From the NCBI GenBank assembly GCA_036733165.1, contig DAINBB010000005.1, forward strand, positions 5,547 to 69,546: a DNA stretch of 64,000 bases, written 5' to 3'. Below, one piece after another: positions 1 to 64,000 of this stretch; the first letter of the stretch is position 1, and each line of letters begins with the position of its first letter. The notes under the pieces are model-generated. The model was given only the letters and a program-made list of their open reading frames with translations, did not search any database and was not told the DNA's origin. This stretch comes from Halobacteria archaeon (GTDB lineage Archaea; Methanobacteriota_B; Thermococci; Methanofastidiosales; NM3). A program made the translations under genes and the position numbers.

Positions 1-11
1 GAGATGGACGG

Positions 12-1088
12 ATGAACAAGGACAGGCTGAACGACCCGCATGCCATAAAACTTCTCTCAAGGAGGGCCCATGAGCTCAGTTCATCGTTTGACGAGGTGAA
101 GCTGATGCACGTGTGCGGCACCCACGAGCACTCGATAGTCGAGTCTGGACTAAGGGCGCTCTTGCCAGAGAACGTGAGACTGGTATCGGGCCCGGGATGT
201 CCTGTCTGCATAACCCCCAAGGAGGACATAGAAAAGATGATCCACCTTGCGGACAAGGGGCTTACCGTCACCACCTTTGGGGACATGATGAACATCCCTT
301 CGGACTCCGGCTCTCTTTCGGACGCCAAGTCCAGGGGCGGAGATGTGAGGATCGTCTATGGTATCGCCAACTCCCTGGCCCTGGCGGCCAAGGGGAAGGA
401 GGTCGTGCACTTTGGCATAGGGTTCGAGACCACCGTTCCAACATCGTCAGTCGCCCTGATGTCCGGACAGGAGAACTTCTCGATACTATCCGTACACCGC
501 ACGATACCCGAAGCCATGGAGTTCCTCCTGGAATCCGACATCAAGGTGGACGGCTTCATAGACCCCGGCCATGTATCGTCCATCATAGGCGTGGGTGTCT
601 ACCGCCCCCTCTCTGAAAAGTACGGGGTGCCCCAGGTAGTTGCTGGTTTTGAGCCAGGGGACATCATGCTTTCCGTCGTGATGCTTCTGGAACAGCTACA
701 TGATGGAAGGGCCGTGGTGGAGAACGAGTATGCAAGGGCGGTGAGGGAGAACGGCAACACGAAGGCCATCTCAATGATGGAGGAGACCTTCGAGCACTAC
801 GACGCCAAGTGGCGCGCACTTCCGACAATACCGAACTCGGGCCTCAGGATACGAAAGGGGTATTCTGAGATGGACGCCCTCAAGAGACATGAGGACCTTC
901 TCGGGGACTTCGAGTACGTTCCAAGGAAAGAAGAGTCCGGATGCCGTTGCGCGGACATGCTCTTGGGGAACTGCTCGCCCGAGGACTGCCCGCTTTACCG
1001 GGGCATATGCTCCCCCGACAATCCCGTGGGGCCTTGCATGGTGTCGATCGAGGGCACATGCAACATAGCGTACAAGTACGGCCAATAA
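12..1088 (+). CDS. hypD: [NiFe]-hydrogenase maturation factor HypD
   Basis: 358 aa; CGTHEH and GPGCPVC motifs and a C-terminal Cys cluster typical of HypD; ATG at 12. Confidence 0.9.
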   Translation: MNKDRLNDPHAIKLLSRRAHELSSSFDEVKLMHVCGTHEHSIVESGLRALLPENVRLVSGPGCPVCITPKEDIEKMIHLADKGLTVTTFGDMMNIPSDSGSLSDAKSRGGDVRIVYGIANSLALAAKGKEVVHFGIGFETTVPTSSVALMSGQENFSILSVHRTIPEAMEFLLESDIKVDGFIDPGHVSSIIGVGVYRPLSEKYGVPQVVAGFEPGDIMLSVVMLLEQLHDGRAVVENEYARAVRENGNTKAISMMEETFEHYDAKWRALPTIPNSGLRIRKGYSEMDALKRHEDLLGDFEYVPRKEESGCRCADMLLGNCSPEDCPLYRGICSPDNPVGPCMVSIEGTCNIAYKYGQ

Positions 1089-1130
1089 TCTATTTATGTC
1101 TTGTTTCATTCACTTCAAGAGGTGTCAAAA

Positions 1131-1664
1131 ATGGAAGACTATGTCGAAGATGCGGCAATGACGATTGCCAAGCTGATGTGTGCGTCGGCGAGGACCGCGC
1201 CGAAGGCCAAGGCCACCGACGATATCACGATATCGATAGTGCCGAAGGAAAAGATAGGGAGCCTGGCAGACAAGATGCAGGAGATCTCCTGCGAGAAGGG
1301 ATGGGCGTTCTACCTCAGGGACTCGAAGAACGTGCTGGACTCTGACGCGATAGTGCTCATAGGCGCGAGGAACAGGCCGATGGGCCTCGAGTGCGGCGGT
1401 TGCGGCCACGACTGCAAGACGCTCCTGGAATTGAGGAAGGAGAACGCAGACTTCCCCGGTCCTGTATGCGTGTTCAAGTCGATGGACCTGGGCATAGCAC
1501 TGTCAAGCGCGGCCAAGACCGCCTCGATGCACAACGCGGACAACAGGATGATGTACACTGTCGGCGTCGCAGCTATGAGATTGGGTCTCATAGAGGGAGA
1601 CATCGCGATAGGCATACCCATCTCCATCAAAGGCAAGAACATCTACTTTGACAGGAAGATGTGA
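1131..1664 (+). CDS. DUF2148-like small ferredoxin-domain protein (Cys-rich CGGCG motif)
   Basis: 177 aa from ATG 1131 preceded by GAGGTG; length and Cys pattern recall DUF2148; family assignment from memory only. Confidence 0.45.
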   Translation: MEDYVEDAAMTIAKLMCASARTAPKAKATDDITISIVPKEKIGSLADKMQEISCEKGWAFYLRDSKNVLDSDAIVLIGARNRPMGLECGGCGHDCKTLLELRKENADFPGPVCVFKSMDLGIALSSAAKTASMHNADNRMMYTVGVAAMRLGLIEGDIAIGIPISIKGKNIYFDRKM

Positions 1665-1938
1665 CCTGGGATCCATCAATACTCAAGGTACTCTTGGAAT
1701 TCCCCATCCATCTTGTTCTTCATGAATCTCTTCCTTTTCATGTCAGCCTTTTGAAAGTCCTTGTATGTCTTTCCCATAATAGTTTCACCTTTAACTGATT
1801 ATCTTCAATTAAATCACTAACAAGCGTTTACAAAAAAGCGAATTCTTCCATACTCTCTCAAATATGTTATGAATGCTATTTCATTATGAGTTTAAATATA
1901 TTTTCTTTCAAAAAACGTAAAAATGTCATAATAATAGT

Positions 1939-3027
1939 TTAGATAACATCTTTCTCTATGAATTTGGAAAGCATGAGCTTTGCAACCGCCAAATAGCGCG
2001 GTTTGAACATCACACGGTCACCAGTATCAAGGTCGCTCCTGTCGTCATCGATACTGAATACGCACATATCGGAGCTTATCCCAACGAAGTCCATGTAGGA
2101 ATTCTTAGGCTTGAGGTCCCCATGGTCCACGTCTAGGAGGCCAAAGTCCAAGATGGCCTTCTTTGCCGTTCCGGAATCATCGCCGTTGCCCTCTGTGGTG
2201 TGCCCGATGCTCGCCTCGCCGATCACGCCGTCCGGAATGATGTCCTTCTCCTTCAACTCAATTATCTGGCTACAGAACTCGAAGGCGCTCTCTGAGAGTC
2301 CCATAAATCTCCTATTGTCCAGGGGCGACGTCCCGAAGAAGGCGGCCTCCCCTATTCTGAAGTGATTGATGTCCTTTGGCACCTTATTGTCCTCGATGAG
2401 CGGAAGCGTTATCGAACTGCCGCCCGAGACCAGTCCGAGCCTCTCGCCATACTTGTGTTCAAGCAACTGCTTGTAGAGGCAGAGCTGGATAAGTTTGTCC
2501 CTTGTGGGCTCCACTCCGTACATGCAACCGAGATTCGTCCCTATGCCCGCGACCTTGATGTTTTGCAGATGGAAGACCTTTTCGTAGAATTTTTCTACCT
2601 CCGCCCTGAGGATGCCTTCCCTCAGCTCCCCGAGCTCGATCATGATAATTACATTGTGGATCTTTCCCTGCTCCCTAGCCTCCCGATTCAGGGCCTCTAT
2701 GGTGATCATCGAGGTGTTCAGGGAATAGTCCGCGTATCTCACCACATGACCTACATACCTCCTCTCGGGGGGCTTGATGTACATTGTCCTGATATCGGGA
2801 TCTATCGTTTTGATGGTCCTGAGGCTGCCTATCCTTGATTCGCCCACTGAGTGGAGCCCGTCCTTCTCCTCGCAGCAGAGGACCTTCTCGAGGGTCCTTT
2901 TGTGTCCGCACAGGACCTTGGAGACAAGCGTCCATTGGATGTCCCTCTCGGCGAGGTATCTGTTGAGCCGACTGATGTTGGACCTGATCTCATCGGTGTC
3001 TATACGGAGCGTGGCCATGCCATTCAT
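1939..3027 (-). CDS. PLP-dependent amino-acid racemase of the alanine/ornithine racemase fold
   Basis: 362 aa; N-terminal TIM-barrel region with conserved Lys context (LVSKVLCGH), C-terminal beta domain; 4-bp overlap with downstream GNAT gene. Confidence 0.6.
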   Translation of the reverse strand: MNGMATLRIDTDEIRSNISRLNRYLAERDIQWTLVSKVLCGHKRTLEKVLCCEEKDGLHSVGESRIGSLRTIKTIDPDIRTMYIKPPERRYVGHVVRYADYSLNTSMITIEALNREAREQGKIHNVIIMIELGELREGILRAEVEKFYEKVFHLQNIKVAGIGTNLGCMYGVEPTRDKLIQLCLYKQLLEHKYGERLGLVSGGSSITLPLIEDNKVPKDINHFRIGEAAFFGTSPLDNRRFMGLSESAFEFCSQIIELKEKDIIPDGVIGEASIGHTTEGNGDDSGTAKKAILDFGLLDVDHGDLKPKNSYMDFVGISSDMCVFSIDDDRSDLDTGDRVMFKPRYLAVAKLMLSKFIEKDVI

Positions 3028-3458
3028 TCCTTGACGTATCTCATCTCTAGGTATTTGGACTTGAAACCCAGTCTCTCATAGAGTCTCTTGGCTGGGTTGT
3101 CATGCTCCACATGGAGGCAGATGTCGCCCTCGGCATCGTCCATGGCCTTCTTCATCAGACCCTTCCCGATGCCCTTGCCCCGCTGTCCTTCCCTGACCGC
3201 GACGTAGACTATTATGTTCTCCGGAATGTATCCTGACATTCCTGTCCTGTTCGTGAGGAGGGCGCCAAGGACCTTCCCGTCCTCTGTCGCGAGATATGCG
3301 TCCCCGCCCCCGTTCTCGTCGAGGGAGTGGTCCAGGGCCTTGGCTATGTCATCCCTCTTGTCCGTGTACCTGCCCAGATGCTTGTGCAAAAAGTCCACAT
3401 ACATATCGTAGAATTCCTTATCAGAGAATCTTTCCTTCCCTATCCTTTCAATATCCAT
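3024..3458 (-). CDS. GNAT family N-acetyltransferase
   Basis: Q/RxxGxG/A acetyl-CoA motif (REGQRGKGIGKGLMKK); first ATG at 3458, TTG alternative at 3470. Confidence 0.75.
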   Translation of the reverse strand: MDIERIGKERFSDKEFYDMYVDFLHKHLGRYTDKRDDIAKALDHSLDENGGGDAYLATEDGKVLGALLTNRTGMSGYIPENIIVYVAVREGQRGKGIGKGLMKKAMDDAEGDICLHVEHDNPAKRLYERLGFKSKYLEMRYVKE

Positions 3459-3937
3459 CTTATCATCCAATCTTGGTGGAACGGTTTATCAAAACACCTG
3501 TCCGTGCATTCCGTCTAGGCCGAATATCATACAGGCCACTTCATCGGCGCACGTATTCAAAAGCATAAGATTCTTTCTTTTCTGAATCAGAAGATTATAT
3601 ATCGTATCTCCACCATTATAAAAATAGAACAATATAGTTTATTATTCCAAATTAAGCTATAATAGACCTCTTTATAAATTTTATGGCATTATTTTCTATT
3701 ATTTTTATCCTCTATTTTCTTTAATCATTTGTTTATTCCATCCCATTTTGGAAACGGAAGAATTATGGGCGAGATATGGTATCCAATAGGTGCCAGAGAC
3801 GACCATACCGACTTTCAATGTGTCAACGCGTTCCTTTTATCATGAGCTGTGTATGGAAGGCTACGTATCGATAATCAGCGGGCAATGCTCGATGAAACAT
3901 CAAAAAATGGATGAAAAAATGAGATAAGGTGAAAATA

Positions 3938-4513
3938 TCACCAATTCTCTGCGAGAAGCTCGAAATATTTTTGTTCATGGGCGCATGCGGGACAGATCTC
4001 CGGAGCCTCGGTGCCGACGTGAAGGTATCCGCAGTTGCTGCATCTCCAGACGACCACCGTGTCCTTCTTGAACATCTTCCCCTTCTTGAGATTGTCGAGG
4101 AGCTTGAGATACCTTTTCTCATGCTGTTTCTCGGCGACCGCTATTGCCCTCATGGCGTCCGCTATCTCCTTGAATCCTTCCTTTTCGGCAATGTCCGCGA
4201 ACTCCGGGTACATCACGGTGTGCTCGTGATTCTCGCCGTTCGCCGCTTCCTGAAGGTTCTCTGCCGTCGTTCCTATGACGCCGGCTGGGAAGGATCCAGT
4301 TATCTCGACCTCGCCCCCTTCAAGGAACTTGAAAAGTCTTTTCGCATGTTCCCTCTCGTTGTCGGCGGTCTCCAGGAATATGTTGCTTATCTGGATGTAT
4401 CCCTCCTTCTTCGCCTTGGATGCGAAGTACGTGTACCTGTTCCTTGCCTGCGACTCGCCAGCAAATGCCGTAAGTATGTTCTTTTCCGTTTGTGTTCCCT
4501 TTAGGCTCTTCAT
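3938..4513 (-). CDS. rbr: rubrerythrin
   Basis: 191 aa; ferritin-like diiron domain with ExxH pairs plus C-terminal rubredoxin-like CxxC...CxxC. Confidence 0.9.
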   Translation of the reverse strand: MKSLKGTQTEKNILTAFAGESQARNRYTYFASKAKKEGYIQISNIFLETADNEREHAKRLFKFLEGGEVEITGSFPAGVIGTTAENLQEAANGENHEHTVMYPEFADIAEKEGFKEIADAMRAIAVAEKQHEKRYLKLLDNLKKGKMFKKDTVVVWRCSNCGYLHVGTEAPEICPACAHEQKYFELLAENW

Positions 4514-4517
4514 ATTA

Positions 4518-4898
4518 TCACATCTTCTTTGTCCATAGGCCGTGCACGTTGCAGTGCTCCCTGACCTCGATTATATCGTCGGTTATCTTGAACGTTGCCT
4601 CTGCCGGGGCGTTCGGCTTGAGGAATCTTGTGCACTTGCCATCCTTCGTTATTACCTCTATCCACTCTATGTGGTGGGCATCCTCCATGGGATGTGGCAC
4701 TTCCCCCACCTTCACCTTGACGTTTTCGCCCTCAGACTCTACCACAGGGACATGCTTCTCCAGTCCCATGTCGGCCGTCTTCGCCTCTAGAAGCACCATG
4801 GGCTGCCCGCAGCAGACGAGCTGGCCGGCGCCCCCGTCGTAGACCTCTACGATGTTACCACAAACCTCACATTTGTAGAATTGCAATCTCTTTGCCAT
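4518..4898 (-). CDS. dfx: desulfoferrodoxin (2Fe superoxide reductase)
   Basis: 126 aa; N-terminal desulforedoxin CxxC..CC motif (CEVCGN...VCCG) and SOR centre II His/Cys. Confidence 0.9.
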   Translation of the reverse strand: MAKRLQFYKCEVCGNIVEVYDGGAGQLVCCGQPMVLLEAKTADMGLEKHVPVVESEGENVKVKVGEVPHPMEDAHHIEWIEVITKDGKCTRFLKPNAPAEATFKITDDIIEVREHCNVHGLWTKKM

Positions 4899-4956
4899 AG
4901 ATATACCTCCTAAGGAGTACTATCTTAGGAGATATTAATATGTTTGCCAAAGTTAA

Positions 4957-5622
4957 TCATTTGAAAATCTCACCTTTCTCCATGTACCAGAATAAGAGGT
5001 CTAAGTGGTCCATGGGGATGCCGACCTTGTCCGAGAATTCCTTCATCTTGGACTCGATCTCGCAATACTTCCTTGGCCCCATGCTTTTGGGAATGTCCTC
5101 CAGGGCTCCGCCGGAAACGAGATTCCTGAGGATGTGGCGGTCCAGTATGGCCATGTCGCTGCCCCATCCGATGTTCCTCAAAAAGTGGCTGGCCTCCTTG
5201 TAGCCAATGCCCTTGATGTTGTCCACGAGCCATGTCCTGGCCTGGCAGGGGTCTGTGAATCCCTCCAATACTGTCTTTATGTCCGGCCCCTCGGTGAACA
5301 TGGTCCTGGCATCCACGAAGTACCGCGACTTGTTGTTCTTGAATCTCGCCCCCTTTCCCAGCACATGCGCGAGCTCGTCCCTTCCGATGGTCATGATGTT
5401 CCCCTGTCCCTTTAGGTCAGAGATTATGCTCCAGCACCTATGCGCGTTCGACTGCGGGGTGAGTATGCAGAACAGCAGTTCCACGAGGACGTCTTCGGAG
5501 CCGCCGTACCTCCAGATGCGGCCGAACTCCTCCAGCCTCTCCTCTATCTGGGTGTCTATAAGTTGGTGGACCCTCTTCAACTCATTTAAATAGTCTTTCT
5601 TGACGCTTTTCCTAAACTCCAT
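4957..5622 (-). CDS. ogg: archaeal-type 8-oxoguanine DNA glycosylase / N-glycosylase-DNA lyase (HhH-GPD, Ogg2-like)
   Basis: 221 aa; HhH-GPD motif (GIGYKEASHFLRNIG...D) with catalytic Lys/Asp context. Confidence 0.7.
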   Translation of the reverse strand: MEFRKSVKKDYLNELKRVHQLIDTQIEERLEEFGRIWRYGGSEDVLVELLFCILTPQSNAHRCWSIISDLKGQGNIMTIGRDELAHVLGKGARFKNNKSRYFVDARTMFTEGPDIKTVLEGFTDPCQARTWLVDNIKGIGYKEASHFLRNIGWGSDMAILDRHILRNLVSGGALEDIPKSMGPRKYCEIESKMKEFSDKVGIPMDHLDLLFWYMEKGEIFK

Positions 5623-5720
5623 GAACTTCGACCTTTTTTTGAAATTATAAGCATATTTATGCGTTTTCCAGTGGAAATAAAGGGGTATATTTGGTATTGC
5701 TCATATATACTTAGGTATTA

Positions 5721-6779
5721 TTATACATTATTGTGATTATGGGAGATGTCAAACAAGGCATCCATGTTCATATACAAGTGCATGAACGCCAGGAATATCA
5801 GCATGGGGAGGAAGAGAACGCTGCCGGGGGTCACTACGGACGTCTCTTTATAAGAACCATATGACTGTACCAGCGCCTCTACGGCGAAGAGCACCATGAT
5901 CGCGTCATATCTTCCGAAAACGATGCACAGCGGAATTACCATGACATCGAGGATCGAGATCATGTATCCCTTTAAAAAGGTCCGCATCGGAATCCCCATA
6001 GCCCTCATCTCTTCGAGCGTGCCCCGCGCCCACCTGGACCGCTGCCTGAGATAGTCCCCGAACCCAGACGGCATCGATGTGCGGGCCCTGGCAAGCGGCT
6101 CGTAGCATATCCTCGCCCCGCCTCGCCTGATCCTTGCGGTATGCTCGAAGTCTTCGACACACGACTCCCTGAAGGGATTTTTCATGAGCAAGTCCCTTCT
6201 GAAGGCGGCCAATGGCCCGGATACAGTCTCCACGGCGCCTTCGGACCTCCTGAACATCGATATCCTCAGGTGTTCCTGCGCCTGGACCCTGCCGATGACG
6301 GATCCGTTCCCCTTGACGAATAGGTTCCCGGCCACTGCATCGCATTCGTCCAGCCTGCGGGAGAGGATGGCTATAGCGTCACTGTCGACCTCTGTGTCCG
6401 CATCCACCATCACGACGTGCTCGTGCCTCGCCAGCGCCGCGCCCCTGTTGAGGGCGGACCATTTGCCAACATGCCCCTCATGGACTATGACGATCCTCCT
6501 GTCATCGACTTCCCTGCACTGCCCCAATGTGTCGTCGGTCGAGCCGTCGTCCACCACGATGATCTCGCTCCCCTCCGGCAGGATTCCGGAGATTATAGAC
6601 TCGAGCGTCCCCCGTATGGTCCTTTGTGCGTTGTAGGCCGCTACGATGACGCTTACCGGCTCACCGGACGTGCGGGCCTGACCGCCATGCGATCCGGAAA
6701 TGTATCTTGCCAGCAGGGAGATGTCAAGCAGGGAGATGGCAATGGCGGGAACAAGAGCTACCAGGCCCCATTCTGTCAA
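5721..6779 (-). CDS. family 2 glycosyltransferase with membrane regions
   Basis: 352 aa; N-terminal TM helix, GT-A motifs (VSVIVAAYN...VVDDGSTDDT, DAD); apparent TTG start whose TTGA overlaps the glyA stop. Confidence 0.7.
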   Translation of the reverse strand: MTEWGLVALVPAIAISLLDISLLARYISGSHGGQARTSGEPVSVIVAAYNAQRTIRGTLESIISGILPEGSEIIVVDDGSTDDTLGQCREVDDRRIVIVHEGHVGKWSALNRGAALARHEHVVMVDADTEVDSDAIAILSRRLDECDAVAGNLFVKGNGSVIGRVQAQEHLRISMFRRSEGAVETVSGPLAAFRRDLLMKNPFRESCVEDFEHTARIRRGGARICYEPLARARTSMPSGFGDYLRQRSRWARGTLEEMRAMGIPMRTFLKGYMISILDVMVIPLCIVFGRYDAIMVLFAVEALVQSYGSYKETSVVTPGSVLFLPMLIFLAFMHLYMNMDALFDISHNHNNV

Positions 6780-8041
6780 TCTATCTCATCCCATTCGTAT
6801 CCGAAGAGCACCTTCTGGTAGTCATTCCTGAAGGACGACACCTCGTCGCCGACGCGCTTGGGGTCCTTCTTGTCCTTCACCACCATCTTGAAGAATCTTG
6901 CCACATCCTGCATCTCGCTCTCCCTCATCCCGACCCTTGTCAGCTCGGAGACGCCTATCCTGATTCCGGATGGGTTCTCAGAGTCCTCTATCGGGTCCCA
7001 TGGGAGGAGATTCTTGTTGATGATGATGTTGGCGCCCTCGAGGGACTCGGCCACCCACTTCCCGCCGCCGTCCTTTGAGACATCCGCCACGACCTGGTGG
7101 CTCTGGGTGTATCCCTTGTGCTCGCAAAGGACGTTGAAGCCCTCCGCCGCCATCGCCCCCGCAAGGGCCTGGGCGTTTTTCACCACCTGTCTCGCATAGT
7201 CCTTGCCGAACTCCAGCATCTCTGCCGCGGCTATGCCCTTGGCAGCCACATGGTGAAGATGGTGATTCGAGAGCACTCCTGGAAATATGCCCCATTGCAG
7301 CTTGGCAAGGCGCTCGTTCTCGAGGCCCCTTGTCACTATGAGCCCGCCCTGGGGTCCGAAGAATGTCTTGTGCGTGCTTCCGGAGAGCACCTTGGCACCC
7401 TCGCCGAGCGGGTCCTGGAACTGCTTGCCCGCTATCAGGCCCAGAACATGCGCGCCGTCGTAGGCGATCGTTGCCCCGACCTCGTTGGCGGCGTCAACTG
7501 CATCCTTCACGGGATGCGGGAAAAGGTAGAGCGAAGCGCCAAAGAGCACGATCTTCGGCCTTTTCTCCCTGATGTCCCTTACCATCTGGTCAACATCGAT
7601 GCACATGTCCTCGTTTATGAATGGGAAGGTCGCTACACGAAGGCATCTCATTCCCGCCGAGCCGAACGTCGTATGGCTGATATGTCCTCCCTGGCTCGTG
7701 TGCAGCGCCATCAGAAGGTCGTTGTCCTCGGCCAGGCCGAAGAACATGGCCATGTTGGCGTTCGTGCCGGATATGGGCCTCAGGTCCACGTACTCGGCGT
7801 CGAAGAGCTTGTAGAACAAGGAGTTCGACGCGAGCTCCACCTCGTCGAAGTACTTGCACCCTTGGTAGAATCTCGCCTTCGGCCACCCCTCTGCGTACTT
7901 GTGCGAGAGCCCGGATGCAACGGCCCTCTCGACCGCCTTGGAAGTGATGTTCTCGGAGGCTATCATGTTCAGTGACCTTGACCTCCATTCCTCGTGAGAC
8001 AATATATTTTTCCTAATATTCGAGAGTTCATCGATTACCAT
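6776..8041 (-). CDS. glyA: serine hydroxymethyltransferase
   Basis: 421 aa; strong SHMT similarity throughout (PLP-Lys region GSTHKTFFGPQGG). Confidence 0.9.
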   Translation of the reverse strand: MVIDELSNIRKNILSHEEWRSRSLNMIASENITSKAVERAVASGLSHKYAEGWPKARFYQGCKYFDEVELASNSLFYKLFDAEYVDLRPISGTNANMAMFFGLAEDNDLLMALHTSQGGHISHTTFGSAGMRCLRVATFPFINEDMCIDVDQMVRDIREKRPKIVLFGASLYLFPHPVKDAVDAANEVGATIAYDGAHVLGLIAGKQFQDPLGEGAKVLSGSTHKTFFGPQGGLIVTRGLENERLAKLQWGIFPGVLSNHHLHHVAAKGIAAAEMLEFGKDYARQVVKNAQALAGAMAAEGFNVLCEHKGYTQSHQVVADVSKDGGGKWVAESLEGANIIINKNLLPWDPIEDSENPSGIRIGVSELTRVGMRESEMQDVARFFKMVVKDKKDPKRVGDEVSSFRNDYQKVLFGYEWDEID

Positions 8042-8103
8042 TATACCACTACATAATGATATGTGGATGGATATTTTAATCTATGTGAGGGAACGAAAGG
8101 CCG

Positions 8104-8751
8104 TCATTTGAAAATCACTGTCTTGAGGAAGTTGAAGATATCCTTTATGGAAAAGTTGAACTCTGAGCCGTCCTGGTATACTATGCTTATGGGCACCTCC
8201 CCTATCCTGAGCTTCATCTTCGCCGCCTTCACCAGCATCTCCGTCTCTATCTCGAATCTCTTCGCTTTGAGGTGCATCTCAATGAGTCTCTCCTTCCTGA
8301 TGGCCCTGAAACCGCTCTGCGTGTCCCTTATCCTTATTCCCAGGGAAAGCCTTACCAGGGACGTCGATATCTTGTTTGACACCTTCCTTAGAAGCGGCAT
8401 ACCCTTTGTATCGTAGAGCCTTCTGGAACCGATCACCATGTCGTATCCACCATCGGAGATCATGGACACCAACCGGGGTATGTCCTCCGGAATGTGCTGG
8501 AGGTCCCCGTCTATGAACACTATGATGTCCCCCGTGGCGTTCTCAGTGCCCGTGATCATCGCCTGCCCCTTGCCCATGTTCCTCTCATGGGCTATGACCC
8601 TGGCCCTTGTGGTCTCTGCGATCTCTCTGGTCCTGTCCTTGGACCCGTCGTCGACGACTATCACCTCATACTCCTTTGGACATCTGTTGACGACCTCTGA
8701 GACGCTTCTTTCGATGTTGTAGGACGGTATGATCACTGAAACCTTTTCCAT
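8104..8751 (-). CDS. family 2 glycosyltransferase (Dpm1-like dolichyl-phosphate sugar synthase)
   Basis: 216 aa from internal ATG 8751 (MEKVSVIIPSYN...); the upstream part of the track ORF reads through intergenic sequence. Confidence 0.75.
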   Translation of the reverse strand: MEKVSVIIPSYNIERSVSEVVNRCPKEYEVIVVDDGSKDRTREIAETTRARVIAHERNMGKGQAMITGTENATGDIIVFIDGDLQHIPEDIPRLVSMISDGGYDMVIGSRRLYDTKGMPLLRKVSNKISTSLVRLSLGIRIRDTQSGFRAIRKERLIEMHLKAKRFEIETEMLVKAAKMKLRIGEVPISIVYQDGSEFNFSIKDIFNFLKTVIFK

Positions 8752-8902
8752 AGATTCAATCTCTACATCCTTTTTAAAATCCTTTTTGATGATTCCTTGC
8801 CGATTTGGACCCCAATCCGTATTGTGGATAAAAAAAGTAAAATGACATGATAGCAATATATTTAAACTAAATTCAAAAAATGGATTTAACAATGTGATAG
8901 AG

Positions 8903-9388
8903 ATGATTTGTGAGATATGTGGCAGGGAGTTCGGCGGCAACGGTTTTAAGATAATTGTGGAAGGTGCAGAGCTCAAGGTCTGTCCCAACTGCAAAAAGTT
9001 CGGCACTGCTCCGAATGTCAAGCGGAAGGTGCCCCAGGGGGGTGCCCCTCCAGGATTCGGCCCAGCATCAAAACCGAAGACCAGCGGCCCTAGGCGGCCC
9101 AAAGACAGAAGCTTGGAGCTTGTGGAGGACTACAACGTCCTGGTAAAGAACAGGAGAGAGGAGATGGGACTTTCACAGTCAGACCTGGGAAAGCTCGTCA
9201 ATGAGAAGGAGTCCCTCATCCACCGGATAGAGACCAAGAACATAAGGCCCTCGACCAAGGTGGCAAAGAAACTGGAGAAGGCATTGGACCTGAAGTTGCT
9301 GGAATCCATTGAAGATGTCGATGTCGAGTCAAAACGTTCCCTGAATCAAGGATTGACCATAGGCGACATCATAAAGTTCAAGAAGTAG
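8903..9388 (+). CDS. archaeal multiprotein-bridging factor 1 (aMBF1): zinc ribbon + HTH_XRE
   Basis: N-terminal CxxC...CxxC zinc ribbon, C-terminal XRE-type HTH (LSQSDLGKLVNEKESLIHRIE); ATG 8903 (GTG 8894 possible). Confidence 0.7.
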   Translation: MICEICGREFGGNGFKIIVEGAELKVCPNCKKFGTAPNVKRKVPQGGAPPGFGPASKPKTSGPRRPKDRSLELVEDYNVLVKNRREEMGLSQSDLGKLVNEKESLIHRIETKNIRPSTKVAKKLEKALDLKLLESIEDVDVESKRSLNQGLTIGDIIKFKK

Positions 9389-9694
9389 AGGGCCGTTCCA
9401 ACGGTTCTTTCATTTTTGATCGACCCTACCTTATCATCTTCCCACCCCATTTGGCATCATCGTCCCCAACAGGCATTCTGGTGTTTCTTACATGAAAATA
9501 AGGCGAATATGCATTTCGTTCGGTTGCGGCACTAATTATAAAAAAGATTAGCTGCATTTAGTTCTGAACAGAAATAAGAGGGGGGTTTGGACGGATTCTA
9601 AAATATATGGTAGTCATACCTTATGGCGCGAAATATCAATCTATTTTTCAAACCGTTTCCCTAACGCGGCCCCCCTTCATTTATTATCTGGGAG

Positions 9695-11533
9695 TTGATT
9701 TGTTTGGCAAAGGTCTCAGTATCGCCGTTTGACAAGAGCATCGACATAGAATCTGGAAAGACTGTTCTTGACGCATTGAATATCCTTGGGATTCCCATTG
9801 AGGTTATCTGCGGAGGAAAGGGAACTTGTGGAAAATGCAAGGTAATAATCGAGGATCAGGAGAACGTATCTCCGTTGTCTGCGATGGAGCGGAAACTTCT
9901 TTCCGACAAAGAGCTTTGTGAACATTACAGACTGGCCTGCCTCGTGGCCGTGAACGATGACGTTTCGGTCTTCGTTCCGGAGTTCTCGCTCCAGAGGGAG
10001 CTTAGGATACTTGCCAACGGCCAGACCGTTGATGTGGTGCTGGACCCTCCTGTCAAGAAGGTGAATCTCCTGTTGCCGAAACCTGTGCTCGGGGACCACA
10101 TAAGCTTCGAGGAACTGGTCGTGTCCGGGCTCGGGCTCGAAGGATGCGGAATTGACTACATGGCCATAAAGAACATCTCGGAGACGATAAAGGATTCCAA
10201 CTTCGACATCGATGTGGTCTTTTTGAACAAGAACATAATCAGTGTCATGCCCCATAACAATCCCGGAAAGATATATGGTGCGGCAATGGACATCGGTTCC
10301 ACAACGGTTGTCATCTACCTGATGGACCTTCAGACCGGAGAAGTTGTGGACATCGAGTCGATGTTGAATCCGCAGGTGAGGTACGGCGAGGATGTGATAT
10401 CAAGGATCACCTATTCGATACAGTACGGGATCAAGGATGTCCATGACATAATACTGGAGGGTGTCAACTCGATGCTGAGGACGCTATGCCAGAGGAACGA
10501 CATCGATTCCAACTCGGTCGTGGAGATGACCGTTGTCGGGAATACGGCAATGCACCACATATTTCTGAACATACAGCCGAAGAGCATATCTCTTTCGCCT
10601 TTCACTCCCACAGTGAAGAAGTCCCTTGACCTGAAGGCAAGGGACATTGGCCTGATGATAAATCCTTCCGCGAACATACATGTACTTCCCGTAATCGCGG
10701 GTTTTGTCGGTGCGGACACCGTCGGGGTCCTGATGGCCACGGACATGTACCACAGCGACCAGGTGGCTCTTGCCATAGATGTGGGAACCAACGGGGAGCT
10801 GGTCCTTGGGAACAGGGACAAGATGGTAAGCTGCTCATGCGCAGCGGGCCCGGCCCTCGAAGGGGGCGAGATCAAGTTCGGTATGAGGGCATCACCCGGC
10901 GCAATAGAGGACGTGGTAATCAACAAGTACACGCTTGAACCGGAATACAAGACGATAAAGAACAAGAAACCTGTCGGCATCTGCGGCTCCGGCATCATCG
11001 ACGTGGTCGCGGAGATGCTCAAGATAGGCATTATCAACAGTTCCGGAAGGATGGTGGACCTCGGTTCGGACAGGATAAGGAAGGACCCTTCCACGGGGCT
11101 GTTGGAGTATGTCCTTGAATGGAAGGAGAACGCGGGAATCGACAAGGACATAGTCATAACCGCGGCCGATGTCAGGGAGGTCCAGTTGGCCAAGGGTGCA
11201 ATATACTCCGGGGCCCTCATACTTGTCGAGAGGCTTGGGATAGGCTTCGAGGATCTGGACAAGATATATCTTGCCGGAGCCTTCGGCAACTATATAGACA
11301 TAGAGAACGCGGTCAGGATGGGCCTGCTCCCGGACATACCCCTTGAGAAGATCAAGTCTGTCGGCAATGCCGCGGGCGAAGGGGCAAAGCTTTCGCTCCT
11401 CTCAAATTTGAAGAGGTCCGAGGAGAACAAGCTCTCAAAGGTAGTGAGCTACATAGAGCTCGCATCACACGACGATTTCCAAAACATCTTCGTGAACTCT
11501 TTGAACTTCCCCGAGTTCAAGTGTCCAACCTGA
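9695..11533 (+). CDS. ramA: RamA-like corrinoid reductive-activation protein (2Fe-2S ferredoxin + ASKHA/DUF4445 ATPase)
   Basis: 612 aa; N-terminal plant-type ferredoxin Cys pattern (CGGKGTCGKCKV), C-terminal ASKHA fold; only a TTG start available in frame. Confidence 0.7.
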   Translation: MICLAKVSVSPFDKSIDIESGKTVLDALNILGIPIEVICGGKGTCGKCKVIIEDQENVSPLSAMERKLLSDKELCEHYRLACLVAVNDDVSVFVPEFSLQRELRILANGQTVDVVLDPPVKKVNLLLPKPVLGDHISFEELVVSGLGLEGCGIDYMAIKNISETIKDSNFDIDVVFLNKNIISVMPHNNPGKIYGAAMDIGSTTVVIYLMDLQTGEVVDIESMLNPQVRYGEDVISRITYSIQYGIKDVHDIILEGVNSMLRTLCQRNDIDSNSVVEMTVVGNTAMHHIFLNIQPKSISLSPFTPTVKKSLDLKARDIGLMINPSANIHVLPVIAGFVGADTVGVLMATDMYHSDQVALAIDVGTNGELVLGNRDKMVSCSCAAGPALEGGEIKFGMRASPGAIEDVVINKYTLEPEYKTIKNKKPVGICGSGIIDVVAEMLKIGIINSSGRMVDLGSDRIRKDPSTGLLEYVLEWKENAGIDKDIVITAADVREVQLAKGAIYSGALILVERLGIGFEDLDKIYLAGAFGNYIDIENAVRMGLLPDIPLEKIKSVGNAAGEGAKLSLLSNLKRSEENKLSKVVSYIELASHDDFQNIFVNSLNFPEFKCPT

Positions 11534-11832
11534 ATACGGGATTTATTTCCTTTTTTTCCTTTAATTATATTAAAAAACGCATGTTAAAATGTATAAATCA
11601 TATTATATGTGGAGCATAAATAATAGCTTCTAAATAGGTGCCCATCCATGCCCTGCCAATTGGGGCCTTATGCGCAAAGCCGGATATTACCACAACGTTT
11701 ATAAATGGCAATCTCAATCAAAACAATCATGTCGTCTGCATCGAATGAAAGAAGGGATTTACTTCCAGGTCTCTAGGACTGACCTTTTCTTAGCCTTGCG
11801 GACAGATCTTATCACAACGATTGGTGATTTCT

Positions 11833-13266
11833 ATGAGTGTTGACGAAGGCATTACTGTTAGGAAGGATGACGATTATTCTGAATGGTACAATCAGGTCGT
11901 CCTAAGGGCCGAGATGGCCGACTTCTCGCCTGTGAAAGGCTGCATGGTGATCAGGCCGTACGGCTATGCCATATGGGAGAACATCAAGGGTTACCTCAAT
12001 CAGAGGATTCTCGATACCGGGCATGAGAACGCGTATTTTCCGTTGTTCATTCCGGAGAGCCTTTTGAAGAAAGAGGCCGAGCATGTCGAGGGTTTCGCCC
12101 CGGAGGTCGCATGGGTGACCATGGGCGGCAACACACCCCTTGAGGAACCGCTTGCAGTGAGGCCGACCTCGGAGACGATAATGTACATAATGTACTCCAA
12201 GTGGGTGCGCTCCTACAGGGACCTTCCCATCCTCATCAATCAATGGGCCAACGTCGTGCGCTGGGAGACCAAGATGACGAAGCTGTTCATGAGGACGAGG
12301 GAGTTCCTCTGGCAGGAGGGCCACACCGTGCATGCGACCAAGGAGGAGACGGACGAGGAGGTCATGAAGATACTCATGATATACAAGGACGTCTACGAGA
12401 AGCTCCTTGCCATACCCGTGGTCGAGGGCAGGAAGACGGACAAGGAGAAGTTCGCGGGGGCCTTGTACACGATGACCTGCGAGCTGCTCATGCCCGACAG
12501 GAGGGCGGTGCAGGGCGCGACTTCCCACAACTTAGGTCAGCACTTCTCCAAGGTATTCGACATCATGTTCACTGACAAGGACGAGCAGAAGAAGTACGCA
12601 TGGCAGGCCTCGTGGGGGATGACCACAAGGACGATAGCATCCCTGATAATGACGCACGGCGATGACAAGGGGCTTGTGCTCCCGCCGAGGGTCGCGCCGA
12701 TAGAGGCGGTCATAGTGCCGATAATATTCAAGAAGGACAAGGAGCTTGTCATGGAAGGCGCCGCCAAGGTGAAGGGCCTTCTGGAAGGATTCAGGGTCAG
12801 GCTCGATGACAGGGACTCCTACTCCGCAGGATACAAGTTCAATCACTGGGAGGTGAGGGGCGTGCCTGTCAGGATAGAGGTGGGTCCGAGGGACGTCAAG
12901 AACGAACAGGTGGTCTTCGTCAGGAGGGACACGGGCGAGAAGGTCATTGTGAAGAACTCCGAGATAAAGGAGAAGCTCAGGGCGACACTTGAGGACATAC
13001 AGACCTCGCTCTATGCCAAGGCAAGGTCATTCCTGGAAGAGAACACGCACATCGTGGACGACTACGACAAGTTCATGGACCTGATGAACAACGGCGGCGG
13101 AATGATAAAGGTGCAATGGTGCGGTGAAGTTGATTGCGAGGAAGCCATAAAGGATGAGACAGGTGCCACATCATCATGCATCCCGATCGGCGAGAAGGCC
13201 TCCGGCAAGTGCATATACTGCGGCAGGGAGGCAAAAGAGGTCGTCTACTTCTCGAAGCACTACTGA
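11833..13266 (+). CDS. proS: prolyl-tRNA synthetase (archaeal/eukaryotic type)
   Basis: class II aaRS motifs, C-terminal zinc-binding domain ending ...YFSKHY; ATG 11833 (TTG 11821 in track). Confidence 0.9.
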   Translation: MSVDEGITVRKDDDYSEWYNQVVLRAEMADFSPVKGCMVIRPYGYAIWENIKGYLNQRILDTGHENAYFPLFIPESLLKKEAEHVEGFAPEVAWVTMGGNTPLEEPLAVRPTSETIMYIMYSKWVRSYRDLPILINQWANVVRWETKMTKLFMRTREFLWQEGHTVHATKEETDEEVMKILMIYKDVYEKLLAIPVVEGRKTDKEKFAGALYTMTCELLMPDRRAVQGATSHNLGQHFSKVFDIMFTDKDEQKKYAWQASWGMTTRTIASLIMTHGDDKGLVLPPRVAPIEAVIVPIIFKKDKELVMEGAAKVKGLLEGFRVRLDDRDSYSAGYKFNHWEVRGVPVRIEVGPRDVKNEQVVFVRRDTGEKVIVKNSEIKEKLRATLEDIQTSLYAKARSFLEENTHIVDDYDKFMDLMNNGGGMIKVQWCGEVDCEEAIKDETGATSSCIPIGEKASGKCIYCGREAKEVVYFSKHY

Positions 13267-13276
13267 AGTTGATCAA

Positions 13277-14116
13277 ATGGATAATGAAGAACACAGGGAA
13301 CTGCACCCCAGGTCCTGGGGGCGCATCGGATTCATAGGTGCGGGAAACATGGCATGCGCGATCATAGGCAGCCTGGTCGCCGAGGACCAGGATGTGGACA
13401 TAGTCGCCTCCAGGCGCTCATCAGACGCGCTCAAGGACATATCGATCAAGTACAACGTCGCCACAACGACTGACAACAGGGAGCTCATAGAAACGTCTGA
13501 TATAGTCATATTCTGCGTAAAACCCCAGTCGCTTTCCCATGTGATAGAAGGGATAGCCGATATGGACTTCTCCGAAAAACTGGTGATGAGCATAATCGCG
13601 GGGAAGAAGATTGACTATTTCAAGGAGAACCTCTCGAACTGCAAAAAGGTTGTGAGGGCGATGCCCAATCTGGGTGTTCTCGTCGGCAAGGGGGCCGTCG
13701 CCTACGCCGCATCTGGAGAATGTGGAGAGATGGACATCATGAAGGTGAATGCCATCCTCAACACAGGAAGCCTTGCGATGCGTGTCAGCGAGGAGGACAT
13801 CGACACGATAACGGCCTTGAGCGGTTGCGGTCCGGCATTCATAAGCTTCTTCCTAAAGGCGTTGGAGGACGCCGCTGTCGGCCAGGGGCTTGAGAAGGAT
13901 GTTGCGAGAAGCCTCCTGTTCCAGACGCTTGCCGGGACCTACGAGTACCTGAGACGGAACGGCGATACCTACACAGACTTCATAACAAAGGTCTCATCGA
14001 AGGGCGGAGCCACCCTGGCTGGGCTCAAGACGGCCGAATACTATGACATAGAGAGGTCCATATGCGAGATGGTAAGGGCGGCGACCGACCGTTCCAGGGA
14101 ACTTGCAGAGGAATGA
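13277..14116 (+). CDS. proC: pyrroline-5-carboxylate reductase
   Basis: 279 aa from ATG 13277; Rossmann GFIGAGNMA motif; the track ORF begins inside proS in another frame. Confidence 0.85.
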   Translation: MDNEEHRELHPRSWGRIGFIGAGNMACAIIGSLVAEDQDVDIVASRRSSDALKDISIKYNVATTTDNRELIETSDIVIFCVKPQSLSHVIEGIADMDFSEKLVMSIIAGKKIDYFKENLSNCKKVVRAMPNLGVLVGKGAVAYAASGECGEMDIMKVNAILNTGSLAMRVSEEDIDTITALSGCGPAFISFFLKALEDAAVGQGLEKDVARSLLFQTLAGTYEYLRRNGDTYTDFITKVSSKGGATLAGLKTAEYYDIERSICEMVRAATDRSRELAEE

Positions 14117-14117
14117 G

Positions 14118-14924
14118 CTATCTGACGAAGTAGTAGTCCCCACACTCCTTCTCGTCATCGAAAATGAACGTGAACCCCCATTTCTCAAGAAGTTCCTTTA
14201 TCTTTCTCTTCAGTTCCTCTCCATGGTATTCGACAACTACCCTCTCCGTCCTGGCAAGCACGTCCTCGGCGCCCTTGAACACCCTGTATTCCGCCCCCTC
14301 AACATCGACCTTCAGTATGTCCACCTTGTCGACACCCTTGAGAACGTTGTCAAGCTTTGCCGACCTGACCATTATCTCCCTTATCCTTGCGGTGTCCAAC
14401 CAGGGCCGGTATCCGAATATCCTGAATCCCCCTATTGCGGTTATCTCGTCCACGAGCTGGAACGATTCGTTCTCGTCTATGTCCGAGAGGGCCAAGTTAT
14501 TCGTCACCACGTCCTTGAGGCCGTTCTCCGTTATGTTCCTCTCGAGCATCTTGAAGGCCATTGGATTGGGCTCGAACGCGTATATCGTCAGGTCGGGATT
14601 GTTCTGCTTCATCTTCATGGTATAGTAACCTTCGTTGGCACCCACGTCCACCACCACGGAGGCGTCATCTCCCCTGAAACCCGCCATCTTCTGATGTTGA
14701 TCCTCGAGAAATATCTCGGAGAGGATGTCTATCGACGAGTTGGCGCATTTCCGCGCCATATGGAACGTGTATCCGAACAGTTTGAGCTTTAAAACCTCAT
14801 CGCCCTTGACGATCTCCCTCTTTTCCCTGACATTGGAATGGTCCTTGCGTATGGTCCTCAGGGCCTTTTTGGTGCCCTCGTCCTTCGCATGTTTCATCAA
14901 CCCATCGAAATCAGCGTTGCTCAT
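14118..14924 (-). CDS. FkbM-family SAM-dependent methyltransferase
   Basis: VVDVGANEGYYT SAM motif and FkbM-type C-terminal region; first ATG 14924 (TTG at 14945 in track). Confidence 0.75.
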   Translation of the reverse strand: MSNADFDGLMKHAKDEGTKKALRTIRKDHSNVREKREIVKGDEVLKLKLFGYTFHMARKCANSSIDILSEIFLEDQHQKMAGFRGDDASVVVDVGANEGYYTMKMKQNNPDLTIYAFEPNPMAFKMLERNITENGLKDVVTNNLALSDIDENESFQLVDEITAIGGFRIFGYRPWLDTARIREIMVRSAKLDNVLKGVDKVDILKVDVEGAEYRVFKGAEDVLARTERVVVEYHGEELKRKIKELLEKWGFTFIFDDEKECGDYYFVR

Positions 14925-15031
14925 AAAATGTAATATGGCGGACAATCATAAAATATTTATTGAGCATTTGCGGTCAATACTTCCGGCCTCTCAGGAAATA
15001 TTTATATTTGTACCATATTTTCTTATTATCT

Positions 15032-16489
15032 ATGAAGGTCGACGAGATCATGGACATTGCCCTGAGAAGGGGCTTCATCTTCCCGGCATCGGAGATATAC
15101 GGGGGGGTATCTGGTTTCTGGGAGTACGGCCACCTTGGCACACTCTTGAAGAGGAACTGGGAGGACGCTTGGAGAAGACACTTTCTCGGGCTTGACAATA
15201 ACTATTACGAGATCACAACAACGAACATAATGCCGAAGTCGGTGTTCGAGGGCTCCGGCCACCTGGAGAACTTCAACGACCCGCTCACATCCTGCCAGAA
15301 GTGCAATCAGAGATTCAGGGCCGACGACCTGATCCAGGAGGCAACAGGCAGGAACGTTGAGGACCTCACGCCGGAGGAGATGTACGAGGTCATAAAGGAG
15401 AAGGGCATCGTATGTCCAAAGTGCAAGGGCGAGCTTGGCGAGGTCAACTGGTTCAACATGATGTTCCAGCTCAACATAGGCGCGGCCGGCGGGCTTACCG
15501 GCTATCTCAGGCCCGAGACCGCACAGGGCTCCTTCGTCTCCTTCAAGAGGATGCATGAGGTCATGAGGAACAGGATCCCCATGGGCCTGGCAATCGTCGG
15601 CAGGGTGTACCGCAACGAGATATCGCCGAGGCAGGGATTCTTCAGGCTGAGGGAGTTCAGCCAGGCAGAGCTTCAGATATTCTTCGACCCCGACACTCTC
15701 GGGGGGCATGAGGACTTCGATCTGGTGGCCGACTACAAACTACGTGTAAAGCCTCTCGATCTGGATGAGAATGCTGACATGACATGCAGCGAGCTCTCGG
15801 AGAGGTACGGTATAGGCAGATTCTATGTATATCACATGGCGAAGATACAGGAGTTCTACCTTGACGTCATAGGGATACCAAGGGAGAAGTTCAGATTCAG
15901 GGAGCTCTCAGAGAAGGAGAGGGCGTTCTACAACAAGCTGCACTGGGACATAGAGGTGGACATGGAGACCCTCGGCGGTTTCAAGGAAGTGGCCGGCATA
16001 CACTACAGGACCGACCACGACCTCGGCGGGCATCTCAAGAACTCTAAACAGAATCTTCAGGTCAATATCGAGGGCAAGAAATTTGTGCCGCACGTGCTCG
16101 AGCTCAGCTTCGGTGTGGACAGGAACTTCTGGGCGATGCTAGACCTTTTCTACGTGAAGGAAGAGGAGCGGACGCTCTTCAGGTTCAAGCCTTCGATGGC
16201 CCCGCTAAAGGTGGCGGTCTTCCCGCTCTTGAACAAACCCGAGCTCAAGGAAAAGTCCATGGAGGTCTATAACGAGATCAAGGATGTTTTCCAGACCGAT
16301 TACGACAGGGGCGGTTCCATCGGCAGGAGATACAGGAGACAGGACGAGGTGGGCACGCCCTTTGGCGTGACCGTCGACTTCGACACGATAGAGAAAGGCA
16401 CAGTGACAATAAGGGACAGGGACACGATGGAACAGGTTATAGTGCCTGTTTCAGACATCAAGGATGAGCTTATCCAGAGGGTCCTTTAG
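15032..16489 (+). CDS. glyS: glycyl-tRNA synthetase (archaeal/eukaryotic alpha2 type)
   Basis: 485 aa from ATG 15032; class II motifs, C-terminal anticodon-binding domain. Confidence 0.9.
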   Translation: MKVDEIMDIALRRGFIFPASEIYGGVSGFWEYGHLGTLLKRNWEDAWRRHFLGLDNNYYEITTTNIMPKSVFEGSGHLENFNDPLTSCQKCNQRFRADDLIQEATGRNVEDLTPEEMYEVIKEKGIVCPKCKGELGEVNWFNMMFQLNIGAAGGLTGYLRPETAQGSFVSFKRMHEVMRNRIPMGLAIVGRVYRNEISPRQGFFRLREFSQAELQIFFDPDTLGGHEDFDLVADYKLRVKPLDLDENADMTCSELSERYGIGRFYVYHMAKIQEFYLDVIGIPREKFRFRELSEKERAFYNKLHWDIEVDMETLGGFKEVAGIHYRTDHDLGGHLKNSKQNLQVNIEGKKFVPHVLELSFGVDRNFWAMLDLFYVKEEERTLFRFKPSMAPLKVAVFPLLNKPELKEKSMEVYNEIKDVFQTDYDRGGSIGRRYRRQDEVGTPFGVTVDFDTIEKGTVTIRDRDTMEQVIVPVSDIKDELIQRVL

Positions 16490-16789
16490 GACCCGACGGA
16501 AGCCCCTCGATTGACCCATCATATGACTTTAGGATTCTAAATTCCAATAAATAATAAAACATCCGGCCGCAAAAAGACCGGCTTATTTTTGCATCATTTC
16601 ACATATCCAATTCTGAAACCAAAACTATGATGTTTTTCCTGATTATATTTTAGATTTCTATAATTATTTAATATATTATAGAGTATATGTCTAAAATGTA
16701 TTAAAAAACACACCTTATGTATAAAATATATTAGTGGACACGTTTTTATAATATAAAGATAAATCCTTCATGTTAATACAACTGGGTGG

Positions 16790-19414
16790 ATGGATATGAA
16801 GATATTTTCAGTTATTATAACCTTAGTTCTATTGCTCTCTCTTTTTGCTGTATTACCGATCTCTGCCGCGCCGACAGAGGTATGGGTGGACGATGACGGC
16901 CCCGACAACGGCACGGACCATTTCGACACGATTCAAGAAGGGGTCAATGCTGTCGAAGTCGGTGGAACGGTCCATGTAGCCGCGGGAACGTACCTGCTGA
17001 GCGCTGAGATATATGTCGACAAGGACATCTCCCTCCTTGGAGAGGACGAATCCACAACCATACTTGACGGACAAAACACAGTCAGGATAATGCGCATAAA
17101 TACGGATTGCAATGACGTCATAGACGGGTTTACATTCCAAAACGGATCAATGCCCAGCGGAGGCGGATTGTACATCGGTTGGGGATCTTCGTCAATTGTG
17201 TCCAACTGCACATTTCTGAATAACTCTGCGGATAATTATGGTGCGGGAATATACAACCATCAGTATGCCTCACCAACCATCACGAACTGCACATTAACAA
17301 ATAACTCTTCGAGTCAATATGGAGGGGGCATGTACAATAGCGACAATTCCTCGCCAACTGTCATGAACTGCACCTTCTCAGGGAACACGGCAACTACTTC
17401 TGGAGGGGGCATTTACAATAGCGACAGCTCCTCACTATCCATCACGGACTGCACATTTTCAGAGAACACGGCGAGTAGCGGGGGTGGCATATATAACGAT
17501 TATTCCCCATCAACCATTACGAACTGCACATTTTCAGGCAACACGGCATCTGGCGGCGGCGGAATATATAACTGGCAATCCACCTCAATCATCACGGACT
17601 GCACCTTCTCAGGCAACACAGGAAATAATGCTGGCGGAGGAATTTATAATTCAGCCTCCCCTACTATCACGGACTGCACATTCTCAGGCAACTCTTCTGA
17701 TTCTGGTGCGGGCATGTACAATTACATTGGTTCCTCGCCAACCATCACGAACTGCGTCTTCTCAGACAACACGGCTACTAACAACGGTGGAGGAATGTAC
17801 AATCAAGTCGATTCCTCATCAACTGTCACGAACTGCACCTTCTCAGGGAACACGGCAACGGATGGTGGAGGGATGTTTAACATACAATCCACTCCAACTG
17901 TCACGGACTGCATTCTTTGGGGGAATTCGCCCGAAGAGATATACAATAACAGTTCCACACCCGTTGTCACATATTGCGATGTACAAGGAGGGTATACAGG
18001 TCTGGGAAACATTGACGAAGATCCTCTTTTCGAGGACGCCTCGAGCGAAAACTACATGCTTACCGGAGATTCTCCATGCATTGACGCCGGCATTGACACG
18101 AGCGGCTCGGCCTACGGCAACGTCACAGACGACATAGATGACACATTGCGCCCGCAAAGAGGCTCATATGACATTGGTGCATACGAACGAATCTATCCTG
18201 CGCCGGCAGAGGTATGGGTGGACGTTGGCGGTCCAGACAATGGCTATGATCAATTCGACACCATCCAGGAAGGGATTGATGCTGTCGAATCTGGGGGAAC
18301 GGTCCATGTAGCCGCGGGAACGTACCTGCTGAGCGCTGAGATATATATTGACAAGGACATCTCCCTCCTTGGAGAGGACGAATCCACAACGATACTTGAC
18401 GGACAAGGCACAGTCAGGATAATGCGGACGTCAGATTTGGATCAAGATAACGTCATAGATGGGTTTACATTTCAAAATGGATATGCATCTGATGGCGCGG
18501 GCATGTACAACATAGCCTATTCCTCACCAATCGTATCCAACTGTACCTTCCTCAACAACTCGGCGAATAGCTATGGCGCGGGCATATTCAATAACAATTA
18601 TTCCTCGCCGACTATCGCGAACTGCACCTTCTCAGGGAACACGGCATCTATTTCGGGCGGAGGCATTTACAATAACAATGCTTCCTCACCGGCTATAAAA
18701 AACTGCATCTTCTCAGAGAATACGGCAACTAACTATGGTGGTGGCATTTACAACAATTCTTCTGCAAACCCGACTGTCACGAACTGCACGTTCTCGGCCA
18801 ACACATCAAATATATTTGGTGGCGCTGTCTACAACTATTACTCTTCACCAACCATCACGAACTGTATTCTTTGGGGGGATTCGCCCGATGAGATATACAA
18901 TGTCAGTTCCACACCCGTTGTCACCTATTGCGATGTACAGGGAGGTTACGAAGGTGTTGGCAATATAGACCTGGATCCTGAGTTCGTGGATGCCTCAGGA
19001 GGCAATCTGAGATTGTTCTCCAGTTCGCCATGCCTAGATTCAGGCACTGACACCAGCGGCCCAGCCTACGGCGGCGTCACAGACGACATCGAAAGCGTAT
19101 CGCGTCCGCAGGGCGTTGCCTATGACATTGGCGCCTACGAGAAAAGCTTCAATGAGAACACTTTCATATTTAACCTCTCCATCGGTTGGAATCTCGTGTC
19201 CTGGCACGGGCAGAACAACACTCCGTTAAGCGAGGCTTTGCAAGGCCTAGAGGCGCATATCGACTACGTCTACAGGTGGAACGCCGAACTGGGGATGTAC
19301 GAGTATTCCCACTATATCAATGAGGAACTTGGATGGCAGGGCAATTTTGAGACGTTGGACTATGAATATGGATATTGGATCCATAGCTTGGCTGATTGTG
19401 TCTGGACAATATAG
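16790..19414 (+). CDS. secreted right-handed parallel beta-helix repeat surface protein (internally duplicated)
   Basis: 874 aa; N-terminal signal peptide; about 17 copies of a ~22-aa NCTFSGNTAxxGGGIYN repeat; two CIDAG...DIGAYE modules; AT-rich promoter region upstream. Confidence 0.75.
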   Translation: MDMKIFSVIITLVLLLSLFAVLPISAAPTEVWVDDDGPDNGTDHFDTIQEGVNAVEVGGTVHVAAGTYLLSAEIYVDKDISLLGEDESTTILDGQNTVRIMRINTDCNDVIDGFTFQNGSMPSGGGLYIGWGSSSIVSNCTFLNNSADNYGAGIYNHQYASPTITNCTLTNNSSSQYGGGMYNSDNSSPTVMNCTFSGNTATTSGGGIYNSDSSSLSITDCTFSENTASSGGGIYNDYSPSTITNCTFSGNTASGGGGIYNWQSTSIITDCTFSGNTGNNAGGGIYNSASPTITDCTFSGNSSDSGAGMYNYIGSSPTITNCVFSDNTATNNGGGMYNQVDSSSTVTNCTFSGNTATDGGGMFNIQSTPTVTDCILWGNSPEEIYNNSSTPVVTYCDVQGGYTGLGNIDEDPLFEDASSENYMLTGDSPCIDAGIDTSGSAYGNVTDDIDDTLRPQRGSYDIGAYERIYPAPAEVWVDVGGPDNGYDQFDTIQEGIDAVESGGTVHVAAGTYLLSAEIYIDKDISLLGEDESTTILDGQGTVRIMRTSDLDQDNVIDGFTFQNGYASDGAGMYNIAYSSPIVSNCTFLNNSANSYGAGIFNNNYSSPTIANCTFSGNTASISGGGIYNNNASSPAIKNCIFSENTATNYGGGIYNNSSANPTVTNCTFSANTSNIFGGAVYNYYSSPTITNCILWGDSPDEIYNVSSTPVVTYCDVQGGYEGVGNIDLDPEFVDASGGNLRLFSSSPCLDSGTDTSGPAYGGVTDDIESVSRPQGVAYDIGAYEKSFNENTFIFNLSIGWNLVSWHGQNNTPLSEALQGLEAHIDYVYRWNAELGMYEYSHYINEELGWQGNFETLDYEYGYWIHSLADCVWTI
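16859..19150 (+). repeat. intragenic tandem duplication (two modules, 16859-18195 and 18196-19150) with near-identical 5' ~150 bp
   Basis: identical stretches (e.g. cggtccatgtagccgcgggaacgtacctgctgagcgctgagatatat) occur near 16970 and 18300; module period ~1337 bp. Confidence 0.7.
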
Positions 19415-19480
19415 TCACATATTGAATTATATCTTCTATTCTTTCTTTTTCTAATATTTACTTTTTTTATCCGTCTGCCT

Positions 19481-20896
19481 TCATTTTCTGTTATTTTGAT
19501 AAATAAGGTCGGTCGCGGCACCAATCATAGATTCAATGGTGCTTGCTGCCGATTCCATATGCGGGGGGATGCCCGCACTTTTCAGGGCGGCGGTGGTCTG
19601 CGGGCCAATTGATATCCTTATTTGGCCATCCTTCACCATATGCGCGATCGCGTTTACCATCGCAGTGCTGGTAAAGAATATGACGTCGGCCTCGGTTATC
19701 GCCCCTAAAAATAGCGCGCCAAAATCGATGTCGTACACCGGAACCTCGCTATACTCAAGCTCCGTGAGCATGGACCCCAGGACATTGGATGCCTTGGATG
19801 ACCTTAGTCCCACCACCTTGTCCTGCGGCTTTACAATCTTTCTCAAAAGCATCACAAGCCCCTCTGATGTGTATTCGTCAGGCATCTCGGCATACAGTCC
19901 TATTCCCTCTAGCGCCCGCTTTGTCCCGGGACCTATGGCCACGTAGGACTTGTCCCTGTTGGCAAGCAGGTCATCCTTCAATAGGGGGACGGTGTTTGCG
20001 CTGGTGATGACAACATGGGTCGCAGATTCGAGCTCGTGCCTGTCCCATTCAATGGGCGTCAGTTCATAATGCCCGCCGTTCAATGCGTGCGCTCCCAGAC
20101 CCTCGATGATCGTCCTCGTCGACTCGAACTGCTCAGGGGCCCTCATGACAAGTATCCTCTTGCCCCTGATGCCTTCAAGTTTTCTGCCGAACCACATTGC
20201 ATCCCCGCCCGCGGGTTGGGCAGCGCCGACGACTATCACAGATGGCGCAGGTATCTCCTTCTTCCTCATCTCCTCAAGCGTGCCTGAGATGACCTTCTGG
20301 GCGTATGTAGTGGCGTTGTTCACTGCATGGACAGGCGTCTTCGGGTCGTATCCCATCCCTATCAGGTCCTTGCCAATGTCGCGGAACGAACTGGCCCCCA
20401 TGAGTATCACCAAGGTCCCTGAAAGGGAGCTGTATGTGTCCTTCACACGGGATGAGTCCCATCTGTGCCCCGTTATGAAGGTCACGGATGTGTTGTTCTC
20501 CCTATGGGTGACAGGTATCCCTGCATAGGCGGGTCCAGCGATGGCGGAGGTTATGCCAGGCACTATCTCGAAAGGGATTCCTGCCCCAATGAGGGACTCC
20601 ATCTCCTCCCCGCCCCTTCCGAAGACGAAGGGGTCGCCGCCCTTGAGGCGAACGACGCAATCATGTTCTCTCCCGTATCTCACGAGCAGTTCGTTGATGT
20701 CCTCCTGGGCCATGGAATGATTCGACGGCGCCTTCCCGACGAAGACCTTCAGACATCGTCCCTTCGCATGGTCGATAAGGGAGGGATTGACGAGCCTGTC
20801 GTACAGTATGACGTCCGCCCTCTTTATAAGTTCAAGACCCCTTACCGTGATCAGTCCCGGATCCCCAGGTCCAGCGCCCACAAGATAGACCGTCAT
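19481..20896 (-). CDS. cobA: uroporphyrinogen-III C-methyltransferase / uroporphyrinogen-III synthase fusion (CobA-HemD)
   Basis: 471 aa from ATG 20896 (MTVYLVGAGPGD...); SAM-MTase half then HemD-like half; ATGA overlap with hemC stop. Confidence 0.85.
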   Translation of the reverse strand: MTVYLVGAGPGDPGLITVRGLELIKRADVILYDRLVNPSLIDHAKGRCLKVFVGKAPSNHSMAQEDINELLVRYGREHDCVVRLKGGDPFVFGRGGEEMESLIGAGIPFEIVPGITSAIAGPAYAGIPVTHRENNTSVTFITGHRWDSSRVKDTYSSLSGTLVILMGASSFRDIGKDLIGMGYDPKTPVHAVNNATTYAQKVISGTLEEMRKKEIPAPSVIVVGAAQPAGGDAMWFGRKLEGIRGKRILVMRAPEQFESTRTIIEGLGAHALNGGHYELTPIEWDRHELESATHVVITSANTVPLLKDDLLANRDKSYVAIGPGTKRALEGIGLYAEMPDEYTSEGLVMLLRKIVKPQDKVVGLRSSKASNVLGSMLTELEYSEVPVYDIDFGALFLGAITEADVIFFTSTAMVNAIAHMVKDGQIRISIGPQTTAALKSAGIPPHMESAASTIESMIGAATDLIYQNNRK

Positions 20897-21780
20897 TGGA
20901 AAGACCCCACTACCGTTTCTGCGCCCTTTGCCATTACCGAGTCCGCCAGGGACCTGGCCAGATCGCACTCCCTGCCGACGGGCCCGACGATGAGGTCCCT
21001 GTAGGACTCGTTGGTCTTGGGGTCGTTGATACACGCCAGTATCCTGATCCTATTGCCTTCCATCAGGTTTGCATAGGCCCCTGCGGGTATGTGGCAGTTT
21101 CCCCCTATGGCCCGCATGAACTCCTGCTCGGCCAGCGTGCAGGAGGTCGCCTCCAGGTCCCTTATCGGTTCGAGGACCTTCAGGGCGTTCGTATCGTCCT
21201 TCCTGCAGGCCACCGCCAGAGCGCCTTGGCATGCTGCCGGAACGAACAGCTCAGGAGGGAATCTTATGTAATTGTAATCGTTGTGCCCCCACATTGAAAG
21301 CCTTCTGAGCCCGGCCTCGGCCATGATCACGCCGTCAAGTTCCTCGACCTTGCCCATCCGCGTGTCGATGTTCCCCCGTATGGGCTCCACATGCAGGTCC
21401 GGCCTGAGATGCATGAGCTCCGTCGCCCTTCTGGGGCTGCCCGTGCCTACGCTGCCGTTCTCCGGTATCGCGTAGAACGAGGAATGTCTCGTCACCATCA
21501 CATCGCAGGGAGGGCCTCTTTTAGGCACTACGGCGTGAAAAGGGAAATCAACGCTCACATCCTTCATGGAATGCACTGCGAAGTCTATCTCGCCGTTGGC
21601 CAGCGCGGCGTCTATCTCCTTCGTGAAGAGTCCCTTGGTTGCCCCGCATGTTCCGAATTGTCCCCTGTACAGGTCGCCGGATGTCTTTATTACCTTCATT
21701 TCGACATCCGCTCCAATCATATCAAGGACAAGTTTGGTCTGTGCCAGCGCCAAGGGGCTGCCGCGCGTGCCGCATATCAT
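20893..21780 (-). CDS. hemC: hydroxymethylbilane synthase (porphobilinogen deaminase)
   Basis: 295 aa; strong HemC similarity with dipyrromethane cofactor Cys region. Confidence 0.9.
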   Translation of the reverse strand: MICGTRGSPLALAQTKLVLDMIGADVEMKVIKTSGDLYRGQFGTCGATKGLFTKEIDAALANGEIDFAVHSMKDVSVDFPFHAVVPKRGPPCDVMVTRHSSFYAIPENGSVGTGSPRRATELMHLRPDLHVEPIRGNIDTRMGKVEELDGVIMAEAGLRRLSMWGHNDYNYIRFPPELFVPAACQGALAVACRKDDTNALKVLEPIRDLEATSCTLAEQEFMRAIGGNCHIPAGAYANLMEGNRIRILACINDPKTNESYRDLIVGPVGRECDLARSLADSVMAKGAETVVGSFQ

Positions 21781-23018
21781 TTCAGAGCATCCCCTATTGC
21801 CTCCAATGTGGAGTCCACGATCCCATCGTCATGGCACGCCGATAGGAAGTTGGTCTCGAAGTGGGACGGCGGAAGGAAGTACCCGGAATCCAGCATCTTC
21901 CTCCAGAACTGCATGAAACGCCCCTTGTCCGCCCTTCTGGCATCATCTGCGTTCCTGACGTCCTCGCATCCAAAGTATATCTGGAACATGGCAGGGGCGC
22001 TTTTCACGCACGAGTCGCTGGGCAGCATATCCCTTACTCCCCTTACAAGCTGCTCGGCGCGCGAATGTATCTTGTCCAGCACCGCGCCTGAATTTAGGGT
22101 CTCGAGAGCGGCGAGGCCCGCGGCCATCGAGAGCGGATTTCCGCTGAAGGTCCCTGCATTGTAGACATTGCCCACCGGTGTGAAGTTCTCCATTATCTCC
22201 CTTGAGGAACCTATGACACCTATGGGCAGCCCACCGCCCGCTATCTTTCCATATGTGACTATGTCGGCATCAACGCCATAATATTCCTGGGCGCCGCCCA
22301 CCGAGAGCCTGAAGCCCGTTATGGTCTCATCGATTATGAACAGCGTGCCTGTCTCGTCGCATATCTTCCTGGCATCATTCAGATAACCATCGTTCGGGAC
22401 CACGCATCCGACGTTGCCCATCACCGGCTCCACGATGAAGGCCGCGACATCCTCTCTCTTCAGTGCATCCTCAAGGGATTCGGCGTCGTTGAATCCTACC
22501 ATCCTTGTGCCCCGCACCTGATTTTCGGTGACCCCTCGGGACGAGGCGACGACGCATTGGTCCTCCCTTTTCGTGAGCACGCCGTCGTGGGAACCATGAT
22601 ATCCCCCGTTGAGCATGGCTATTGTGGACCTGCCGGTGACGGCCCTGGCAAGGCGGAGGGCCGCCATTGTCGCCTCCGTGCCACTGTTCACGGTCCTTAT
22701 CATTTCAACGTTCGGTGCCAGTTCGCAGAACTTTTCGGCATACCTGACCTCCAGGGGGGTTGGCGTTCCGTACACCGCCCCCTTCTCTGCCTGGTCCCTT
22801 ATGGCCTTTACAATGGCGGGCTCGCTGTGACCTAGAATTATCGGCCCATAGGCGAGGCAGTAATCACAATACCTGTTTCCCTCAACATCCCATAGGTAGG
22901 CACCCTTGGCATGGTCTGTGAAGAAAGGATAGGGCGATATGGTGGCCCTGATGGGGGAGTTCACACCTCCAACGAGCCTCTTTACCGCATCGTTGTACAA
23001 CTTTTCATTTTTCATCAT
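21777..23018 (-). CDS. hemL: glutamate-1-semialdehyde 2,1-aminomutase
   Basis: 413 aa; class III aminotransferase fold; 4-bp overlaps on both sides. Confidence 0.9.
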   Translation of the reverse strand: MMKNEKLYNDAVKRLVGGVNSPIRATISPYPFFTDHAKGAYLWDVEGNRYCDYCLAYGPIILGHSEPAIVKAIRDQAEKGAVYGTPTPLEVRYAEKFCELAPNVEMIRTVNSGTEATMAALRLARAVTGRSTIAMLNGGYHGSHDGVLTKREDQCVVASSRGVTENQVRGTRMVGFNDAESLEDALKREDVAAFIVEPVMGNVGCVVPNDGYLNDARKICDETGTLFIIDETITGFRLSVGGAQEYYGVDADIVTYGKIAGGGLPIGVIGSSREIMENFTPVGNVYNAGTFSGNPLSMAAGLAALETLNSGAVLDKIHSRAEQLVRGVRDMLPSDSCVKSAPAMFQIYFGCEDVRNADDARRADKGRFMQFWRKMLDSGYFLPPSHFETNFLSACHDDGIVDSTLEAIGDALK

Positions 23019-23977
23019 AGCTCACCTATTATGTCGGGCGCGAAGTAGGTGGCGATCAGGTCGGCCCCTGCGCGCTTGATGCCGAAGAGCGTCTCAAGCA
23101 CGATGTCCCTCTCATCGAAACATCCCTGTGAAGCGGCCGCTTTTATCATCGAGTATTCGCCGGAGACATTGTATGCCATGACCGGCACCTTCACGGCGTC
23201 CCTTACGCGCCTTATGACGTCGAGGTAACATAGAGCGGGCTTGACCATCACTATGTCGGCCCCCTCCTCAATGTCCGCAAGCACTTCCTTGAGGGCCTCG
23301 TCCGAGTTCCTGTTGTCCATCTGGTACGACCTCCTGTCCCCAGACCGCGGAGCGGAGTTGCAGGCGTCCCTGAAAGGGCCGTAGAATGCGGACGCGTACT
23401 TGGCGGAATAGCTAATGATCGGTATGTGCTCGCATCCTTCGCCATCAAGGGCATCCCTTATGGCCTTCACCCTGCCGTCCATCATGTCGGACGGGGCGAC
23501 GACATCAGCCCCCGCCCTTACATGGCTAAGCGCGATCCTTGAGAGCAGGGGCAGCGACCTGTCGTTGTCCACCATCCCTCCACCTGACACGATCCCGCAG
23601 TGCCCAGTGTCTATGTACTGGCAGAGACAGACGTCGGTGATCAGTAGGAGGTCGTCCGTGGCGTCCCTCATCCTTGCGAGCGCCCTCTGCACAACGCCGT
23701 CGCTAGCGTAGGCGTCATGGGCGTCCGGGGAGCGGGACCTTGGTATCCCGAACATCAGCACGCTGCGTATCCCCTTCTCGACCAGCCCTTCCGCAAGGGC
23801 CCCTAAATCATCTATCCCGTACCTGTACTGCCCGGGCATGGAAGCTATCGGTTCGGTATCGCCGTCCTTCACGAATATCGGGTATATCAGGTCGTCACCT
23901 GAGAGCGAGGTCTCGGCCACGAGGTCCCTCAATATCGGATTGTATCTTAGTCTTCTTGGTCTGTCACGTGGAAACAT
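23015..23977 (-). CDS. hemB: porphobilinogen synthase (ALA dehydratase)
   Basis: 320 aa; active-site Lys regions and metal-binding Cys cluster (DVCLCQY). Confidence 0.9.
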   Translation of the reverse strand: MFPRDRPRRLRYNPILRDLVAETSLSGDDLIYPIFVKDGDTEPIASMPGQYRYGIDDLGALAEGLVEKGIRSVLMFGIPRSRSPDAHDAYASDGVVQRALARMRDATDDLLLITDVCLCQYIDTGHCGIVSGGGMVDNDRSLPLLSRIALSHVRAGADVVAPSDMMDGRVKAIRDALDGEGCEHIPIISYSAKYASAFYGPFRDACNSAPRSGDRRSYQMDNRNSDEALKEVLADIEEGADIVMVKPALCYLDVIRRVRDAVKVPVMAYNVSGEYSMIKAAASQGCFDERDIVLETLFGIKRAGADLIATYFAPDIIGEL

Positions 23978-25219
23978 CTATTCACACCCCTCATCTTCAT
24001 CCTTGGCGTTCCTGATGATCAGGTCGCGCACGGCATACGCCTTTTCCATGGGAACGTCCAGGTCCTGCACATTGAGGAACAGATTGTGAAGCGTCCTTTT
24101 CACCACGGCCTTGGAGAACGCCTCGACGGCACCCTTGTCGCTGCAAGAACCTGAGAGCAGCTTTTCCAGTTCCGCCTCCCTTATGGCCTCCGCGTGCAAT
24201 GATATGTCCCTTACAACGTTTTTCCTCTCCAGGAGCTGTGCCTGCCTCATGAGCGAGCTGTACTCTTCCCTTATTATCCGTCTTGCCGCCGGAATGTGCA
24301 TCCTTCGCTCTGCCTCCATTGCCCTTGACATCTCCCTTACCTTGTCCAGCCCGACGTAGGTTGTCCCTTCGATCCCTCTGGCCTCCGCATCCACATCAGG
24401 AGGCATTGCTACATCGATTATCGTGATATCATCCATCCTTTGTTCCCGCGCCTTCGTGATGTCCTCTCTGAACAGGAGCGCATGTGGTGCGGACGATGCG
24501 CAGAATATCAGGTCGACGATGGGCAGGTGGTCCCTGAAAAGCTCGTATGCTATGGCATTTGCCCCGGTCTCGCCCGCCAGTTCCTTGGCCCTCTCGAATC
24601 TCCTGTTCGTGACGAACACCGTGCTCCCCCCCTTCATGCTGAGGATCTTTGCCACCATCGCCGAGATCTTGCCGGCGCCAAGTATCAATATGTTCTTTCC
24701 ATCAAGTGGGCCCATCATCTCCTCTGCGATGCCGACGGCCACAGAGGCGATCGAGACGTTCCCTTGGCAGAGATCGGTTTCCGACCTGACTCTCTTTCCG
24801 GCCCTGATGGCCTTCTCGAAAAGTGGGATGAGGGTCTCGCCTGCGGTACCGAGCCCCTTCGAATGCTCCAGCGCACCCTTTACCTGCCCGAGTATCTGGT
24901 GCTCGCCGATTATCATCGAGTCGAGGGTGGTGGCCACCTCAAAGAGATGGAATACGGCCCCGTTGCCCTTCCTAAGCTTCATGATCTCGACGTCCTTGCC
25001 GAACGTCCTTTCCATTCCTGCCCTGAAGCTTTCCCATTCCTCCCTCGTCTCAACATATATCTCATACCTGTTGCAGGTCTTGATCACGACCACCTCGTCG
25101 GCCAGTCCCTCGCCGATCAGTCCGAGCATCATGCCGTCTTCCTCCTGATGTGTCTTGGAGAAGAAGGAAAGCGAGGTCAGTGAACAGTTCGAGTGGGCCA
25201 CGCTGGCGCTGATTATCAT
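23978..25219 (-). CDS. hemA: glutamyl-tRNA reductase
   Basis: 413 aa; catalytic Cys region (VIKTCNRYEIYV) and NADPH-binding domain. Confidence 0.85.
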   Translation of the reverse strand: MIISASVAHSNCSLTSLSFFSKTHQEEDGMMLGLIGEGLADEVVVIKTCNRYEIYVETREEWESFRAGMERTFGKDVEIMKLRKGNGAVFHLFEVATTLDSMIIGEHQILGQVKGALEHSKGLGTAGETLIPLFEKAIRAGKRVRSETDLCQGNVSIASVAVGIAEEMMGPLDGKNILILGAGKISAMVAKILSMKGGSTVFVTNRRFERAKELAGETGANAIAYELFRDHLPIVDLIFCASSAPHALLFREDITKAREQRMDDITIIDVAMPPDVDAEARGIEGTTYVGLDKVREMSRAMEAERRMHIPAARRIIREEYSSLMRQAQLLERKNVVRDISLHAEAIREAELEKLLSGSCSDKGAVEAFSKAVVKRTLHNLFLNVQDLDVPMEKAYAVRDLIIRNAKDEDEGCE

Positions 25220-25848
25220 GTCGCATCCTTCCTTAAGAGCTCCATCACCTTGTCGTAGCGCCCCTCATGGATGTTGGCCATTATCTCCTTGTCATCAAGC
25301 ATCCTTGCCACGAGCCCCCTGTCGAGCAGGCCTTCATCGTAGAGTGAATGCGCGATCCGTGAGAATGTGGAAATGCCGGGAAGCCCCCTCTCAATGTAAC
25401 GCTTCAGCGCATAGGCGCACTGGGGGCATGTGGCAAGGGATGAAACTGCAATTATGTCCTTTCCAACGTCGATTATCGCTGGAAATGCGATGTCGCCGGA
25501 TCCCCTGCTCGTGGCGACGTTGACAGGTATGGACCTGTCTATGCAATAGGACGCTATCCTCTCGTTGAGCGCGGCGTCGTCAAGTGCGCACACCACCAAA
25601 GAGGTCTCATCATCTATGAATCCCAAGAAGGAGTCGTTGTCGATGTCCGCCTTGATGAACTCAATGTCACCTTCACACACAATATCCTCCCGGTCTATGA
25701 GCCTGACATGCACCCCGAGCCCTGACAGGGAACTTGCCTTTCTCATGCCGACCTCCCCACCTCCGAAGACCAGGGCATGCCCCCTGATATACATTATCAC
25801 AGGGTACCTTGACACGCCATCCCCTTGCTGGACCAATCCATCGTTCAT
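25216..25848 (-). CDS. sirC: precorrin-2 dehydrogenase (SirC / siroheme synthase N-terminal domain type)
   Basis: 210 aa; Rossmann GGGxVG motif (LVFGGGEVGMRKA). Confidence 0.75.
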   Translation of the reverse strand: MNDGLVQQGDGVSRYPVIMYIRGHALVFGGGEVGMRKASSLSGLGVHVRLIDREDIVCEGDIEFIKADIDNDSFLGFIDDETSLVVCALDDAALNERIASYCIDRSIPVNVATSRGSGDIAFPAIIDVGKDIIAVSSLATCPQCAYALKRYIERGLPGISTFSRIAHSLYDEGLLDRGLVARMLDDKEIMANIHEGRYDKVMELLRKDAT

Positions 25849-25928
25849 CTCACCGCCGTCCCGTACATGAAAATAAGTCCCATGATAAACTGGAAGTAGG
25901 ATATTATTGTCTTTGTTTCAATATAATA

Positions 25929-26756
25929 TTATTTGAGGGAACGCTGCCGATGCCGCTTCAGAACGCAGCTTTCCAGCTTCTCTTCACCCAAGGGCCTGGC
26001 GTAATGCCTCTCAATGCCGTTTTCTATCATTTCAGCAAGCCCCTTGAAGGTCTTTGACAGGGGGTCGTCGGGATATGCCTCGATAAATGGGACCACCATC
26101 TCCTCCGCCCTCTGTATCCCCTTGTGTCTCGGGATCCGCGCGACTATCGGAAGGCCCACCTCAAGGGCGAACTCCTCGACCATCTCCTCATCGCCCTGCC
26201 CCCCTCTCGAGTTGAGGACTATCCCCCCTATGCGTGGGACATCTGTCTCATAGTTCGCGATGCCCCTGATGATATTGTTCGCGGCATACAGGGACATGAA
26301 CTCGCCGGACGTGACTATGAATATGGTGTCTGCATACTCCTTTCTCAGGGGCACGGCGAATCCTCCGCAGACCACATCCCCCAACACGTCATAGATGATA
26401 TAGTCTATATCGGGCGAGCTGCGGATGCCTTCCCTTCCAAGCAGTTCCAGCGTTGAGAGTATTCCTCTTCCGGCGCATCCGACGCCAGGTTCGGGCCCGC
26501 CCGCCTCGATGCACAATGCGCCCTTGTATCCCTCCAGGATGCAGTCCCTGACGTTCTCGAGCTTTTCCTTCCTTATCTGGTCAAGAACTGTAAACGGGTG
26601 GGTCCTGCCAAGAAGCAATCTTGTGGAGTCGTGCTTTGGGTCGCATCCTATCTGCACCACCTTCCTGCCCATGTCGGCCAGGCTTGCGGTCAGATTCGCT
26701 GAGATGGTGGACTTTCCGATCCCCCCTTTGCCATATACCGCTATCTGTCTTGTCAT
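25929..26756 (-). CDS. cfbC: NifH-like ATPase, Ni-sirohydrochlorin a,c-diamide reductive cyclase component CfbC
   Basis: 275 aa; P-loop GKGGIGKST and the two Fe4S4 ligand Cys, NifH family. Confidence 0.85.
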   Translation of the reverse strand: MTRQIAVYGKGGIGKSTISANLTASLADMGRKVVQIGCDPKHDSTRLLLGRTHPFTVLDQIRKEKLENVRDCILEGYKGALCIEAGGPEPGVGCAGRGILSTLELLGREGIRSSPDIDYIIYDVLGDVVCGGFAVPLRKEYADTIFIVTSGEFMSLYAANNIIRGIANYETDVPRIGGIVLNSRGGQGDEEMVEEFALEVGLPIVARIPRHKGIQRAEEMVVPFIEAYPDDPLSKTFKGLAEMIENGIERHYARPLGEEKLESCVLKRHRQRSLK

Positions 26757-26764
26757 GTCATCGC

Positions 26765-28141
26765 CTATTTCCTGAGATATTCCTTGGCCGAGTCGCAGAT
26801 GGCCATTGCCACCTTGCCCTGTGATGCCATATGAATGTGTGAGTATTGTGCGAGAACGTTCGATTCCATGATGCCGTCGTGCTTCCCGTCGATGCCTCTC
26901 CCCCTCTTGACATCAAAGGCGTATCTTATGTCATCCGATAAGCTTTCCACAGAGGAGTAGTGGAACTCGTGCCCTCTGATGACATCTCCCTGGCGGGCCA
27001 CTATGTTGCTTCTTATTGCCTCGATCTCCGAGTAGGATATGGATTGGCTTGTCCTGTGCATCCTGCTGTCTATGTCCAGGACCCCCGCCATCTTCCACCT
27101 GCGTCCGTCCAGGTCTGTCAGTTCCCTGCCAAGATACATCATTCCGCCGCATTCCGCATAGACAGGCATCCCGTCATCGATAAGCGTCTTCATGTGCCTA
27201 ATAAAATCCTTGTTGCCGCCCAACCGTTCGGAATGGCACTCGGGATAACCGCCCAGGAGCAGGAGCGCGGAGGTGTCGTCTGGCAATCGCCTGTCGGAGA
27301 GGGGCGATATGTACTCTATCCTTGCCCCAAGGGCCCTCAATGCTCTCAGATTCTCGTGATATATGAACGTGAAGGCCTTGTCGTGGGCGACCGATATCAT
27401 GAATCCTTCCTTTTCGAAGGCGTTTTCCTCCACCTCAACGTCCAGGTCGGGCGCGTTGCACGCCAACTCGAACAGTGCATCCACATCCACCGCCCCCTCA
27501 ACGGTGTCTGCTGCGGCATCTATCGCCTTTTCGCTGTCCTCGTTCTCCGCTACGGTGATCAGGCCCAGGTGCCTCATGGTCACAGAAAGCTCTCTGTCCC
27601 TCCTGATGGATCCGTATATCCTTTTCCCTGTCCTCTGCCATATGGCAGACGTTGCCTTGATATGATGCCTTGGCCCTTTGACCATGTTTATTATGAATCC
27701 CGATACATCGACGTCCCTGTCATATTCCATGAATCCCAGGGCCGATGCCGCAGCCCCCCTTGCGAGGCTTTGGATGTTCATCACCAATACCACCGGTGCC
27801 GAGAGGACCTTTGCGAGATGTGCCGTGCTTCCCTCGTCCCCCAAGGGGGACGCTCCGTCATAGAGGCTCCTTACCCCTTCTATGAGCACTATGTCGGAAT
27901 CAAGGGCGGCCTCGCCCACCGACCTCATGATGTGCTCCGGCGCCATCATCCACGTGTCCAGATTCCCCGATGGTCTCCCTGAGGCGCGCGAGAGGTACTC
28001 GGCATCTATATAATCGGGCCCGGACTTGAAGCATTTGACCTTGAACCCCCTTCGCTGGAGCGCCCTGGCGAGACCCATCGTCACGAAGGTCTTCCCGGAG
28101 TTGCTCGAGGTCCCCGAGATCACAAGCCTTGGGCACCTCAC
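26765..28141 (-). CDS. cfbB: Ni-sirohydrochlorin a,c-diamide synthase (CbiA family) CfbB
   Basis: 458 aa; CbiA N-terminal ATPase (GTSSNSGKT) plus C-terminal glutaminase domain; GTG start (28141 or 28123). Confidence 0.85.
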   Translation of the reverse strand: MRCPRLVISGTSSNSGKTFVTMGLARALQRRGFKVKCFKSGPDYIDAEYLSRASGRPSGNLDTWMMAPEHIMRSVGEAALDSDIVLIEGVRSLYDGASPLGDEGSTAHLAKVLSAPVVLVMNIQSLARGAAASALGFMEYDRDVDVSGFIINMVKGPRHHIKATSAIWQRTGKRIYGSIRRDRELSVTMRHLGLITVAENEDSEKAIDAAADTVEGAVDVDALFELACNAPDLDVEVEENAFEKEGFMISVAHDKAFTFIYHENLRALRALGARIEYISPLSDRRLPDDTSALLLLGGYPECHSERLGGNKDFIRHMKTLIDDGMPVYAECGGMMYLGRELTDLDGRRWKMAGVLDIDSRMHRTSQSISYSEIEAIRSNIVARQGDVIRGHEFHYSSVESLSDDIRYAFDVKRGRGIDGKHDGIMESNVLAQYSHIHMASQGKVAMAICDSAKEYLRK

Positions 28142-29250
28142 CCCATCACCATTGACCTGATCGTGCTGCCGAAACGCGATTCCACGATGTCACTTGCGCC
28201 GAGGACGTTGTGATGGGCCATTCCCTCATCCAGCACGATGCCGTATCCCAGTTTCTTGAGGGCGAAGAGGGCACGGGAACCGGTTGCCACGGCCATAGTG
28301 TTCTCCTTTTCCCATAACGGGACGGCATGCGGCAGTCCGCAGACCACTATGGCACCCCATTCCGCACCTTCGGACAACACCATTTCCGCTGCGCGTCTTC
28401 CCGTCACGGAGTATTCGTCCGGTCCACCGGTGACATGGTCCAATGTGATGCCTACCCTTTCGAATGCATTGAGCATTATGGAGGAATAGTGCCTTATCTT
28501 CGGAAGCCCTACCGATCCAGAGGCGTTCGCGACATAGAAGAGGCGCGATGCCGAGCCGAGCGCATCATGGGCCTCCTTTACTGCACAAAGCACGTCTGCG
28601 TACAGGAGGGAGGTCTCCTTCTTTGCGTTGAGCACCAGTGCCAACGGGTCACCGGACTCGAGCCTTCCTATCAAAAACCTTGCGGCCGCCTTATGGTCAT
28701 CGCCCGCAAAGGTGTCCAGATACGTCTCCCTGGCAGTGCCGTATGTCCTCTCGTTGACGTTTGCCGCCACCAACATGTCTTTTTGCCTCTTCGCCTCCTC
28801 CGGTGTGATGATGCCTTCGGCCGCGGCAGATTCCAACGCCCTTATCGCACCGTCGACATTGTCCGGATTGTACGGGTCGCAGTTGACCACTATCGTCTTG
28901 CACGACAGGCCGGCATGATGGACCGCCTTTTCTATGTCCTCGCCTATTATGGCTGCGCAGCAGGTGCCGACCACTCCCACCAATCTTGGGTTGAACCGCC
29001 TCTCGACCTCCCTCAGCGTGTTTATTAGTTTTGGTTCCCCCCCGAATATGACCGATTTCTGGTCCAGGGAGGAAGTCACCACCCTGACATTGTCCCGCTC
29101 AAGCAGCCTTGATGCCCTGAAGTTGCACCCCGCGGGGCCGTGGAGCACGATGACCTCCACGCCAAGGTCCCTAAGCGTGTACATGGCGGCTGCGATGGGG
29201 CTTGGTCTGGGATGCAGTATCCTTTCTGATTCCTCGTTCAGTTTGTACAT
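28138..29250 (-). CDS. cfbD: NifD/NifE-like subunit of the reductive cyclase CfbD
   Basis: 370 aa; nitrogenase component 1-type oxidoreductase fold with conserved Cys (HGPAGC, GTCCAAIIG). Confidence 0.85.
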   Translation of the reverse strand: MYKLNEESERILHPRPSPIAAAMYTLRDLGVEVIVLHGPAGCNFRASRLLERDNVRVVTSSLDQKSVIFGGEPKLINTLREVERRFNPRLVGVVGTCCAAIIGEDIEKAVHHAGLSCKTIVVNCDPYNPDNVDGAIRALESAAAEGIITPEEAKRQKDMLVAANVNERTYGTARETYLDTFAGDDHKAAARFLIGRLESGDPLALVLNAKKETSLLYADVLCAVKEAHDALGSASRLFYVANASGSVGLPKIRHYSSIMLNAFERVGITLDHVTGGPDEYSVTGRRAAEMVLSEGAEWGAIVVCGLPHAVPLWEKENTMAVATGSRALFALKKLGYGIVLDEGMAHHNVLGASDIVESRFGSTIRSMVMG

Positions 29251-30638
29251 GAGATGATCACCCCTTCCTCCTCGGTGATCGAATCAGTGGCCTCGTCCTT
29301 TGTTGAGAACATCGGGGCGTTGCAACCTCTTTTGGCCATTTCGGAGCCAAGCTCCCCGTACAGCGCCACATTCCTCCCATCTAAAATATGGCATTTGAGC
29401 ATCGATGAAAGACCATCGAAGTCCACCTTTCCGCATGTTGTCTTGGAGAGCCCCCCTATCAGCAGGGACAGCCGTCTCCTTGTGAGCTCTGCATAGTCCT
29501 TGGCCTCGACGATGGCATTGTCGATCGTCTCCTTCGATGTGGCGGTCGATGAGATGATAGTGCATCCGCATCTGTTCGATGCGACAAGTCTGTTGTCTGG
29601 CGGCACGCTCTTCTCCAACCCTTCTACAATCGATAGTTCATCCATATTCATTGACAGTGCTATTGATGCTGCCGCAAGGAAGTTAGAGACGGCGCTCCTC
29701 CCAAAATAGGACCTGTTGGGTGAGAACTCCATCGTCGTGTCGATTTGATTGCCCTTGACCGTACTTAGATTGCTCACGTCGATAGTCAATCTTCCGGTAT
29801 CCGGATTGAGCGCCTTTTTGTCCGCCACGACATTTCCATCCCCCTCGACAGAGAACATATTCGTCTTGGACGGCGCCATCATCTCCATCCTTCTTGTCGG
29901 GTCGTCATCGCCGTTGAGGCAGAGGACGGATGTCGGACGGATGTACTGTGCCATCTGGGCCTTTGAGAAGAACGAGCTCCTGTTCACGCCCACCCTTAGG
30001 TGCAGCGGAACGCCCAGCACCGCGCATACCGATCCTATTCCAAGTCCGCCGAGAGATATCTCAAAGACATAGTTCTTTGGATTGTACCCAGATTCCCTTG
30101 TTATCCTGACAGCCTTCAAGGCGTAGGCGGGGGTGATGCTGCCGTTTCCATCCAAAATGCGGACATTGTCCCCCTCGACCACCTTCACGCCCTTGCTGGA
30201 CATGACCATGCTTTCCTCCCCGTCACGGACCAGGATGGATTCAAGATGCGTGACCGTCGTGGTCTTTCCGTAGGCGCCTGTGATCTCCACTATCCTGCAT
30301 TTTCCCAACATATCGGATAGGATGAGCCCGGTGGCCCTTGCATGGGTAAGGAGCGGTATCCCCTCCTCCCCGCAAAACTGGGTTATGTCCTCTCTGTTCG
30401 GGGAGTACTGCATGGTGACGAGGTGCGGGTCTGCGGTCACCAGTGCGTCGTTGAAGGTCTTGAACACAGGTATCGAACTGGCTGAAAGGCATGCCAGTTC
30501 CTCTTTTTTGAGGGTACCATGGACATCGACGGCTGTAACATTGGCTCCGTATCTTGAGTACGAATCGCATAGCTCCATTCCGCCATGGGTCATGTCGACA
30601 ACGACAACGTTTTTGCCCCTTATCCTTTCGATGTACAT
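29238..30638 (-). CDS. cfbE: coenzyme F430 synthetase (Mur ligase family) CfbE
   Basis: 466 aa; Mur-ligase middle-domain P-loop (ITGAYGKTTT). Confidence 0.8.
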   Translation of the reverse strand: MYIERIRGKNVVVVDMTHGGMELCDSYSRYGANVTAVDVHGTLKKEELACLSASSIPVFKTFNDALVTADPHLVTMQYSPNREDITQFCGEEGIPLLTHARATGLILSDMLGKCRIVEITGAYGKTTTVTHLESILVRDGEESMVMSSKGVKVVEGDNVRILDGNGSITPAYALKAVRITRESGYNPKNYVFEISLGGLGIGSVCAVLGVPLHLRVGVNRSSFFSKAQMAQYIRPTSVLCLNGDDDPTRRMEMMAPSKTNMFSVEGDGNVVADKKALNPDTGRLTIDVSNLSTVKGNQIDTTMEFSPNRSYFGRSAVSNFLAAASIALSMNMDELSIVEGLEKSVPPDNRLVASNRCGCTIISSTATSKETIDNAIVEAKDYAELTRRRLSLLIGGLSKTTCGKVDFDGLSSMLKCHILDGRNVALYGELGSEMAKRGCNAPMFSTKDEATDSITEEEGVIISCTN

Positions 30639-31036
30639 CTTTTCACTGTTTCACAAGCCCTGTCGTTGATGATGTCCACAAGCCTGTCGTCCGCACCGAA
30701 AGGATCGGAGTAGTAGAATCTCCTTATCTTGCCGTTTATCTCCATATCCTTTACCTTTTCTCCATTCTCTAGTCCCAGGATCGCTGGCACGTCCTCCTTG
30801 ATGTGGACTCCGGGCGCGACAAACACCGGCGCCATCACGATGGACGTCACCCTCGGGTCCTGGCAGACGTTCTCTATGGCGTCCTTTATGGAGGGCGTGT
30901 TCATGTTCATGAAGGAATATGACACAGCATCCCATTTGGAACCTTTCTTTAACTTGTCTGCAAGCGCAGATACTACTTCCTTGTTATGTGGCATGGAGCT
31001 TCCATGGCCCACCAGAATTATTGCTCTCATCTCCAT
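30620..31036 (-). CDS. cfbA: sirohydrochlorin nickelochelatase (small CbiX-type) CfbA
   Basis: 138 aa; CbiX(S) class II chelatase with catalytic His (VGHGSS); first gene of the operon, AT-rich promoter region upstream (31040-31480). Confidence 0.85.
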   Translation of the reverse strand: MEMRAIILVGHGSSMPHNKEVVSALADKLKKGSKWDAVSYSFMNMNTPSIKDAIENVCQDPRVTSIVMAPVFVAPGVHIKEDVPAILGLENGEKVKDMEINGKIRRFYYSDPFGADDRLVDIINDRACETVKRCTSKG

Positions 31037-31487
31037 ATCAATTCCACCTTATGCGGCATGTGGGTATTATGGCACCAATTTGGGTCGTATTGATGCCATT
31101 CTGACATTCGGGTCCAGCTTGATATTTTTGGAGGGAAAATGAAGTTCCAATGAGTCGGACACTTTGTTCTATGTCACTTTATACCCTTTTATATGCCATT
31201 TGTGTTATTTTACTATATTTTGTGTTACTATTTTCCCTGTTTTTTCTTTTTATAAAAGCTTTATGTAACATATTATTTTAGAAGGTAACACATATACTGA
31301 ATCAGAATAATAAAAATCAGAAAACGAAGAACAGGGGAATCATATCTGGAATAACATCCGTGCCACGGCGGCAGTTGTGGGATGTCCCATGATGAGATTC
31401 TGCCCTTCAGACACGTTACATGAAAATAAATGGAAAAGAGTTCTTCAGGACTGCGGCCTGAAGAATCGGATGCAAGATGGAAGAAGA

Positions 31488-32513
31488 TTACTTCTTCTTC
31501 ATGTACTCGTTCAGCACTTCCTTTCTCATCGAGGCGTATTCCTCCTCGTTGATGAGCTGTTTGTCCAGCAGGTCCTTGAGCTCAACCAGCTTCTCCTCGA
31601 GGCTCTTCTCCCTGGGCGCCGCCTGCTGCACCGTACCGGCAACGCCCGCGACGGGTGCCGCCCCTTGTTGAGGTGCTCCGTAATAGGGCTGATTGCCGAA
31701 GATCTGCGGCACTGCCACGATGCCCGCGCCCACGCCCGCGCCCGATGACTGTCCGAGCCCTCTCATGCTCTCAACGACCTTGATCATGTCAAGGGCCTTG
31801 TCCATCTCCCCAGCCTGCATGGCAGCCATGAGCGGCACGCCGTATGTCGGGTCCTCCTCCTCGAGCTTCTCGAGGTATGGGAACGTGAAACTGCCGAACT
31901 TGGTCTCAAGAAGCCTCATCCCCCTGTTCTGGAACTGCTTTCCTATGCCCGCCCTCAGGGCCGTGGTGACATCGAAGAGCTTTGACTGCACGGTCACCAG
32001 GTCAAGCTTGGACAGCTCCTCTATGGCGGCCTGAACGAAGAAGTTCCTGACAAAGTTGTTGATGAATGTGGTATCGAGTTCTGCTACGCCCCCCACCACC
32101 TGGGTGAGGAAGAGCGTAGGGTCGTCTATCCTGTACCAGTAGTCCCCGTAGGTCTGAGCCTCGGTCATCCAGGCAAGCTTCGTCCTGCTTATCGGCAATC
32201 TGAAGTTCAGGCCGAACTTGCCCTGCTGCTGCTTGGTCGAGATGAACACGATGTCCACCTTGAAGGGCGATTCGCCATAACCGGCCAGCATCCTGAAGGC
32301 CTTGGTCAGCAGCGGCACGTTCATTGTGGTGACAACATGCCTTCCGGGAACGAAGATGTCGTATATCTTTCCATCCCTCATGAAGACACATGTCTCGTAT
32401 TCCCTCACAACCAGTTGCGAGCCCCATCTCACATCCTTGTGAGGATATACCCATACGAGATCGTCGGAATCGGGGCTCTCCCATTCTATAACATTGGTCT
32501 TATCCTGTGCCAT
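31488..32513 (-). CDS. SPFH/band-7 domain protein with Gly/Ala/Gln-rich linker and C-terminal SHOCT-like helix
   Basis: 341 aa; SPFH core, low-complexity GAGVGAG/QQGAAP linker, C-terminal LINEEEYASMRKEVL motif. Confidence 0.65.
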   Translation of the reverse strand: MAQDKTNVIEWESPDSDDLVWVYPHKDVRWGSQLVVREYETCVFMRDGKIYDIFVPGRHVVTTMNVPLLTKAFRMLAGYGESPFKVDIVFISTKQQQGKFGLNFRLPISRTKLAWMTEAQTYGDYWYRIDDPTLFLTQVVGGVAELDTTFINNFVRNFFVQAAIEELSKLDLVTVQSKLFDVTTALRAGIGKQFQNRGMRLLETKFGSFTFPYLEKLEEEDPTYGVPLMAAMQAGEMDKALDMIKVVESMRGLGQSSGAGVGAGIVAVPQIFGNQPYYGAPQQGAAPVAGVAGTVQQAAPREKSLEEKLVELKDLLDKQLINEEEYASMRKEVLNEYMKKK

Positions 32514-32517
32514 TTGA

Positions 32518-33054
32518 TCACTCCGGCAGCTCTAACATGTAATTGCTCCTGTTGGAGAACGTAGACTCAAGCTCGCCGATGAGCACATACAGTTCTCTGG
32601 AAAGTTCCTCCTCGCTTTCATTGTTGAGAACCTGGGTCTTGAGGTCGTTCGTCTTCTCCAAGATGGCCTTGGTTATATCAAGTAACTCTGCGTCGAACTC
32701 GACAAGCCTCTCCAACGCCTTATCGCCTACCTTGATAGGGTCGAACATGGGACTGTATCCGCTCTCTGCATGAGATATCTTCTGTTCCAGCGCGTCAAGC
32801 TTGAGATTTATCTTGTCGACTGTCACGATGTTCTTGTCGCCCGTTGCCATGAGATCGAACACCTCAGAGATGTTGTTGTAGCTTTCCCTTAAAACTTTAG
32901 CAACATTCTGCCTGACCAATATGTCTGTGTTCCTGACCTTCTCCTGGTCTGCGTATCCCCTGTATCCGGGAATATAGTTGGACACCTTTTCGAAAAGTGA
33001 TTTTTCGTCCATGGCGCGGTCGACATAGTCATAATTCTTATTGTCCTCGACCAT
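32518..33054 (-). CDS. hypothetical soluble protein, probably co-transcribed with the SPFH gene
   Basis: 179 aa from ATG 33054; 4-bp gap to the SPFH start; no recognisable motif. Confidence 0.4.
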   Translation of the reverse strand: MVEDNKNYDYVDRAMDEKSLFEKVSNYIPGYRGYADQEKVRNTDILVRQNVAKVLRESYNNISEVFDLMATGDKNIVTVDKINLKLDALEQKISHAESGYSPMFDPIKVGDKALERLVEFDAELLDITKAILEKTNDLKTQVLNNESEEELSRELYVLIGELESTFSNRSNYMLELPE

Positions 33055-33251
33055 AAAGATAATACTGCCGTGACGTATAAATATATTGCCTTTTTCCATT
33101 TTACACGTCAAGGCTGTGGTTCAGGCGTCAAGTATTTATTATAAAATATAAAACTCTTCCCGAGCAATATAAATGTGTAAAAATATCGCTTAAAGGCCAA
33201 ATATGGGGAAAGTATTCGTGATTTCCCCGGTACCTTTTTCCCCGTATTTGG

Positions 33252-33692
33252 CTAATTCTCCTCTTTCTTTATCGCGATTACCTCTACCTCGAAGTTGAGG
33301 TCCTTGCCCGCTAGGGGAAGATTTGGGTCCAACTTGATCTTGTCATCAGTAACTTCGATGATAACGAACTCTATCGCATCGTCCTCGTTCTCGCCGATCA
33401 ACAGAACCTCCCCGACCTCGATCTTCAGATCTGGGGGAAGATTTGATCTCAATATCTCCTGCACAAGGTCATCATGGTACTCGCCATAGGCATCCTTTGC
33501 CTCCAATCTGAACTTCTTCTTCTCAAAGGTCTTCATCCCCTTGATCTCATCTTCAAAGGCAGGGATTATGTTTCCCGCACCTACCTTGAAAACAAGCGGT
33601 TCTTCATTCAAGGTGGTATCGAACACATGCCCATTGTCCAGGGTACCAGTATAGTGTACCATCACAGTGTCTCCGTTTTCAACTACTTCCAT
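33252..33692 (-). CDS. FKBP-type peptidyl-prolyl cis-trans isomerase (SlyD-like)
   Basis: 146 aa from ATG 33692 (MEVVENGDTVMVHYTGTLDNGHVFDT...) with IF-insertion region. Confidence 0.8.
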   Translation of the reverse strand: MEVVENGDTVMVHYTGTLDNGHVFDTTLNEEPLVFKVGAGNIIPAFEDEIKGMKTFEKKKFRLEAKDAYGEYHDDLVQEILRSNLPPDLKIEVGEVLLIGENEDDAIEFVIIEVTDDKIKLDPNLPLAGKDLNFEVEVIAIKKEEN

Positions 33693-33870
33693 TTTAACAC
33701 TCCAATCATACCTAAAATACGATTCATTTATCAGTCTTTTGCTTTCTTTCATTATAATCTAATCATATTTTAAAAAAATTAAGGCGCAAAAGGACATGGC
33801 CGAAAAGGAAAAACTATATGTATTATAATCGGATATTCCGACTCAATTAAACCCTTTCGCGTGTTGAATC

Positions 33871-36435
33871 ATGGAAGATGCAAGCAAATCAGTCAAATAT
33901 CATGCCTTCTCTCCCGATAGTGCCCTCAAGGCACTTGACACATCCATCAACGGGCTTGGCCCGGAGGAAGCCTCTAAAAGATTACTGTCCTATGGGCCCA
34001 ATATCCTGGAGCAGAAGGGCGGCGTTTCGAGGTTGTCCCTCTTCATCTCGCAGTTCAAGGACTTCTTGATCCTCATACTGGTCATTGCGGCCGCGATCTC
34101 CTTTGCTGTCGGTGACATCTCAGACTCGGTATTGATCGTTGTGATCATCATAGGGAACGCCCTTCTCGGTTTCGTCCAGGAGTACAAGGCCGAGAGGTCG
34201 ATAGAGTCCCTCAAGGACTTCCTTTCGCCAAAGACCATAGTGTTGCGCGATGGAGAGAAGGCGGAGATAGATGCGAAGGATCTGGTCCCGGGAGACATCG
34301 TGGTGCTGGAGTCCGGAGACCGTGTCCCCGCCGATTCAAGGATATTGAACTGTGAGGACCTCATGGCGGACGAGTCCATGCTCACGGGGGAATCGATGCC
34401 TGTCGAGAAGACAGTGGAATCCGTGCCCGGGGACAGCATGCTCGCCGACAGAAGGGACGTGGTGTTCATGGGGACCAACATCGTGAGGGGTTGGGCGAAC
34501 GTCTTGGTGGTCGACACCGGCATGTCCACACAGATGGGTTCCATAGCAAGGCTCATTGACAGGAGGGAGGAGACCTACTTCCAAAAGAAGTTGGACAATC
34601 TTGCCAAGTTCCTCGGCAAGAGCGTGATCATCATAGCGATCATCGTATTCGCGCTTGGGGTCCTTGACGATGAACCGCTCGTTGATATGGTACTGATATC
34701 CCTCAGCCTTGCGGTGGCCGCGATACCTGAGGGACTGCCCGCCGTGGTCACGATAACATTGTCCCTGGGTGTCAGGAAGATGGCCCAGCTGAATGCGATA
34801 GTGAAAAGGCTCCCCGCCGCGGAGACCCTGGGCTCCTGCGATGTCATCTGCTCCGACAAGACCGGCACGATAACGATGAACAGGATGACTGTGAGGAAGA
34901 TATACCACATAGGGGGTGGGGCATCCATCGAGGATGTTGATGGCAGGCATCCGAACGTACGTTCAATACTCGAGGTGGGCGCCCAATGCAATACGGCCTC
35001 GTTGGAGAAGTCGATAGGGGACCCCACCGAGATAGCGTTGCTGGAGTCGGCAAGGACCAAGGGGATCGAAGGGGGGTGCATGCACCTCAAGGTCCTTCCG
35101 TTCGACTCCGAGAGGAAGAGGATGTCCGTGTTCTGCGCCAGGGAACAGGGCATAAGGATGTTCACAAAGGGAGCGACCGAAGAGACCCTCTCCGCATGTG
35201 ACAGGATATTGGACAACGGGGAGGTCAGGGAACTGACGGACGATGACAGGTCAGCGATCCTCTCAAAGAACGACGAGTACTCGTCCAATGCACTCAGGGT
35301 ACTGGGTTTCGCATACAGGGACGTCCCCGATACGAACGCCGAGGAGCGCGACATGATATTCGTCGGGATGCAGGCCATGATAGACCCGCCCAGGGAAGGC
35401 GTCAGGGAATCCATCGAACAGTGCCGCAAGGCGGGCATCAAGGTGATAATGATAACCGGCGACCATGCCATGACCGCGAAGGCCATAGCATCTGAAGTTG
35501 GGATATATCGCGAGGGCGACATCGTGCTCACAGGAAGGGAGCTTGAGGCCATGGCTCTGGGGGAGCTTGAGGCCATGGTCGAGAAGGTCTCTGTCTATGC
35601 CAGGGTGAATCCAGAGCACAAGCTCAAGATAGTGGAGGCCCTTCGCGCCAGGGGCCATGTCATATCCATGACAGGGGACGGCGTCAATGACGCGCCCGCG
35701 CTGAAGACCGCAGACATCGGCGTGGCAATGAACAGCGGCACGGACGTGTCGAAGGAGTCCTCTGATATGATACTGCTTGATGACAACTTCACGACCATCG
35801 TCACTGCGGTAGAGGAGGGCAGGCATATCTTCGACAACATCAGTAAGTTTGTGAGGTATCTCTTGGCCACGAACTTCGGCGAGGTCTTCACAATATTCCT
35901 TGCCAGCATCGTAGGTTTTCCCCTCCCTCTTGTGGCGGTCCAGATATTATGGATAAATCTCCTGACGGACGGCCTGCCCGCCCTTTCATTGGCGTTCGAA
36001 TCGAAGGAAAGGAGCATAATGAGCATGCCTCCTCACAAAAGGAAGGCAAACATAGTCGACAGGCCGATGATAGCGAACATCCTCTATATAGGCACCCTCA
36101 TGGCCGTTGGCACGCTTTATCTTTATTCTGTCGCGGAGGCCGACAAGGCAATGACGTATGCGTTCACCACCCTGGTGATGTTCCAGCTGTTCAATGTCTT
36201 CAACTGCAGGTCCTTCAAGGATTCTGTAATATCCGGGGGCAGGAATCTCATCTTGTTCGGTGCGGTGTTGTTTTCCTTTGCAGCCCAGCTCTGCGTCATC
36301 TATATATCCCCCCTGTCGAAGGTGTTCTACACCGTCGCCCTTGACCTTGGGGACTGGGCCATGATACTGGCTGCCGCATCATCCGTCATCATAGTGGAAG
36401 AGATAAGGAAGGCGGTCCAGAGGTCCTTTAGATAG
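33871..36435 (+). CDS. P-type cation-transporting ATPase (P2-type, Ca2+-ATPase-like)
   Basis: 854 aa; DKTGTIT phosphorylation motif, TGDGVNDAPAL hinge, 10 TM helices. Confidence 0.9.
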   Translation: MEDASKSVKYHAFSPDSALKALDTSINGLGPEEASKRLLSYGPNILEQKGGVSRLSLFISQFKDFLILILVIAAAISFAVGDISDSVLIVVIIIGNALLGFVQEYKAERSIESLKDFLSPKTIVLRDGEKAEIDAKDLVPGDIVVLESGDRVPADSRILNCEDLMADESMLTGESMPVEKTVESVPGDSMLADRRDVVFMGTNIVRGWANVLVVDTGMSTQMGSIARLIDRREETYFQKKLDNLAKFLGKSVIIIAIIVFALGVLDDEPLVDMVLISLSLAVAAIPEGLPAVVTITLSLGVRKMAQLNAIVKRLPAAETLGSCDVICSDKTGTITMNRMTVRKIYHIGGGASIEDVDGRHPNVRSILEVGAQCNTASLEKSIGDPTEIALLESARTKGIEGGCMHLKVLPFDSERKRMSVFCAREQGIRMFTKGATEETLSACDRILDNGEVRELTDDDRSAILSKNDEYSSNALRVLGFAYRDVPDTNAEERDMIFVGMQAMIDPPREGVRESIEQCRKAGIKVIMITGDHAMTAKAIASEVGIYREGDIVLTGRELEAMALGELEAMVEKVSVYARVNPEHKLKIVEALRARGHVISMTGDGVNDAPALKTADIGVAMNSGTDVSKESSDMILLDDNFTTIVTAVEEGRHIFDNISKFVRYLLATNFGEVFTIFLASIVGFPLPLVAVQILWINLLTDGLPALSLAFESKERSIMSMPPHKRKANIVDRPMIANILYIGTLMAVGTLYLYSVAEADKAMTYAFTTLVMFQLFNVFNCRSFKDSVISGGRNLILFGAVLFSFAAQLCVIYISPLSKVFYTVALDLGDWAMILAAASSVIIVEEIRKAVQRSFR

Positions 36436-36444
36436 ATTTATAAC

Positions 36445-36804
36445 ATGGCCCGACAATTTTTGAGTATGAGGCCCCTCAGTTTTTTTGGTTTGCTGCTGAT
36501 GCTATTGATAGTGTCCTCCAGCGGATGCGTTGTTTCGATACGCACGCCGGTGGGGGAGGGCCCCGAGGTCATAGAGCTTATGATCGGGGAGACCGTCACC
36601 ATAGGCGGTCATGAGGTCACATGCCGGGACATAAGCATCTTTGACACAAGTGCCATTCTGTGCATAGATGGTGAAATAGTCATGGTCAAGGACCTGGGGA
36701 TGATAGACCTTCCCAATAGTATCGACAACATAGGGATGGAGTTGGTCACGATAACCAATGACGATGGCACGCATTCGATAGAGATTGCCTACTGGAACGT
36801 CTGA
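36445..36804 (+). CDS. small secreted/lipoprotein of unknown function
   Basis: 119 aa; signal peptide with lipobox-like SSSGC. Confidence 0.45.
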   Translation: MARQFLSMRPLSFFGLLLMLLIVSSSGCVVSIRTPVGEGPEVIELMIGETVTIGGHEVTCRDISIFDTSAILCIDGEIVMVKDLGMIDLPNSIDNIGMELVTITNDDGTHSIEIAYWNV

Positions 36805-36817
36805 TAAAACGACTTGC

Positions 36818-36833
36818 CATGGCAGCTGCCATG
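36818..36833. other. perfect 16-bp palindrome catggcagctgccatg followed by GC-rich tract, 3' of the lipoprotein gene
   Basis: read directly; could be a hairpin terminator or a protein-binding dyad. Confidence 0.3.
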
Positions 36834-36928
36834 CATGGCCGCGAGCGGGTCGTGCCCCGTGACCCCATTCTCCCGCCCAGTGTTTCTTTCCTTACACAGA
36901 ATTCATTGGTATAATTAATAAAACATGC

Positions 36929-38098
36929 ATGCAAGTATGTTCTATGTTAATGCCGAATTATCAGGATGGCAGCATAGTCAACATCATGTCGACAATGGAG
37001 GAGGCATATGGCCTGGAACACGCTTATGGCACGTTAAAGGGCCTTGATCCTGGAGAGATCGGGGAATTCAGGAACGTGGTCTTCATTCTCATCGATGGTC
37101 TTGGATATCAATACCTTGGGACGCATCAGAGGGACAGTTTCATCCATGATAAGGTCCTGACGAGGATCACTTCGGTCTTCCCAACGACCACATCCGCCTC
37201 CATCACGTCATTGGCCACAGGAGTCGCGCCCCAGCAACATGCGGTTACTGGCTGGTTCATGCACCTCAAGGAGGTTGGCGTTGTTTCACAGATATTACCG
37301 TTCAACCCACGGATCGGGGGGATGATGTTCAGCGACATAGGCCTCACCCCTTCCATGTTCATAGACCGTGGCCTGATATTCGATAGGCTGCCAGTGGATT
37401 GCACGTGCATCATAAAGGACGACATCATAGCCTCCGCCTTCTCTAGCTTTATGGCCGGCATGTCGGAGAGGGTGGCATATGTAGGTCTAGAAGGATTTTT
37501 CAAAAGGATAAGGGAGGCTTGTGCCGGCGAGCATCCCAAGAGATTCATATATGCGTATTGGTCCCATTTTGACACGCTCTGTCACCTCTATGGTGTCGAC
37601 AATGAAGCGACCCATGCGCACTTCAGGGAGATAGATGATGGCCTCAGGTCACTCTACGAAGACCTTTCGGGCAGCGACACGTGCATAATTGTCACTGCCG
37701 ACCATGGGCAGCTTGACGTGACGGATGAGACGACGGTCCAGCTGTCGGACCATCCCAGTATACTTAATTGCATGACGCTGCCCATATGCGGGGAGGCCAG
37801 GGCGGCATTCTGTTACGTCAGACCCCGTCTTGCCAATAGCTTTGAGAGATATGTTGAAGATGAGCTCGGTGAGTACTGTGCGCTTCTCAAGGGCCATGAG
37901 ATGATCGAAGAAGGCTTCTTTGGGTCTGGAGAACCTAATCCAAGGCTTTTTGACAGGGTCGGCGACTATGTTCTCATGATGAAGGATAACTACGTGATCA
38001 GGGATAGGCTTCTTGGTGAAAGGGAACATGTGCTCAAGGGGTATCATGGGGGTCTCGACAGCGAAGAGCTCTATGTCCCATTGCTCTACCTGACCTAA
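36929..38098 (+). CDS. alkaline-phosphatase-superfamily protein (nucleotide pyrophosphatase/phosphodiesterase-like)
   Basis: 389 aa; metal-site motifs ILIDGLGYQYL and FPTTTSASITSLATGVAPQQHAVTGW as in type I phosphodiesterase/NPP family. Confidence 0.6.
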   Translation: MQVCSMLMPNYQDGSIVNIMSTMEEAYGLEHAYGTLKGLDPGEIGEFRNVVFILIDGLGYQYLGTHQRDSFIHDKVLTRITSVFPTTTSASITSLATGVAPQQHAVTGWFMHLKEVGVVSQILPFNPRIGGMMFSDIGLTPSMFIDRGLIFDRLPVDCTCIIKDDIIASAFSSFMAGMSERVAYVGLEGFFKRIREACAGEHPKRFIYAYWSHFDTLCHLYGVDNEATHAHFREIDDGLRSLYEDLSGSDTCIIVTADHGQLDVTDETTVQLSDHPSILNCMTLPICGEARAAFCYVRPRLANSFERYVEDELGEYCALLKGHEMIEEGFFGSGEPNPRLFDRVGDYVLMMKDNYVIRDRLLGEREHVLKGYHGGLDSEELYVPLLYLT

Positions 38099-38691
38099 AA
38101 GAAGTGGACGAGCCCATCATAGGCAAAATATATGCCAAAGACCACAAGTATCGCGACCGATACAAGGGTGAGGGCCCTCTCCGCTTTCCTGCCGAGCGTT
38201 CTGGACGATTTATTTGACATCAGCGAGACGAATTCGAGCCACACCATGTCACACATCTCATGTATGATGATGAACATCACGAGACCGATGATCCCGAAGG
38301 CGATCGATTGCAGGATAAGATGGAAACCGATTGTCAGCCACCAGATGATGAAGTAGGGATTGAGGGAGCTCATCAGCAGTCCTGAGATTATTCCCTTCGT
38401 AGGCCTTGTACGCTCCTCTGATGAGTATTCGGAGTAGGCGAAGTAGAGCAGCACGATGCCCCCGACAAGTCCGATGGCCGCCTTGATGTCGTTGGTGATC
38501 ACAACATTTCCGAACAGGAACAGGGCGAGTATTATTGGGATTTCAACGCTTGCGTGTCCCAGGGATATGAAGAATCCGGCAAACTTGTTGTTCTTTCCCT
38601 CGGCCATGGTCACTGCAAGCAGTGGTCCTGGCGCCAGGACCCCGCTTAGTGATATCAAGAATACGCTGGCCATAAATGCCAAGAACTCCAT
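38095..38691 (-). CDS. LysE/RhtB-family amino-acid exporter
   Basis: about 198 aa, 6 TM helices; ATG at 38691 (GTG 38697 in track). Confidence 0.7.
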   Translation of the reverse strand: MEFLAFMASVFLISLSGVLAPGPLLAVTMAEGKNNKFAGFFISLGHASVEIPIILALFLFGNVVITNDIKAAIGLVGGIVLLYFAYSEYSSEERTRPTKGIISGLLMSSLNPYFIIWWLTIGFHLILQSIAFGIIGLVMFIIIHEMCDMVWLEFVSLMSNKSSRTLGRKAERALTLVSVAILVVFGIYFAYDGLVHFF

Positions 38692-38795
38692 GGACACCTC
38701 AAGATGCTTTCTTCTTATATTTTTTTCTATGGGTGCCGATTCAACGGCCCGGATTCATTGCATCAAAACAGAAAAATATATAAGTGTCTTAATTT

Positions 38796-38811
38796 ATTCG
38801 GAATACCGAAT
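38796..38811. promoter_or_regulatory. palindromic operator ATTCGGAATACCGAAT (ATTCG-N6-CGAAT) in the divergent lysE / feoA-1 promoter region
   Basis: inverted repeat read directly; 40 bp upstream of the feoA-1 ATG. Confidence 0.5.
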
Positions 38812-38851
38812 ACGCCTTTTATTTATAAAGACCTAATCTCAGGGACCATAC

Positions 38852-39082
38852 ATGAACGAATCAATGCCGCTTAGCATGACCAAAGAGGGAAAAAAGTGCG
38901 AGATCCTAGAGGTCAACGCCGGCAGGGGCCTTTCCAGGAGGCTGGCAGAGCTCGGATTCGTCAAAGGATCAACGGTCACGGTCACACGCTCTGAAGCAGG
39001 GGCCATGATCGTGTTCATCAACGGGCAGAGATTCGCGCTGAGCCGTGGCATAGCAATGAAGATATCTGTGAGATGTCAGTAG
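38852..39082 (+). CDS. feoA: ferrous iron transport protein A
   Basis: 76 aa SH3-like FeoA. Confidence 0.85.
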   Translation: MNESMPLSMTKEGKKCEILEVNAGRGLSRRLAELGFVKGSTVTVTRSEAGAMIVFINGQRFALSRGIAMKISVRCQ

Positions 39083-39129
39083 TTTTGGTATTCTGGAATT
39101 ATTTCGTCCGACCGAAAACTATATATATC

Positions 39130-39145
39130 ATTCGGTATACCGAAT
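39130..39145. promoter_or_regulatory. perfect 16-bp palindrome ATTCGGTATACCGAAT upstream of feoA-2, with an imperfect companion TTTCG-N6-CGAAA at 39102-39117
   Basis: perfect dyad centred on TATA, 35 bp upstream of the feoA-2 ATG. Confidence 0.5.
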
Positions 39146-39179
39146 ATAATAAGGTAAACAGAACAAGGAGCTAGGCAAG

Positions 39180-39419
39180 ATGCGTTGCACCAAGATGATT
39201 CACGATATCCCATTGAGCAATATTCCAGAAGGCGAGATATGTGAGGTGGACCATATATCTGCCGGCAGGGGATTGGCCAGGAGACTGGCGGAGCTCGGAT
39301 TCCTGGCGGGGACAAGACTTACCGTCAACAGGTCTGAGGGCGGCAGCATGATAGTATGCGTCAACGGACAGAGATTCGCGCTGAGCCGTGGCATAGCGAG
39401 CAAGATAAGCATCAAATGA
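39180..39419 (+). CDS. feoA: ferrous iron transport protein A (second copy)
   Basis: 79 aa FeoA paralog in tandem. Confidence 0.85.
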   Translation: MRCTKMIHDIPLSNIPEGEICEVDHISAGRGLARRLAELGFLAGTRLTVNRSEGGSMIVCVNGQRFALSRGIASKISIK

Positions 39420-39435
39420 TTCTAGGTTGGAACTT

Positions 39436-41427
39436 ATGGAGAATGACAACATCACGATAGCCTTGGCTGGTAATCCGAACGTTGGCAAGACCACGCTTTT
39501 CAACTCCCTCACGGGGACCAGGCAGCATGTTGGTAACTGGCCTGGTGTGACCGTGGAGAAGAAGGTCGGCACTGCGAGACACAAGGGCAGGGACATCACG
39601 ATAGTGGACCTTCCGGGGACATACAGCCTCAGTGCTTACTCGCTGGACGAGCTTGTCACGCGAGACTATATAATCAAGGGCCGTCCTGACGCCGTGATAC
39701 ACATCCTGGATGCATCCAATCTGGAAAGGAATCTTTATCTCACCATACAGTTGCTTGAACTGGACGTCAACGTCGTTCTTGCCCTCAACATGTACGACAT
39801 CGTCAAGAACAGGGGCGACACCATCGATGTGGAAATGCTTTCGAAGAATCTTGGCGTTCCCGTTGTCGAAACGGTCGCAAGCACCGGCGAGGGCATCGAG
39901 GAACTGATAGACGCGGCATTGCGCCTTCCCAAGGAAGGCATCGAGAGGTACAGGCCGTTCTACGGGGAAGACCTTGAGGAAAGGATATCGAAGGTCATGG
40001 ACGTGCTTGGTGGGGACGACAAGGTAACGCCCCGCTTCCCTAGGCGCTGGCTTGCCATAAAGGTGCTCGAGGAGGACAAGGAGGTCCTCAAGCTTCTGGA
40101 GGGAAGCGAGGTCGAACCGAAGCTGAAGCGTTACATGGACGGCGTTGGACAGAACACGGAACTGGAGCTTGTGAACAGGAGGTACGAGAACGTCCGATGC
40201 GTCATGTCTGGATCATGCAAGCTTTCCGACGGGGGCATGGACCCCTCAGACATGCTTGACAAGGTGGTCACCAACAAGTACCTTGGAATACCCATATTCC
40301 TCGCCATGATGTGGGCCGCCTTCGAGATGACGTTCAAGGTGGCCGAACCCTTCACGATAATGATAGACAAATTCTTCAGCTGGCTCATGGTGCTGATAAC
40401 GGAGAACGTGGGCAATGGGACGATAGCGTCGCTTCTTGGGGACGGCATCATAGGCGGCGTAGGTTCCGTGCTCGTGTTCGTGCCAAACATATTCCTCCTT
40501 TTCCTGATAATATCGCTGCTCGAGGACAGCGGTTACCTCGCCAGGGCCGCCTTTGTCATGGACAAGGTCATGTCCAGGATAGGTCTTCACGGCAAGTCCT
40601 TCATACCGCTACTCATCGGCTTCGGTTGCAGTGTGCCGGCCATCATGGCATGCCGCTCCATCGAGGACAACAAGGACCGCATAATAACGATCCTCTCAAC
40701 GCCTTTCATCACGTGTGGCGCACGCTTCCCGGTATATGTGCTGTTCGCCGGTGCCTTCTTTGCCGATTCGGAGGGCACTGTGGTCTTCTCCATGTACCTC
40801 TTGAGCATATTGATGGCCATAGTCTCCGTGATACTCCTGAGGAGGTTCATATTCAAGGGCGAGAAATCGCCTTTCATACTGGAGATCCCGCCATACAGGA
40901 TGCCGACCATGAGGTCGGCATTGCTCCACATGTGGGACAGGGGCAAGATGTACCTCAAGAAGGCGGGGACGATAATATTCCTTGGCGCCATAATAATATG
41001 GGTCCTGGCGTCATTCCCGCCAGGTGTGGAATACGGCAGCGGCGACAGCTTTGTGGGGATGATAGGCAAGGTACTCGAACCCCTCATAAGTCCGTTGGGC
41101 TTTGACTGGAAGATAGCCGTGGCCCTGACACTGGGTTTCGTCGCAAAGGAGATAGTGGTTGGCTCCCTTGGAACGTTATATGGCACGGGCGAGAACGACG
41201 ACCTGCTCAGGGACCAGTTGAGGAACGACCCCAGCATGACACCCCTGACCTCGTTGGGCGTCATGATATTCACGCTCATATACGTACCGTGCCTGGCCAC
41301 GGTGGCGATAATCAGGAAGGAGACGAATTCCTGGAAGTGGACATTGTTCTCCATCCTTTACAGCATGTCTTTGGCATGGGTCATAACGTTTGTAGTATAT
41401 CGCGTAGGTCTGCTTTTGGGTTATTAG
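39436..41427 (+). CDS. feoB: ferrous iron transport protein B
   Basis: N-terminal G-domain (GNPNVGKTTLFN) plus polytopic membrane domain; ATG 39436 (TTG 39427 in track). Confidence 0.9.
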   Translation: MENDNITIALAGNPNVGKTTLFNSLTGTRQHVGNWPGVTVEKKVGTARHKGRDITIVDLPGTYSLSAYSLDELVTRDYIIKGRPDAVIHILDASNLERNLYLTIQLLELDVNVVLALNMYDIVKNRGDTIDVEMLSKNLGVPVVETVASTGEGIEELIDAALRLPKEGIERYRPFYGEDLEERISKVMDVLGGDDKVTPRFPRRWLAIKVLEEDKEVLKLLEGSEVEPKLKRYMDGVGQNTELELVNRRYENVRCVMSGSCKLSDGGMDPSDMLDKVVTNKYLGIPIFLAMMWAAFEMTFKVAEPFTIMIDKFFSWLMVLITENVGNGTIASLLGDGIIGGVGSVLVFVPNIFLLFLIISLLEDSGYLARAAFVMDKVMSRIGLHGKSFIPLLIGFGCSVPAIMACRSIEDNKDRIITILSTPFITCGARFPVYVLFAGAFFADSEGTVVFSMYLLSILMAIVSVILLRRFIFKGEKSPFILEIPPYRMPTMRSALLHMWDRGKMYLKKAGTIIFLGAIIIWVLASFPPGVEYGSGDSFVGMIGKVLEPLISPLGFDWKIAVALTLGFVAKEIVVGSLGTLYGTGENDDLLRDQLRNDPSMTPLTSLGVMIFTLIYVPCLATVAIIRKETNSWKWTLFSILYSMSLAWVITFVVYRVGLLLGY

Positions 41428-41435
41428 GTGATGTC

Positions 41436-41879
41436 ATGAATACTGAAATAAGGAGAAAGTCAATATACTCTGCCGGCGTTGGCGGCGTGTACCTATCATT
41501 CGGTCTTGTCCAGTTCGTCTTCTCACTGGGGGTCGGGACATCTTCACTGCGATACCTCAACATCGATGACAACATCTTCGGAGGATTCATAATGGCGCTC
41601 ATAGGGGTGGTATTCATCTTCGCCCTTGAGAGGATGAGGAGGGACGATGTTGAGGGCACCGCGTTCCAGTTCTCGGGCATATTCCTGTCGTTGCTCTTTG
41701 CCGGGATCAATCTGTTGATACTTGGCGCCGATCTTTTAAGCGCGGCCCTTGAGGGCGGATCTTTGGAACTGCTCGGGAGCATCACCCCGATAATATACCT
41801 CGGCGTGCTCTCACTTGCCGGGCTGATGCTGTGGAAGGATGAGTTCTCGTTAAACAGGCTGAGCAGAGCGGGGGCATGA
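41436..41879 (+). CDS. small membrane protein of unknown function downstream of feoB
   Basis: 147 aa from ATG 41436, 4 predicted TM helices; the track ORF start lies inside feoB. Confidence 0.45.
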   Translation: MNTEIRRKSIYSAGVGGVYLSFGLVQFVFSLGVGTSSLRYLNIDDNIFGGFIMALIGVVFIFALERMRRDDVEGTAFQFSGIFLSLLFAGINLLILGADLLSAALEGGSLELLGSITPIIYLGVLSLAGLMLWKDEFSLNRLSRAGA

Positions 41880-41923
41880 TGAAATATTGAGAAAACTATA
41901 ATAATAGAAGGTATAATAAAATA

Positions 41924-41939
41924 ATTCGTTCATGCGAAT
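41924..41939. promoter_or_regulatory. ATTCGTTCATGCGAAT dyad (same ATTCG-N6-CGAAT half-sites) immediately upstream of the DtxR-family gene, next to a TATA-like ggtataataaaa
   Basis: 18 bp upstream of ATG 41957; suggests autoregulation. Confidence 0.45.
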
Positions 41940-41956
41940 AGTGTTTGGTGTTGCGA

Positions 41957-42418
41957 ATGCCTACCATAAAAACAGAGGAGTATATAGAGGTCATATACGA
42001 AATTGTGGAAAAGAAGGGTTATGCTAGGGTGAAGGATGTCGCCCTGATGCTTGATGTCGGCCTTTCAACAGTCTCTGAAATGTTCCAGAAGCTCAGTAAT
42101 GAGGACTATATCAATTATGAGAAGTACAGCGGCGTCACCCTCACCGAAAAAGGCGAGAAGCTGGCAAAGCTTCTGGAGAGGAGGCATGGCACCATAAAGA
42201 GCTTCCTTAAGCTGTTGGGCCTTCCCGAGGACCTTGCGGACAAGGAGGCGTGCACACTGGAACACGTCATGGAGAAAGAGACCATAGAACGCCTCACATG
42301 TTTTGTGGATTTCATCGATTCCATCGAGAATCCCCCCTGGCTGGAGAGATTCAAGGTATACTGCGCCACAGGCGAACTGATAGAATGCCCAAACAAGGAC
42401 TGTTCAAGGTGTGATTGA
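41957..42418 (+). CDS. DtxR/MntR-family metal-dependent transcriptional repressor
   Basis: 153 aa from ATG 41957; N-terminal wHTH, metal-site His/Glu/Cys residues, C-terminal Cys-rich tail. Confidence 0.8.
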   Translation: MPTIKTEEYIEVIYEIVEKKGYARVKDVALMLDVGLSTVSEMFQKLSNEDYINYEKYSGVTLTEKGEKLAKLLERRHGTIKSFLKLLGLPEDLADKEACTLEHVMEKETIERLTCFVDFIDSIENPPWLERFKVYCATGELIECPNKDCSRCD

Positions 42419-42429
42419 TCCTTTTTATA

Positions 42430-42810
42430 TCAGTCCTTGGCCCTGATGATTATCTTCTTTGGATTGGTGATCCCGAGCAGGGGTGTGTGGTCGACCATCT
42501 TCCCGATCACATTGACCGCCGATGCGGGCCTGGGCCTCTCGTCGACAGATATCGGGGTGCGCCCGAAGAAGATGCACAGCACATCGCCCGGCGGCCAGAA
42601 ACCGATGTCGCCGGCCTCGAGATCCTCTGTCGGATTCTCGTCCCCTATGTGGAAGGGGACCTTGAAGTAGAACTCCCCTCCCCAGCTCACAGGACTCCCT
42701 TTTATTGGAAGGGATTCAAGTAGCATCTTGGCAGTATCCGGGCTCTTGTCGTCATAGATGTACCCCTCGAATGTCTGACCGTCTATCTCTATCTCTATAT
42801 CGTTTCTCAT
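42430..42810 (-). CDS. cyclophilin-like fold protein (DUF369/PF04126-like)
   Basis: about 127 aa from ATG 42810; small beta-barrel protein typical of archaea; family call from memory. Confidence 0.45.
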   Translation of the reverse strand: MRNDIEIEIDGQTFEGYIYDDKSPDTAKMLLESLPIKGSPVSWGGEFYFKVPFHIGDENPTEDLEAGDIGFWPPGDVLCIFFGRTPISVDERPRPASAVNVIGKMVDHTPLLGITNPKKIIIRAKD

Positions 42811-44132
42811 GCAATACCGCCTATCCACTCGTGTATGTCGTTTATCAATCCCTCATCAACATGCCCTTCGATGTAATATTCCGTCCCGATAGACCTATCC
42901 TCCCCGTACATCATAAGATGGTTTAGGCCGGGATATGAGATGAACGTGGCGTTCTCCTTGCCACTGAGGCCATACTCCCACAGTTGGAAGTCCTCCATCG
43001 TCACCTGATAGTCCCTCTCTCCCTGAACCACCAATATGGGTGTATCAAGCCCCCTTGCGACTTCCACCTGATCATAGGTCGAGAGGTCCTCCCAATAGGC
43101 CCTCGCGGCGCCCAGCACTATCTCTCCTTCGCCGATGTCAAGCTCAGATATCCTCAATGCCATCTCCGTCACTTGTTCTATGGTCGCCATCTCCCCATCA
43201 TCTATCACGCCATCGTAGTTGCTGATATACCATATCTGCTCGACAATTAGCTCCTCAAGCGCCCTGGCATTTCCGGACATGACCACTATGCCCGCCAACT
43301 CGTCGGTCATGGAGGCTATCCGCGGTGCCATCATGCCCCCAAGACTGTGCCCTATGACGTATATGCTCTCCGGATCAACACCTTCCACTGCCTTGAGGGT
43401 CTCTATTGCGGCAAGGGCGTCGTATACCGTCTCCTCCATGACAGTGAATCCCAATATCTCGTTGATCCCTATGGAGTAAGCATACGTCCTCTTGTCATAC
43501 CTCAACACTGCAACGCCCTGGCTTGCGAGGCCGGTCGCGATGTCCTTGAACGGCTTGTTGGGCCCAATGGTCTCGTCCATGTCATTTGCCCCAGACCCAT
43601 GCACAAGGACGACCCCCGGGAACGGACCGTCCCCCAAAGGCATGGTTAATATGCCCGACAGCACGTAATCTCCGGATACCACCTCCACCTCCACTTCCGT
43701 GTAGGCGCTTTGATCTGCATATGGCGGAAGCTCGTAACCTGAGGCTTCTGAGATCCAGAATCCGGATATCATGCAATCGCTGTCGTACACTATCCTCAGG
43801 ACCCCGCTCTCGCCCTTTGAAAAGGCATAGGTCATGTCCACGATGGTGTATTCGCCGTCATTCTCTATGGAGATGTCTTCAATATCCCCTGGCTCTCCGT
43901 AGGTCTCAACGACCTCTGACCACAATGACTCTAGCTCCTCCAGTGATATCTCCCCCTTCATGTCCTCATCGAACGAATTGAAGAACTTCTCGTATTGTCC
44001 GGATGAGAGATATCCGGCATGTTCCTTTGCCATATCCTCAAGGTCAACTTGTCTCTCGCCACCTATGCAGCCCGATATCAGCGAGAGCAATACTATCAGG
44101 AATACCATCGGTCTTGAAAACTTCTGTTCCAT
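42807..44132 (-). CDS. secreted alpha/beta-hydrolase lipoprotein with N-terminal DUF3887-like domain
   Basis: 441 aa; signal peptide plus lipobox (LISGC); nucleophile elbow GHSLGG. Confidence 0.7.
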   Translation of the reverse strand: MEQKFSRPMVFLIVLLSLISGCIGGERQVDLEDMAKEHAGYLSSGQYEKFFNSFDEDMKGEISLEELESLWSEVVETYGEPGDIEDISIENDGEYTIVDMTYAFSKGESGVLRIVYDSDCMISGFWISEASGYELPPYADQSAYTEVEVEVVSGDYVLSGILTMPLGDGPFPGVVLVHGSGANDMDETIGPNKPFKDIATGLASQGVAVLRYDKRTYAYSIGINEILGFTVMEETVYDALAAIETLKAVEGVDPESIYVIGHSLGGMMAPRIASMTDELAGIVVMSGNARALEELIVEQIWYISNYDGVIDDGEMATIEQVTEMALRISELDIGEGEIVLGAARAYWEDLSTYDQVEVARGLDTPILVVQGERDYQVTMEDFQLWEYGLSGKENATFISYPGLNHLMMYGEDRSIGTEYYIEGHVDEGLINDIHEWIGGIA

Positions 44133-44263
44133 GGTCTATTCTCCCTCATGATTCAACATCTTTTCATTATTCGTTATTTTATAAAATTAATAAGGAGTAA
44201 CCTTTTTATATTTCTCCATGTTCGGAGTCTTAAGCAACATCTTGATTATTTTCTGTGATAGGT

Positions 44264-45469
44264 ATGGCATATTTGAAGCTAATATCCTATGAGGATGCAC
44301 TGAAGACCCTTCTTGAAGAAACTGAAACCGTCGAAGGGAGCGAAGGGGCAATGTTGGACAATGCCCTGGGTAGGGTGGCCATTGCTGACATCGCATCGCC
44401 CATCGATGTCCCCTCTTACCGAAAGTCTCAGATGGACGGATACGCGATCGTCTCCTCCGATTCATTCAAGGCAAGTGAGGACTCTCCTGTTCAGTTGGAG
44501 GTCATCGAGGAGATCGATGCGGGCGACATACCTTCCAAGATTGTCAGTTCGGGAATGTGCTCTTATGTTGCCACCGGCGCGGCGGTTCCAGAGGGTGCGG
44601 ATTCTGTGGTGATGATAGAGGACGTGATCCGTGATGGCGAGAAGATACTGTTTTCAAGGTCCACGGCCCCCGGCGAGAACGTGATGCAAACGGGATTCGA
44701 TGTCCAGAGGGGGGCCATGATAATGAGGAAGGGGGAGCGGGTAACATCGAGAAAGGCCGCTGCGCTCTCTGGCATGGGCATCACAGAGCTGGAGGTACGT
44801 AGGATGCCACGGATAGCAGTGATATCGACAGGCAGCGAGATAGTGCTTCCTGGAGAGCGCTACGGGCCTGTGAACACATACGATGTGAACGGCCGATATC
44901 TTACGAGCGAATGCAGAAGGCTCGGGTGCGATGTGGACTTTCTGGGCATAGCTGCGGATAACAGGAAGGCCCTCATTGAGAAGCTGGACCTGGCCAAGCT
45001 ATACGATCTGGTTCTCGTTTCCGCTGGCGTCTCCAAGGGCGTGAAGGACCTTATGGAGAAGACGGTCTCGGAGTTTGGTGAAATAATCCTCCATGGCATA
45101 AACATCAAACCTGGAAAACCGACCCTTGCATCAAGATGCGGCGGGACGCTCATGATAGGCCTTCCGGGACATCCAACCTCATGTGTCATGATATTCAAGA
45201 TGTTGGTGGAACCCTTGGTCCACAAGATGTGCGGCTCTGAACACCATTTTAAGAAAAGAAAGATGAAGTTGTTGAAGCGCGTGGTCGCCACGAAGGGCAG
45301 AATGCAATTTCTTCCCATCAGGGTCAGCGATGATGGCGTTGTCCCCGTTTTCAGGGGCAGTGGGGCCATAACGAGCTTTCTCAACGCCGACGGCATAGCG
45401 ATAATAGATGAGAACACGGAGTATCTAGACCCTGGAGAACTGTTGGAAGTTGTCTTGCTGGATGATTGA
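44264..45469 (+). CDS. moeA: molybdopterin molybdotransferase MoeA (paralog 1)
   Basis: gephyrin E-domain-like; ATG 44264 (GTG 44255 in track). Confidence 0.85.
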   Translation: MAYLKLISYEDALKTLLEETETVEGSEGAMLDNALGRVAIADIASPIDVPSYRKSQMDGYAIVSSDSFKASEDSPVQLEVIEEIDAGDIPSKIVSSGMCSYVATGAAVPEGADSVVMIEDVIRDGEKILFSRSTAPGENVMQTGFDVQRGAMIMRKGERVTSRKAAALSGMGITELEVRRMPRIAVISTGSEIVLPGERYGPVNTYDVNGRYLTSECRRLGCDVDFLGIAADNRKALIEKLDLAKLYDLVLVSAGVSKGVKDLMEKTVSEFGEIILHGINIKPGKPTLASRCGGTLMIGLPGHPTSCVMIFKMLVEPLVHKMCGSEHHFKKRKMKLLKRVVATKGRMQFLPIRVSDDGVVPVFRGSGAITSFLNADGIAIIDENTEYLDPGELLEVVLLDD

Positions 45470-46361
45470 CATGAACGCCCCTAACGGAATCCCCATAAGG
45501 AACATAAGAATATCGTTGACGAAGAGGTGCAATCTAAAGTGCTTCTATTGCCACAGGGAAGGGGAGCTCATCCCGAAGGGCGTGCCCAGGGAGATCACAG
45601 TTGAAGAGATAGAGAACCTTTTGGAGGTGTCAAGGGAACTTGGGATCGACAAGGTGAGGTTCACCGGGGGAGAACCCTTGGTCAGGAAGGACATAATTGA
45701 GGTGGTGGAAGCCGCCTCAAGGCACATGGATGACGTCTCCCTCTCGACCAACGGCACGCTACTGGCACCCATAGCCAAGGACCTCAAGGATGCGGGCCTT
45801 GACAGGATAAACGTTACCCTAAATTCACTAAAACCTGATATATTCAGTTCGATGGTGGGGGCAGACGCCCTCTCCGATGCCGTTGACGGGGTGGAGAAGG
45901 CGTATGAGGCAGGCATAAATCCTATCAAAATAAACATGGTCGTGGTAAAGAGGAACTGCGGCGAGATACCGGACATGATATCCTATCTGAGGCCAGGGAT
46001 GATACTCCAGCTCATCGAACTGATAGCTTCAAAGGACGGGGAGGCCGATTCGTTCTATCTGGAGAATCATGTTGATTTTGGCCCGATCGAAAAATACTTG
46101 GAAGAACATGCCGAAAGGATCGAGGTCAGACAGAAGCACAAGAGGAAGAGATACTGCCTCCCACAGGTCGTCGAGATCGTCAGGTCCATGCACAACTCAA
46201 CGTTCTGCCAGCATTGCAACAGCATAAGGGTCACGAGCGAAGGAAAGGTCAAGAAATGCCTGTTTAACAATGATCTTAAGATAATAGACGATTTCAGTGA
46301 CAAGGATTCGATAAGGCGCGTGATGGAGTCAACCATAATGGAAAAGAGGCCGTATTGGTGA
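45462..46361 (+). CDS. moaA: GTP 3',8-cyclase MoaA (radical SAM)
   Basis: CNLKCFYC radical-SAM motif and a C-terminal second cluster; ATG 45462 overlaps the moeA stop. Confidence 0.9.
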   Translation: MIDMNAPNGIPIRNIRISLTKRCNLKCFYCHREGELIPKGVPREITVEEIENLLEVSRELGIDKVRFTGGEPLVRKDIIEVVEAASRHMDDVSLSTNGTLLAPIAKDLKDAGLDRINVTLNSLKPDIFSSMVGADALSDAVDGVEKAYEAGINPIKINMVVVKRNCGEIPDMISYLRPGMILQLIELIASKDGEADSFYLENHVDFGPIEKYLEEHAERIEVRQKHKRKRYCLPQVVEIVRSMHNSTFCQHCNSIRVTSEGKVKKCLFNNDLKIIDDFSDKDSIRRVMESTIMEKRPYW

Positions 46362-46365
46362 TCTC

Positions 46366-46608
46366 ATGAAGGTCTTAGTGCGATACTTTGCCAGGATGAA
46401 AGAACTTTTTTTGAACGATTCTGAGATATTCGCCATTCAGGAGGGTGCCGACCTACGTTCACTTTTATTAATGATAGAACAGAAGTATTCATTGGCATTG
46501 GATGATTATCCACTATTCTTTTCAGTGAATCATGAGTATAGTGGATTGGACAGGCGATTGAAGGAGGGAGACGAGATAGCGATCCTCTATCCTCCCAGCG
46601 GTGGTTGA
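46366..46608 (+). CDS. moaD: MoaD/ThiS-family sulfur carrier (C-terminal GG)
   Basis: 80 aa beta-grasp protein ending ...PPSGG. Confidence 0.75.
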   Translation: MKVLVRYFARMKELFLNDSEIFAIQEGADLRSLLLMIEQKYSLALDDYPLFFSVNHEYSGLDRRLKEGDEIAILYPPSGG

Positions 46609-47010
46609 ATGATCAAGGTCCAGAGGGAAGACTTCGATATCGAAGCGAACATCGATTCGATCAGTGACAGTTCCTGCGGGGCAGTGGTGTCGTTCATCGG
46701 GACCGTAAAATCCCCCGTGAAGGGAGGGAACGTAACTGCGTTGGAACTTGAGGCCTATGGCGAGATGGCGGTCAGGGAACTGGAGAAGATAGAGGTTGAG
46801 GCGAGGCAGCGGTTCGCGATAAGGGACCTGTTGGTCATCCATAGGATAGGCAGGCTCGAGGTGGGGGACAGGATAGTCCACATATGCGTCTCCTCCGAGG
46901 GAAGGGACGCCGCCTTCGACGCATCGAGATTTGTATTGGAAAAAATAAAGGAATGTGTTCCCCTGTTCAAAAAGGAACACACTGACAAGGGAGAATATTG
47001 GCATGGATAA
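46609..47010 (+). CDS. moaE: molybdopterin synthase catalytic subunit MoaE
   Basis: 133 aa; MoaE fold motifs (GAVVSFIGTVK...). Confidence 0.85.
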   Translation: MIKVQREDFDIEANIDSISDSSCGAVVSFIGTVKSPVKGGNVTALELEAYGEMAVRELEKIEVEARQRFAIRDLLVIHRIGRLEVGDRIVHICVSSEGRDAAFDASRFVLEKIKECVPLFKKEHTDKGEYWHG

Positions 47011-47467
47011 AATGTTCACACACGTGTCCGGCAAGGGGGTCGGGATGGTCGACATATCAAACAAGGAAAGGACCAAGAGGGCGGCCGTGGCCGAAGGGTC
47101 CATACGCCTTGGTCCCAAGACCCTTTCGTTGATAGAGAGCGATGGTATCAGGAAGGGAAACGTATTAGCAACGGCACAGTTGGCAGGCATAATGTCCGCG
47201 AAGAGAACATCGGAGCTGATCCCCCTTTGCCACCAGATCCCTCTCGACAGCATAGACCTGGATCTCAAGATACAAAAAGATGGCATATTGGCGACCTGCA
47301 GGGTTGTTACCACATATGGCACGGGGGTGGAGATGGAGGCCCTGATGGGTGTGTCACAGGCACTTCTCACCATATGGGACATGGTAAAGGCCGTCGAAAA
47401 GGACGAGGACGGGCAGTACCCCTCAACGAGGATCGATGATATCCGCGTCATCAGTAAGGAGAAATGA
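47003..47467 (+). CDS. moaC: cyclic pyranopterin monophosphate synthase MoaC
   Basis: 154 aa from ATG 47003 (MDKMFTHV...); 8-bp overlap with the moaE stop. Confidence 0.9.
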   Translation: MDKMFTHVSGKGVGMVDISNKERTKRAAVAEGSIRLGPKTLSLIESDGIRKGNVLATAQLAGIMSAKRTSELIPLCHQIPLDSIDLDLKIQKDGILATCRVVTTYGTGVEMEALMGVSQALLTIWDMVKAVEKDEDGQYPSTRIDDIRVISKEK

Positions 47468-47967
47468 AAATGTCGGTCCATGAGCATAAGAGCGGGGCAC
47501 CTAAAAAGATAACGTTCTCCGTGATAACCGTGTCTGACAGATGTTCCCGGGGTGAGTCCGAGGACCTCTCAGGCAACTACATAGTCGAGGAACTGTCGAG
47601 GGCAAACACCCTTTTGGGAAGATATGTCGTCCCTGATGAGATGACCGATATCTCGTCCGCTGTGAAAAAGGCTGCGGGGGAATCGGACTGCGTCGTTCTC
47701 ACGGGCGGCACAGGTGTCGCACGAAGGGATGTTACCATCGAGTCCGTTAGACCTCTGTTGGACAAGGAGATCGTGGGTTTTGGCGAGCTTTTCAGAAGAC
47801 TGAGCCATGACGAGGTCGGAACGGCATCGATCATGAGCGGCGCGATGGGGGGCGTCATGGGTGGCAGCGTCGTGTTCTGTCTTCCGGGAAGCCTGCCGGC
47901 AGTGCGATTGGGAATGGGCATAATAATGTCCGAGGCCCACCATATCATAAAACACCTGAGGGATTAG
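47464..47967 (+). CDS. moaB: molybdenum cofactor biosynthesis protein B (MoaB/MogA family)
   Basis: 167 aa; MogA/MoaB GGTG motif (LTGGTGVARRD). Confidence 0.8.
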   Translation: MKMSVHEHKSGAPKKITFSVITVSDRCSRGESEDLSGNYIVEELSRANTLLGRYVVPDEMTDISSAVKKAAGESDCVVLTGGTGVARRDVTIESVRPLLDKEIVGFGELFRRLSHDEVGTASIMSGAMGGVMGGSVVFCLPGSLPAVRLGMGIIMSEAHHIIKHLRD

Positions 47968-49152
47968 ATGAGGGAGTTCAAGAATCTTGTACCATATGCC
48001 GAGGCCCTTGAGATGACATACCCCTACGCTCCAACCCTGGTCAGGGAAGACCTCCCACTTGAAGCATCGTTGGACAGGGTGTTGGCGGAGGACCAGACCT
48101 CGCCCATAGATTCCCCCCCGTTCGACAGGGCGGCAATGGACGGTTACGCTGTCATCGCAGAGGACACCTTCGCTGTCAGGGAAGGCGCCTGTGCGAAGTT
48201 GGAGGTGATCGATGACATCACTGCAGGCGAGGTGTCTGAGATGGAGGTGACGTCCGGCAAGGCGGTCGGCATAATGACCGGCGCGAAGATGCCAAAGGGG
48301 GCCAATGCCGTCGTCATTCAGGAGCTCGTCAAGAGAGATGGGTCATCCCTCGAGGTATACACCAAGGTGCCGCCGCTCAAGAACGTTTCCCTAAGGGGGG
48401 AGGACGTAAAGGCAGGAGACCTCGTGTTTGAGATGGGGACCAGGCTTTCTCCGGAACAGTTGGCGGTCCTCCGTTCTTTGGGCGTGCGCTCCGTCGGCGT
48501 CATGAGGCGGCCAAAGGTCTCGGTAATCGTGACAGGCAACGAGTTCGCCAAAGAGGTGGCGGATGGGAAGATATTCGAATCCAATTCCCTGATGCTCTCG
48601 AAGCTTCTGGAATCGGCAAATTGCGACATAGGGCATGTGTCTGTCGTCAATGATGACAAGGATTCCATAATTTCCGCGCTGGCAAGGGCAGCCGATTCGG
48701 ATTTCATCATGGTCACCGGAGGCAGTTCGTTCGGCAAAAAGGACATGTCAAGCATAATATTCGAAGACTTTGTATTCCACGGTGTGACGACAAAACCAGG
48801 ACGTCCCCTCGGCTTCGTAATCTGGGAAGGAAAACCGGTCTATGTCATGTCCGGATATCCTGTTGCCGCATTCGTCCAGTTCTATATGTTTGTCATCCCT
48901 TTCCTTGAAAAGACGATGGGGACGCGATATTTAAGGAAGGTGAAGATGGTAATGTCCACAGACCTCCCCTCCCAGTTGGGAAGGACGGAGTTCGTCCGTT
49001 GCAGGATCAAGGAAGGAATGGTGGAGCCGATCAGGAAGTCTGGCTCCAGCATGCTATCCTCTGTCGCAAACGCCGATGGATTCGTCCTTGTCGATGAGCT
49101 GACAGAAGGTCTTAACAAAGGTGATGTGATTGAGTTCAACTGTTTCGTCTGA
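47968..49152 (+). CDS. moeA: molybdopterin molybdotransferase MoeA (paralog 2)
   Basis: 394 aa second gephyrin-E-like protein. Confidence 0.85.
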   Translation: MREFKNLVPYAEALEMTYPYAPTLVREDLPLEASLDRVLAEDQTSPIDSPPFDRAAMDGYAVIAEDTFAVREGACAKLEVIDDITAGEVSEMEVTSGKAVGIMTGAKMPKGANAVVIQELVKRDGSSLEVYTKVPPLKNVSLRGEDVKAGDLVFEMGTRLSPEQLAVLRSLGVRSVGVMRRPKVSVIVTGNEFAKEVADGKIFESNSLMLSKLLESANCDIGHVSVVNDDKDSIISALARAADSDFIMVTGGSSFGKKDMSSIIFEDFVFHGVTTKPGRPLGFVIWEGKPVYVMSGYPVAAFVQFYMFVIPFLEKTMGTRYLRKVKMVMSTDLPSQLGRTEFVRCRIKEGMVEPIRKSGSSMLSSVANADGFVLVDELTEGLNKGDVIEFNCFV

Positions 49153-49162
49153 ACGATACGAA

Positions 49163-49633
49163 ATGACGCCGATCGGCATCATACACACGGACTTCAAGAG
49201 CAAGAAGGGAATGCCAATACAGGCCAAGACAAGCCCAGATGGAAAGGGCAGGATAGAGCTGCTGGACCGATACGTCGACGGCATCTCCGACCTTGAGGGC
49301 TTCTCACATATCATACTTCTGTACGTCTTTCACCTTTCTGAGGGATATAGGCTCAAGGTCAAGCCTTTCCTGGACGATGAGAAGAGGGGCCTTTTCGCCA
49401 CAAGGGCCCCAAACAGGCCGAACAACATAGGACTCTCCGTTGTCAAGCTTGAAGGGATAAGGGGCAATATAATCAGCATCAGCGGGACAGACATGCTTGA
49501 CGGCACCCCTCTCCTGGACATAAAACCGTATGTTCCACAAATGGACAACAGGGAAAATGCGAGGATAGGATGGCTGGAGCACAAGATCCACATGATGGAG
49601 AACACTTGCAACGATGGAAGATTCGGAGGTTGA
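49163..49633 (+). CDS. TsaA/YaeB-like SAM-dependent methyltransferase (TrmO family)
   Basis: 156 aa from first ATG 49163 (MTPIGIIHTDF...); TTG 49130 in track. Confidence 0.7.
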   Translation: MTPIGIIHTDFKSKKGMPIQAKTSPDGKGRIELLDRYVDGISDLEGFSHIILLYVFHLSEGYRLKVKPFLDDEKRGLFATRAPNRPNNIGLSVVKLEGIRGNIISISGTDMLDGTPLLDIKPYVPQMDNRENARIGWLEHKIHMMENTCNDGRFGG

Positions 49634-50485
49634 ATGATGAAGAGGTCAGAAGCCCTTCATAGAACATATGACATGTTGCTGGACATGTGCGACGAGAGAA
49701 CGTTGTCATCAAGATTGAAGAAGATAATCGTCAGGCCCGAGTGGAACGTGCTGGTCGCCGAGGACGGCCTTTGCGGAATGGTGATAAACTTCTATGGCAA
49801 GTACTCTATCGAACCGGACAAGTCCCCCCAGGTGGACGAGTTCCGATCGGCGATAGGTCTTGGCCTGACCGATGTGGTGGACCGTTACATCGATGCAACC
49901 GACCCCAATCTCCGGTCATTGGCCGTATGTTCCCTCTCGTGCCTATCGCAGCCGTTCCTCAACGACGATTCTTCAAGGGAGCGGGGCCTGGGGGCCGTGG
50001 AGGACATAGTATCCCTCGTGAGGCCTGATGACAGGGTGGCGGTCGTTGGTTACGGGCTCATGGTCAACGTGCTCAAGAAGGTATGCAGAGAGGTCCACGT
50101 AACGGAGATGAGGCCGAGGCACTTCATAGACAGTATCGTGATAGACGGGGACACACATTATTATCCAGACGACGTTCACTTCCACTCGCATCTTGAGAAC
50201 GAGGATGTGCTCGGTTCCAGCGATGTCGTCTTCATCACGGCATCAACGCTTGTCAACGGCACATTTGATGAGCTTTTGGGCTATTGTGGAAATACAAGGC
50301 TGTGCGGGATATACGGCCCCAGCGGTTCGATATTGCCAGACGCGCTTTTTGGCATGGGACTCGATTTCACACGGGCCTATGAGATAACGGACCCGGATGT
50401 TTTCGTGAGGGACGCCCTCGACTCGCCGGCGCTTGAATCATCTATAAAAAAACAACAGAAAAAGCACTGGATCCTAAGGTCATGA
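49634..50485 (+). CDS. DUF4213/DUF364 Rossmann-like protein (predicted heavy-metal chelation domain)
   Basis: 283 aa; last gene of the Moco operon, adjacent to the tsaA-like stop. Confidence 0.55.
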   Translation: MMKRSEALHRTYDMLLDMCDERTLSSRLKKIIVRPEWNVLVAEDGLCGMVINFYGKYSIEPDKSPQVDEFRSAIGLGLTDVVDRYIDATDPNLRSLAVCSLSCLSQPFLNDDSSRERGLGAVEDIVSLVRPDDRVAVVGYGLMVNVLKKVCREVHVTEMRPRHFIDSIVIDGDTHYYPDDVHFHSHLENEDVLGSSDVVFITASTLVNGTFDELLGYCGNTRLCGIYGPSGSILPDALFGMGLDFTRAYEITDPDVFVRDALDSPALESSIKKQQKKHWILRS

Positions 50486-50884
50486 TCTTTCCACGAACTC
50501 ATAGCATGATAGGATGTCCATCCCAAAGTGAAGTATGTGCAGACCCAGCATCGCCCTACGGTATATGTGGCCGTTTATGTCCTTTTCCTTGGGGGACATC
50601 TTGTCACCGAGATTCTGCAGCACCTCCTTGTGCTTTCTCTCAAGCATCCTCTTTAATCTGAGCAATCTATGTTCATCTATATCATAGTTCTGCCCTTCGA
50701 GTATGCTCGTGTAGTTCACGAAGAAGATGCCGTAATACTTCTTGTAGAGCTTGAGAAGCTCGTCGTAGAATATGACATCGCTTATAAGTGCCCTTTGCTC
50801 GTCCCTGAGCTGGCACTCGAGCACGAATCTGTCCCTGACCCTGATTATGTCCTCGCGCTCATCCTCGAACTCCTTGAATCCCAT
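50480..50884 (-). CDS. hypothetical acidic protein
   Basis: 134 aa, ATG 50884, codon usage consistent with neighbours. Confidence 0.35.
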   Translation of the reverse strand: MGFKEFEDEREDIIRVRDRFVLECQLRDEQRALISDVIFYDELLKLYKKYYGIFFVNYTSILEGQNYDIDEHRLLRLKRMLERKHKEVLQNLGDKMSPKEKDINGHIYRRAMLGLHILHFGMDILSCYEFVERS

Positions 50885-51053
50885 ATCCTCCGTTTCGATA
50901 AGTGTTATGTTAACAACCTCTCCTTATTTTTGGGCCTTAGACTGTTTAGGACTGTGTCATTTATTAATTGATTCCCGATAATCCTCATGTGACCCGCAGG
51001 TTGTGCCAAATGGTCCAAGACATAGTTAACCTTTTATTAACGCATTTCCGACT

Positions 51054-51977
51054 ATGGATAATATGATGCCCGCAGGTAAAGACAGTGATATCGTATTCGC
51101 TACACATGGACTTTCAAGGTCATACGGGATGGTCAACGCGGTCAACGACCTGACGGTATCTGTTAGACGGGGATCGATAGGGCTCCTTGGTCCAAACGGT
51201 GCTGGAAAGAGCACCTTCATAAAGATGCTCATGGGACTCGTACGCCCCACAGGCGGCTCTTTCAAGATGTCTGCGATGCCCGGGTCGGGCACTTACCTGG
51301 ACAAGGTCGGTTACATGCCCGAGCACGACTGCCTCCCGAACGACATGACAGCTGTGGGCCTGGTCTCCTACATGGGAAAACTTTCCGGACTCCCTTCCGA
51401 GGTCTCAATGGAGCGGACTCATGAGATACTCGACTTCGTAGGGATGGACGAATCCCGCTATAGGAAGATAAAGGGCTTCTCAACAGGCATGAAACAGAAG
51501 GTAAAGCTCTGCCAGTCGATGGTTCACGACCCGGATCTGGTGTTTTTCGACGAACCTACCAATGGCCTCGACCCTGAAGGGAGGAGAGAGATGCTGGACC
51601 TGATCAGGGATATTGCAAAGACCGGAAAGACCATAGTATTGAGCACGCATCTCCTGCCCGATGTGGAATACGTATGCGATGACGTCATGATCATGAACAA
51701 CGGCGAACTGATACTCTACGATTCACTTGCAAATACCCTTGGGAGCAGGAATCTTGCAGTAAGGGTGAGAGGGGACCAGGAACGTTTCATAGACCATATG
51801 CGGAACATGGGATTCGGCGTCACCACTTCAGGACCCAACATCATCATAGAAGGGGGGGCGTCCTCAAGCGACGTCTTTGTCTCTGCAAGGGCATCCGATG
51901 TCCAGATCCGATACATCTCGTACCATTCCCGCACCCTGGAGGACATATTCCTTAAGCTTGTAGGTGGTGGAGGATGA
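51054..51977 (+). CDS. ABC transporter ATP-binding protein (first of tandem pair)
   Basis: Walker A GPNGAGKST, signature FSTGMKQK, Walker B FFDEPTNGLD. Confidence 0.85.
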   Translation: MDNMMPAGKDSDIVFATHGLSRSYGMVNAVNDLTVSVRRGSIGLLGPNGAGKSTFIKMLMGLVRPTGGSFKMSAMPGSGTYLDKVGYMPEHDCLPNDMTAVGLVSYMGKLSGLPSEVSMERTHEILDFVGMDESRYRKIKGFSTGMKQKVKLCQSMVHDPDLVFFDEPTNGLDPEGRREMLDLIRDIAKTGKTIVLSTHLLPDVEYVCDDVMIMNNGELILYDSLANTLGSRNLAVRVRGDQERFIDHMRNMGFGVTTSGPNIIIEGGASSSDVFVSARASDVQIRYISYHSRTLEDIFLKLVGGGG

Positions 51978-52798
51978 ACAGATTCTCTGCCAAGTACGGG
52001 CCCTGGAAGGGCCAAAGCACCACCTTCAGAAAGAGGATGTCCACGTTCATAACACATGAACTATCTTCCATACTCAGATCAAAATGGTCACTTCTTGTGC
52101 TCATAATCATCTATGCCCTGTTGGTAATGCCGCGCATTTTTGCAGCCATGAACCCGATCATCGGTTTCAGTCCCGAGTCATACTACAGCATGTTCAGCGA
52201 GATGCACCTTTTCATCTTTTTGTATGCCGCTGTTGTCGGTTCCGGGATAATAGCGAGCGATTTCAAGAACAAGAGCATCGTCCTGTACCTGACCAAGGGA
52301 TATTCGAGGTTCGGTTACATTGTAGGCAAGTTCGCCATACTGTTCCTGGCATTCTCCCTAATCACAATACTGCCGTTCCTGATCATATACATAGTCGCCC
52401 TGATATCCTCTGACCTTTCATTCGCCGTCCTGAAGGACAACCTATGGTTGTTGGGTGCCGGCCTTGCGATGGGCACTGTTCTCACGCTCTTCCTATGTGC
52501 CCTGACCGCCGGGCTCTCAGCGCTGCTTGGTGATAGGCGCTATACCGGTGCGGCGCTATTTGCCGTCATGATCCTCTCGGGCATCGTTTCCGACATCCTC
52601 TTCTCGATCAACGGGAACGAGATGATGTGGATGGTGTCCTTGGGGGAGGACATATCCGTCATAGGCACTTACTTGTTCAGATTGGATGGCATCTATGGAT
52701 TCAACAGGGCGTATCCGTTCATGATAATCGTTGCCATCTCATTGGTGATGGCCTATATCGTGTATCATTACATATACAGGAAGGAGCTGTCCACATGA
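51974..52798 (+). CDS. ABC-2 type permease (first)
   Basis: 274 aa, 6 TM helices; ATGA overlap with upstream ATPase. Confidence 0.6.
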   Translation: MNRFSAKYGPWKGQSTTFRKRMSTFITHELSSILRSKWSLLVLIIIYALLVMPRIFAAMNPIIGFSPESYYSMFSEMHLFIFLYAAVVGSGIIASDFKNKSIVLYLTKGYSRFGYIVGKFAILFLAFSLITILPFLIIYIVALISSDLSFAVLKDNLWLLGAGLAMGTVLTLFLCALTAGLSALLGDRRYTGAALFAVMILSGIVSDILFSINGNEMMWMVSLGEDISVIGTYLFRLDGIYGFNRAYPFMIIVAISLVMAYIVYHYIYRKELST

Positions 52799-53712
52799 AG
52801 GTCGTAGAGGCTGAGTCACTTTCGAAATGGTATGGGGAGGTCAATGGACTCAATAACTTCACCGCCACCATCGGAAATGGGATAACCGGGCTCGTGGGCC
52901 CGAACGGTGCGGGTAAGACAACATTGATCAGGCTCCTCACAGGCATCATAATGCAGGGAAAGGGCGAGCTAAAGGTGCTTGGGGAAACACCCTTCAACAA
53001 TCCACGGCTCTCGTCCAGGATGGGTTACTGTCCAGACCATGAAAATCTTTACTTCAAGATGCGACCCTCAACGTTTCTCCATTACATGGCCCGCCTCAAC
53101 GGTCTTGGAAAGAAGGAATGCGGGGAGAGGTCTGAGAAATGCCTTTCGATGGTTGGGCTTGCTGGTGTCGACAGACCTATAGGTACCTTCAGCAAGGGCA
53201 TGAAACAGAGGATAAAGATCGCACAGGCGCTTCTTAACGAACCTGAGCTCCTTATACTTGATGAACCGTTCACTGGTGTGGACCCCGTTGTCAGGGCCAA
53301 TCTTTTCGAGATAATCTCCAATCTTGCCAAGACCGGCATCGATGTTATCATCAGCAGCCATATCCTTTATGACATAGAACGACTTGCCAGCGAGGTGCTT
53401 CTCATGAACGACGGCAAGATGCTCCTGTCGGGCAGGATAGGGGACATCGTCGACATAGTGGATGAGAACACGCATTCCATGGTGATCAAATCCAATGAGT
53501 GTAGAAGGCTGGGTTCACTGCTTTTTGACAACGGCCTGGTGGACAATGTCGACATAAGGTCTCATGAGGAACTGTTGGTAAGGACCAGCAATCCCAATGA
53601 GCTCTACGACTTCCTGCCAAAGGCTGTCCTGGAAGAAGGCATAGGCATCGAGGCGCTGACCCCCGTCGACAACGATCTCCAATCAATATTTGACAGGGTG
53701 ATGAGAAGATGA
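52795..53712 (+). CDS. ABC transporter ATP-binding protein (second)
   Basis: 305 aa from ATG 52795; Walker A GPNGAGKTT, signature FSKGMKQR. Confidence 0.85.
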   Translation: MKVVEAESLSKWYGEVNGLNNFTATIGNGITGLVGPNGAGKTTLIRLLTGIIMQGKGELKVLGETPFNNPRLSSRMGYCPDHENLYFKMRPSTFLHYMARLNGLGKKECGERSEKCLSMVGLAGVDRPIGTFSKGMKQRIKIAQALLNEPELLILDEPFTGVDPVVRANLFEIISNLAKTGIDVIISSHILYDIERLASEVLLMNDGKMLLSGRIGDIVDIVDENTHSMVIKSNECRRLGSLLFDNGLVDNVDIRSHEELLVRTSNPNELYDFLPKAVLEEGIGIEALTPVDNDLQSIFDRVMRR

Positions 53713-54467
53713 AGGGAGGGATGGGCGCAAATCTTGGAATGATGCAACTCACGCTAAGGCAAATGTTATATTCAAGGAAGTTCATCGTCCTGCTCGTCCT
53801 CACATGTCTGCCGATGCTTCTTGTGGTCTATGCCCTCATGCAGCCCGACATGTCGCAACCGTACCTCTTCCTAAGCGATTTCACATATATCCTTTACATA
53901 CAGATCGTAATGGTCGTAGTAACGTTGGTCAATGCGACCTCGCTTATCAGGGATGAGATATCCAACAGGACAATCAGTTTTCTTGTTACCAGGTCTATTT
54001 CAAGGGGTAATATTGTGCTTTCACGCTATATCGCTCACATCCCTGTGAACTTCATACTTGTGGCCCTTCCAGTGACACTGTCTTACATCTATATAGGTGC
54101 AATGAGGGGAGGGATGTCTGCAAACCTGGACATCCTGGCAGGGTACATCCTGATGATACTTATCGGCGTCATGGTCTATGGCGCCTTTTTCTACATGCTG
54201 GGCATACTGGTGAGACACCCCCTGATGATTGGCCTCTTGTTCGCATTCCTCTGGGAGGTGCTCCTGACAAATATGCAGGGGAAGATACCATATATGACCA
54301 TCATGTTCTACATCAGGTCAATCGGTTTCAGCATAATCGATACAAGCAGCATTCAGGAATCCCTGAGCATGATCTCTGCCAATTATTCAATAATGGCATT
54401 GTTTATCGTCATTGCATGCATATTGTTCATCGCCAGGAGAAGATTTACAAAGATGGATCTGATCTGA
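53709..54467 (+). CDS. ABC-2 type permease (second)
   Basis: 252 aa, 6 TM helices; ATGA overlap. Confidence 0.6.
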   Translation: MKGGMGANLGMMQLTLRQMLYSRKFIVLLVLTCLPMLLVVYALMQPDMSQPYLFLSDFTYILYIQIVMVVVTLVNATSLIRDEISNRTISFLVTRSISRGNIVLSRYIAHIPVNFILVALPVTLSYIYIGAMRGGMSANLDILAGYILMILIGVMVYGAFFYMLGILVRHPLMIGLLFAFLWEVLLTNMQGKIPYMTIMFYIRSIGFSIIDTSSIQESLSMISANYSIMALFIVIACILFIARRRFTKMDLI

Positions 54468-54581
54468 TACATGCTTTGTACAGACCTTCCACATATTTGA
54501 TGTTCGTCTAGAGATTTCCATGATTCTTAATATGTATTTTTCCTTATTTTTTGACATCAAGATGCATATAAAGTCAAGGTC

Positions 54582-54869
54582 ATGGGCGCGCCCAATCTCG
54601 ATGATTTTTATTCAAAACCAGACTACTGCATAAAAGCGCACATGATGGCCCGTGAAATGTACAAATGGGACCAACCTCCATTTGTCATGGACCCTGGCTA
54701 CCTAACTGAAATTTGGGGCGGAAAGGCCATGCGCTTGGCATGGGTTGCGAGCTTCCGCCGCCGTCCCCTCCGTCAAATGTGTTCGGCATGGTCAAGGCAG
54801 CAGAGGAATATGGAAGACGCTGATCTTCCTTTATCTTTTTATATTCATATCTATCTTTTTTACCTATGA
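54582..54869 (+). other. unresolved ORF: about 50 plausible N-terminal codons that decay into AT-rich sequence and overlap the DUF1638 start; possible gene remnant
   Basis: MGAPNLDDFYSKPDYCIKAHMMAREMYKWDQPPFVMDPGYLTEIWGGKAM looks protein-like; the remainder is low-complexity. Confidence 0.2.
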
Positions 54870-55609
54870 GACGATTGGGAATAATCTCTTGCCAGGTGTT
54901 CGAATGGGAACTGGCCCACATTCTCGACAAGAGGCGCGACATAGACAACATATATATCTTAAACACGCCTGAGAACAAGGGGTTTGCCCAATGCCTGAAC
55001 AATCACAAGGCAAAGCTCATCAGGGACCCCTACTTTCTGCCAAGGCTCTCGAGGACCTTGGATGTATTGGTCAACATACTGCCCATAGGTCTTCATATAG
55101 ACATCGACGAGCTTGAGTACGAATGCAACGAAAACATCAACACCTTCAAGGAATGTGCCTCAAGGGTCCTTCTTCTCTATGGTCTCTGTGGCAATGCCCT
55201 GAAGAACATCATCCACAGAGAGGATGTCGATCTCCTTTATCCCCGTGACAGCGAAGGGCTTGTCGACGACTGCATATGCTCCATCTTGGGCAGGGAGCGG
55301 TATTTCGAGGAACTTAAGCGAAATGGCAGCTTCTTCATGATACCCGGAATGGTGAATCATCGCGATGGCATGGTGGGGCGTATAGAGGAAAGGGTGTCAA
55401 GGGCATACTCAGACGAGGACACCAAGTTGCTGCTCCAGGTCAATGAGTATGAGAGGGCGCTCATAGTCGAGGAGGGCATAGAGACGGACGACTACCTCAG
55501 AAGGGCCCACCTCTTGGCGAATAATTTTGGGCTTGCGATTGAGAGGACTGCCGGCGACCTCTCCCTTTTGGAAGATACCATCGATAATGCGCTTTCCTCG
55601 ATGGATTAA
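54866..55609 (+). CDS. DUF1638 domain protein (paralog 1)
   Basis: 247 aa; shares IISCQVFE...ILPIGLHID...LLYGLCGNA...VDDCICSILGRE blocks with the 58813-59538 paralog. Confidence 0.6.
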   Translation: MRRLGIISCQVFEWELAHILDKRRDIDNIYILNTPENKGFAQCLNNHKAKLIRDPYFLPRLSRTLDVLVNILPIGLHIDIDELEYECNENINTFKECASRVLLLYGLCGNALKNIIHREDVDLLYPRDSEGLVDDCICSILGRERYFEELKRNGSFFMIPGMVNHRDGMVGRIEERVSRAYSDEDTKLLLQVNEYERALIVEEGIETDDYLRRAHLLANNFGLAIERTAGDLSLLEDTIDNALSSMD

Positions 55610-55640
55610 ATTTTAATATGCACCTTGACATTAATTCATA

Positions 55641-57437
55641 ATGCCCCAGTCATACAGGATACTCCATGTGGAGGACGACAATGAATACTTCGAGCTCTTC
55701 AAGACCCAGATGCAGAGGATCAATGGCAAAGAAGGGTGGGGTAGTCTGGAGTTTGTCAATGTCGCGTCCCTGGACGATGCCTTGGAACTGTTTGAGAATG
55801 GATCTTTTGACCTTATCATCAGTGATTATCAGGTATTGAAGGGAAATGGCATAGACTTTCTAAAGAACGTAAGGGAGAGGGACCTTTCTATCCCCTTCAT
55901 TTTCCTTACCTCGCAGGGTGATGAACAGATTGCGAGGGATGCTTTCATACACGGGGCGAACGATTATTTTTCAAAGCAGGTGGGATTGGCAAGTTATGAG
56001 AAGATATTCAATGCCATGAGGTCCCAAGTGGACCTGTACAATTCAAGGAGAAGGGAATCTGAGGTTAACAGGAAGCTTTACCAGAACGAGGAGCTATTGA
56101 TCAATCTTTTCGAGTCAATATCCGATTTCCTCTACTACAAGGACCCCGAGGGGCGATATGAGATCGTCAACAAGGCGTTCGAAGAGGCTGTCGGACTTAA
56201 GAAGATGGACATCATTGGCAGAAGGGACGAGGATATATTTTCCAAAAAGGATGCCAAGATCCTTGGCGATGAAGGAAAGATGGTGATGGAATCCATGGAG
56301 CCCATGACATTCGAAAACAACATATCGCTGGGTGGCGGCCGGAATTATTACGAGATCCTTATGGTCCCCATTACAAATGGCCATGACAATAAGGTCAGAT
56401 TGATGGGCATTGGCAGGAATATCACTAAAAGAAAGATGGTGGAGGAATCCCTTAGGAAAAGTGAACTATTGTATCGCACACTTACGGAAAACATACCAAA
56501 CTGTTGTCTTGTGCTGTACAACAACGCCCTGGAGGTAGTTTTTGCAGGGGGTGATTCCTCCAATAACATGTTCAAGGACGTGAAGGACCCGGCCTCCGTC
56601 TTTTGGGAACTCTTCGAAGAGGATACCCTGATGGCGCTGGAATCCGGATTCACACGTGCCTTGCATGATGTCAAGCAATCTTTTGAGATAGTCCATGAGT
56701 CCAGAAACTTCGATGTCTACACCCTGCCGATAAAGAACTATGGGGGCCATGTCGAACTGGCCATGGCCATGATATATGACATCACGGAGAGAAAAAGGAC
56801 CGAAAAGGAGCTTATCGATCAAAGAAAGGAACTTTCCGACTATGCCCATATCGTATCCCACAACCTAAAGAACCAACTGATAACCATCAACGCCTATGCC
56901 CAGCTCATACTGGAGGGGGACGAGGACAGTCCCATCTTTGCCAAGAGCCTGATGAAGACGGTGAAGAAGGTCAACGAGTACATATCTGGACAGTTGAAGC
57001 TTGCGGAGGCTGGAAGGAACATAGGGGATCTCAGGGAAGTGGACCTCAATCAGCTGGTCAACAGGATAGGCAAGAACTTCCTGATAGAGATAAAGGGAAA
57101 TGATCTCCCGACGATAATGGGGGACCCCAAGAACATAGAGGAGGTATTTATCAATCTTGTCTCAAATTCCTTCAAACACGGGAAGGCTGACAAGGTCTCG
57201 ATATATTCTCAAATTGATGGCGAATGGAACAGGATAGTCTTTGAGGACAATGGTGTGGGCATTCCCGATCAATACGTTGATGATATCTTCAATCTGGGAT
57301 TTTCCACAGACGGCACCGGTTTCGGACTTGCCATAGTGAAAAAGATCATAGAATCACATGGCGGCAGCATAAGGCTCCTGCCGTCGAATGGCACGGGCGC
57401 ATCCTTTGAGATACTTTTCCCGCTAAGCAATTCCTAG
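55641..57437 (+). CDS. hybrid sensor histidine kinase (REC-PAS-PAS-HisKA-HATPase_c)
   Basis: 598 aa; N-terminal receiver with phospho-acceptor Asp (LIISDYQV), H-box (HIVSHNLKNQL), G-boxes (DNGVGIP, GTGFGLAIV). Confidence 0.85.
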   Translation: MPQSYRILHVEDDNEYFELFKTQMQRINGKEGWGSLEFVNVASLDDALELFENGSFDLIISDYQVLKGNGIDFLKNVRERDLSIPFIFLTSQGDEQIARDAFIHGANDYFSKQVGLASYEKIFNAMRSQVDLYNSRRRESEVNRKLYQNEELLINLFESISDFLYYKDPEGRYEIVNKAFEEAVGLKKMDIIGRRDEDIFSKKDAKILGDEGKMVMESMEPMTFENNISLGGGRNYYEILMVPITNGHDNKVRLMGIGRNITKRKMVEESLRKSELLYRTLTENIPNCCLVLYNNALEVVFAGGDSSNNMFKDVKDPASVFWELFEEDTLMALESGFTRALHDVKQSFEIVHESRNFDVYTLPIKNYGGHVELAMAMIYDITERKRTEKELIDQRKELSDYAHIVSHNLKNQLITINAYAQLILEGDEDSPIFAKSLMKTVKKVNEYISGQLKLAEAGRNIGDLREVDLNQLVNRIGKNFLIEIKGNDLPTIMGDPKNIEEVFINLVSNSFKHGKADKVSIYSQIDGEWNRIVFEDNGVGIPDQYVDDIFNLGFSTDGTGFGLAIVKKIIESHGGSIRLLPSNGTGASFEILFPLSNS

Positions 57438-58796
57438 CCATTGGCTTTCCATCTTTCCTATTATGGACCTTGCCCAAAGGAAGGATAGCATCCCGCTCAA
57501 CAGATTGGCCACGACTATGCTCGACCATATCCCCAAAAGGCCATAATCCATGACTATTCCCAACATGTATGCCGCCGGAACGGTGAATATCACTGTTCTC
57601 AGAAGGGTCACGCTCAGGCCGTTGATGCCTTTCCCTATCCCATTGAAGAAGGATGATGAGAACATGCTCAGGGAGGCGACAGGGAGATATATGCACACCA
57701 CCCTAAGAAATGTCACGAGGCCTTCGTATATCCTGGCCGCCCCGTCCCCCTGGGTGAAAAGCATTGCTATGTACGGCGCCAGGAGATATACTGCCAGGGC
57801 TATCAGGGACTCAAAGACAATACCCAAGCGCAGTGAATATAGATACGTCTCCTTCAGTTTTCCGTATTGTTTTGCCCCAAAGGTTGCCCCGGTCACCGTC
57901 GAGACCCCCATGGCCATCCCGATCAACGGCAGTGTTGCCATGTTGGTGACACGCCATCCCGTGCTGAGGATCGCCACGCCGTCGGTTCCGCCAACGCTCA
58001 GGACTATGCCGTTGAGAAGGAACATGTACACGGAGAAGGAAACGGTCTGGAACGATGCGGGAATGCCCACCTTGAAGATGTCCAAGGACACGTCTTTGGA
58101 TATTGAACGTTGCCGCAGGTCTATATCGGCGTACGATTGCCTTTTTGCAACCAACCAATAATGAGCCATGATGCAGCTTGAAAGATAGGATATCACCGTG
58201 GCCCAGGCGGCGCCGGCTATCCCCATGTCCAACTGATAGATGAATATGGGGTCCAGGACCATGTTCAGACATGTCCCCAGCAGCATTGCGAACATGGACC
58301 TCTTTGCATCGCCTTGATTTCTTAGCACGGCGTTAGAGAGGTCAGAGAGAAATATTATCAAGGTCCCGGCAAACATGACACGTGCATACGAAAGGGTCTG
58401 GGGAAGGATATCGTCAGCCCCGAGATACTGGAACATATTGTCTGAAAAGACCAACAACGGCGCCGAATATGCCAGGGATACTACTATCGCGAAGATGTAG
58501 GAATGGCTCAGTATGTTGCCTGCGCCCTTTCTGTCCTCAGCACCTATGCGTCTCGCCAGGGCAACACCGCCCCCAACACTGATTGCGGAGGAGATTGCCA
58601 ATGTAAGGTAGTAAAATGGATAGAACAAACCAACCGCGGAGAGTGCGTCCGCCCCAAGCCCCGATACCCATATGGCATCGACGAGATTGTAGACGGTGTT
58701 GGCGACCATGGCGATTATCATCGGTATGGAGATATTCAGTATTGCCTTTTTCGGGTCTGATAGCAACTTATCCCTGCTGTGGTAATACTTCTCCAT
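57423..58796 (-). CDS. MATE-family efflux transporter
   Basis: about 457 aa, 12 TM helices; ATG 58796 (GTG 58811 in track). Confidence 0.85.
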   Translation of the reverse strand: MEKYYHSRDKLLSDPKKAILNISIPMIIAMVANTVYNLVDAIWVSGLGADALSAVGLFYPFYYLTLAISSAISVGGGVALARRIGAEDRKGAGNILSHSYIFAIVVSLAYSAPLLVFSDNMFQYLGADDILPQTLSYARVMFAGTLIIFLSDLSNAVLRNQGDAKRSMFAMLLGTCLNMVLDPIFIYQLDMGIAGAAWATVISYLSSCIMAHYWLVAKRQSYADIDLRQRSISKDVSLDIFKVGIPASFQTVSFSVYMFLLNGIVLSVGGTDGVAILSTGWRVTNMATLPLIGMAMGVSTVTGATFGAKQYGKLKETYLYSLRLGIVFESLIALAVYLLAPYIAMLFTQGDGAARIYEGLVTFLRVVCIYLPVASLSMFSSSFFNGIGKGINGLSVTLLRTVIFTVPAAYMLGIVMDYGLLGIWSSIVVANLLSGMLSFLWARSIIGKMESQWLGIA

Positions 58797-58812
58797 GCTC
58801 GCACCTGCCACG

Positions 58813-59538
58813 CTATGGACCGATCGTCTCTTCGAAACATTTCATTAGGATGTTCATGTTTCCATCTGTCCGTTCCATTGGGAGCTCCACATCGGTCGAG
58901 GCCTTTCGGGCGAGATCCATATCGACATCTTCCCAAAGGCCATGGTCTATGACCATCGTTCTGCGATATCCCGCATACTCCAACATCATCTTCATCCCCT
59001 CCATGTCGCCATCCCGGTTCCCCATCAGGCCCGCCATGTCCTTCCAATGAAGGGCGAATCCCGGAATGAAGAACAAGCTTCCAAGATTCTTCAGCTGTTT
59101 TAGGTATTCCTTCCTGCCTAGGACAGAACAGATGCAGTCGTCGACTATCTCTCCTTCGTCCCTTGGCGCTATCAGTTCTATGTCCTCCCTGTTGAACACC
59201 CTTTTCGAGGCGTCCCCGCAGAGGCCGTAGAGCATCATTACCTTGTCACAATGTTCCTTTAGAGCGTCTATGGACCTTGACCTTTTCTCTATGAGGTCGT
59301 CGATGTCTACATGCAGTCCTATGGGCAGTATCTCCAATAGGACGTCCGTTCCCTCACCCTTGGGCAGGCCCCCTATATCATCGATGAAATTGAGCTTCCT
59401 TTTCTTGAGCATGGACGAGAATTCCATGTTCTCTTTCGTTGGCCTTGCGTATACCCTGTCTATCGATCCGTTTTTCTCCAACAGGAACGCAAGCTCCTTC
59501 TCGAACACCTGACAGGCAATGATGCCCACCCTCTTCAT
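58813..59538 (-). CDS. DUF1638 domain protein (paralog 2)
   Basis: 241 aa from ATG 59538 (MKRVGIIACQVFEKE...); the N-terminal extension of the track ORF is intergenic. Confidence 0.6.
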   Translation of the reverse strand: MKRVGIIACQVFEKELAFLLEKNGSIDRVYARPTKENMEFSSMLKKRKLNFIDDIGGLPKGEGTDVLLEILPIGLHVDIDDLIEKRSRSIDALKEHCDKVMMLYGLCGDASKRVFNREDIELIAPRDEGEIVDDCICSVLGRKEYLKQLKNLGSLFFIPGFALHWKDMAGLMGNRDGDMEGMKMMLEYAGYRRTMVIDHGLWEDVDMDLARKASTDVELPMERTDGNMNILMKCFEETIGP

Positions 59539-59619
59539 GAAAAAACATGATGTCCTTGGTATATAAGTTTGAGCTTGTATTATCATAATAGCACATATGA
59601 TAATATATAAGGAAATTAA

Positions 59620-59760
59620 AAGGTGGACCAGCACCCCCGACAATTGGGTTAAGGTGCTACGTTCAGTACGAACACCTCTTTTTTCAGGTGCTGGTCCGTG
59701 CAACGATCTCCTACATAGGGCCTTTCGGTGTATGCAGTTCCAAACCACCGAAGTGATTTG
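59620..59760. ncRNA. candidate structured RNA: nested inverted repeats in a 430-bp non-coding gap
   Basis: 11-bp perfect stem ggaccagcacc (59625-59635) / ggtgctggtcc (59687-59697) enclosing an inner aggtg..gttc-agtac-gaac..cacct hairpin; second stem ttcggtg / caccgaa at 59724-59752; strand and identity unknown. Confidence 0.2.
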
Positions 59761-59973
59761 AGAGACCCATGTGATCGACGTTCCAGAACAGTACACTGAA
59801 TTCCTGTTCCTTTGCTCCCACATGTTTGTTGCAATATAATATACACATCATTCCTATATAAATTTATTTTGACAAAAAGAAATTGATATTGATACATTAT
59901 GTATCAGTTCTAACCATTAAAATGTAAAAAATAAGATATATTATAAAATAATAAAAAATATTATCATATCTAA

Positions 59974-60480
59974 TCAATGGAACATAATCAGTTTTGATAA
60001 TTTTTCAGGTATATTGTCTATTTTTTCTTGGATATGTTTCTTTTTGGCTTCTGAACATTCGCCAATGAATAACCCAAGGTCCTTGAATTCCTTGATGGGA
60101 TGATTGGATATGTCTTGTATCGTTTTCTCATAGAGCTTATCTATCTGCAGGCATTCCTCGATAAACTTGAGCTCAATATCCTTCATGTTCAAAACGACCT
60201 GTTGCACCTTTTTGAGTAGTGGATTCTCCAATTTGTCCACAAGTTCTTTCCTTAGCAGCGCATCGTAGATGAATCTCCTGTACCAGGTGATGTTGTCCCT
60301 GTTCGTCATGATCGTTTTATTTCCGCTCTTGTAGTCCTTGATGTACTTGTCATATTGCTGTGCAAGCAGGATTGCATCTGAGAAGATCCTTTTCTCCTCA
60401 GAGTTAAGATCAAGTTCCATGGTATCTATAATATCGTTTGGAGACACTTCGTTAAAATATTCGGCATGCTGCAATTTCAT
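59974..60480 (-). CDS. hypothetical protein in AT-rich islet
   Basis: 169 aa from ATG 60480 (GTG 60513 in track); Lys/Glu-rich, no motif; local GC far below the window average. Confidence 0.4.
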   Translation of the reverse strand: MKLQHAEYFNEVSPNDIIDTMELDLNSEEKRIFSDAILLAQQYDKYIKDYKSGNKTIMTNRDNITWYRRFIYDALLRKELVDKLENPLLKKVQQVVLNMKDIELKFIEECLQIDKLYEKTIQDISNHPIKEFKDLGLFIGECSEAKKKHIQEKIDNIPEKLSKLIMFH

Positions 60481-60567
60481 ATTACCACTTCTACTATAAT
60501 TCCAACTGACCACTAATAACTTTTTTTCTTTATAAGGGCTTTGATGTGGAAAGAAGAAAAAGGGGAA

Positions 60568-61344
60568 TTATATCCCCCTCAGTGTTCCAAAGAAGACCTG
60601 CCAGGCCAAAAGTGATTTGGAGACAAGACTGAGCACAATATACATCTTTTCCCCATAGTAGTAGTCTTTCCAGCGTCCGACACCCTTGTATTGCAGTGCC
60701 ATATTGACCGCGAAGCTCATGAAGAATGTGAAGAGGGAGACAAATATATAGTATACGAAGTCTGGCACGCCACCGCCGTCTCCGCCCGCACCGGCCAGGT
60801 ACATCGCTATCACTATCCAAGGCGCTGATCCGGCGATGCATCCGAATATGTAAGCGGTCCAGCTTACCTTTTCCCTGTCTTGATTGTATAGTTCCATCAT
60901 CAGTCCAAAGAGGTTCATCGTGCCGTTTATCATGAAGATGGGTATGAGTGCTGCAATGTCGTAGATGCCGGTCAACATTGCAATAACGACTATCATTATG
61001 GAGGAACTAAGGGCATACTCGTACCAACGGAGATAGTTTATATGTCTCTTTAGATTTTTCACATACCATTCAAATCCGATAGTTGAGAGGTAGAAGTGAC
61101 ATACTGCGGATATCAGTAGAAATAATGCAATCAACGGCCCGAGGGGAACTGAAACCATATCTTCCATGACGGTTTCCAGAGATTGCGTTTCGACAAAGAA
61201 TTTGACATAGAAACTCTTTATGGGCAGTGAATAACCGTTGCTCAAGTATAATATCAATAAGGACTGTACAAGGTGCAGACAACCCATGAAAAGATTGAAG
61301 TTCTTTAAACCTTTGAAGGTCTTTTCATCATCTTTTGTTGTCAT
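60568..61344 (-). CDS. heliorhodopsin (7-TM retinal-binding photoreceptor)
   Basis: 258 aa, 7 TM; blocks that match heliorhodopsin 48C12 as recalled: LKNFNLFMGCLHLVQ, RWYEYALSSSIMIVVIAM (TM3 counterion Glu), FGCIAGSAPW, VPDFVYYIFVSLFTFFMSFA, YIVLSLVSKSLLAWQVFFGTL (TM7 Schiff-base Lys at residue 243). Confidence 0.8.
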   Translation of the reverse strand: MTTKDDEKTFKGLKNFNLFMGCLHLVQSLLILYLSNGYSLPIKSFYVKFFVETQSLETVMEDMVSVPLGPLIALFLLISAVCHFYLSTIGFEWYVKNLKRHINYLRWYEYALSSSIMIVVIAMLTGIYDIAALIPIFMINGTMNLFGLMMELYNQDREKVSWTAYIFGCIAGSAPWIVIAMYLAGAGGDGGGVPDFVYYIFVSLFTFFMSFAVNMALQYKGVGRWKDYYYGEKMYIVLSLVSKSLLAWQVFFGTLRGI

Positions 61345-61568
61345 GTGTTACATTATATGTCTTATTGATATTCTTATATTTATCTAGATATATTGTTTTT
61401 TTCATACATTTTTTCTATTTTTTTCGACGTGTTCTTCAATATTGAACTTTCTTTTTAGATCATTGGGTTCATATATCTCACTTTTCCAAAGACAAGTTCC
61501 TTTTTCCATCACAAATATGTTAAAGCCTGCATTATAGATACATATTTGCATAAATAAGGTGAAAGACC

Positions 61569-62063
61569 ATGGATGTAATGGAAGCCATAAGGAAAAGAAG
61601 AAGTGTTAGGAAGTATTCAAATAGAAGGGTGGATGATGAGACGGTAGGCGTTTTACTCGAGGCCGCGAGACTTGCACCTTCTGCCAGAAACATACAGAAC
61701 AGGAAATATGTCGTTTTAGACAATATAGATGATGAGGTGGCGGATGCATGCAATGGCCAATCATGGGTATCCACAGCCCCCTTGATGATGATGGGCTTGA
61801 TAGACCCTACTGTCAACAAATGGGCCGAGACCGACATGGCCATCGCCTTTGAACAGGTAGTCCTGGAGGCTGTTGAACTGGGTCTTGGGACCTGTTGGAT
61901 CGGCGCCTTTGATGAAGGGAAGATAAAAAGGATAATAGGCGCACCTGAGAACATGAGGGTATATGCACTATTGTCAATTGGTTATCCAGAAACGAATCCT
62001 TCCCAGATGACCAGCAAAAAGCCTATCGATGAAATATGGTCCAAGGACAAGTACAAGTGGTAA
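61569..62063 (+). CDS. nitroreductase-family protein
   Basis: 164 aa; RRSVRKY FMN-binding motif at N-terminus. Confidence 0.8.
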   Translation: MDVMEAIRKRRSVRKYSNRRVDDETVGVLLEAARLAPSARNIQNRKYVVLDNIDDEVADACNGQSWVSTAPLMMMGLIDPTVNKWAETDMAIAFEQVVLEAVELGLGTCWIGAFDEGKIKRIIGAPENMRVYALLSIGYPETNPSQMTSKKPIDEIWSKDKYKW

Positions 62064-62243
62064 TCAGAACTCAAGTCTCGTCTTATTGCCGCAGATGGGA
62101 CAGGATGCCAGCACGTTAAGTTCCTCGTTCTTATCCTTTTTTTGATCATATTCATCCAAAAGGTCAGTATCGGGCGTGAATTCATGGCTGCATCTGGGAC
62201 ATTTGACCTTTTTGCCGATATCGCAACTTTCTCCTTTTTTCAT
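62064..62243 (-). CDS. small zinc-ribbon protein (59 aa, not in ORF track)
   Basis: hand translation MKKGESCDIGKKVKCPRCSHEF...ASCPICGNKTRLEF; two CxxC pairs; stop abuts the nitroreductase stop. Confidence 0.35.
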   Translation of the reverse strand: MKKGESCDIGKKVKCPRCSHEFTPDTDLLDEYDQKKDKNEELNVLASCPICGNKTRLEF

Positions 62244-62334
62244 CGTTTCACCAGAACTACATTATCTCTCTATAGGTACTATATACACCTTTGTGAACAT
62301 TATATTTATATTTTTTCTAATTGAGATATATGCC

Positions 62335-62673
62335 ATGAGAGAAAGGGATTATGATGTGAAGAAGAAAAAACTCATCGAGAATCTGGCATGGGCCGCCTTC
62401 GTGCTTTTGATCGGCATTATCCTGTTGGTGCCCGGGGACACACCCGAGGGCACATGGTATCTTTTCATCGGATTGATACTCGTCTGCATGAACATCGGGA
62501 AATATATCCTTGGAGTGCCAATAAGCACCCTGACCTTGGGGGGCGGACTGGTCCTGTCCATAGCAGGTCTAACAGATTATGCAGGTCTTGACCTTTCCCT
62601 TGGCCCGATAGTGCTGATAATAATAGCCCTCCTCATTGCCATCAGGACCATCCATAGTTATCAGGGAAAGTGA
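62335..62673 (+). CDS. small membrane protein (3 TM)
   Basis: 112 aa from ATG 62335; upstream part of the track ORF is AT-rich intergenic. Confidence 0.4.
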   Translation: MRERDYDVKKKKLIENLAWAAFVLLIGIILLVPGDTPEGTWYLFIGLILVCMNIGKYILGVPISTLTLGGGLVLSIAGLTDYAGLDLSLGPIVLIIIALLIAIRTIHSYQGK

Positions 62674-62677
62674 TGGA

Positions 62678-63355
62678 ATGGCAACAAGGGAATTCGATAT
62701 AGAACTGGACAAGGCCAGTGTCAAGAGGATCCTTACGACCAGTAGTGGAAAAGGTCTTGACGATACGATCGACAACGTGCTGGAGACATGCATGGAAACT
62801 GCGCATCCCATCGCAGCATATGAAACGTCCGACATCAAAGTTCTTGATGACGACAGGCTCCTGATAGGCGGTGAGGAGTTCACTAGCAATTTCCTCAGAA
62901 GGTGCCTAGGACAAAAGGAGAAGGTCCATCCCTTTGTAATGACCCTGGGAAAAAAGACCGATGAGGCACTTTATGGGCAATCAGATGTCCTGTCACAATA
63001 CATACTTGACGTTCTCTACAATCTTGTCCTGGTCAAGATGGAAAGGGGGTTGAGGTCGCAGATAGGCAATGAATATTCATACGCCCACATCTCAAAACTG
63101 AGCCCGGGGTCGCTTGACTATTGGCCCCTACAGCAACAGCTGCCTCTTTTTAATCTGCTTTCAGAGGGAATAAAACAGATTGATGTTGAGTTGGACAAGA
63201 ACTGTATCATGCATCCATCAAAATCCATATCAGGGATCATATTCCAAACGAGAATACCTTTCAGTTCCTGTATATTCTGTTCGATGGAGGGGTGCCCCGG
63301 CAGGGAGCAACCATACCAAATAGAAAAATCGGAATATTATCTTGGAAAGATTTAG
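62678..63355 (+). CDS. protein resembling the stand-alone B12-dependent methionine synthase activation domain (PF02965-like), uncertain
   Basis: 225 aa from ATG 62678; SPGSLDYWPLQQQ motif recalls the MetH AdoMet-binding domain SPGY..W; C-terminal Cys cluster; from memory only. Confidence 0.35.
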   Translation: MATREFDIELDKASVKRILTTSSGKGLDDTIDNVLETCMETAHPIAAYETSDIKVLDDDRLLIGGEEFTSNFLRRCLGQKEKVHPFVMTLGKKTDEALYGQSDVLSQYILDVLYNLVLVKMERGLRSQIGNEYSYAHISKLSPGSLDYWPLQQQLPLFNLLSEGIKQIDVELDKNCIMHPSKSISGIIFQTRIPFSSCIFCSMEGCPGREQPYQIEKSEYYLGKI

Positions 63356-63394
63356 TTGGAACTCTATTGGCGTGAACGGCGAGGCTTTGACATC

Positions 63395-63577
63395 TTACTT
63401 TATCTCTTCATAATATTCGTTCATTATCTGTTGAAGCTCTCCCATCATCTTGTTGATCTCAGAGTTCATTTTTCGTATTTCAACGAGATATTCGTTCATC
63501 GTCTTCTCATATAGTTCCATGTTGGTCTTGTATATCTTCAACCTCTCAGCCAATAGCTTGATTTTCTCTTCCATCAT
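63395..63577 (-). CDS. small coiled-coil protein, hypothetical
   Basis: 60 aa heptad-like Lys/Glu-rich ORF followed by very AT-rich sequence. Confidence 0.25.
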   Translation of the reverse strand: MMEEKIKLLAERLKIYKTNMELYEKTMNEYLVEIRKMNSEINKMMGELQQIMNEYYEEIK

Positions 63578-64000
63578 TTATGTTATGTCGTTTATACTAA
63601 TTAAATCTAATCTCCGTTACCTTTCCACTATGCTGGCTGTCCGCACCAAAACCCCACAATAAGAGCTGCATTCCATATTGGAAAAGTGATTTTTGTTATA
63701 AATATTGTCCTTAAATATATAATAATAATGAATTATATTTACATATTTTTCTATTTAATAAAATTAATTTAATTAATTTAGATTTATCAGAATATATATA
63801 ACATAGACACAACTATTTTATGAACATAAAAGTGTTAAACTCATAAAATATATCCTTTTCTATACATATTTTATGTCAAGAAAACTATTTATAGCATCGA
63901 GTGGTATGTAATTATGTCAGCAACACAAGGGAGCGAAGGAATGGATTCAGTCTACCATTCCGGAACACAGAACTTGTGGGTTTCAAGATTGCTACGCAAC

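Follow-up and report, generated by a model that had tools for sequence, protein, structure and literature searches.

IdeR and DtxR of Actinobacteria act at operators in iron-uptake promoters that are built from inverted 5-bp half-sites with a 4-bp gap, and these regulators have an N-terminal wHTH, dimerisation and metal domains and a Cys-x-x-Glu-His ligand motif, all of which recur at the locus described here. The per-dimer consensus of IdeR is TTAGGNNNNCCTAA and its 19-bp box is TTAGGTTAGSCTAACCTAA; Ser37 and Pro39 of IdeR contact T3 of CCTAA, and a T3 to G3 change in the half-site abolishes IdeR binding in EMSA (PMC8464063). By sequence, the regulator of our locus is closest to Bacillus MntR (PDB 1on1, 2f5d, 6kta; E ~1e-25, residues 1-121 ungapped). 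Among Archaea, TroR of Haloferax volcanii binds TTTAGGC-N3-CCTAAA, a motif layout like the one found here, with tandem copies ~30 bp apart (PMC10783522), and, of other DtxR homologues in this domain, that of T. kodakarensis is reported to repress iron-uptake genes and MDR1 of Archaeoglobus fulgidus its own gene, as predicted here, although the consensus cited for MDR1 is GTT-N8,9-AAC (PMC3074139). TroR and MDR1 are both metal-dependent repressors, as is predicted for our regulator, but the TTAGG sites of TroR are ~100 nt upstream of start codons whereas the TTCGG sites of our locus hug TATA boxes. Archaeal DtxR-family regulons have reportedly been sorted by comparative genomics into ten motif groups by Leyn and Rodionov (2015, J Bacteriol 197:451), with regulators named 'FetR' that are said to control FeoAB. 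Our locus resembles the FetR concept in having an archaeal DtxR-family factor beside feoAB and palindromes upstream of transporter genes. The lineages compared below are uncultured MAGs, mostly sequenced, we presume, after that survey, which is cited in PMC10783522.

The locus lies in a 64-kb window (the whole stretch of DNA that was analysed) and carries five inverted repeats, or dyads, which are conserved, are limited to the feo and regulator promoters in the 64-kb scan and have a layout typical of the family. We propose, with a probability of about 0.8, that these dyads are operators of the regulator encoded at 41957-42418, which would most likely be loaded with Fe2+ and repress the feo genes and its own gene. 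We infer the binding protein, the direction of regulation and the metal from sequence comparison, in which the assignment of protein to site is purely correlative. The original prediction, that the DtxR-family regulator encoded alongside acts at this operator and also regulates its own gene, is thus supported computationally by half-site conservation, distant recurrence, position relative to TATA boxes and start sites, and layout. The system would be a metal switch of the ordinary kind, the recognised sequence being altered at one base per half-site.

Genes and candidate operators

The order feoA-feoA-feoB-DtxR given in the original prediction was confirmed by Pfam, and the features are as follows (no strand is assigned to the dyads).

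38095-38691, minus strand: lysE (Pfam LysE)
38771..38785, plus strand: inferred feoA1 BRE/TATA GAAAAATATATAAG, conserved block cAGAAAAgTTTATtAA in alignment A1
38796..38811: candidate operator S1, ATTCGGAATACCGAAT, exact match
38852..39082, plus strand: feoA1, 76 aa (Pfam FeoA 1.1e-19), with its own promoter
39102..39117: candidate operator S2up, TTTCGTCCGACCGAAA, degenerate, adjoining the feoA2 TATA/BRE on its upstream side
39116..39129, plus strand: inferred feoA2-feoB BRE/TATA AAACTATATATATC, with TTTATATATC invariant in alignment A2
39130..39145: candidate operator S2, ATTCGGTATACCGAAT, exact match and perfect palindrome
39180..39419, plus strand: feoA2, 79 aa (Pfam FeoA 5.5e-18), first gene of the feoA2-feoB-MJ0565 unit
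39436..41427, plus strand: feoB, 663 aa, ferrous-iron transporter (Pfam FeoB_N 2.6e-69, Gate, FeoB_C, FeoB_Cyto)
41436..41879, plus strand: 147-aa membrane protein, MJ0565 family, conserved feoB partner in these archaea
41893..41922, plus strand: A/T-rich region of the regulator gene with inferred TATA box(es) GAAAACTATAATAA, GGTATAATAAAAT
41924..41939: candidate operator S3, ATTCGTTCATGCGAAT, exact match, immediately following the A/T-rich TATA region
41943..41958: candidate operator S3dn, GTTTGGTGTTGCGAAT, degenerate, starting 19 bp after S3 and overlapping the regulator ATG
41957..42418, plus strand: DtxR/MntR-family metalloregulator, 153 aa (Pfam Fe_dep_repress and Fe_dep_repr_C)

The 147-aa protein matched nothing in the Pfam and NCBIfam copies searched; its orthologues carry PF27307:MJ0565 in precomputed Pfam, and its gene is syntenic in four related loci (L007, L014, L027, L028). 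The window shares its pairing of a DtxR-family gene with feoAB with over 40 related loci, and palindromic dyads were seen ahead of feoA.

Occurrence of the dyad in the window

The motif ATTCGNNNNNNCGAAT (ATTCG-N6-CGAAT) has three exact matches in the 64 kb, at 38796-38811, 39130-39145 and 41924-41939 where the original prediction had placed them, and none elsewhere, so that all exact 16-mers belong to the promoters of the feoA1 / feoA2-feoB / DtxR-family locus; shuffled sequence gave 0.12 expected matches and 0/100 shuffles reached three. The shorter core TTCG-N6-CGAA occurs four times, every time in the feo locus (0.90 expected; 1/100 shuffles reached four), the fourth match being the degenerate copy at 39102-39117. 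When two mismatches were allowed, no excess was found in the window (23 matches against 35 expected), and therefore only good copies of the dyad are special. The perfect palindrome claimed at 39130-39145 and the degenerate copy at 39102-39117 both hold; the prediction had left out 41943-41958, which brings the total to five sites rather than four (three exact and two degenerate), and its figure of 18 bp between the third dyad and the repressor gene was essentially right, as S3 ends 17 nt ahead of the ATG at 41957.

The dyads in tandem stand separately, S3 and S3dn at 19 bp and S2up and S2 at 28 bp, whereas the dimer sites of IdeR/DtxR interleave 5 bp apart; a second pentamer pair inside the dyads, at the interleaved 5-bp offset of a 19-bp double-dimer box, was not found. 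Pfam searches of 40 further ORFs of the window, run to find other genes that bear a dyad or relate to iron, identified tetrapyrrole/F430, Moco, ABC, P-type ATPase and DUF364 genes, all without a dyad, and no second DtxR paralogue was found within the 64-kb window. The specificity scan covered 64 kb of the genome.

Position relative to promoters

The dyads abut or overlap conserved TATA-like boxes. The distance from TATA box to start site in Archaea is usually ~25 bp, and the start sites referred to here were inferred from that spacing; a sigma-70 promoter scan was set aside, the host being an archaeon. S1 is placed ~10 bp downstream of the conserved feoA1 BRE/TATA, over the inferred transcription start, and its end is 41 bp from the feoA1 ATG. 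S2 lies directly downstream of the feoA2 TATA box, between it and the inferred start site, so that S2up and S2 flank the feoA2-feoB element. S1 had been described as lying in a divergent lysE/feoA1 promoter, of which only the feoA1 part stands: in locus L085 the lysE-feoA1 spacer is 360 bp, yet the S1 counterpart (ATTCGAAACACCGAAT) is still ~41 bp ahead of the feoA1 ATG. Because the distance to feoA1 is kept and that to lysE is not, S1 was assigned to the feoA1 promoter and ruled out as a lysE operator.

Any palindrome can fold, and a terminator-like scan had its one hit at S1, where a T-rich tail comes after a stem of 7 bp, as would be expected if the repeats worked as RNA hairpins (attenuators, terminators or processing sites) and not as protein-binding DNA. 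We regard that reading as extremely improbable: an Rfam scan of 38000-42600 at E <= 1 matched no family, the stems are just 5-6 bp, most sites coincide with or precede the inferred start sites, beside TATA boxes, and primary sequence, not just pairing, is kept at the five sites and across lineages. In L028, moreover, S1 carries a TTCGG to TCCGG change without compensation, and the T-rich tail is not kept.

Conservation across relatives

Three intergenic alignments with the related loci L027 (regulator 87% identical) and L028 (78%) showed 44/50 half-site columns invariant, against 100/257 of the other intergenic columns (Fisher p = 6e-11); of the spacer columns, 15/30 were invariant. S1 is the same in L027 and has one mismatch in L028. 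The half-sites of S2 are invariant in both while the spacer differs (GGTATACC / GGACTACC), and the L085 counterpart is ATTCGGGTTACCGAAT. At S3 the half-sites are kept in all three relatives (L027, L028, L085) with wholly different spacers (TTCATG / ACTCAA / AAATAG / ATATAG). The right half of S2up (gaCCGAAA) does not vary between the window, L027 and L028 and is also present in L085; TTTGGTG and CG.ATG of S3dn are kept in L027 and L028, and GAAAACTATAATAA is common to the window and L027.

Dyads of the TTCGG-N4-CCGAA type also precede the first feoA and/or the regulator gene in L085, L086, L088, L092, L093 and L091, where the regulators are 58-86% identical to that of the window, and thus recur where regulators are only 58-64% identical and the intergenic DNA is past alignment. 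Over 13 loci, 22 matches were found in 4.4 kb of 150-bp upstream regions compared with 3 in 159 kb elsewhere, a 264-fold higher density. The 19-bp offset of tandem dyads is found again in L086, L088, L092, L093, L034 and L039. 'Everted' palindromes (CCGAA-N5-TTCGG, CCTAA-N5-TTAGG) before many regulator orthologues were considered as the true unit, with the opposite half-site orientation, and rejected because each consists of the inner halves of a tandem pair of dyads with the 19-bp offset of S3/S3dn. No good dyad was found at L090 (regulator 60% identical, GFSTVSE helix), and exact ATTCG-N6-CGAAT was absent from the first 26 related loci (regulators at most 61% identical), because these loci are too distant and not because the element is absent; closer and intermediate relatives of the window do carry it. 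For this uncultured methanogen lineage, Candidatus Methanofastidiosa with related Thermoplasmata MAGs, ATTCGG-N4-CCGAAT is a conserved candidate motif of the feo-linked metalloregulator, and it might serve to predict metal regulons from metagenomes.

The pairing of dyad and regulator is correlative, some relatives' loci hold further wHTH genes (FeoC-like or TrmB-like), and L088 and L091 have a second DtxR paralogue, so that a different transcription factor, encoded elsewhere, might bind the dyads beside an incidental DtxR-family neighbour. Against this, neither FeoC nor a second regulator is present in the feo locus of the window, TTNGG-N4-CCNAA is the per-dimer signature of the DtxR family, almost all lineages examined have a dyad ahead of the regulator gene itself, and the half-site type varies with the regulator's recognition helix (below); we consider a different factor quite improbable.

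The regulator and its metal

The regulator, 100% identical to an NCBI protein of a Candidatus Methanofastidiosa MAG, has two domains without the SH3-like third domain of IdeR/DtxR (no FeoA/SH3 Pfam match) and a Cys-rich C-terminal tail. Its residues E8, E11, H77, C99, E102 and H103 align with D8, E11, H77, E99, E102 and H103 of MntR, so that the Mn-selective ligand set is incomplete: 4/6 ligands (E11, H77, E102, H103) are kept, and D8 and E99 are replaced by Glu and Cys. C99 aligns with Cys102 of DtxR, a primary-site ligand, and its motif AC.[IL]EH is kept across the archaeal clade. The protein further differs from Bacillus MntR in a 30-residue archaeal C-terminal tail (WLxxFxxYxxTGxxxxC...) and in the linkage of its gene to feoAB rather than mntH/mntABCD. 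By sequence, then, the regulator is MntR-like in architecture and DtxR-type in its Cys metal ligand, and because of that ligand Fe(II) sensing is plausible; this Cys position reportedly has a role in Fe/Mn selectivity (Guedon and Helmann 2003).

Iron as the effector is not assured, because the regulator is closest to the Mn-sensing MntR and certain bacteria have FeoB-type transporters that can carry Mn2+. With operator and regulator as proposed, the locus might instead be an MntR-type switch responding to Mn2+ or to a broad range of metals, with FeoB as a Mn2+/Fe2+ importer; the top solved-structure matches are Bacillus MntR (6kta and 1on1 nearest, at E 4e-26; others to 1e-24), the two-domain architecture is that of MntR, the best NCBIfam models are MntR equivalogs, and the JGI label on some homologues is 'DtxR family Mn-dependent transcriptional regulator'. 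However, the protein's scores under those models fall short of the cut-offs (NF003025, 120.4 bits vs 138; NF008273, 95.4 vs 153), two MntR ligands are replaced, one of them by the Cys that aligns with DtxR Cys102, the family's regulator genes are tied to feoA-feoB in dozens of lineages, and the Pfam-tested genes of the window include neither an NRAMP nor a Mn ABC transporter. A manganese or broad-range switch is thus credible but unlikely.

Proposed repression

Under the preferred reading, a Fe2+-loaded dimer would bind TTCGG-N4-CCGAA (in the broader form, ATTCG-N6-CGAAT) by inserting one recognition helix into each of two successive major grooves. When occupied, the single site of feoA1 would cover the inferred start of transcription, the pair of sites at feoA2-feoB would bracket the TATA box, and the pair at the regulator gene, 19 bp apart, would extend from just past the TATA region through the start codon. 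Occupancy could block TBP/TFB binding or RNA polymerase recruitment, and the overlap or flanking of TATA boxes would fit archaeal repression by blocking of the pre-initiation complex, plus autoregulation. Ferrous-iron uptake and repressor synthesis would be off when metal is plentiful, whereas scarcity would release the repressor from the DNA and allow expression, which is textbook logic for a metal-loaded repressor that acts at the promoters of both an uptake system and the repressor gene.

Half-site sequence and recognition helix

S1 (TTCGGaataCCGAA), S2 (TTCGGtataCCGAA) and S3 (TTCGTtcatGCGAA), like the sites of relatives, have the TTNGG-N4-CCNAA geometry, but base 3 is C/G and not A/T at all strong sites of the window, so that the half-site is TTCGG/CCGAA and not TTAGG/CCTAA. 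The dyad is not a classical IdeR/DtxR box because base 3 is changed in the way (T3 to G3) that abolishes IdeR binding, but it would function in the manner of such a box. The half-site had been said to differ from the classical box, which it does, though not by much: it is TTAGG-N4-CCTAA with one base changed per half. In the regulator, G35 and S37 align with Ser37 and Pro39 of IdeR, and Glu replaces Gln43.

In some 30 feoB-linked homologues, 40-50% identical, the feo operon is preceded by two dyads of the form TTAGG-N4-CC[T/A]AA. TTCGG pairs with the helix G-[L/F]-S-[T/A]-V-S-E and TTAGG with x-P-[A/S]-S-V-T-E, a correlation that rests on only a few independent clades and is imperfect: the GLSSVTE group is mixed (L094 has TTAGG/CCAAA, L001 has one TTCGG dyad and one TTAGG..CCTAA dyad, L007 has TACGG/CCGAA). 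A one-residue helix code for base 3 was rejected, since lineages with G35 show C, T or A there. We suggest tentatively, as a possible rather than a probable account, that the helix change from Ser/Asn-Pro-Ala-Ser-Val-Thr-Glu to Gly-Leu-Ser-Thr-Val-Ser-Glu, which affects the residues that in IdeR contact base 3, co-evolved with T3 to G3 in all half-sites, giving a regulator-operator pair of shifted specificity that would insulate the feo regulon from TTAGG-reading paralogues. Whether IdeR reads base 3 directly or indirectly is disputed, and if the suggestion is true the locus would offer a natural, testable pair for how the DtxR family reads this base; a natural T3-to-G3 operator with matching helix changes could be used to probe central-base discrimination by DtxR, IdeR and MntR. 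L091 is an example with both types of regulator and site together: it has two paralogues, one per helix type, of which one adjoins a TTAGG site and the other a TTCGG site, in keeping with the helix pairing above.

Dyads of the feo locus

An exact pattern search of the 64-kb window for ATTCGNNNNNNCGAAT returned exactly three matches, at 38796-38811 (S1), 39130-39145 (S2) and 41924-41939 (S3), which bears out the three exact dyads and the coordinates of the original prediction; 0.12 matches were expected, and none of 100 dinucleotide-preserving shuffles reached three. Trimmed to the core TTCG-N6-CGAA, the pattern matches exactly at four places in the window (0.90 expected), all four in the feo locus, the fourth being the degenerate copy already proposed at 39102-39117 (S2up). 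A fifth, weaker copy, absent from that proposal, was found at 41943-41958 (S3dn, GTTTGGTGTTGCGAAT); it begins 19 bp past the start of S3 and overlaps the ATG of the regulator gene. With two mismatches allowed, no excess was found elsewhere in the window (23 found versus 35 expected).

Genes of the feo locus
38095-38691, LysE (Pfam), divergently transcribed
38852-39082, FeoA (Pfam), feoA1
39180-39419, FeoA (Pfam), feoA2
39436-41427, FeoB (Pfam)
41436-41879 (+), membrane protein, 147 aa
41957-42418, two-domain DtxR-family regulator (Pfam)

We consider it probable (roughly 0.8, for both the protein-site assignment and the repression logic) that the dyads serve as operators for the DtxR/MntR-family repressor encoded beside them, which would also control its own gene.

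Conservation and recurrence of the dyads

The regulators of two metagenomic loci, L027 and L028, are 87% and 78% identical, respectively, to that of the window, and the gene order lysE/feoA1/feoA2/feoB/membrane protein/regulator is complete in all three. When the three intergenic regions were aligned across these loci, the conserved islands were the dyad half-sites and the TATA-like boxes, with 44 of 50 half-site columns invariant compared with 100/257 in other intergenic positions (Fisher p = 6e-11) and 15/30 in the spacers. The six-base spacer of S3 differs wholly among lineages (TTCATG, ACTCAA, AAATAG and, in the related locus L085, ATATAG) while its half-sites, ATTCG and CGAA[T/A], are constant across them, a pattern that would be expected of a protein-binding dyad and not of an RNA stem; as Rfam also gave no match in the feo region, the reading of the dyads as RNA hairpins is highly improbable. 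In the window, L027, L028 and L085 alike, S1 stops approximately 41 bp short of the feoA1 start codon, and the lysE-feoA1 spacer of L085 is 360 bp. Judged by this spacing, S1 tracks feoA1 and not lysE, so that of the divergent lysE/feoA1 promoter originally proposed only the feoA1 part was upheld.

In L086, L088, L091, L092 and L093, where the regulators are only 58-64% identical and the intergenic DNA is unalignable, TTCGG-N4-CCGAA-type dyads lie beside TATA boxes 5' of the first feoA and/or the regulator gene. Across 13 loci, a search tolerating one mismatch gave 22 hits in the 150-bp upstream regions (4.4 kb in total) and 3 in the other 159 kb, so that the density was 264-fold higher upstream. 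The 19-bp tandem arrangement of S3 and S3dn is also present in L086, L088, L092, L093, L034 and L039. CCGAA-N5-TT[C/T]GG palindromes of apparently reversed polarity occur upstream of many regulator orthologues, and were ruled out as a separate unit because they are the inner halves of two tandem dyads spaced 19 bp apart.

More distant homologues linked to feoB, approximately 30 from Thermoplasmata MAGs and with 40-50% identity, have a tandem pair of TTAGG-N4-CC[T/A]AA dyads 5' of their feo operons. In this feoB-adjacent regulator clade the pair is fixed at ~46 bp apart 5' of feoA (in L010, L016, L017, L022 and others the two lie about 280 and 326 bp ahead of the feoB match), the upstream dyad always ending in CCAAA and the downstream dyad usually in CCTAA, which looks like a conserved two-operator promoter design.

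Comparison with known operators

The 19-bp corynebacterial box comprises two interleaved per-dimer units, and the revised consensus for a single unit is the 14-mer TTAGGNNNNCCTAA (PMC8464063); the motif of archaeal TroR, TTTAGGC-N3-CCTAAA, is laid out likewise (PMC10783522). Since these two share a layout, TTCGG-N4-CCGAA of the window has family-typical geometry with one base altered per half-site. As originally stated, the half-site differs from the corynebacterial box; the difference is that one base, and the geometry is common to both once the box is read as two interleaved dimer units. Together with the TTAGG-type sites of the ~30 distant homologues, the comparison yields the family-level motif TT[A/C/T]GG-N4-CC[T/G/A]AA, represented in the window clade by its 'C/G' version.

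DtxR-family repressors that depend on metal and have palindromic operators both at feoAB and at the repressor gene itself belong to a known kind, and such systems were reportedly predicted in Archaea through comparative genomics by Leyn and Rodionov in 2015. The new elements are the specific motif, which comes from an uncultured lineage, and its five-site layout.

Proposed mechanism and metal

Conserved BRE/TATA-like boxes lie ~10 bp 5' of S1, between S2up and S2, and just 5' of S3. The archaeal TATA box usually lies ~25 bp from the transcription start, and the starts were placed by this spacing. S1 would then cover the feoA1 start site, S2up and S2 would flank the feoA2-feoB TATA box on both sides, and S3 with S3dn would extend from the TATA region over the regulator start codon; from there, a dimer loaded with metal would keep TBP/TFB or RNA polymerase off the promoter. 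Repression by DtxR homologues of archaea has been reported for iron-uptake genes in T. kodakarensis and for the homologue's own gene in A. fulgidus (MDR1) (PMC3074139).

Alignment with MntR predicts E8, E11, H77, C99, E102 and H103 as metal ligands. Cys99 replaces Glu99 of MntR, aligns with Cys102 of DtxR and is kept as AC.[IL]EH throughout the archaeal clade. This ligand set and the constant feoAB linkage favour Fe2+ as the probable effector, less certainly than the protein-site assignment. The nearest solved structures are those of Bacillus MntR (E about 1e-25; residues 1-121 without gaps), and the regulator scores under the NCBIfam MntR cut-off; sensing of Mn2+ by the same regulator-operator system is unlikely.

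Regulator and recognition helix

The regulator matches an NCBI protein of a 'Candidatus Methanofastidiosa archaeon' MAG at 100% identity. Its recognition-helix region reads D-V-G35-L36-S37-T38-V-S40-E41, in which G35, S37, T38 and E41 align with IdeR Ser37, Pro39, Thr40 and Gln43. In IdeR, thymine 3 of CCTAA is in van der Waals contact with Ser37 and Pro39, and a T-to-G change there abolishes specific binding (PMC8464063); CCGAA of the window is exactly this variant. A natural T3-to-G3 half-site variant that appears together with changes at the residues presumed, from IdeR, to touch that base is likewise new.

The helix G-[L/F]-S-[T/A]-V-S-E occurs with TTCGG sites in the window, L027, L028, L085, L086, L088, L092 and L093, and x-P-[A/S]-S-V-T-E pairs with TTAGG sites across loci. 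Within L091, the paralogue with K-P-S-S-V-T-E adjoins TTAGGgaatCCTAA, 5' of an ABC/SufBD operon, and that with G-L-S-A-V-T-E has TTCGGcttaCCGAA ahead of its own gene. Because helix type and site type vary together, the adjacent regulator is supported as the candidate binding protein, and binding of the dyads by another protein is very unlikely; the co-variation covers few clades and gives no strict code, with mixed GLSSVTE lineages and no good dyad in L090. That a co-evolved specificity shift insulates paralogous regulons is a tentative suggestion. The L091 paralogues lie at 1868-2340 and 5001-5465 with SufBD, ABC and ZIP genes in between; the first is the one beside the TTAGG-type dyad and the second the one beside the TTCGG-type dyad. 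The first has an in-frame stop (...VVYRR*EGVSL...), which could reflect a pseudogene, an assembly error or recoding.

In place of the DtxR SH3 domain, the archaeal regulators have a ~30-residue tail, P-x-W-L-x-x-F-x-x-Y-x-x-T-G-x-x-x-x-C...C-P, with four cysteines in the regulator of the window (42320-42418; YCATGELIECPNKDCSRCD). We know of no description of this tail, which could form an extra metal or Fe-S site.

Other genes of the locus and window

The 147-aa protein (41436-41879, +) is multi-pass and always lies 3' of feoB in these archaeal loci, with orthologues in L007, L014, L027, L028, L085, L088 and L093. It had no match in local copies of Pfam or NCBIfam, and a precomputed table gives PF27307 (MJ0565) for the orthologues; the protein could be an accessory component of the Feo machinery in archaea. 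Between membrane protein and regulator, a small gene for a FeoC-like winged-helix protein with clustered cysteines was seen in L007 (3110-3370), L014 (5650-5930) and L086 (4728-4970); the window clade lost it or never had it.

An uninterrupted tetrapyrrole cluster at 19481-30638 (-) encodes GlutR, ALAD, an aminotransferase, porphobilinogen deaminase and a TP_methylase-HEM4 fusion, as well as a NifH-like ATPase, a CobB/CobQ-like amidotransferase and a nitrogenase-component-1-like protein; it is similar to the Cfb gene set for making coenzyme F430, as would suit a methanogen. Also present are HypD, two DUF1638 genes (54866-55609, +; 58813-59823, -) and a RACo-type corrinoid activase (9695-11533, +). 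In methyl-reducing methanogens, DUF1638 and RACo typically accompany corrinoid methyltransferase systems, and the gene content (F430-type cluster, RACo, DUF1638, HypD) fits such an organism. A full-length heliorhodopsin gene (60568-61344, -; Pfam 3e-98) is present in this apparently strictly anaerobic, methanogen-type genome, and G+C from 60 to 64 kb is 0.41 versus about 0.51. The 16-mer CTTGGAGAGGACGAAT occurs twice, 1.3 kb apart (17036-17051 and 18368-18383), within the gene of a large beta-helix/PMP-repeat protein (ORF 16790-19414, +), which points to long internal repeats in that ORF.

Follow-up and report, generated by a model that had tools for sequence, protein, structure and literature searches.

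Photolyases are a recognized class of heliorhodopsin (HeR) neighbor (PMC11109279), and in Trichococcus the heliorhodopsin TfHeR binds a class II photolyase, with light-driven DNA repair boosted about 3-fold (PMC9769723). Strictly anaerobic Firmicutes also carry HeRs (PMC8612252), and BcHeR belongs to another strict anaerobe, Bellilinea caldifistulae, which was isolated from a thermophilic anaerobic system treating waste/wastewater. That blh is scarce in HeR-containing genomes has been described in print as a general puzzle (bioRxiv 10.1101/2021.02.16.431466). Published precedents thus exist for HeRs in anaerobes, for rhodopsins in methanogens and for the missing retinal pathway. The original prediction for the locus described here, which regarded a light sensor in an anaerobe as unexpected, overstated the surprise, given the HeRs of strict anaerobes, the schizorhodopsins of Methanoculleus and the known scarcity of blh. 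In the searchable literature no paper contained both 'heliorhodopsin' and 'Methanofastidiosa', and none discussed a HeR from a methanogen. The locus lies in a 64-kb stretch of archaeal DNA, referred to here as the window, and comprises the following features:

59974-60480, minus strand: gene for a 168-aa soluble protein, predicted to be all-helical; clade-restricted ORFan, 87 bp downstream of HeR
60568-61344, minus strand: HeR gene, 258 aa, intact (Pfam, NCBIfam and PDB matches)
60616-60618, minus strand: codon of Lys243, the predicted retinal Schiff-base lysine (48C12 K241), mapped from the HMMER alignment
61018-61020, minus strand: codon of Glu109, the predicted Schiff-base counterion in TM3 (48C12 E107), from the alignment
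61402-61512, minus strand: remnant of a class II CPD photolyase gene, a fused and frameshifted stub of 111 bp (BLASTN, tblastn and base-level alignment)
61513-61568, no strand: AT-rich divergent intergenic region from the nitroreductase gene to the former photolyase start, alignable with the spacers of L005 and L008
61569-62063, plus strand: nitroreductase-family gene, divergent neighbor (Pfam PF00881/PF14512), in the same position in every syntenic locus
62064-62243, minus strand: 59-aa CxxC...CxxC zinc-ribbon ORF with weak zinc-ribbon Pfam matches, conserved in relatives

The heliorhodopsin and its host

The 258-aa ORF was present exactly as originally described. It matched the Pfam family Heliorhodopsin (PF18761) at 328.4 bits over model positions 1-242 of 242 and the NCBIfam HeR equivalog NF038020 at 332.6 bits, where the respective cut-offs are 26.7 and 100 bits. 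Its PDB matches were TaHeR (6is6; E=3e-82, 279 bits) and 48C12 (6su3; E=3e-60, 208 bits). Identity to TaHeR was 53% across 250 residues with one 4-residue gap, and from this identity to a protein of solved structure we infer an inverted topology with a cytoplasmic N-terminus. An identical protein is deposited in GenBank (HPR41448.1, "heliorhodopsin HeR [Candidatus Methanofastidiosa archaeon]"), and the identity of the gene was therefore already known, having been named by the NCBI pipeline.

Residue mapping confirmed the TM7 lysine at position 243 and placed the predicted TM3 counterion at Glu109. The Glu109 column is the sole difference (E/D) between the two TaHeR entries 6is6 and 7clj within the aligned region. 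Of 33 structurally important positions listed for 48C12 (Kovalev 2020, PMC7049168), 31 were identical in the window HeR; the two differing positions are 48C12 Q213 and L227, replaced with Met215 and Tyr229, of which the first is described as often variant and the second has no mention in that study. The counterion-stabilizing serines S79, S113 and S239 (48C12 S76, S111 and S237) were identical, as was the Schiff-base cavity including the histidine pair (H24, H83, N17, N103, R106, Y94, Y110 and E232, corresponding to 48C12 H23, H80, N16, N101, R104, Y92, Y108 and E230). Judged by these alignments, the gene product is a bona fide seven-helix heliorhodopsin, predicted to bind retinal at Lys243 with Glu109 as counterion.

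Assignment of the host to Candidatus Methanofastidiosa, an F430-encoding methanogen lineage, is supported, the name being that of the identical NCBI protein. In agreement with the original prediction of a complete cfbABCDE pathway and a RamA-like activase, the cfb genes are contiguous at 25929-31036 in the order cfbA-E-D-B-C, with adjoining hem genes, and a RACo/RamA-like activase is encoded at 9695-11533. The best NCBIfam match of each Cfb protein was the corresponding Cfb family, with CfbA and CfbD above the curated cut-off and CfbB, CfbC and CfbE under the strict cut-offs. Rubrerythrin and desulfoferrodoxin are also encoded in the window. No carotenoid or Blh family was found among the 58 window ORFs scanned with Pfam, in line with the predicted lack of crt and blh genes; carotenoid or retinal genes, or a second photolyase, could sit beyond the visible 64 kb.

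A photolyase gene deleted upstream of the heliorhodopsin

Four other lineages (L005, L008, L045 and L047) share with the window the gene order nitroreductase, photolyase (where retained), HeR, 167-aa gene and DUF1638. In L005, L008 and L045 an intact class II CPD photolyase of 448-463 aa is encoded 9-38 bp upstream of HeR in the same orientation, and an intact orthologue matched the PDB class II photolyase 2xry at 381 bits. The window, in contrast, has no photolyase adjacent to and co-oriented with HeR, and the 224-bp spacer upstream of HeR holds only the stub. Here the first few codons (GTG ATG GAA AA, 61512-61502) are joined to the last ~40 codons (61492-61402), and ~1.25 kb of the gene has been deleted at 61493-61501. 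The break was located between 61503 and 61492 by BLASTN against L005 and L008, and the C-terminal motif was found by tblastn. The stub carries an additional 1-bp frameshift, with FGKVRYMN in one frame and LKRKF in another. The stub differs from the intact orthologues by roughly as much as these differ among themselves, and the deletion is therefore recent. The adjoining 61513-61568 region can be aligned with the nitroreductase-photolyase spacers (33-45 bp) of L005 and L008, an ATCTAWAAT stretch included, and probably retains the promoter, from which transcription would now run across the stub to HeR.

In L047 the photolyase is a pseudogene with three in-frame stops, one frameshift and a 50-aa deletion. 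Both in L047 and in the window, HeR and the 168-aa-type gene are intact despite the loss of the photolyase. The deleted gene, with its counterparts paired with HeR in sister lineages, is new; it is the most informative feature of the locus and was not mentioned in the original prediction.

The 168-aa gene, initially placed upstream of HeR, lies downstream in the direction of transcription. A gene for a 167/168-aa protein follows HeR in all five syntenic lineages (dN 0.18-0.25, dS saturated), and its orthologues have 78 invariant columns, Cys110 and Cys142 among them. Only five clusters of this protein were found among 5.8 billion proteins, and searches against Pfam and NCBIfam assigned it to no family. 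In an exhaustive profile search covering 1.84 billion representatives, five matches reached E <= 0.001: its own cluster, one genuine distant homologue (P0126), a protein that matched in part but whose N-terminal half is unrelated, a fragment of 65 aa and a sequence of 1038 aa made up of repeats. P0126 does not adjoin a HeR, which weakens the idea of an obligate linkage. An AlphaFold2 model based on the five orthologues was poor (mean pLDDT 47.7). By its co-conservation, the 168-aa protein is the best candidate for a HeR partner.

The remaining neighbors, a nitroreductase, the 59-aa zinc ribbon and a small membrane protein, were as first described. When orthologues of the zinc-ribbon ORF were aligned by eye, its C-terminal NVLASCPICGNKTRLEF was nearly invariant. 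Zn-ribbon-HeR fusions have been reported in Thermoplasmatales (PMC8612252), and by analogy a link between this ORF and HeR can be suggested as a speculation.

The AT-rich spacer downstream of these genes contains a structured RNA of 216 nt with strong covariation (minus strand, 59618-59833), in which the strings GGAATTCAGTGTACTG and GCACCTTAACCCAA are invariant. Scanning the AT-rich region for Rfam families and tRNAs returned nothing relevant, and the RNA is a candidate for a new, undescribed archaeal RNA family. A missed small gene in this 435-bp spacer was rejected in favor of an RNA given the strand-specific G-U pairs and compensatory changes. Duplication of the RNA and its downstream gene as a leader-plus-gene unit was likewise rejected, as the two downstream genes are unrelated. 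Four metagenome matches from a pattern scan, in which the pattern was off by one base, were not homologues according to the covariance model.

Constraint, inheritance and possible function

Between syntenic lineages the HeR gene has a dN of 0.08-0.18. As dS was saturated in every pair, branch dN/dS was replaced by an assessment of deviation at family-conserved columns. Across 110 other HeRs, 78 columns are conserved to at least 95%; the window protein deviates at three of these, each time in common with the photolyase-bearing relatives, and has no private change there. Together these comparisons show long-term purifying selection on HeR. In its cytoplasmic loops the window HeR hardly differs from the photolyase-bearing relatives. 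In TfHeR, the cytoplasmic-loop residues required to bind the photolyase are R162, K227 and E97.

The best overall explanation, to which we assign a probability of roughly 70%, is a vertically inherited HeR whose photolyase was recently deleted and which still works with another partner. By homology, HeR would be a light sensor with a slow photocycle, modulating the activity of partner proteins and not pumping ions. The ancestral unit would have consisted of a class II CPD photolyase followed by HeR and the 167-aa protein, presumably transcribed as an operon, with HeR as a photolyase helper as in Trichococcus. The recent deletion of ~1.25 kb would have left the old promoter region ~170 bp upstream of HeR. 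Because HeR and the 168-aa gene are intact, with no loss of constraint, HeR most likely remains a working photoreceptor with a different partner, for which the 168-aa protein is the best candidate. Its retinal may be scavenged or produced by a route yet to be recognized.

An unlikely alternative, albeit the strongest one, is that HeR has become a functionless relic in dark, retinal-free anaerobic reactors after the photolyase was lost, and is intact only because that loss was recent. The little-decayed stub indicates a young deletion, so that HeR here may be intact simply for lack of time to decay. Wastewater sludge and digesters are typical settings for Methanofastidiosa (PMC7302380), no retinal pathway was seen within the 64-kb window, and the window branch carries 13 private substitutions compared with 2-7 in the closest relatives, a difference explained in part by the shape of the tree. 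However, the L047 photolyase was lost long enough ago to accumulate five lesions, and its HeR remains intact and conserved. A second group of Methanofastidiosa HeRs (71% identity, different genomic context) has no adjacent photolyase at all. The lack of private changes in the window HeR at the 78 family-conserved columns and the recovery of the identical protein from at least four datasets also argue against a relic.

The stronger proposal that HeR function in Methanofastidiosa is independent of the photolyase, and has been maintained by purifying selection after two independent photolyase losses, maybe via the 168-aa protein, is offered tentatively and we consider it improbable. If true, strictly anaerobic methanogens would either acquire retinal, or some other chromophore, by a path that needs no O2-dependent carotenoid dioxygenase, or would use HeR in the dark.

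The original prediction also took the AT-rich stretch with HeR and its neighbor to be consistent with horizontal acquisition. That such an islet arrived recently in an anaerobic genome otherwise unrelated to it is made very improbable by the comparison with relatives. GC content far below average was observed for the intergenic stretches (0.26-0.34) and the 168-aa gene (0.385), but the HeR ORF itself has a GC of 0.438 against a window gene mean of 0.52 (SD 0.045) and a GC3 of 0.55 against 0.66 (SD 0.07), i.e., ~1.5-1.9 SD below the mean. Horizontal exchange of HeRs in general has been noted in published work. The lower GC3 is nevertheless common to all genes at 59.9-63.4 kb and extends beyond HeR. 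Orthologous HeR genes have a matching GC of 0.42-0.44 inside loci of 0.41-0.45, and in each syntenic lineage no gene has a lower GC than the 168-aa gene; these genes have therefore long been low in GC, here within a genome that is richer in GC overall. HeR is neither absent from this site in relatives nor foreign in composition, and the same locus and gene order recur in four lineages separated by saturated dS. The closest HeRs all come from Methanofastidiosa or from unnamed syntenic contigs, and a pattern-based scan of a genome collection, which is not a census, recovered only a single named species representative of Methanofastidiosia whose HeR is close. Synteny, low dN at saturated dS, the shared low GC and the existence of a second group of Methanofastidiosa HeRs indicate that HeR was inherited within the Methanofastidiosa lineage and not recently imported. 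That the ancestor of the class gained HeR by an ancient transfer is a separate claim and may be true.

A chimeric contig in which sequences from two organisms meet at the AT-rich boundary, a possibility raised in the original prediction and favored by nothing other than the compositional dip, can be dismissed with near certainty because the locus was assembled at 99.98-100% identity across both boundaries in four independent datasets (Logan SRR5007228, JGI 3300025702, JGI 3300010350 and ENA ERZ27257475), and related species keep the same gene order across >20 kb.

Comparison with known systems

With the photolyase intact, decaying or cleanly deleted, and HeR and the small ORFan kept across all these lineages, the locus represents a natural experiment within one methanogen class. 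Whether HeR function depends on the photolyase thereby becomes testable, as does the question of what else HeR regulates where O2-dependent retinal synthesis is implausible. Since some lineages have an intact photolyase-HeR unit, those lineages must meet light.

The best solved relative of the window HeR is TaHeR from Thermoplasmatales archaeon SG8-52-1 (6is6), with which it shares the Glu counterion, the Schiff-base lysine, the histidine pair and a Met at the position of 48C12 Q213, although TaHeR belongs to another archaeal class. Next to key residues the Methanofastidiosa clade has substitutions of its own: A is replaced by C82 adjacent to His83 and by S242 adjacent to Lys243, and H by Y153. 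The founding member 48C12 (6su3), from actinobacterial group A, scores below TaHeR. BcHeR and the Firmicute HeRs likewise occur in strict anaerobes, but their hosts are bacterial. The Methanoculleus schizorhodopsins (MtSzR and MsSzR) are likewise retinal proteins encoded by methanogens; however, they belong to another rhodopsin family, whose type-1-like members pump protons inward and are oriented the opposite way in the membrane.

The TfHeR-TfPHR system of Trichococcus flocculiformis resembles the sister lineages of the window in pairing a co-oriented class II CPD photolyase with HeR (9-38 bp apart in those lineages), and the photolyase and HeR of these relatives provide an archaeal pair for biochemical comparison with it. 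In contrast to Trichococcus, the host is an archaeal methanogen and not a Firmicute, the Methanofastidiosa unit adds a clade-specific 167/168-aa gene, and in the window the photolyase itself has been deleted.

The heliorhodopsin gene and its host contig

The features discussed here lie in the window unless a contig of a relative is named.

Features of the locus and of related contigs
3938-5622, minus strand: rubrerythrin, desulfoferrodoxin and 8-oxoguanine DNA glycosylase cluster
59618-59833, minus strand (the strand of the heliorhodopsin): structured RNA candidate, GC-rich core of 216 nt inside the "AT-rich spacer"
59974-60480, minus strand: 168-aa gene
60568-61344, minus strand: heliorhodopsin (HeR) gene, 258 aa
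61402-61551: 49-aa mechanical ORF, the photolyase stub
62064-62243, minus strand: 59-aa CxxC...CxxC zinc-ribbon ORF
63915-64000, plus strand: paralogous copy of the RNA candidate, cut by the window end
L047 (contig of a syntenic lineage) 2297-3537: photolyase pseudogene disrupted by 3 in-frame stop codons, 1 frameshift and an internal loss of 50 aa
L051 2486-4612 and L053 5678-7843 (contigs with a second HeR group): divergent upstream GMC-type FAD oxidoreductase, HeR, downstream adenylate kinase

The protein quoted in the original prediction is indeed a heliorhodopsin, scoring 328 bits over the whole Pfam Heliorhodopsin model (cut-off 26.7) and 333 bits against the NCBIfam HeR equivalog (cut-off 100). 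Its top solved relative was TaHeR (6is6; E=3e-82; 250 aligned residues, 53% of them identical, interrupted by one gap of 4 residues), followed by 48C12 (6su3; E=3e-60). Key residues listed by Kovalev et al. (2020; PMC7049168) were compared in a HMMER alignment to a 48C12 chain, and 31 of 33 structurally important positions were identical. These include S79/S113/S239, H24/H83, R106 and E232, as well as the TM7 Schiff-base lysine (K243, codon 60616-60618) and the TM3 counterion glutamate (E109, not 108), both of which had been anticipated. The two differences are Met215 for Q213 and Tyr229 for L227 of 48C12; Met is an often observed variant at the former position, and the latter is not discussed in the same paper (PMC7049168). 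An identical protein is labelled 'heliorhodopsin HeR [Candidatus Methanofastidiosa archaeon]' in GenBank (HPR41448.1), so the identification is already public; the terms 'heliorhodopsin' and 'Methanofastidiosa' occur together in no searchable paper.

The claimed full F430 pathway and RamA-like activase were also recovered, as a contiguous cfbA-E-D-B-C cluster in which each gene had its own Cfb family as best match, and as a RACo/RamA-like protein. The window further encodes hemA/L/B/C, a cobA-hemD fusion and, in the rubrerythrin cluster, an oxidative-stress defence typical of strict anaerobes. A chimeric join at the AT-rich boundary is excluded, since contigs of four other datasets were 99.98-100% identical over the full length of the HeR neighbourhood. 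Beside the right end of the window, two independent JGI contigs carry at their ends (L002 1-110 and L003 1-138) a short inverted copy of 63856-63994 (97-98% identity, opposite orientation), probably an assembler artefact near the second RNA copy.

As predicted, the window showed no crt or blh genes: a Pfam scan of 58 of its ORFs gave no match to any carotenoid or Blh family. HeR-encoding genomes seldom carry blh, and an unknown retinal route was proposed for them (Chazan et al., bioRxiv 10.1101/2021.02.16.431466); a blh-less bacterium makes retinal (Nakajima et al., 2020; PMC7734400). The retinal puzzle is general to HeRs; strict anaerobiosis sharpens it and is not its origin.

Photolyase loss in an old syntenic locus

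HeRs with 82, 79, 78 and 74% identity to that of the window were found in the same gene order in contigs of four other lineages, one of them a named Methanofastidiosia MAG (GCA_016930445.1). The common order is nitroreductase, HeR, a 167-175-aa gene, DUF1638, in some cases MatE, and a response-regulator/PAS kinase. At the nucleotide level these loci were ~68-72% identical. In all pairs dS was saturated, and dN ranged over 0.08-0.18 in HeR and 0.18-0.25 in the small gene, indicating an old clade under purifying selection. These observations contradict the proposed recent horizontal acquisition as an AT-rich islet. The HeR gene does fall below the window gene mean in GC (0.438 vs 0.52), but it is not foreign, as its orthologues have a GC of 0.42-0.435 within loci of 0.41-0.45, and the 168-aa gene or its orthologue is the lowest-GC gene in every syntenic lineage. 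The dip is thus a lasting trait of these genes, set here in a host genome that is GC-richer overall.

In three of these lineages (L005, L008 and L045), a 448-463-aa gene in the orientation of HeR lies between nitroreductase and HeR, ending 9-38 bp before the HeR start. An intact orthologue scored 381 bits against the class II CPD photolyase 2xry, the Methanosarcina mazei enzyme. The corresponding slot in the window is only 224 bp: in BLASTN, L005 8620-9866 was absent between window positions 61503 and 61492, with the same break against L008. Base-level alignments showed the first photolyase codons (GTG ATG GAA AA) fused to the last ~40, and the stub still reads FGKVRYMN and, past a 1-bp frameshift, LKRKF. 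Over the well-aligned core, the stub differs from intact photolyase genes about as much as these differ among themselves, so the deletion is young compared with the divergence of the lineages. In L047, HeR and the 175-aa gene are intact beside the photolyase pseudogene, and together with the window deletion this indicates two independent losses.

Conserved neighbours of the heliorhodopsin

In all five syntenic lineages the 168-aa gene or its orthologue lies 57-137 bp downstream of HeR, and the alignment of the encoded proteins has 78 invariant columns, two cysteines among them. The 168-aa protein matched no Pfam or NCBIfam family; its own family comprises five clusters among 5.8 billion proteins, and an exhaustive profile search returned five hits, of which only two were full-length members. 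The one distant homologue lies away from any HeR, and the predicted structure was too poor to use. By co-conservation only, this protein is the best candidate partner of HeR. The zinc-ribbon ORF abuts the nitroreductase stop and also occurs in relatives, with a nearly invariant C-terminus; Zn-ribbon-HeR fusions occur in Thermoplasmatales (PMC8612252), and a connection with HeR here is speculative.

Over ~400 nt, the 435-bp spacer that separates the 168-aa gene from DUF1638 is 76-80% conserved, above the flanking genes. Its core is preceded by a conserved TATA-like TTTATATA box and followed by an oligo-T run, and its fold contains UUCG and GAAA tetraloop hairpins. RNAalifold on seven copies gave 63 pairs at -72 kcal/mol (opposite strand, -40). 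In this consensus 96% of cells pair, against 41-45% with partners slid, and compensatory double changes affect 19 pairs (slid controls, 2-4); the observed covariation was reached by 0 of 500 shuffles. Two paralogues per genome were present in five Methanofastidiosa lineages, and Rfam gave no match. The element appears to be a previously undescribed structured RNA of archaea.

Corrinoid/methyl-transfer-associated unknowns are abundant around HeR (54866-59538 and 62678-63355), including a 225-aa protein that weakly matches the B12-dependent methionine synthase activation domain. Two DUF1638 genes flank the response-regulator/PAS/HATPase kinase and MatE transporter, an order kept in relatives.

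Heliorhodopsin function after photolyase loss

A light sensor had been considered unexpected in a strict anaerobe. Photolyase needs light, and its intact presence in this class implies that members meet light, so a sensor is not paradoxical. HeRs are also published from strictly anaerobic Firmicutes (PMC8612252) and from Bellilinea caldifistulae (BcHeR), a strict anaerobe from a thermophilic anaerobic waste/wastewater treatment system; schizorhodopsins are known in Methanoculleus.

Since the photolyase deletion is young, HeR could in this lineage still be a functionless relic that is intact for now. Relaxed constraint was assessed at 78 columns whose conservation across 110 other HeRs is 95% or more, and the window HeR differed at three (C82, Y153 and S242), all shared with photolyase-bearing relatives, leaving no private change at these columns. 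C82 adjoins His83 and S242 adjoins Lys243; the three clade-specific replacements may tune the spectrum or the kinetics. HeR has also stayed intact beside the decayed photolyase of L047, and in the second group of Methanofastidiosa HeRs, two GenBank entries at 71% identity, neither photolyase nor the 168-aa gene belongs to the conserved context. This different context indicates that HeR is widespread in the class. The conserved columns, L047 and the second group favour a putative HeR role beyond photolyase.

What the locus adds to the known identity is an informative turn in its evolution, a photolyase-HeR unit seen in the process of losing its photolyase. Photolyase is a recurrent HeR neighbour (Cho et al., 2024; PMC11109279; also listed by Chazan et al., bioRxiv 10.1101/2021.02.16.431466), and the Trichococcus HeR (TfHeR) binds the class II CPD photolyase with which it is co-encoded, with a KD of about 22 uM, and raises its repair about three-fold (Shim et al., 2022; PMC9769723). 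The ancestral unit in Methanofastidiosa matches this type; unlike the Trichococcus pair, the window lineage retains HeR without its photolyase partner.
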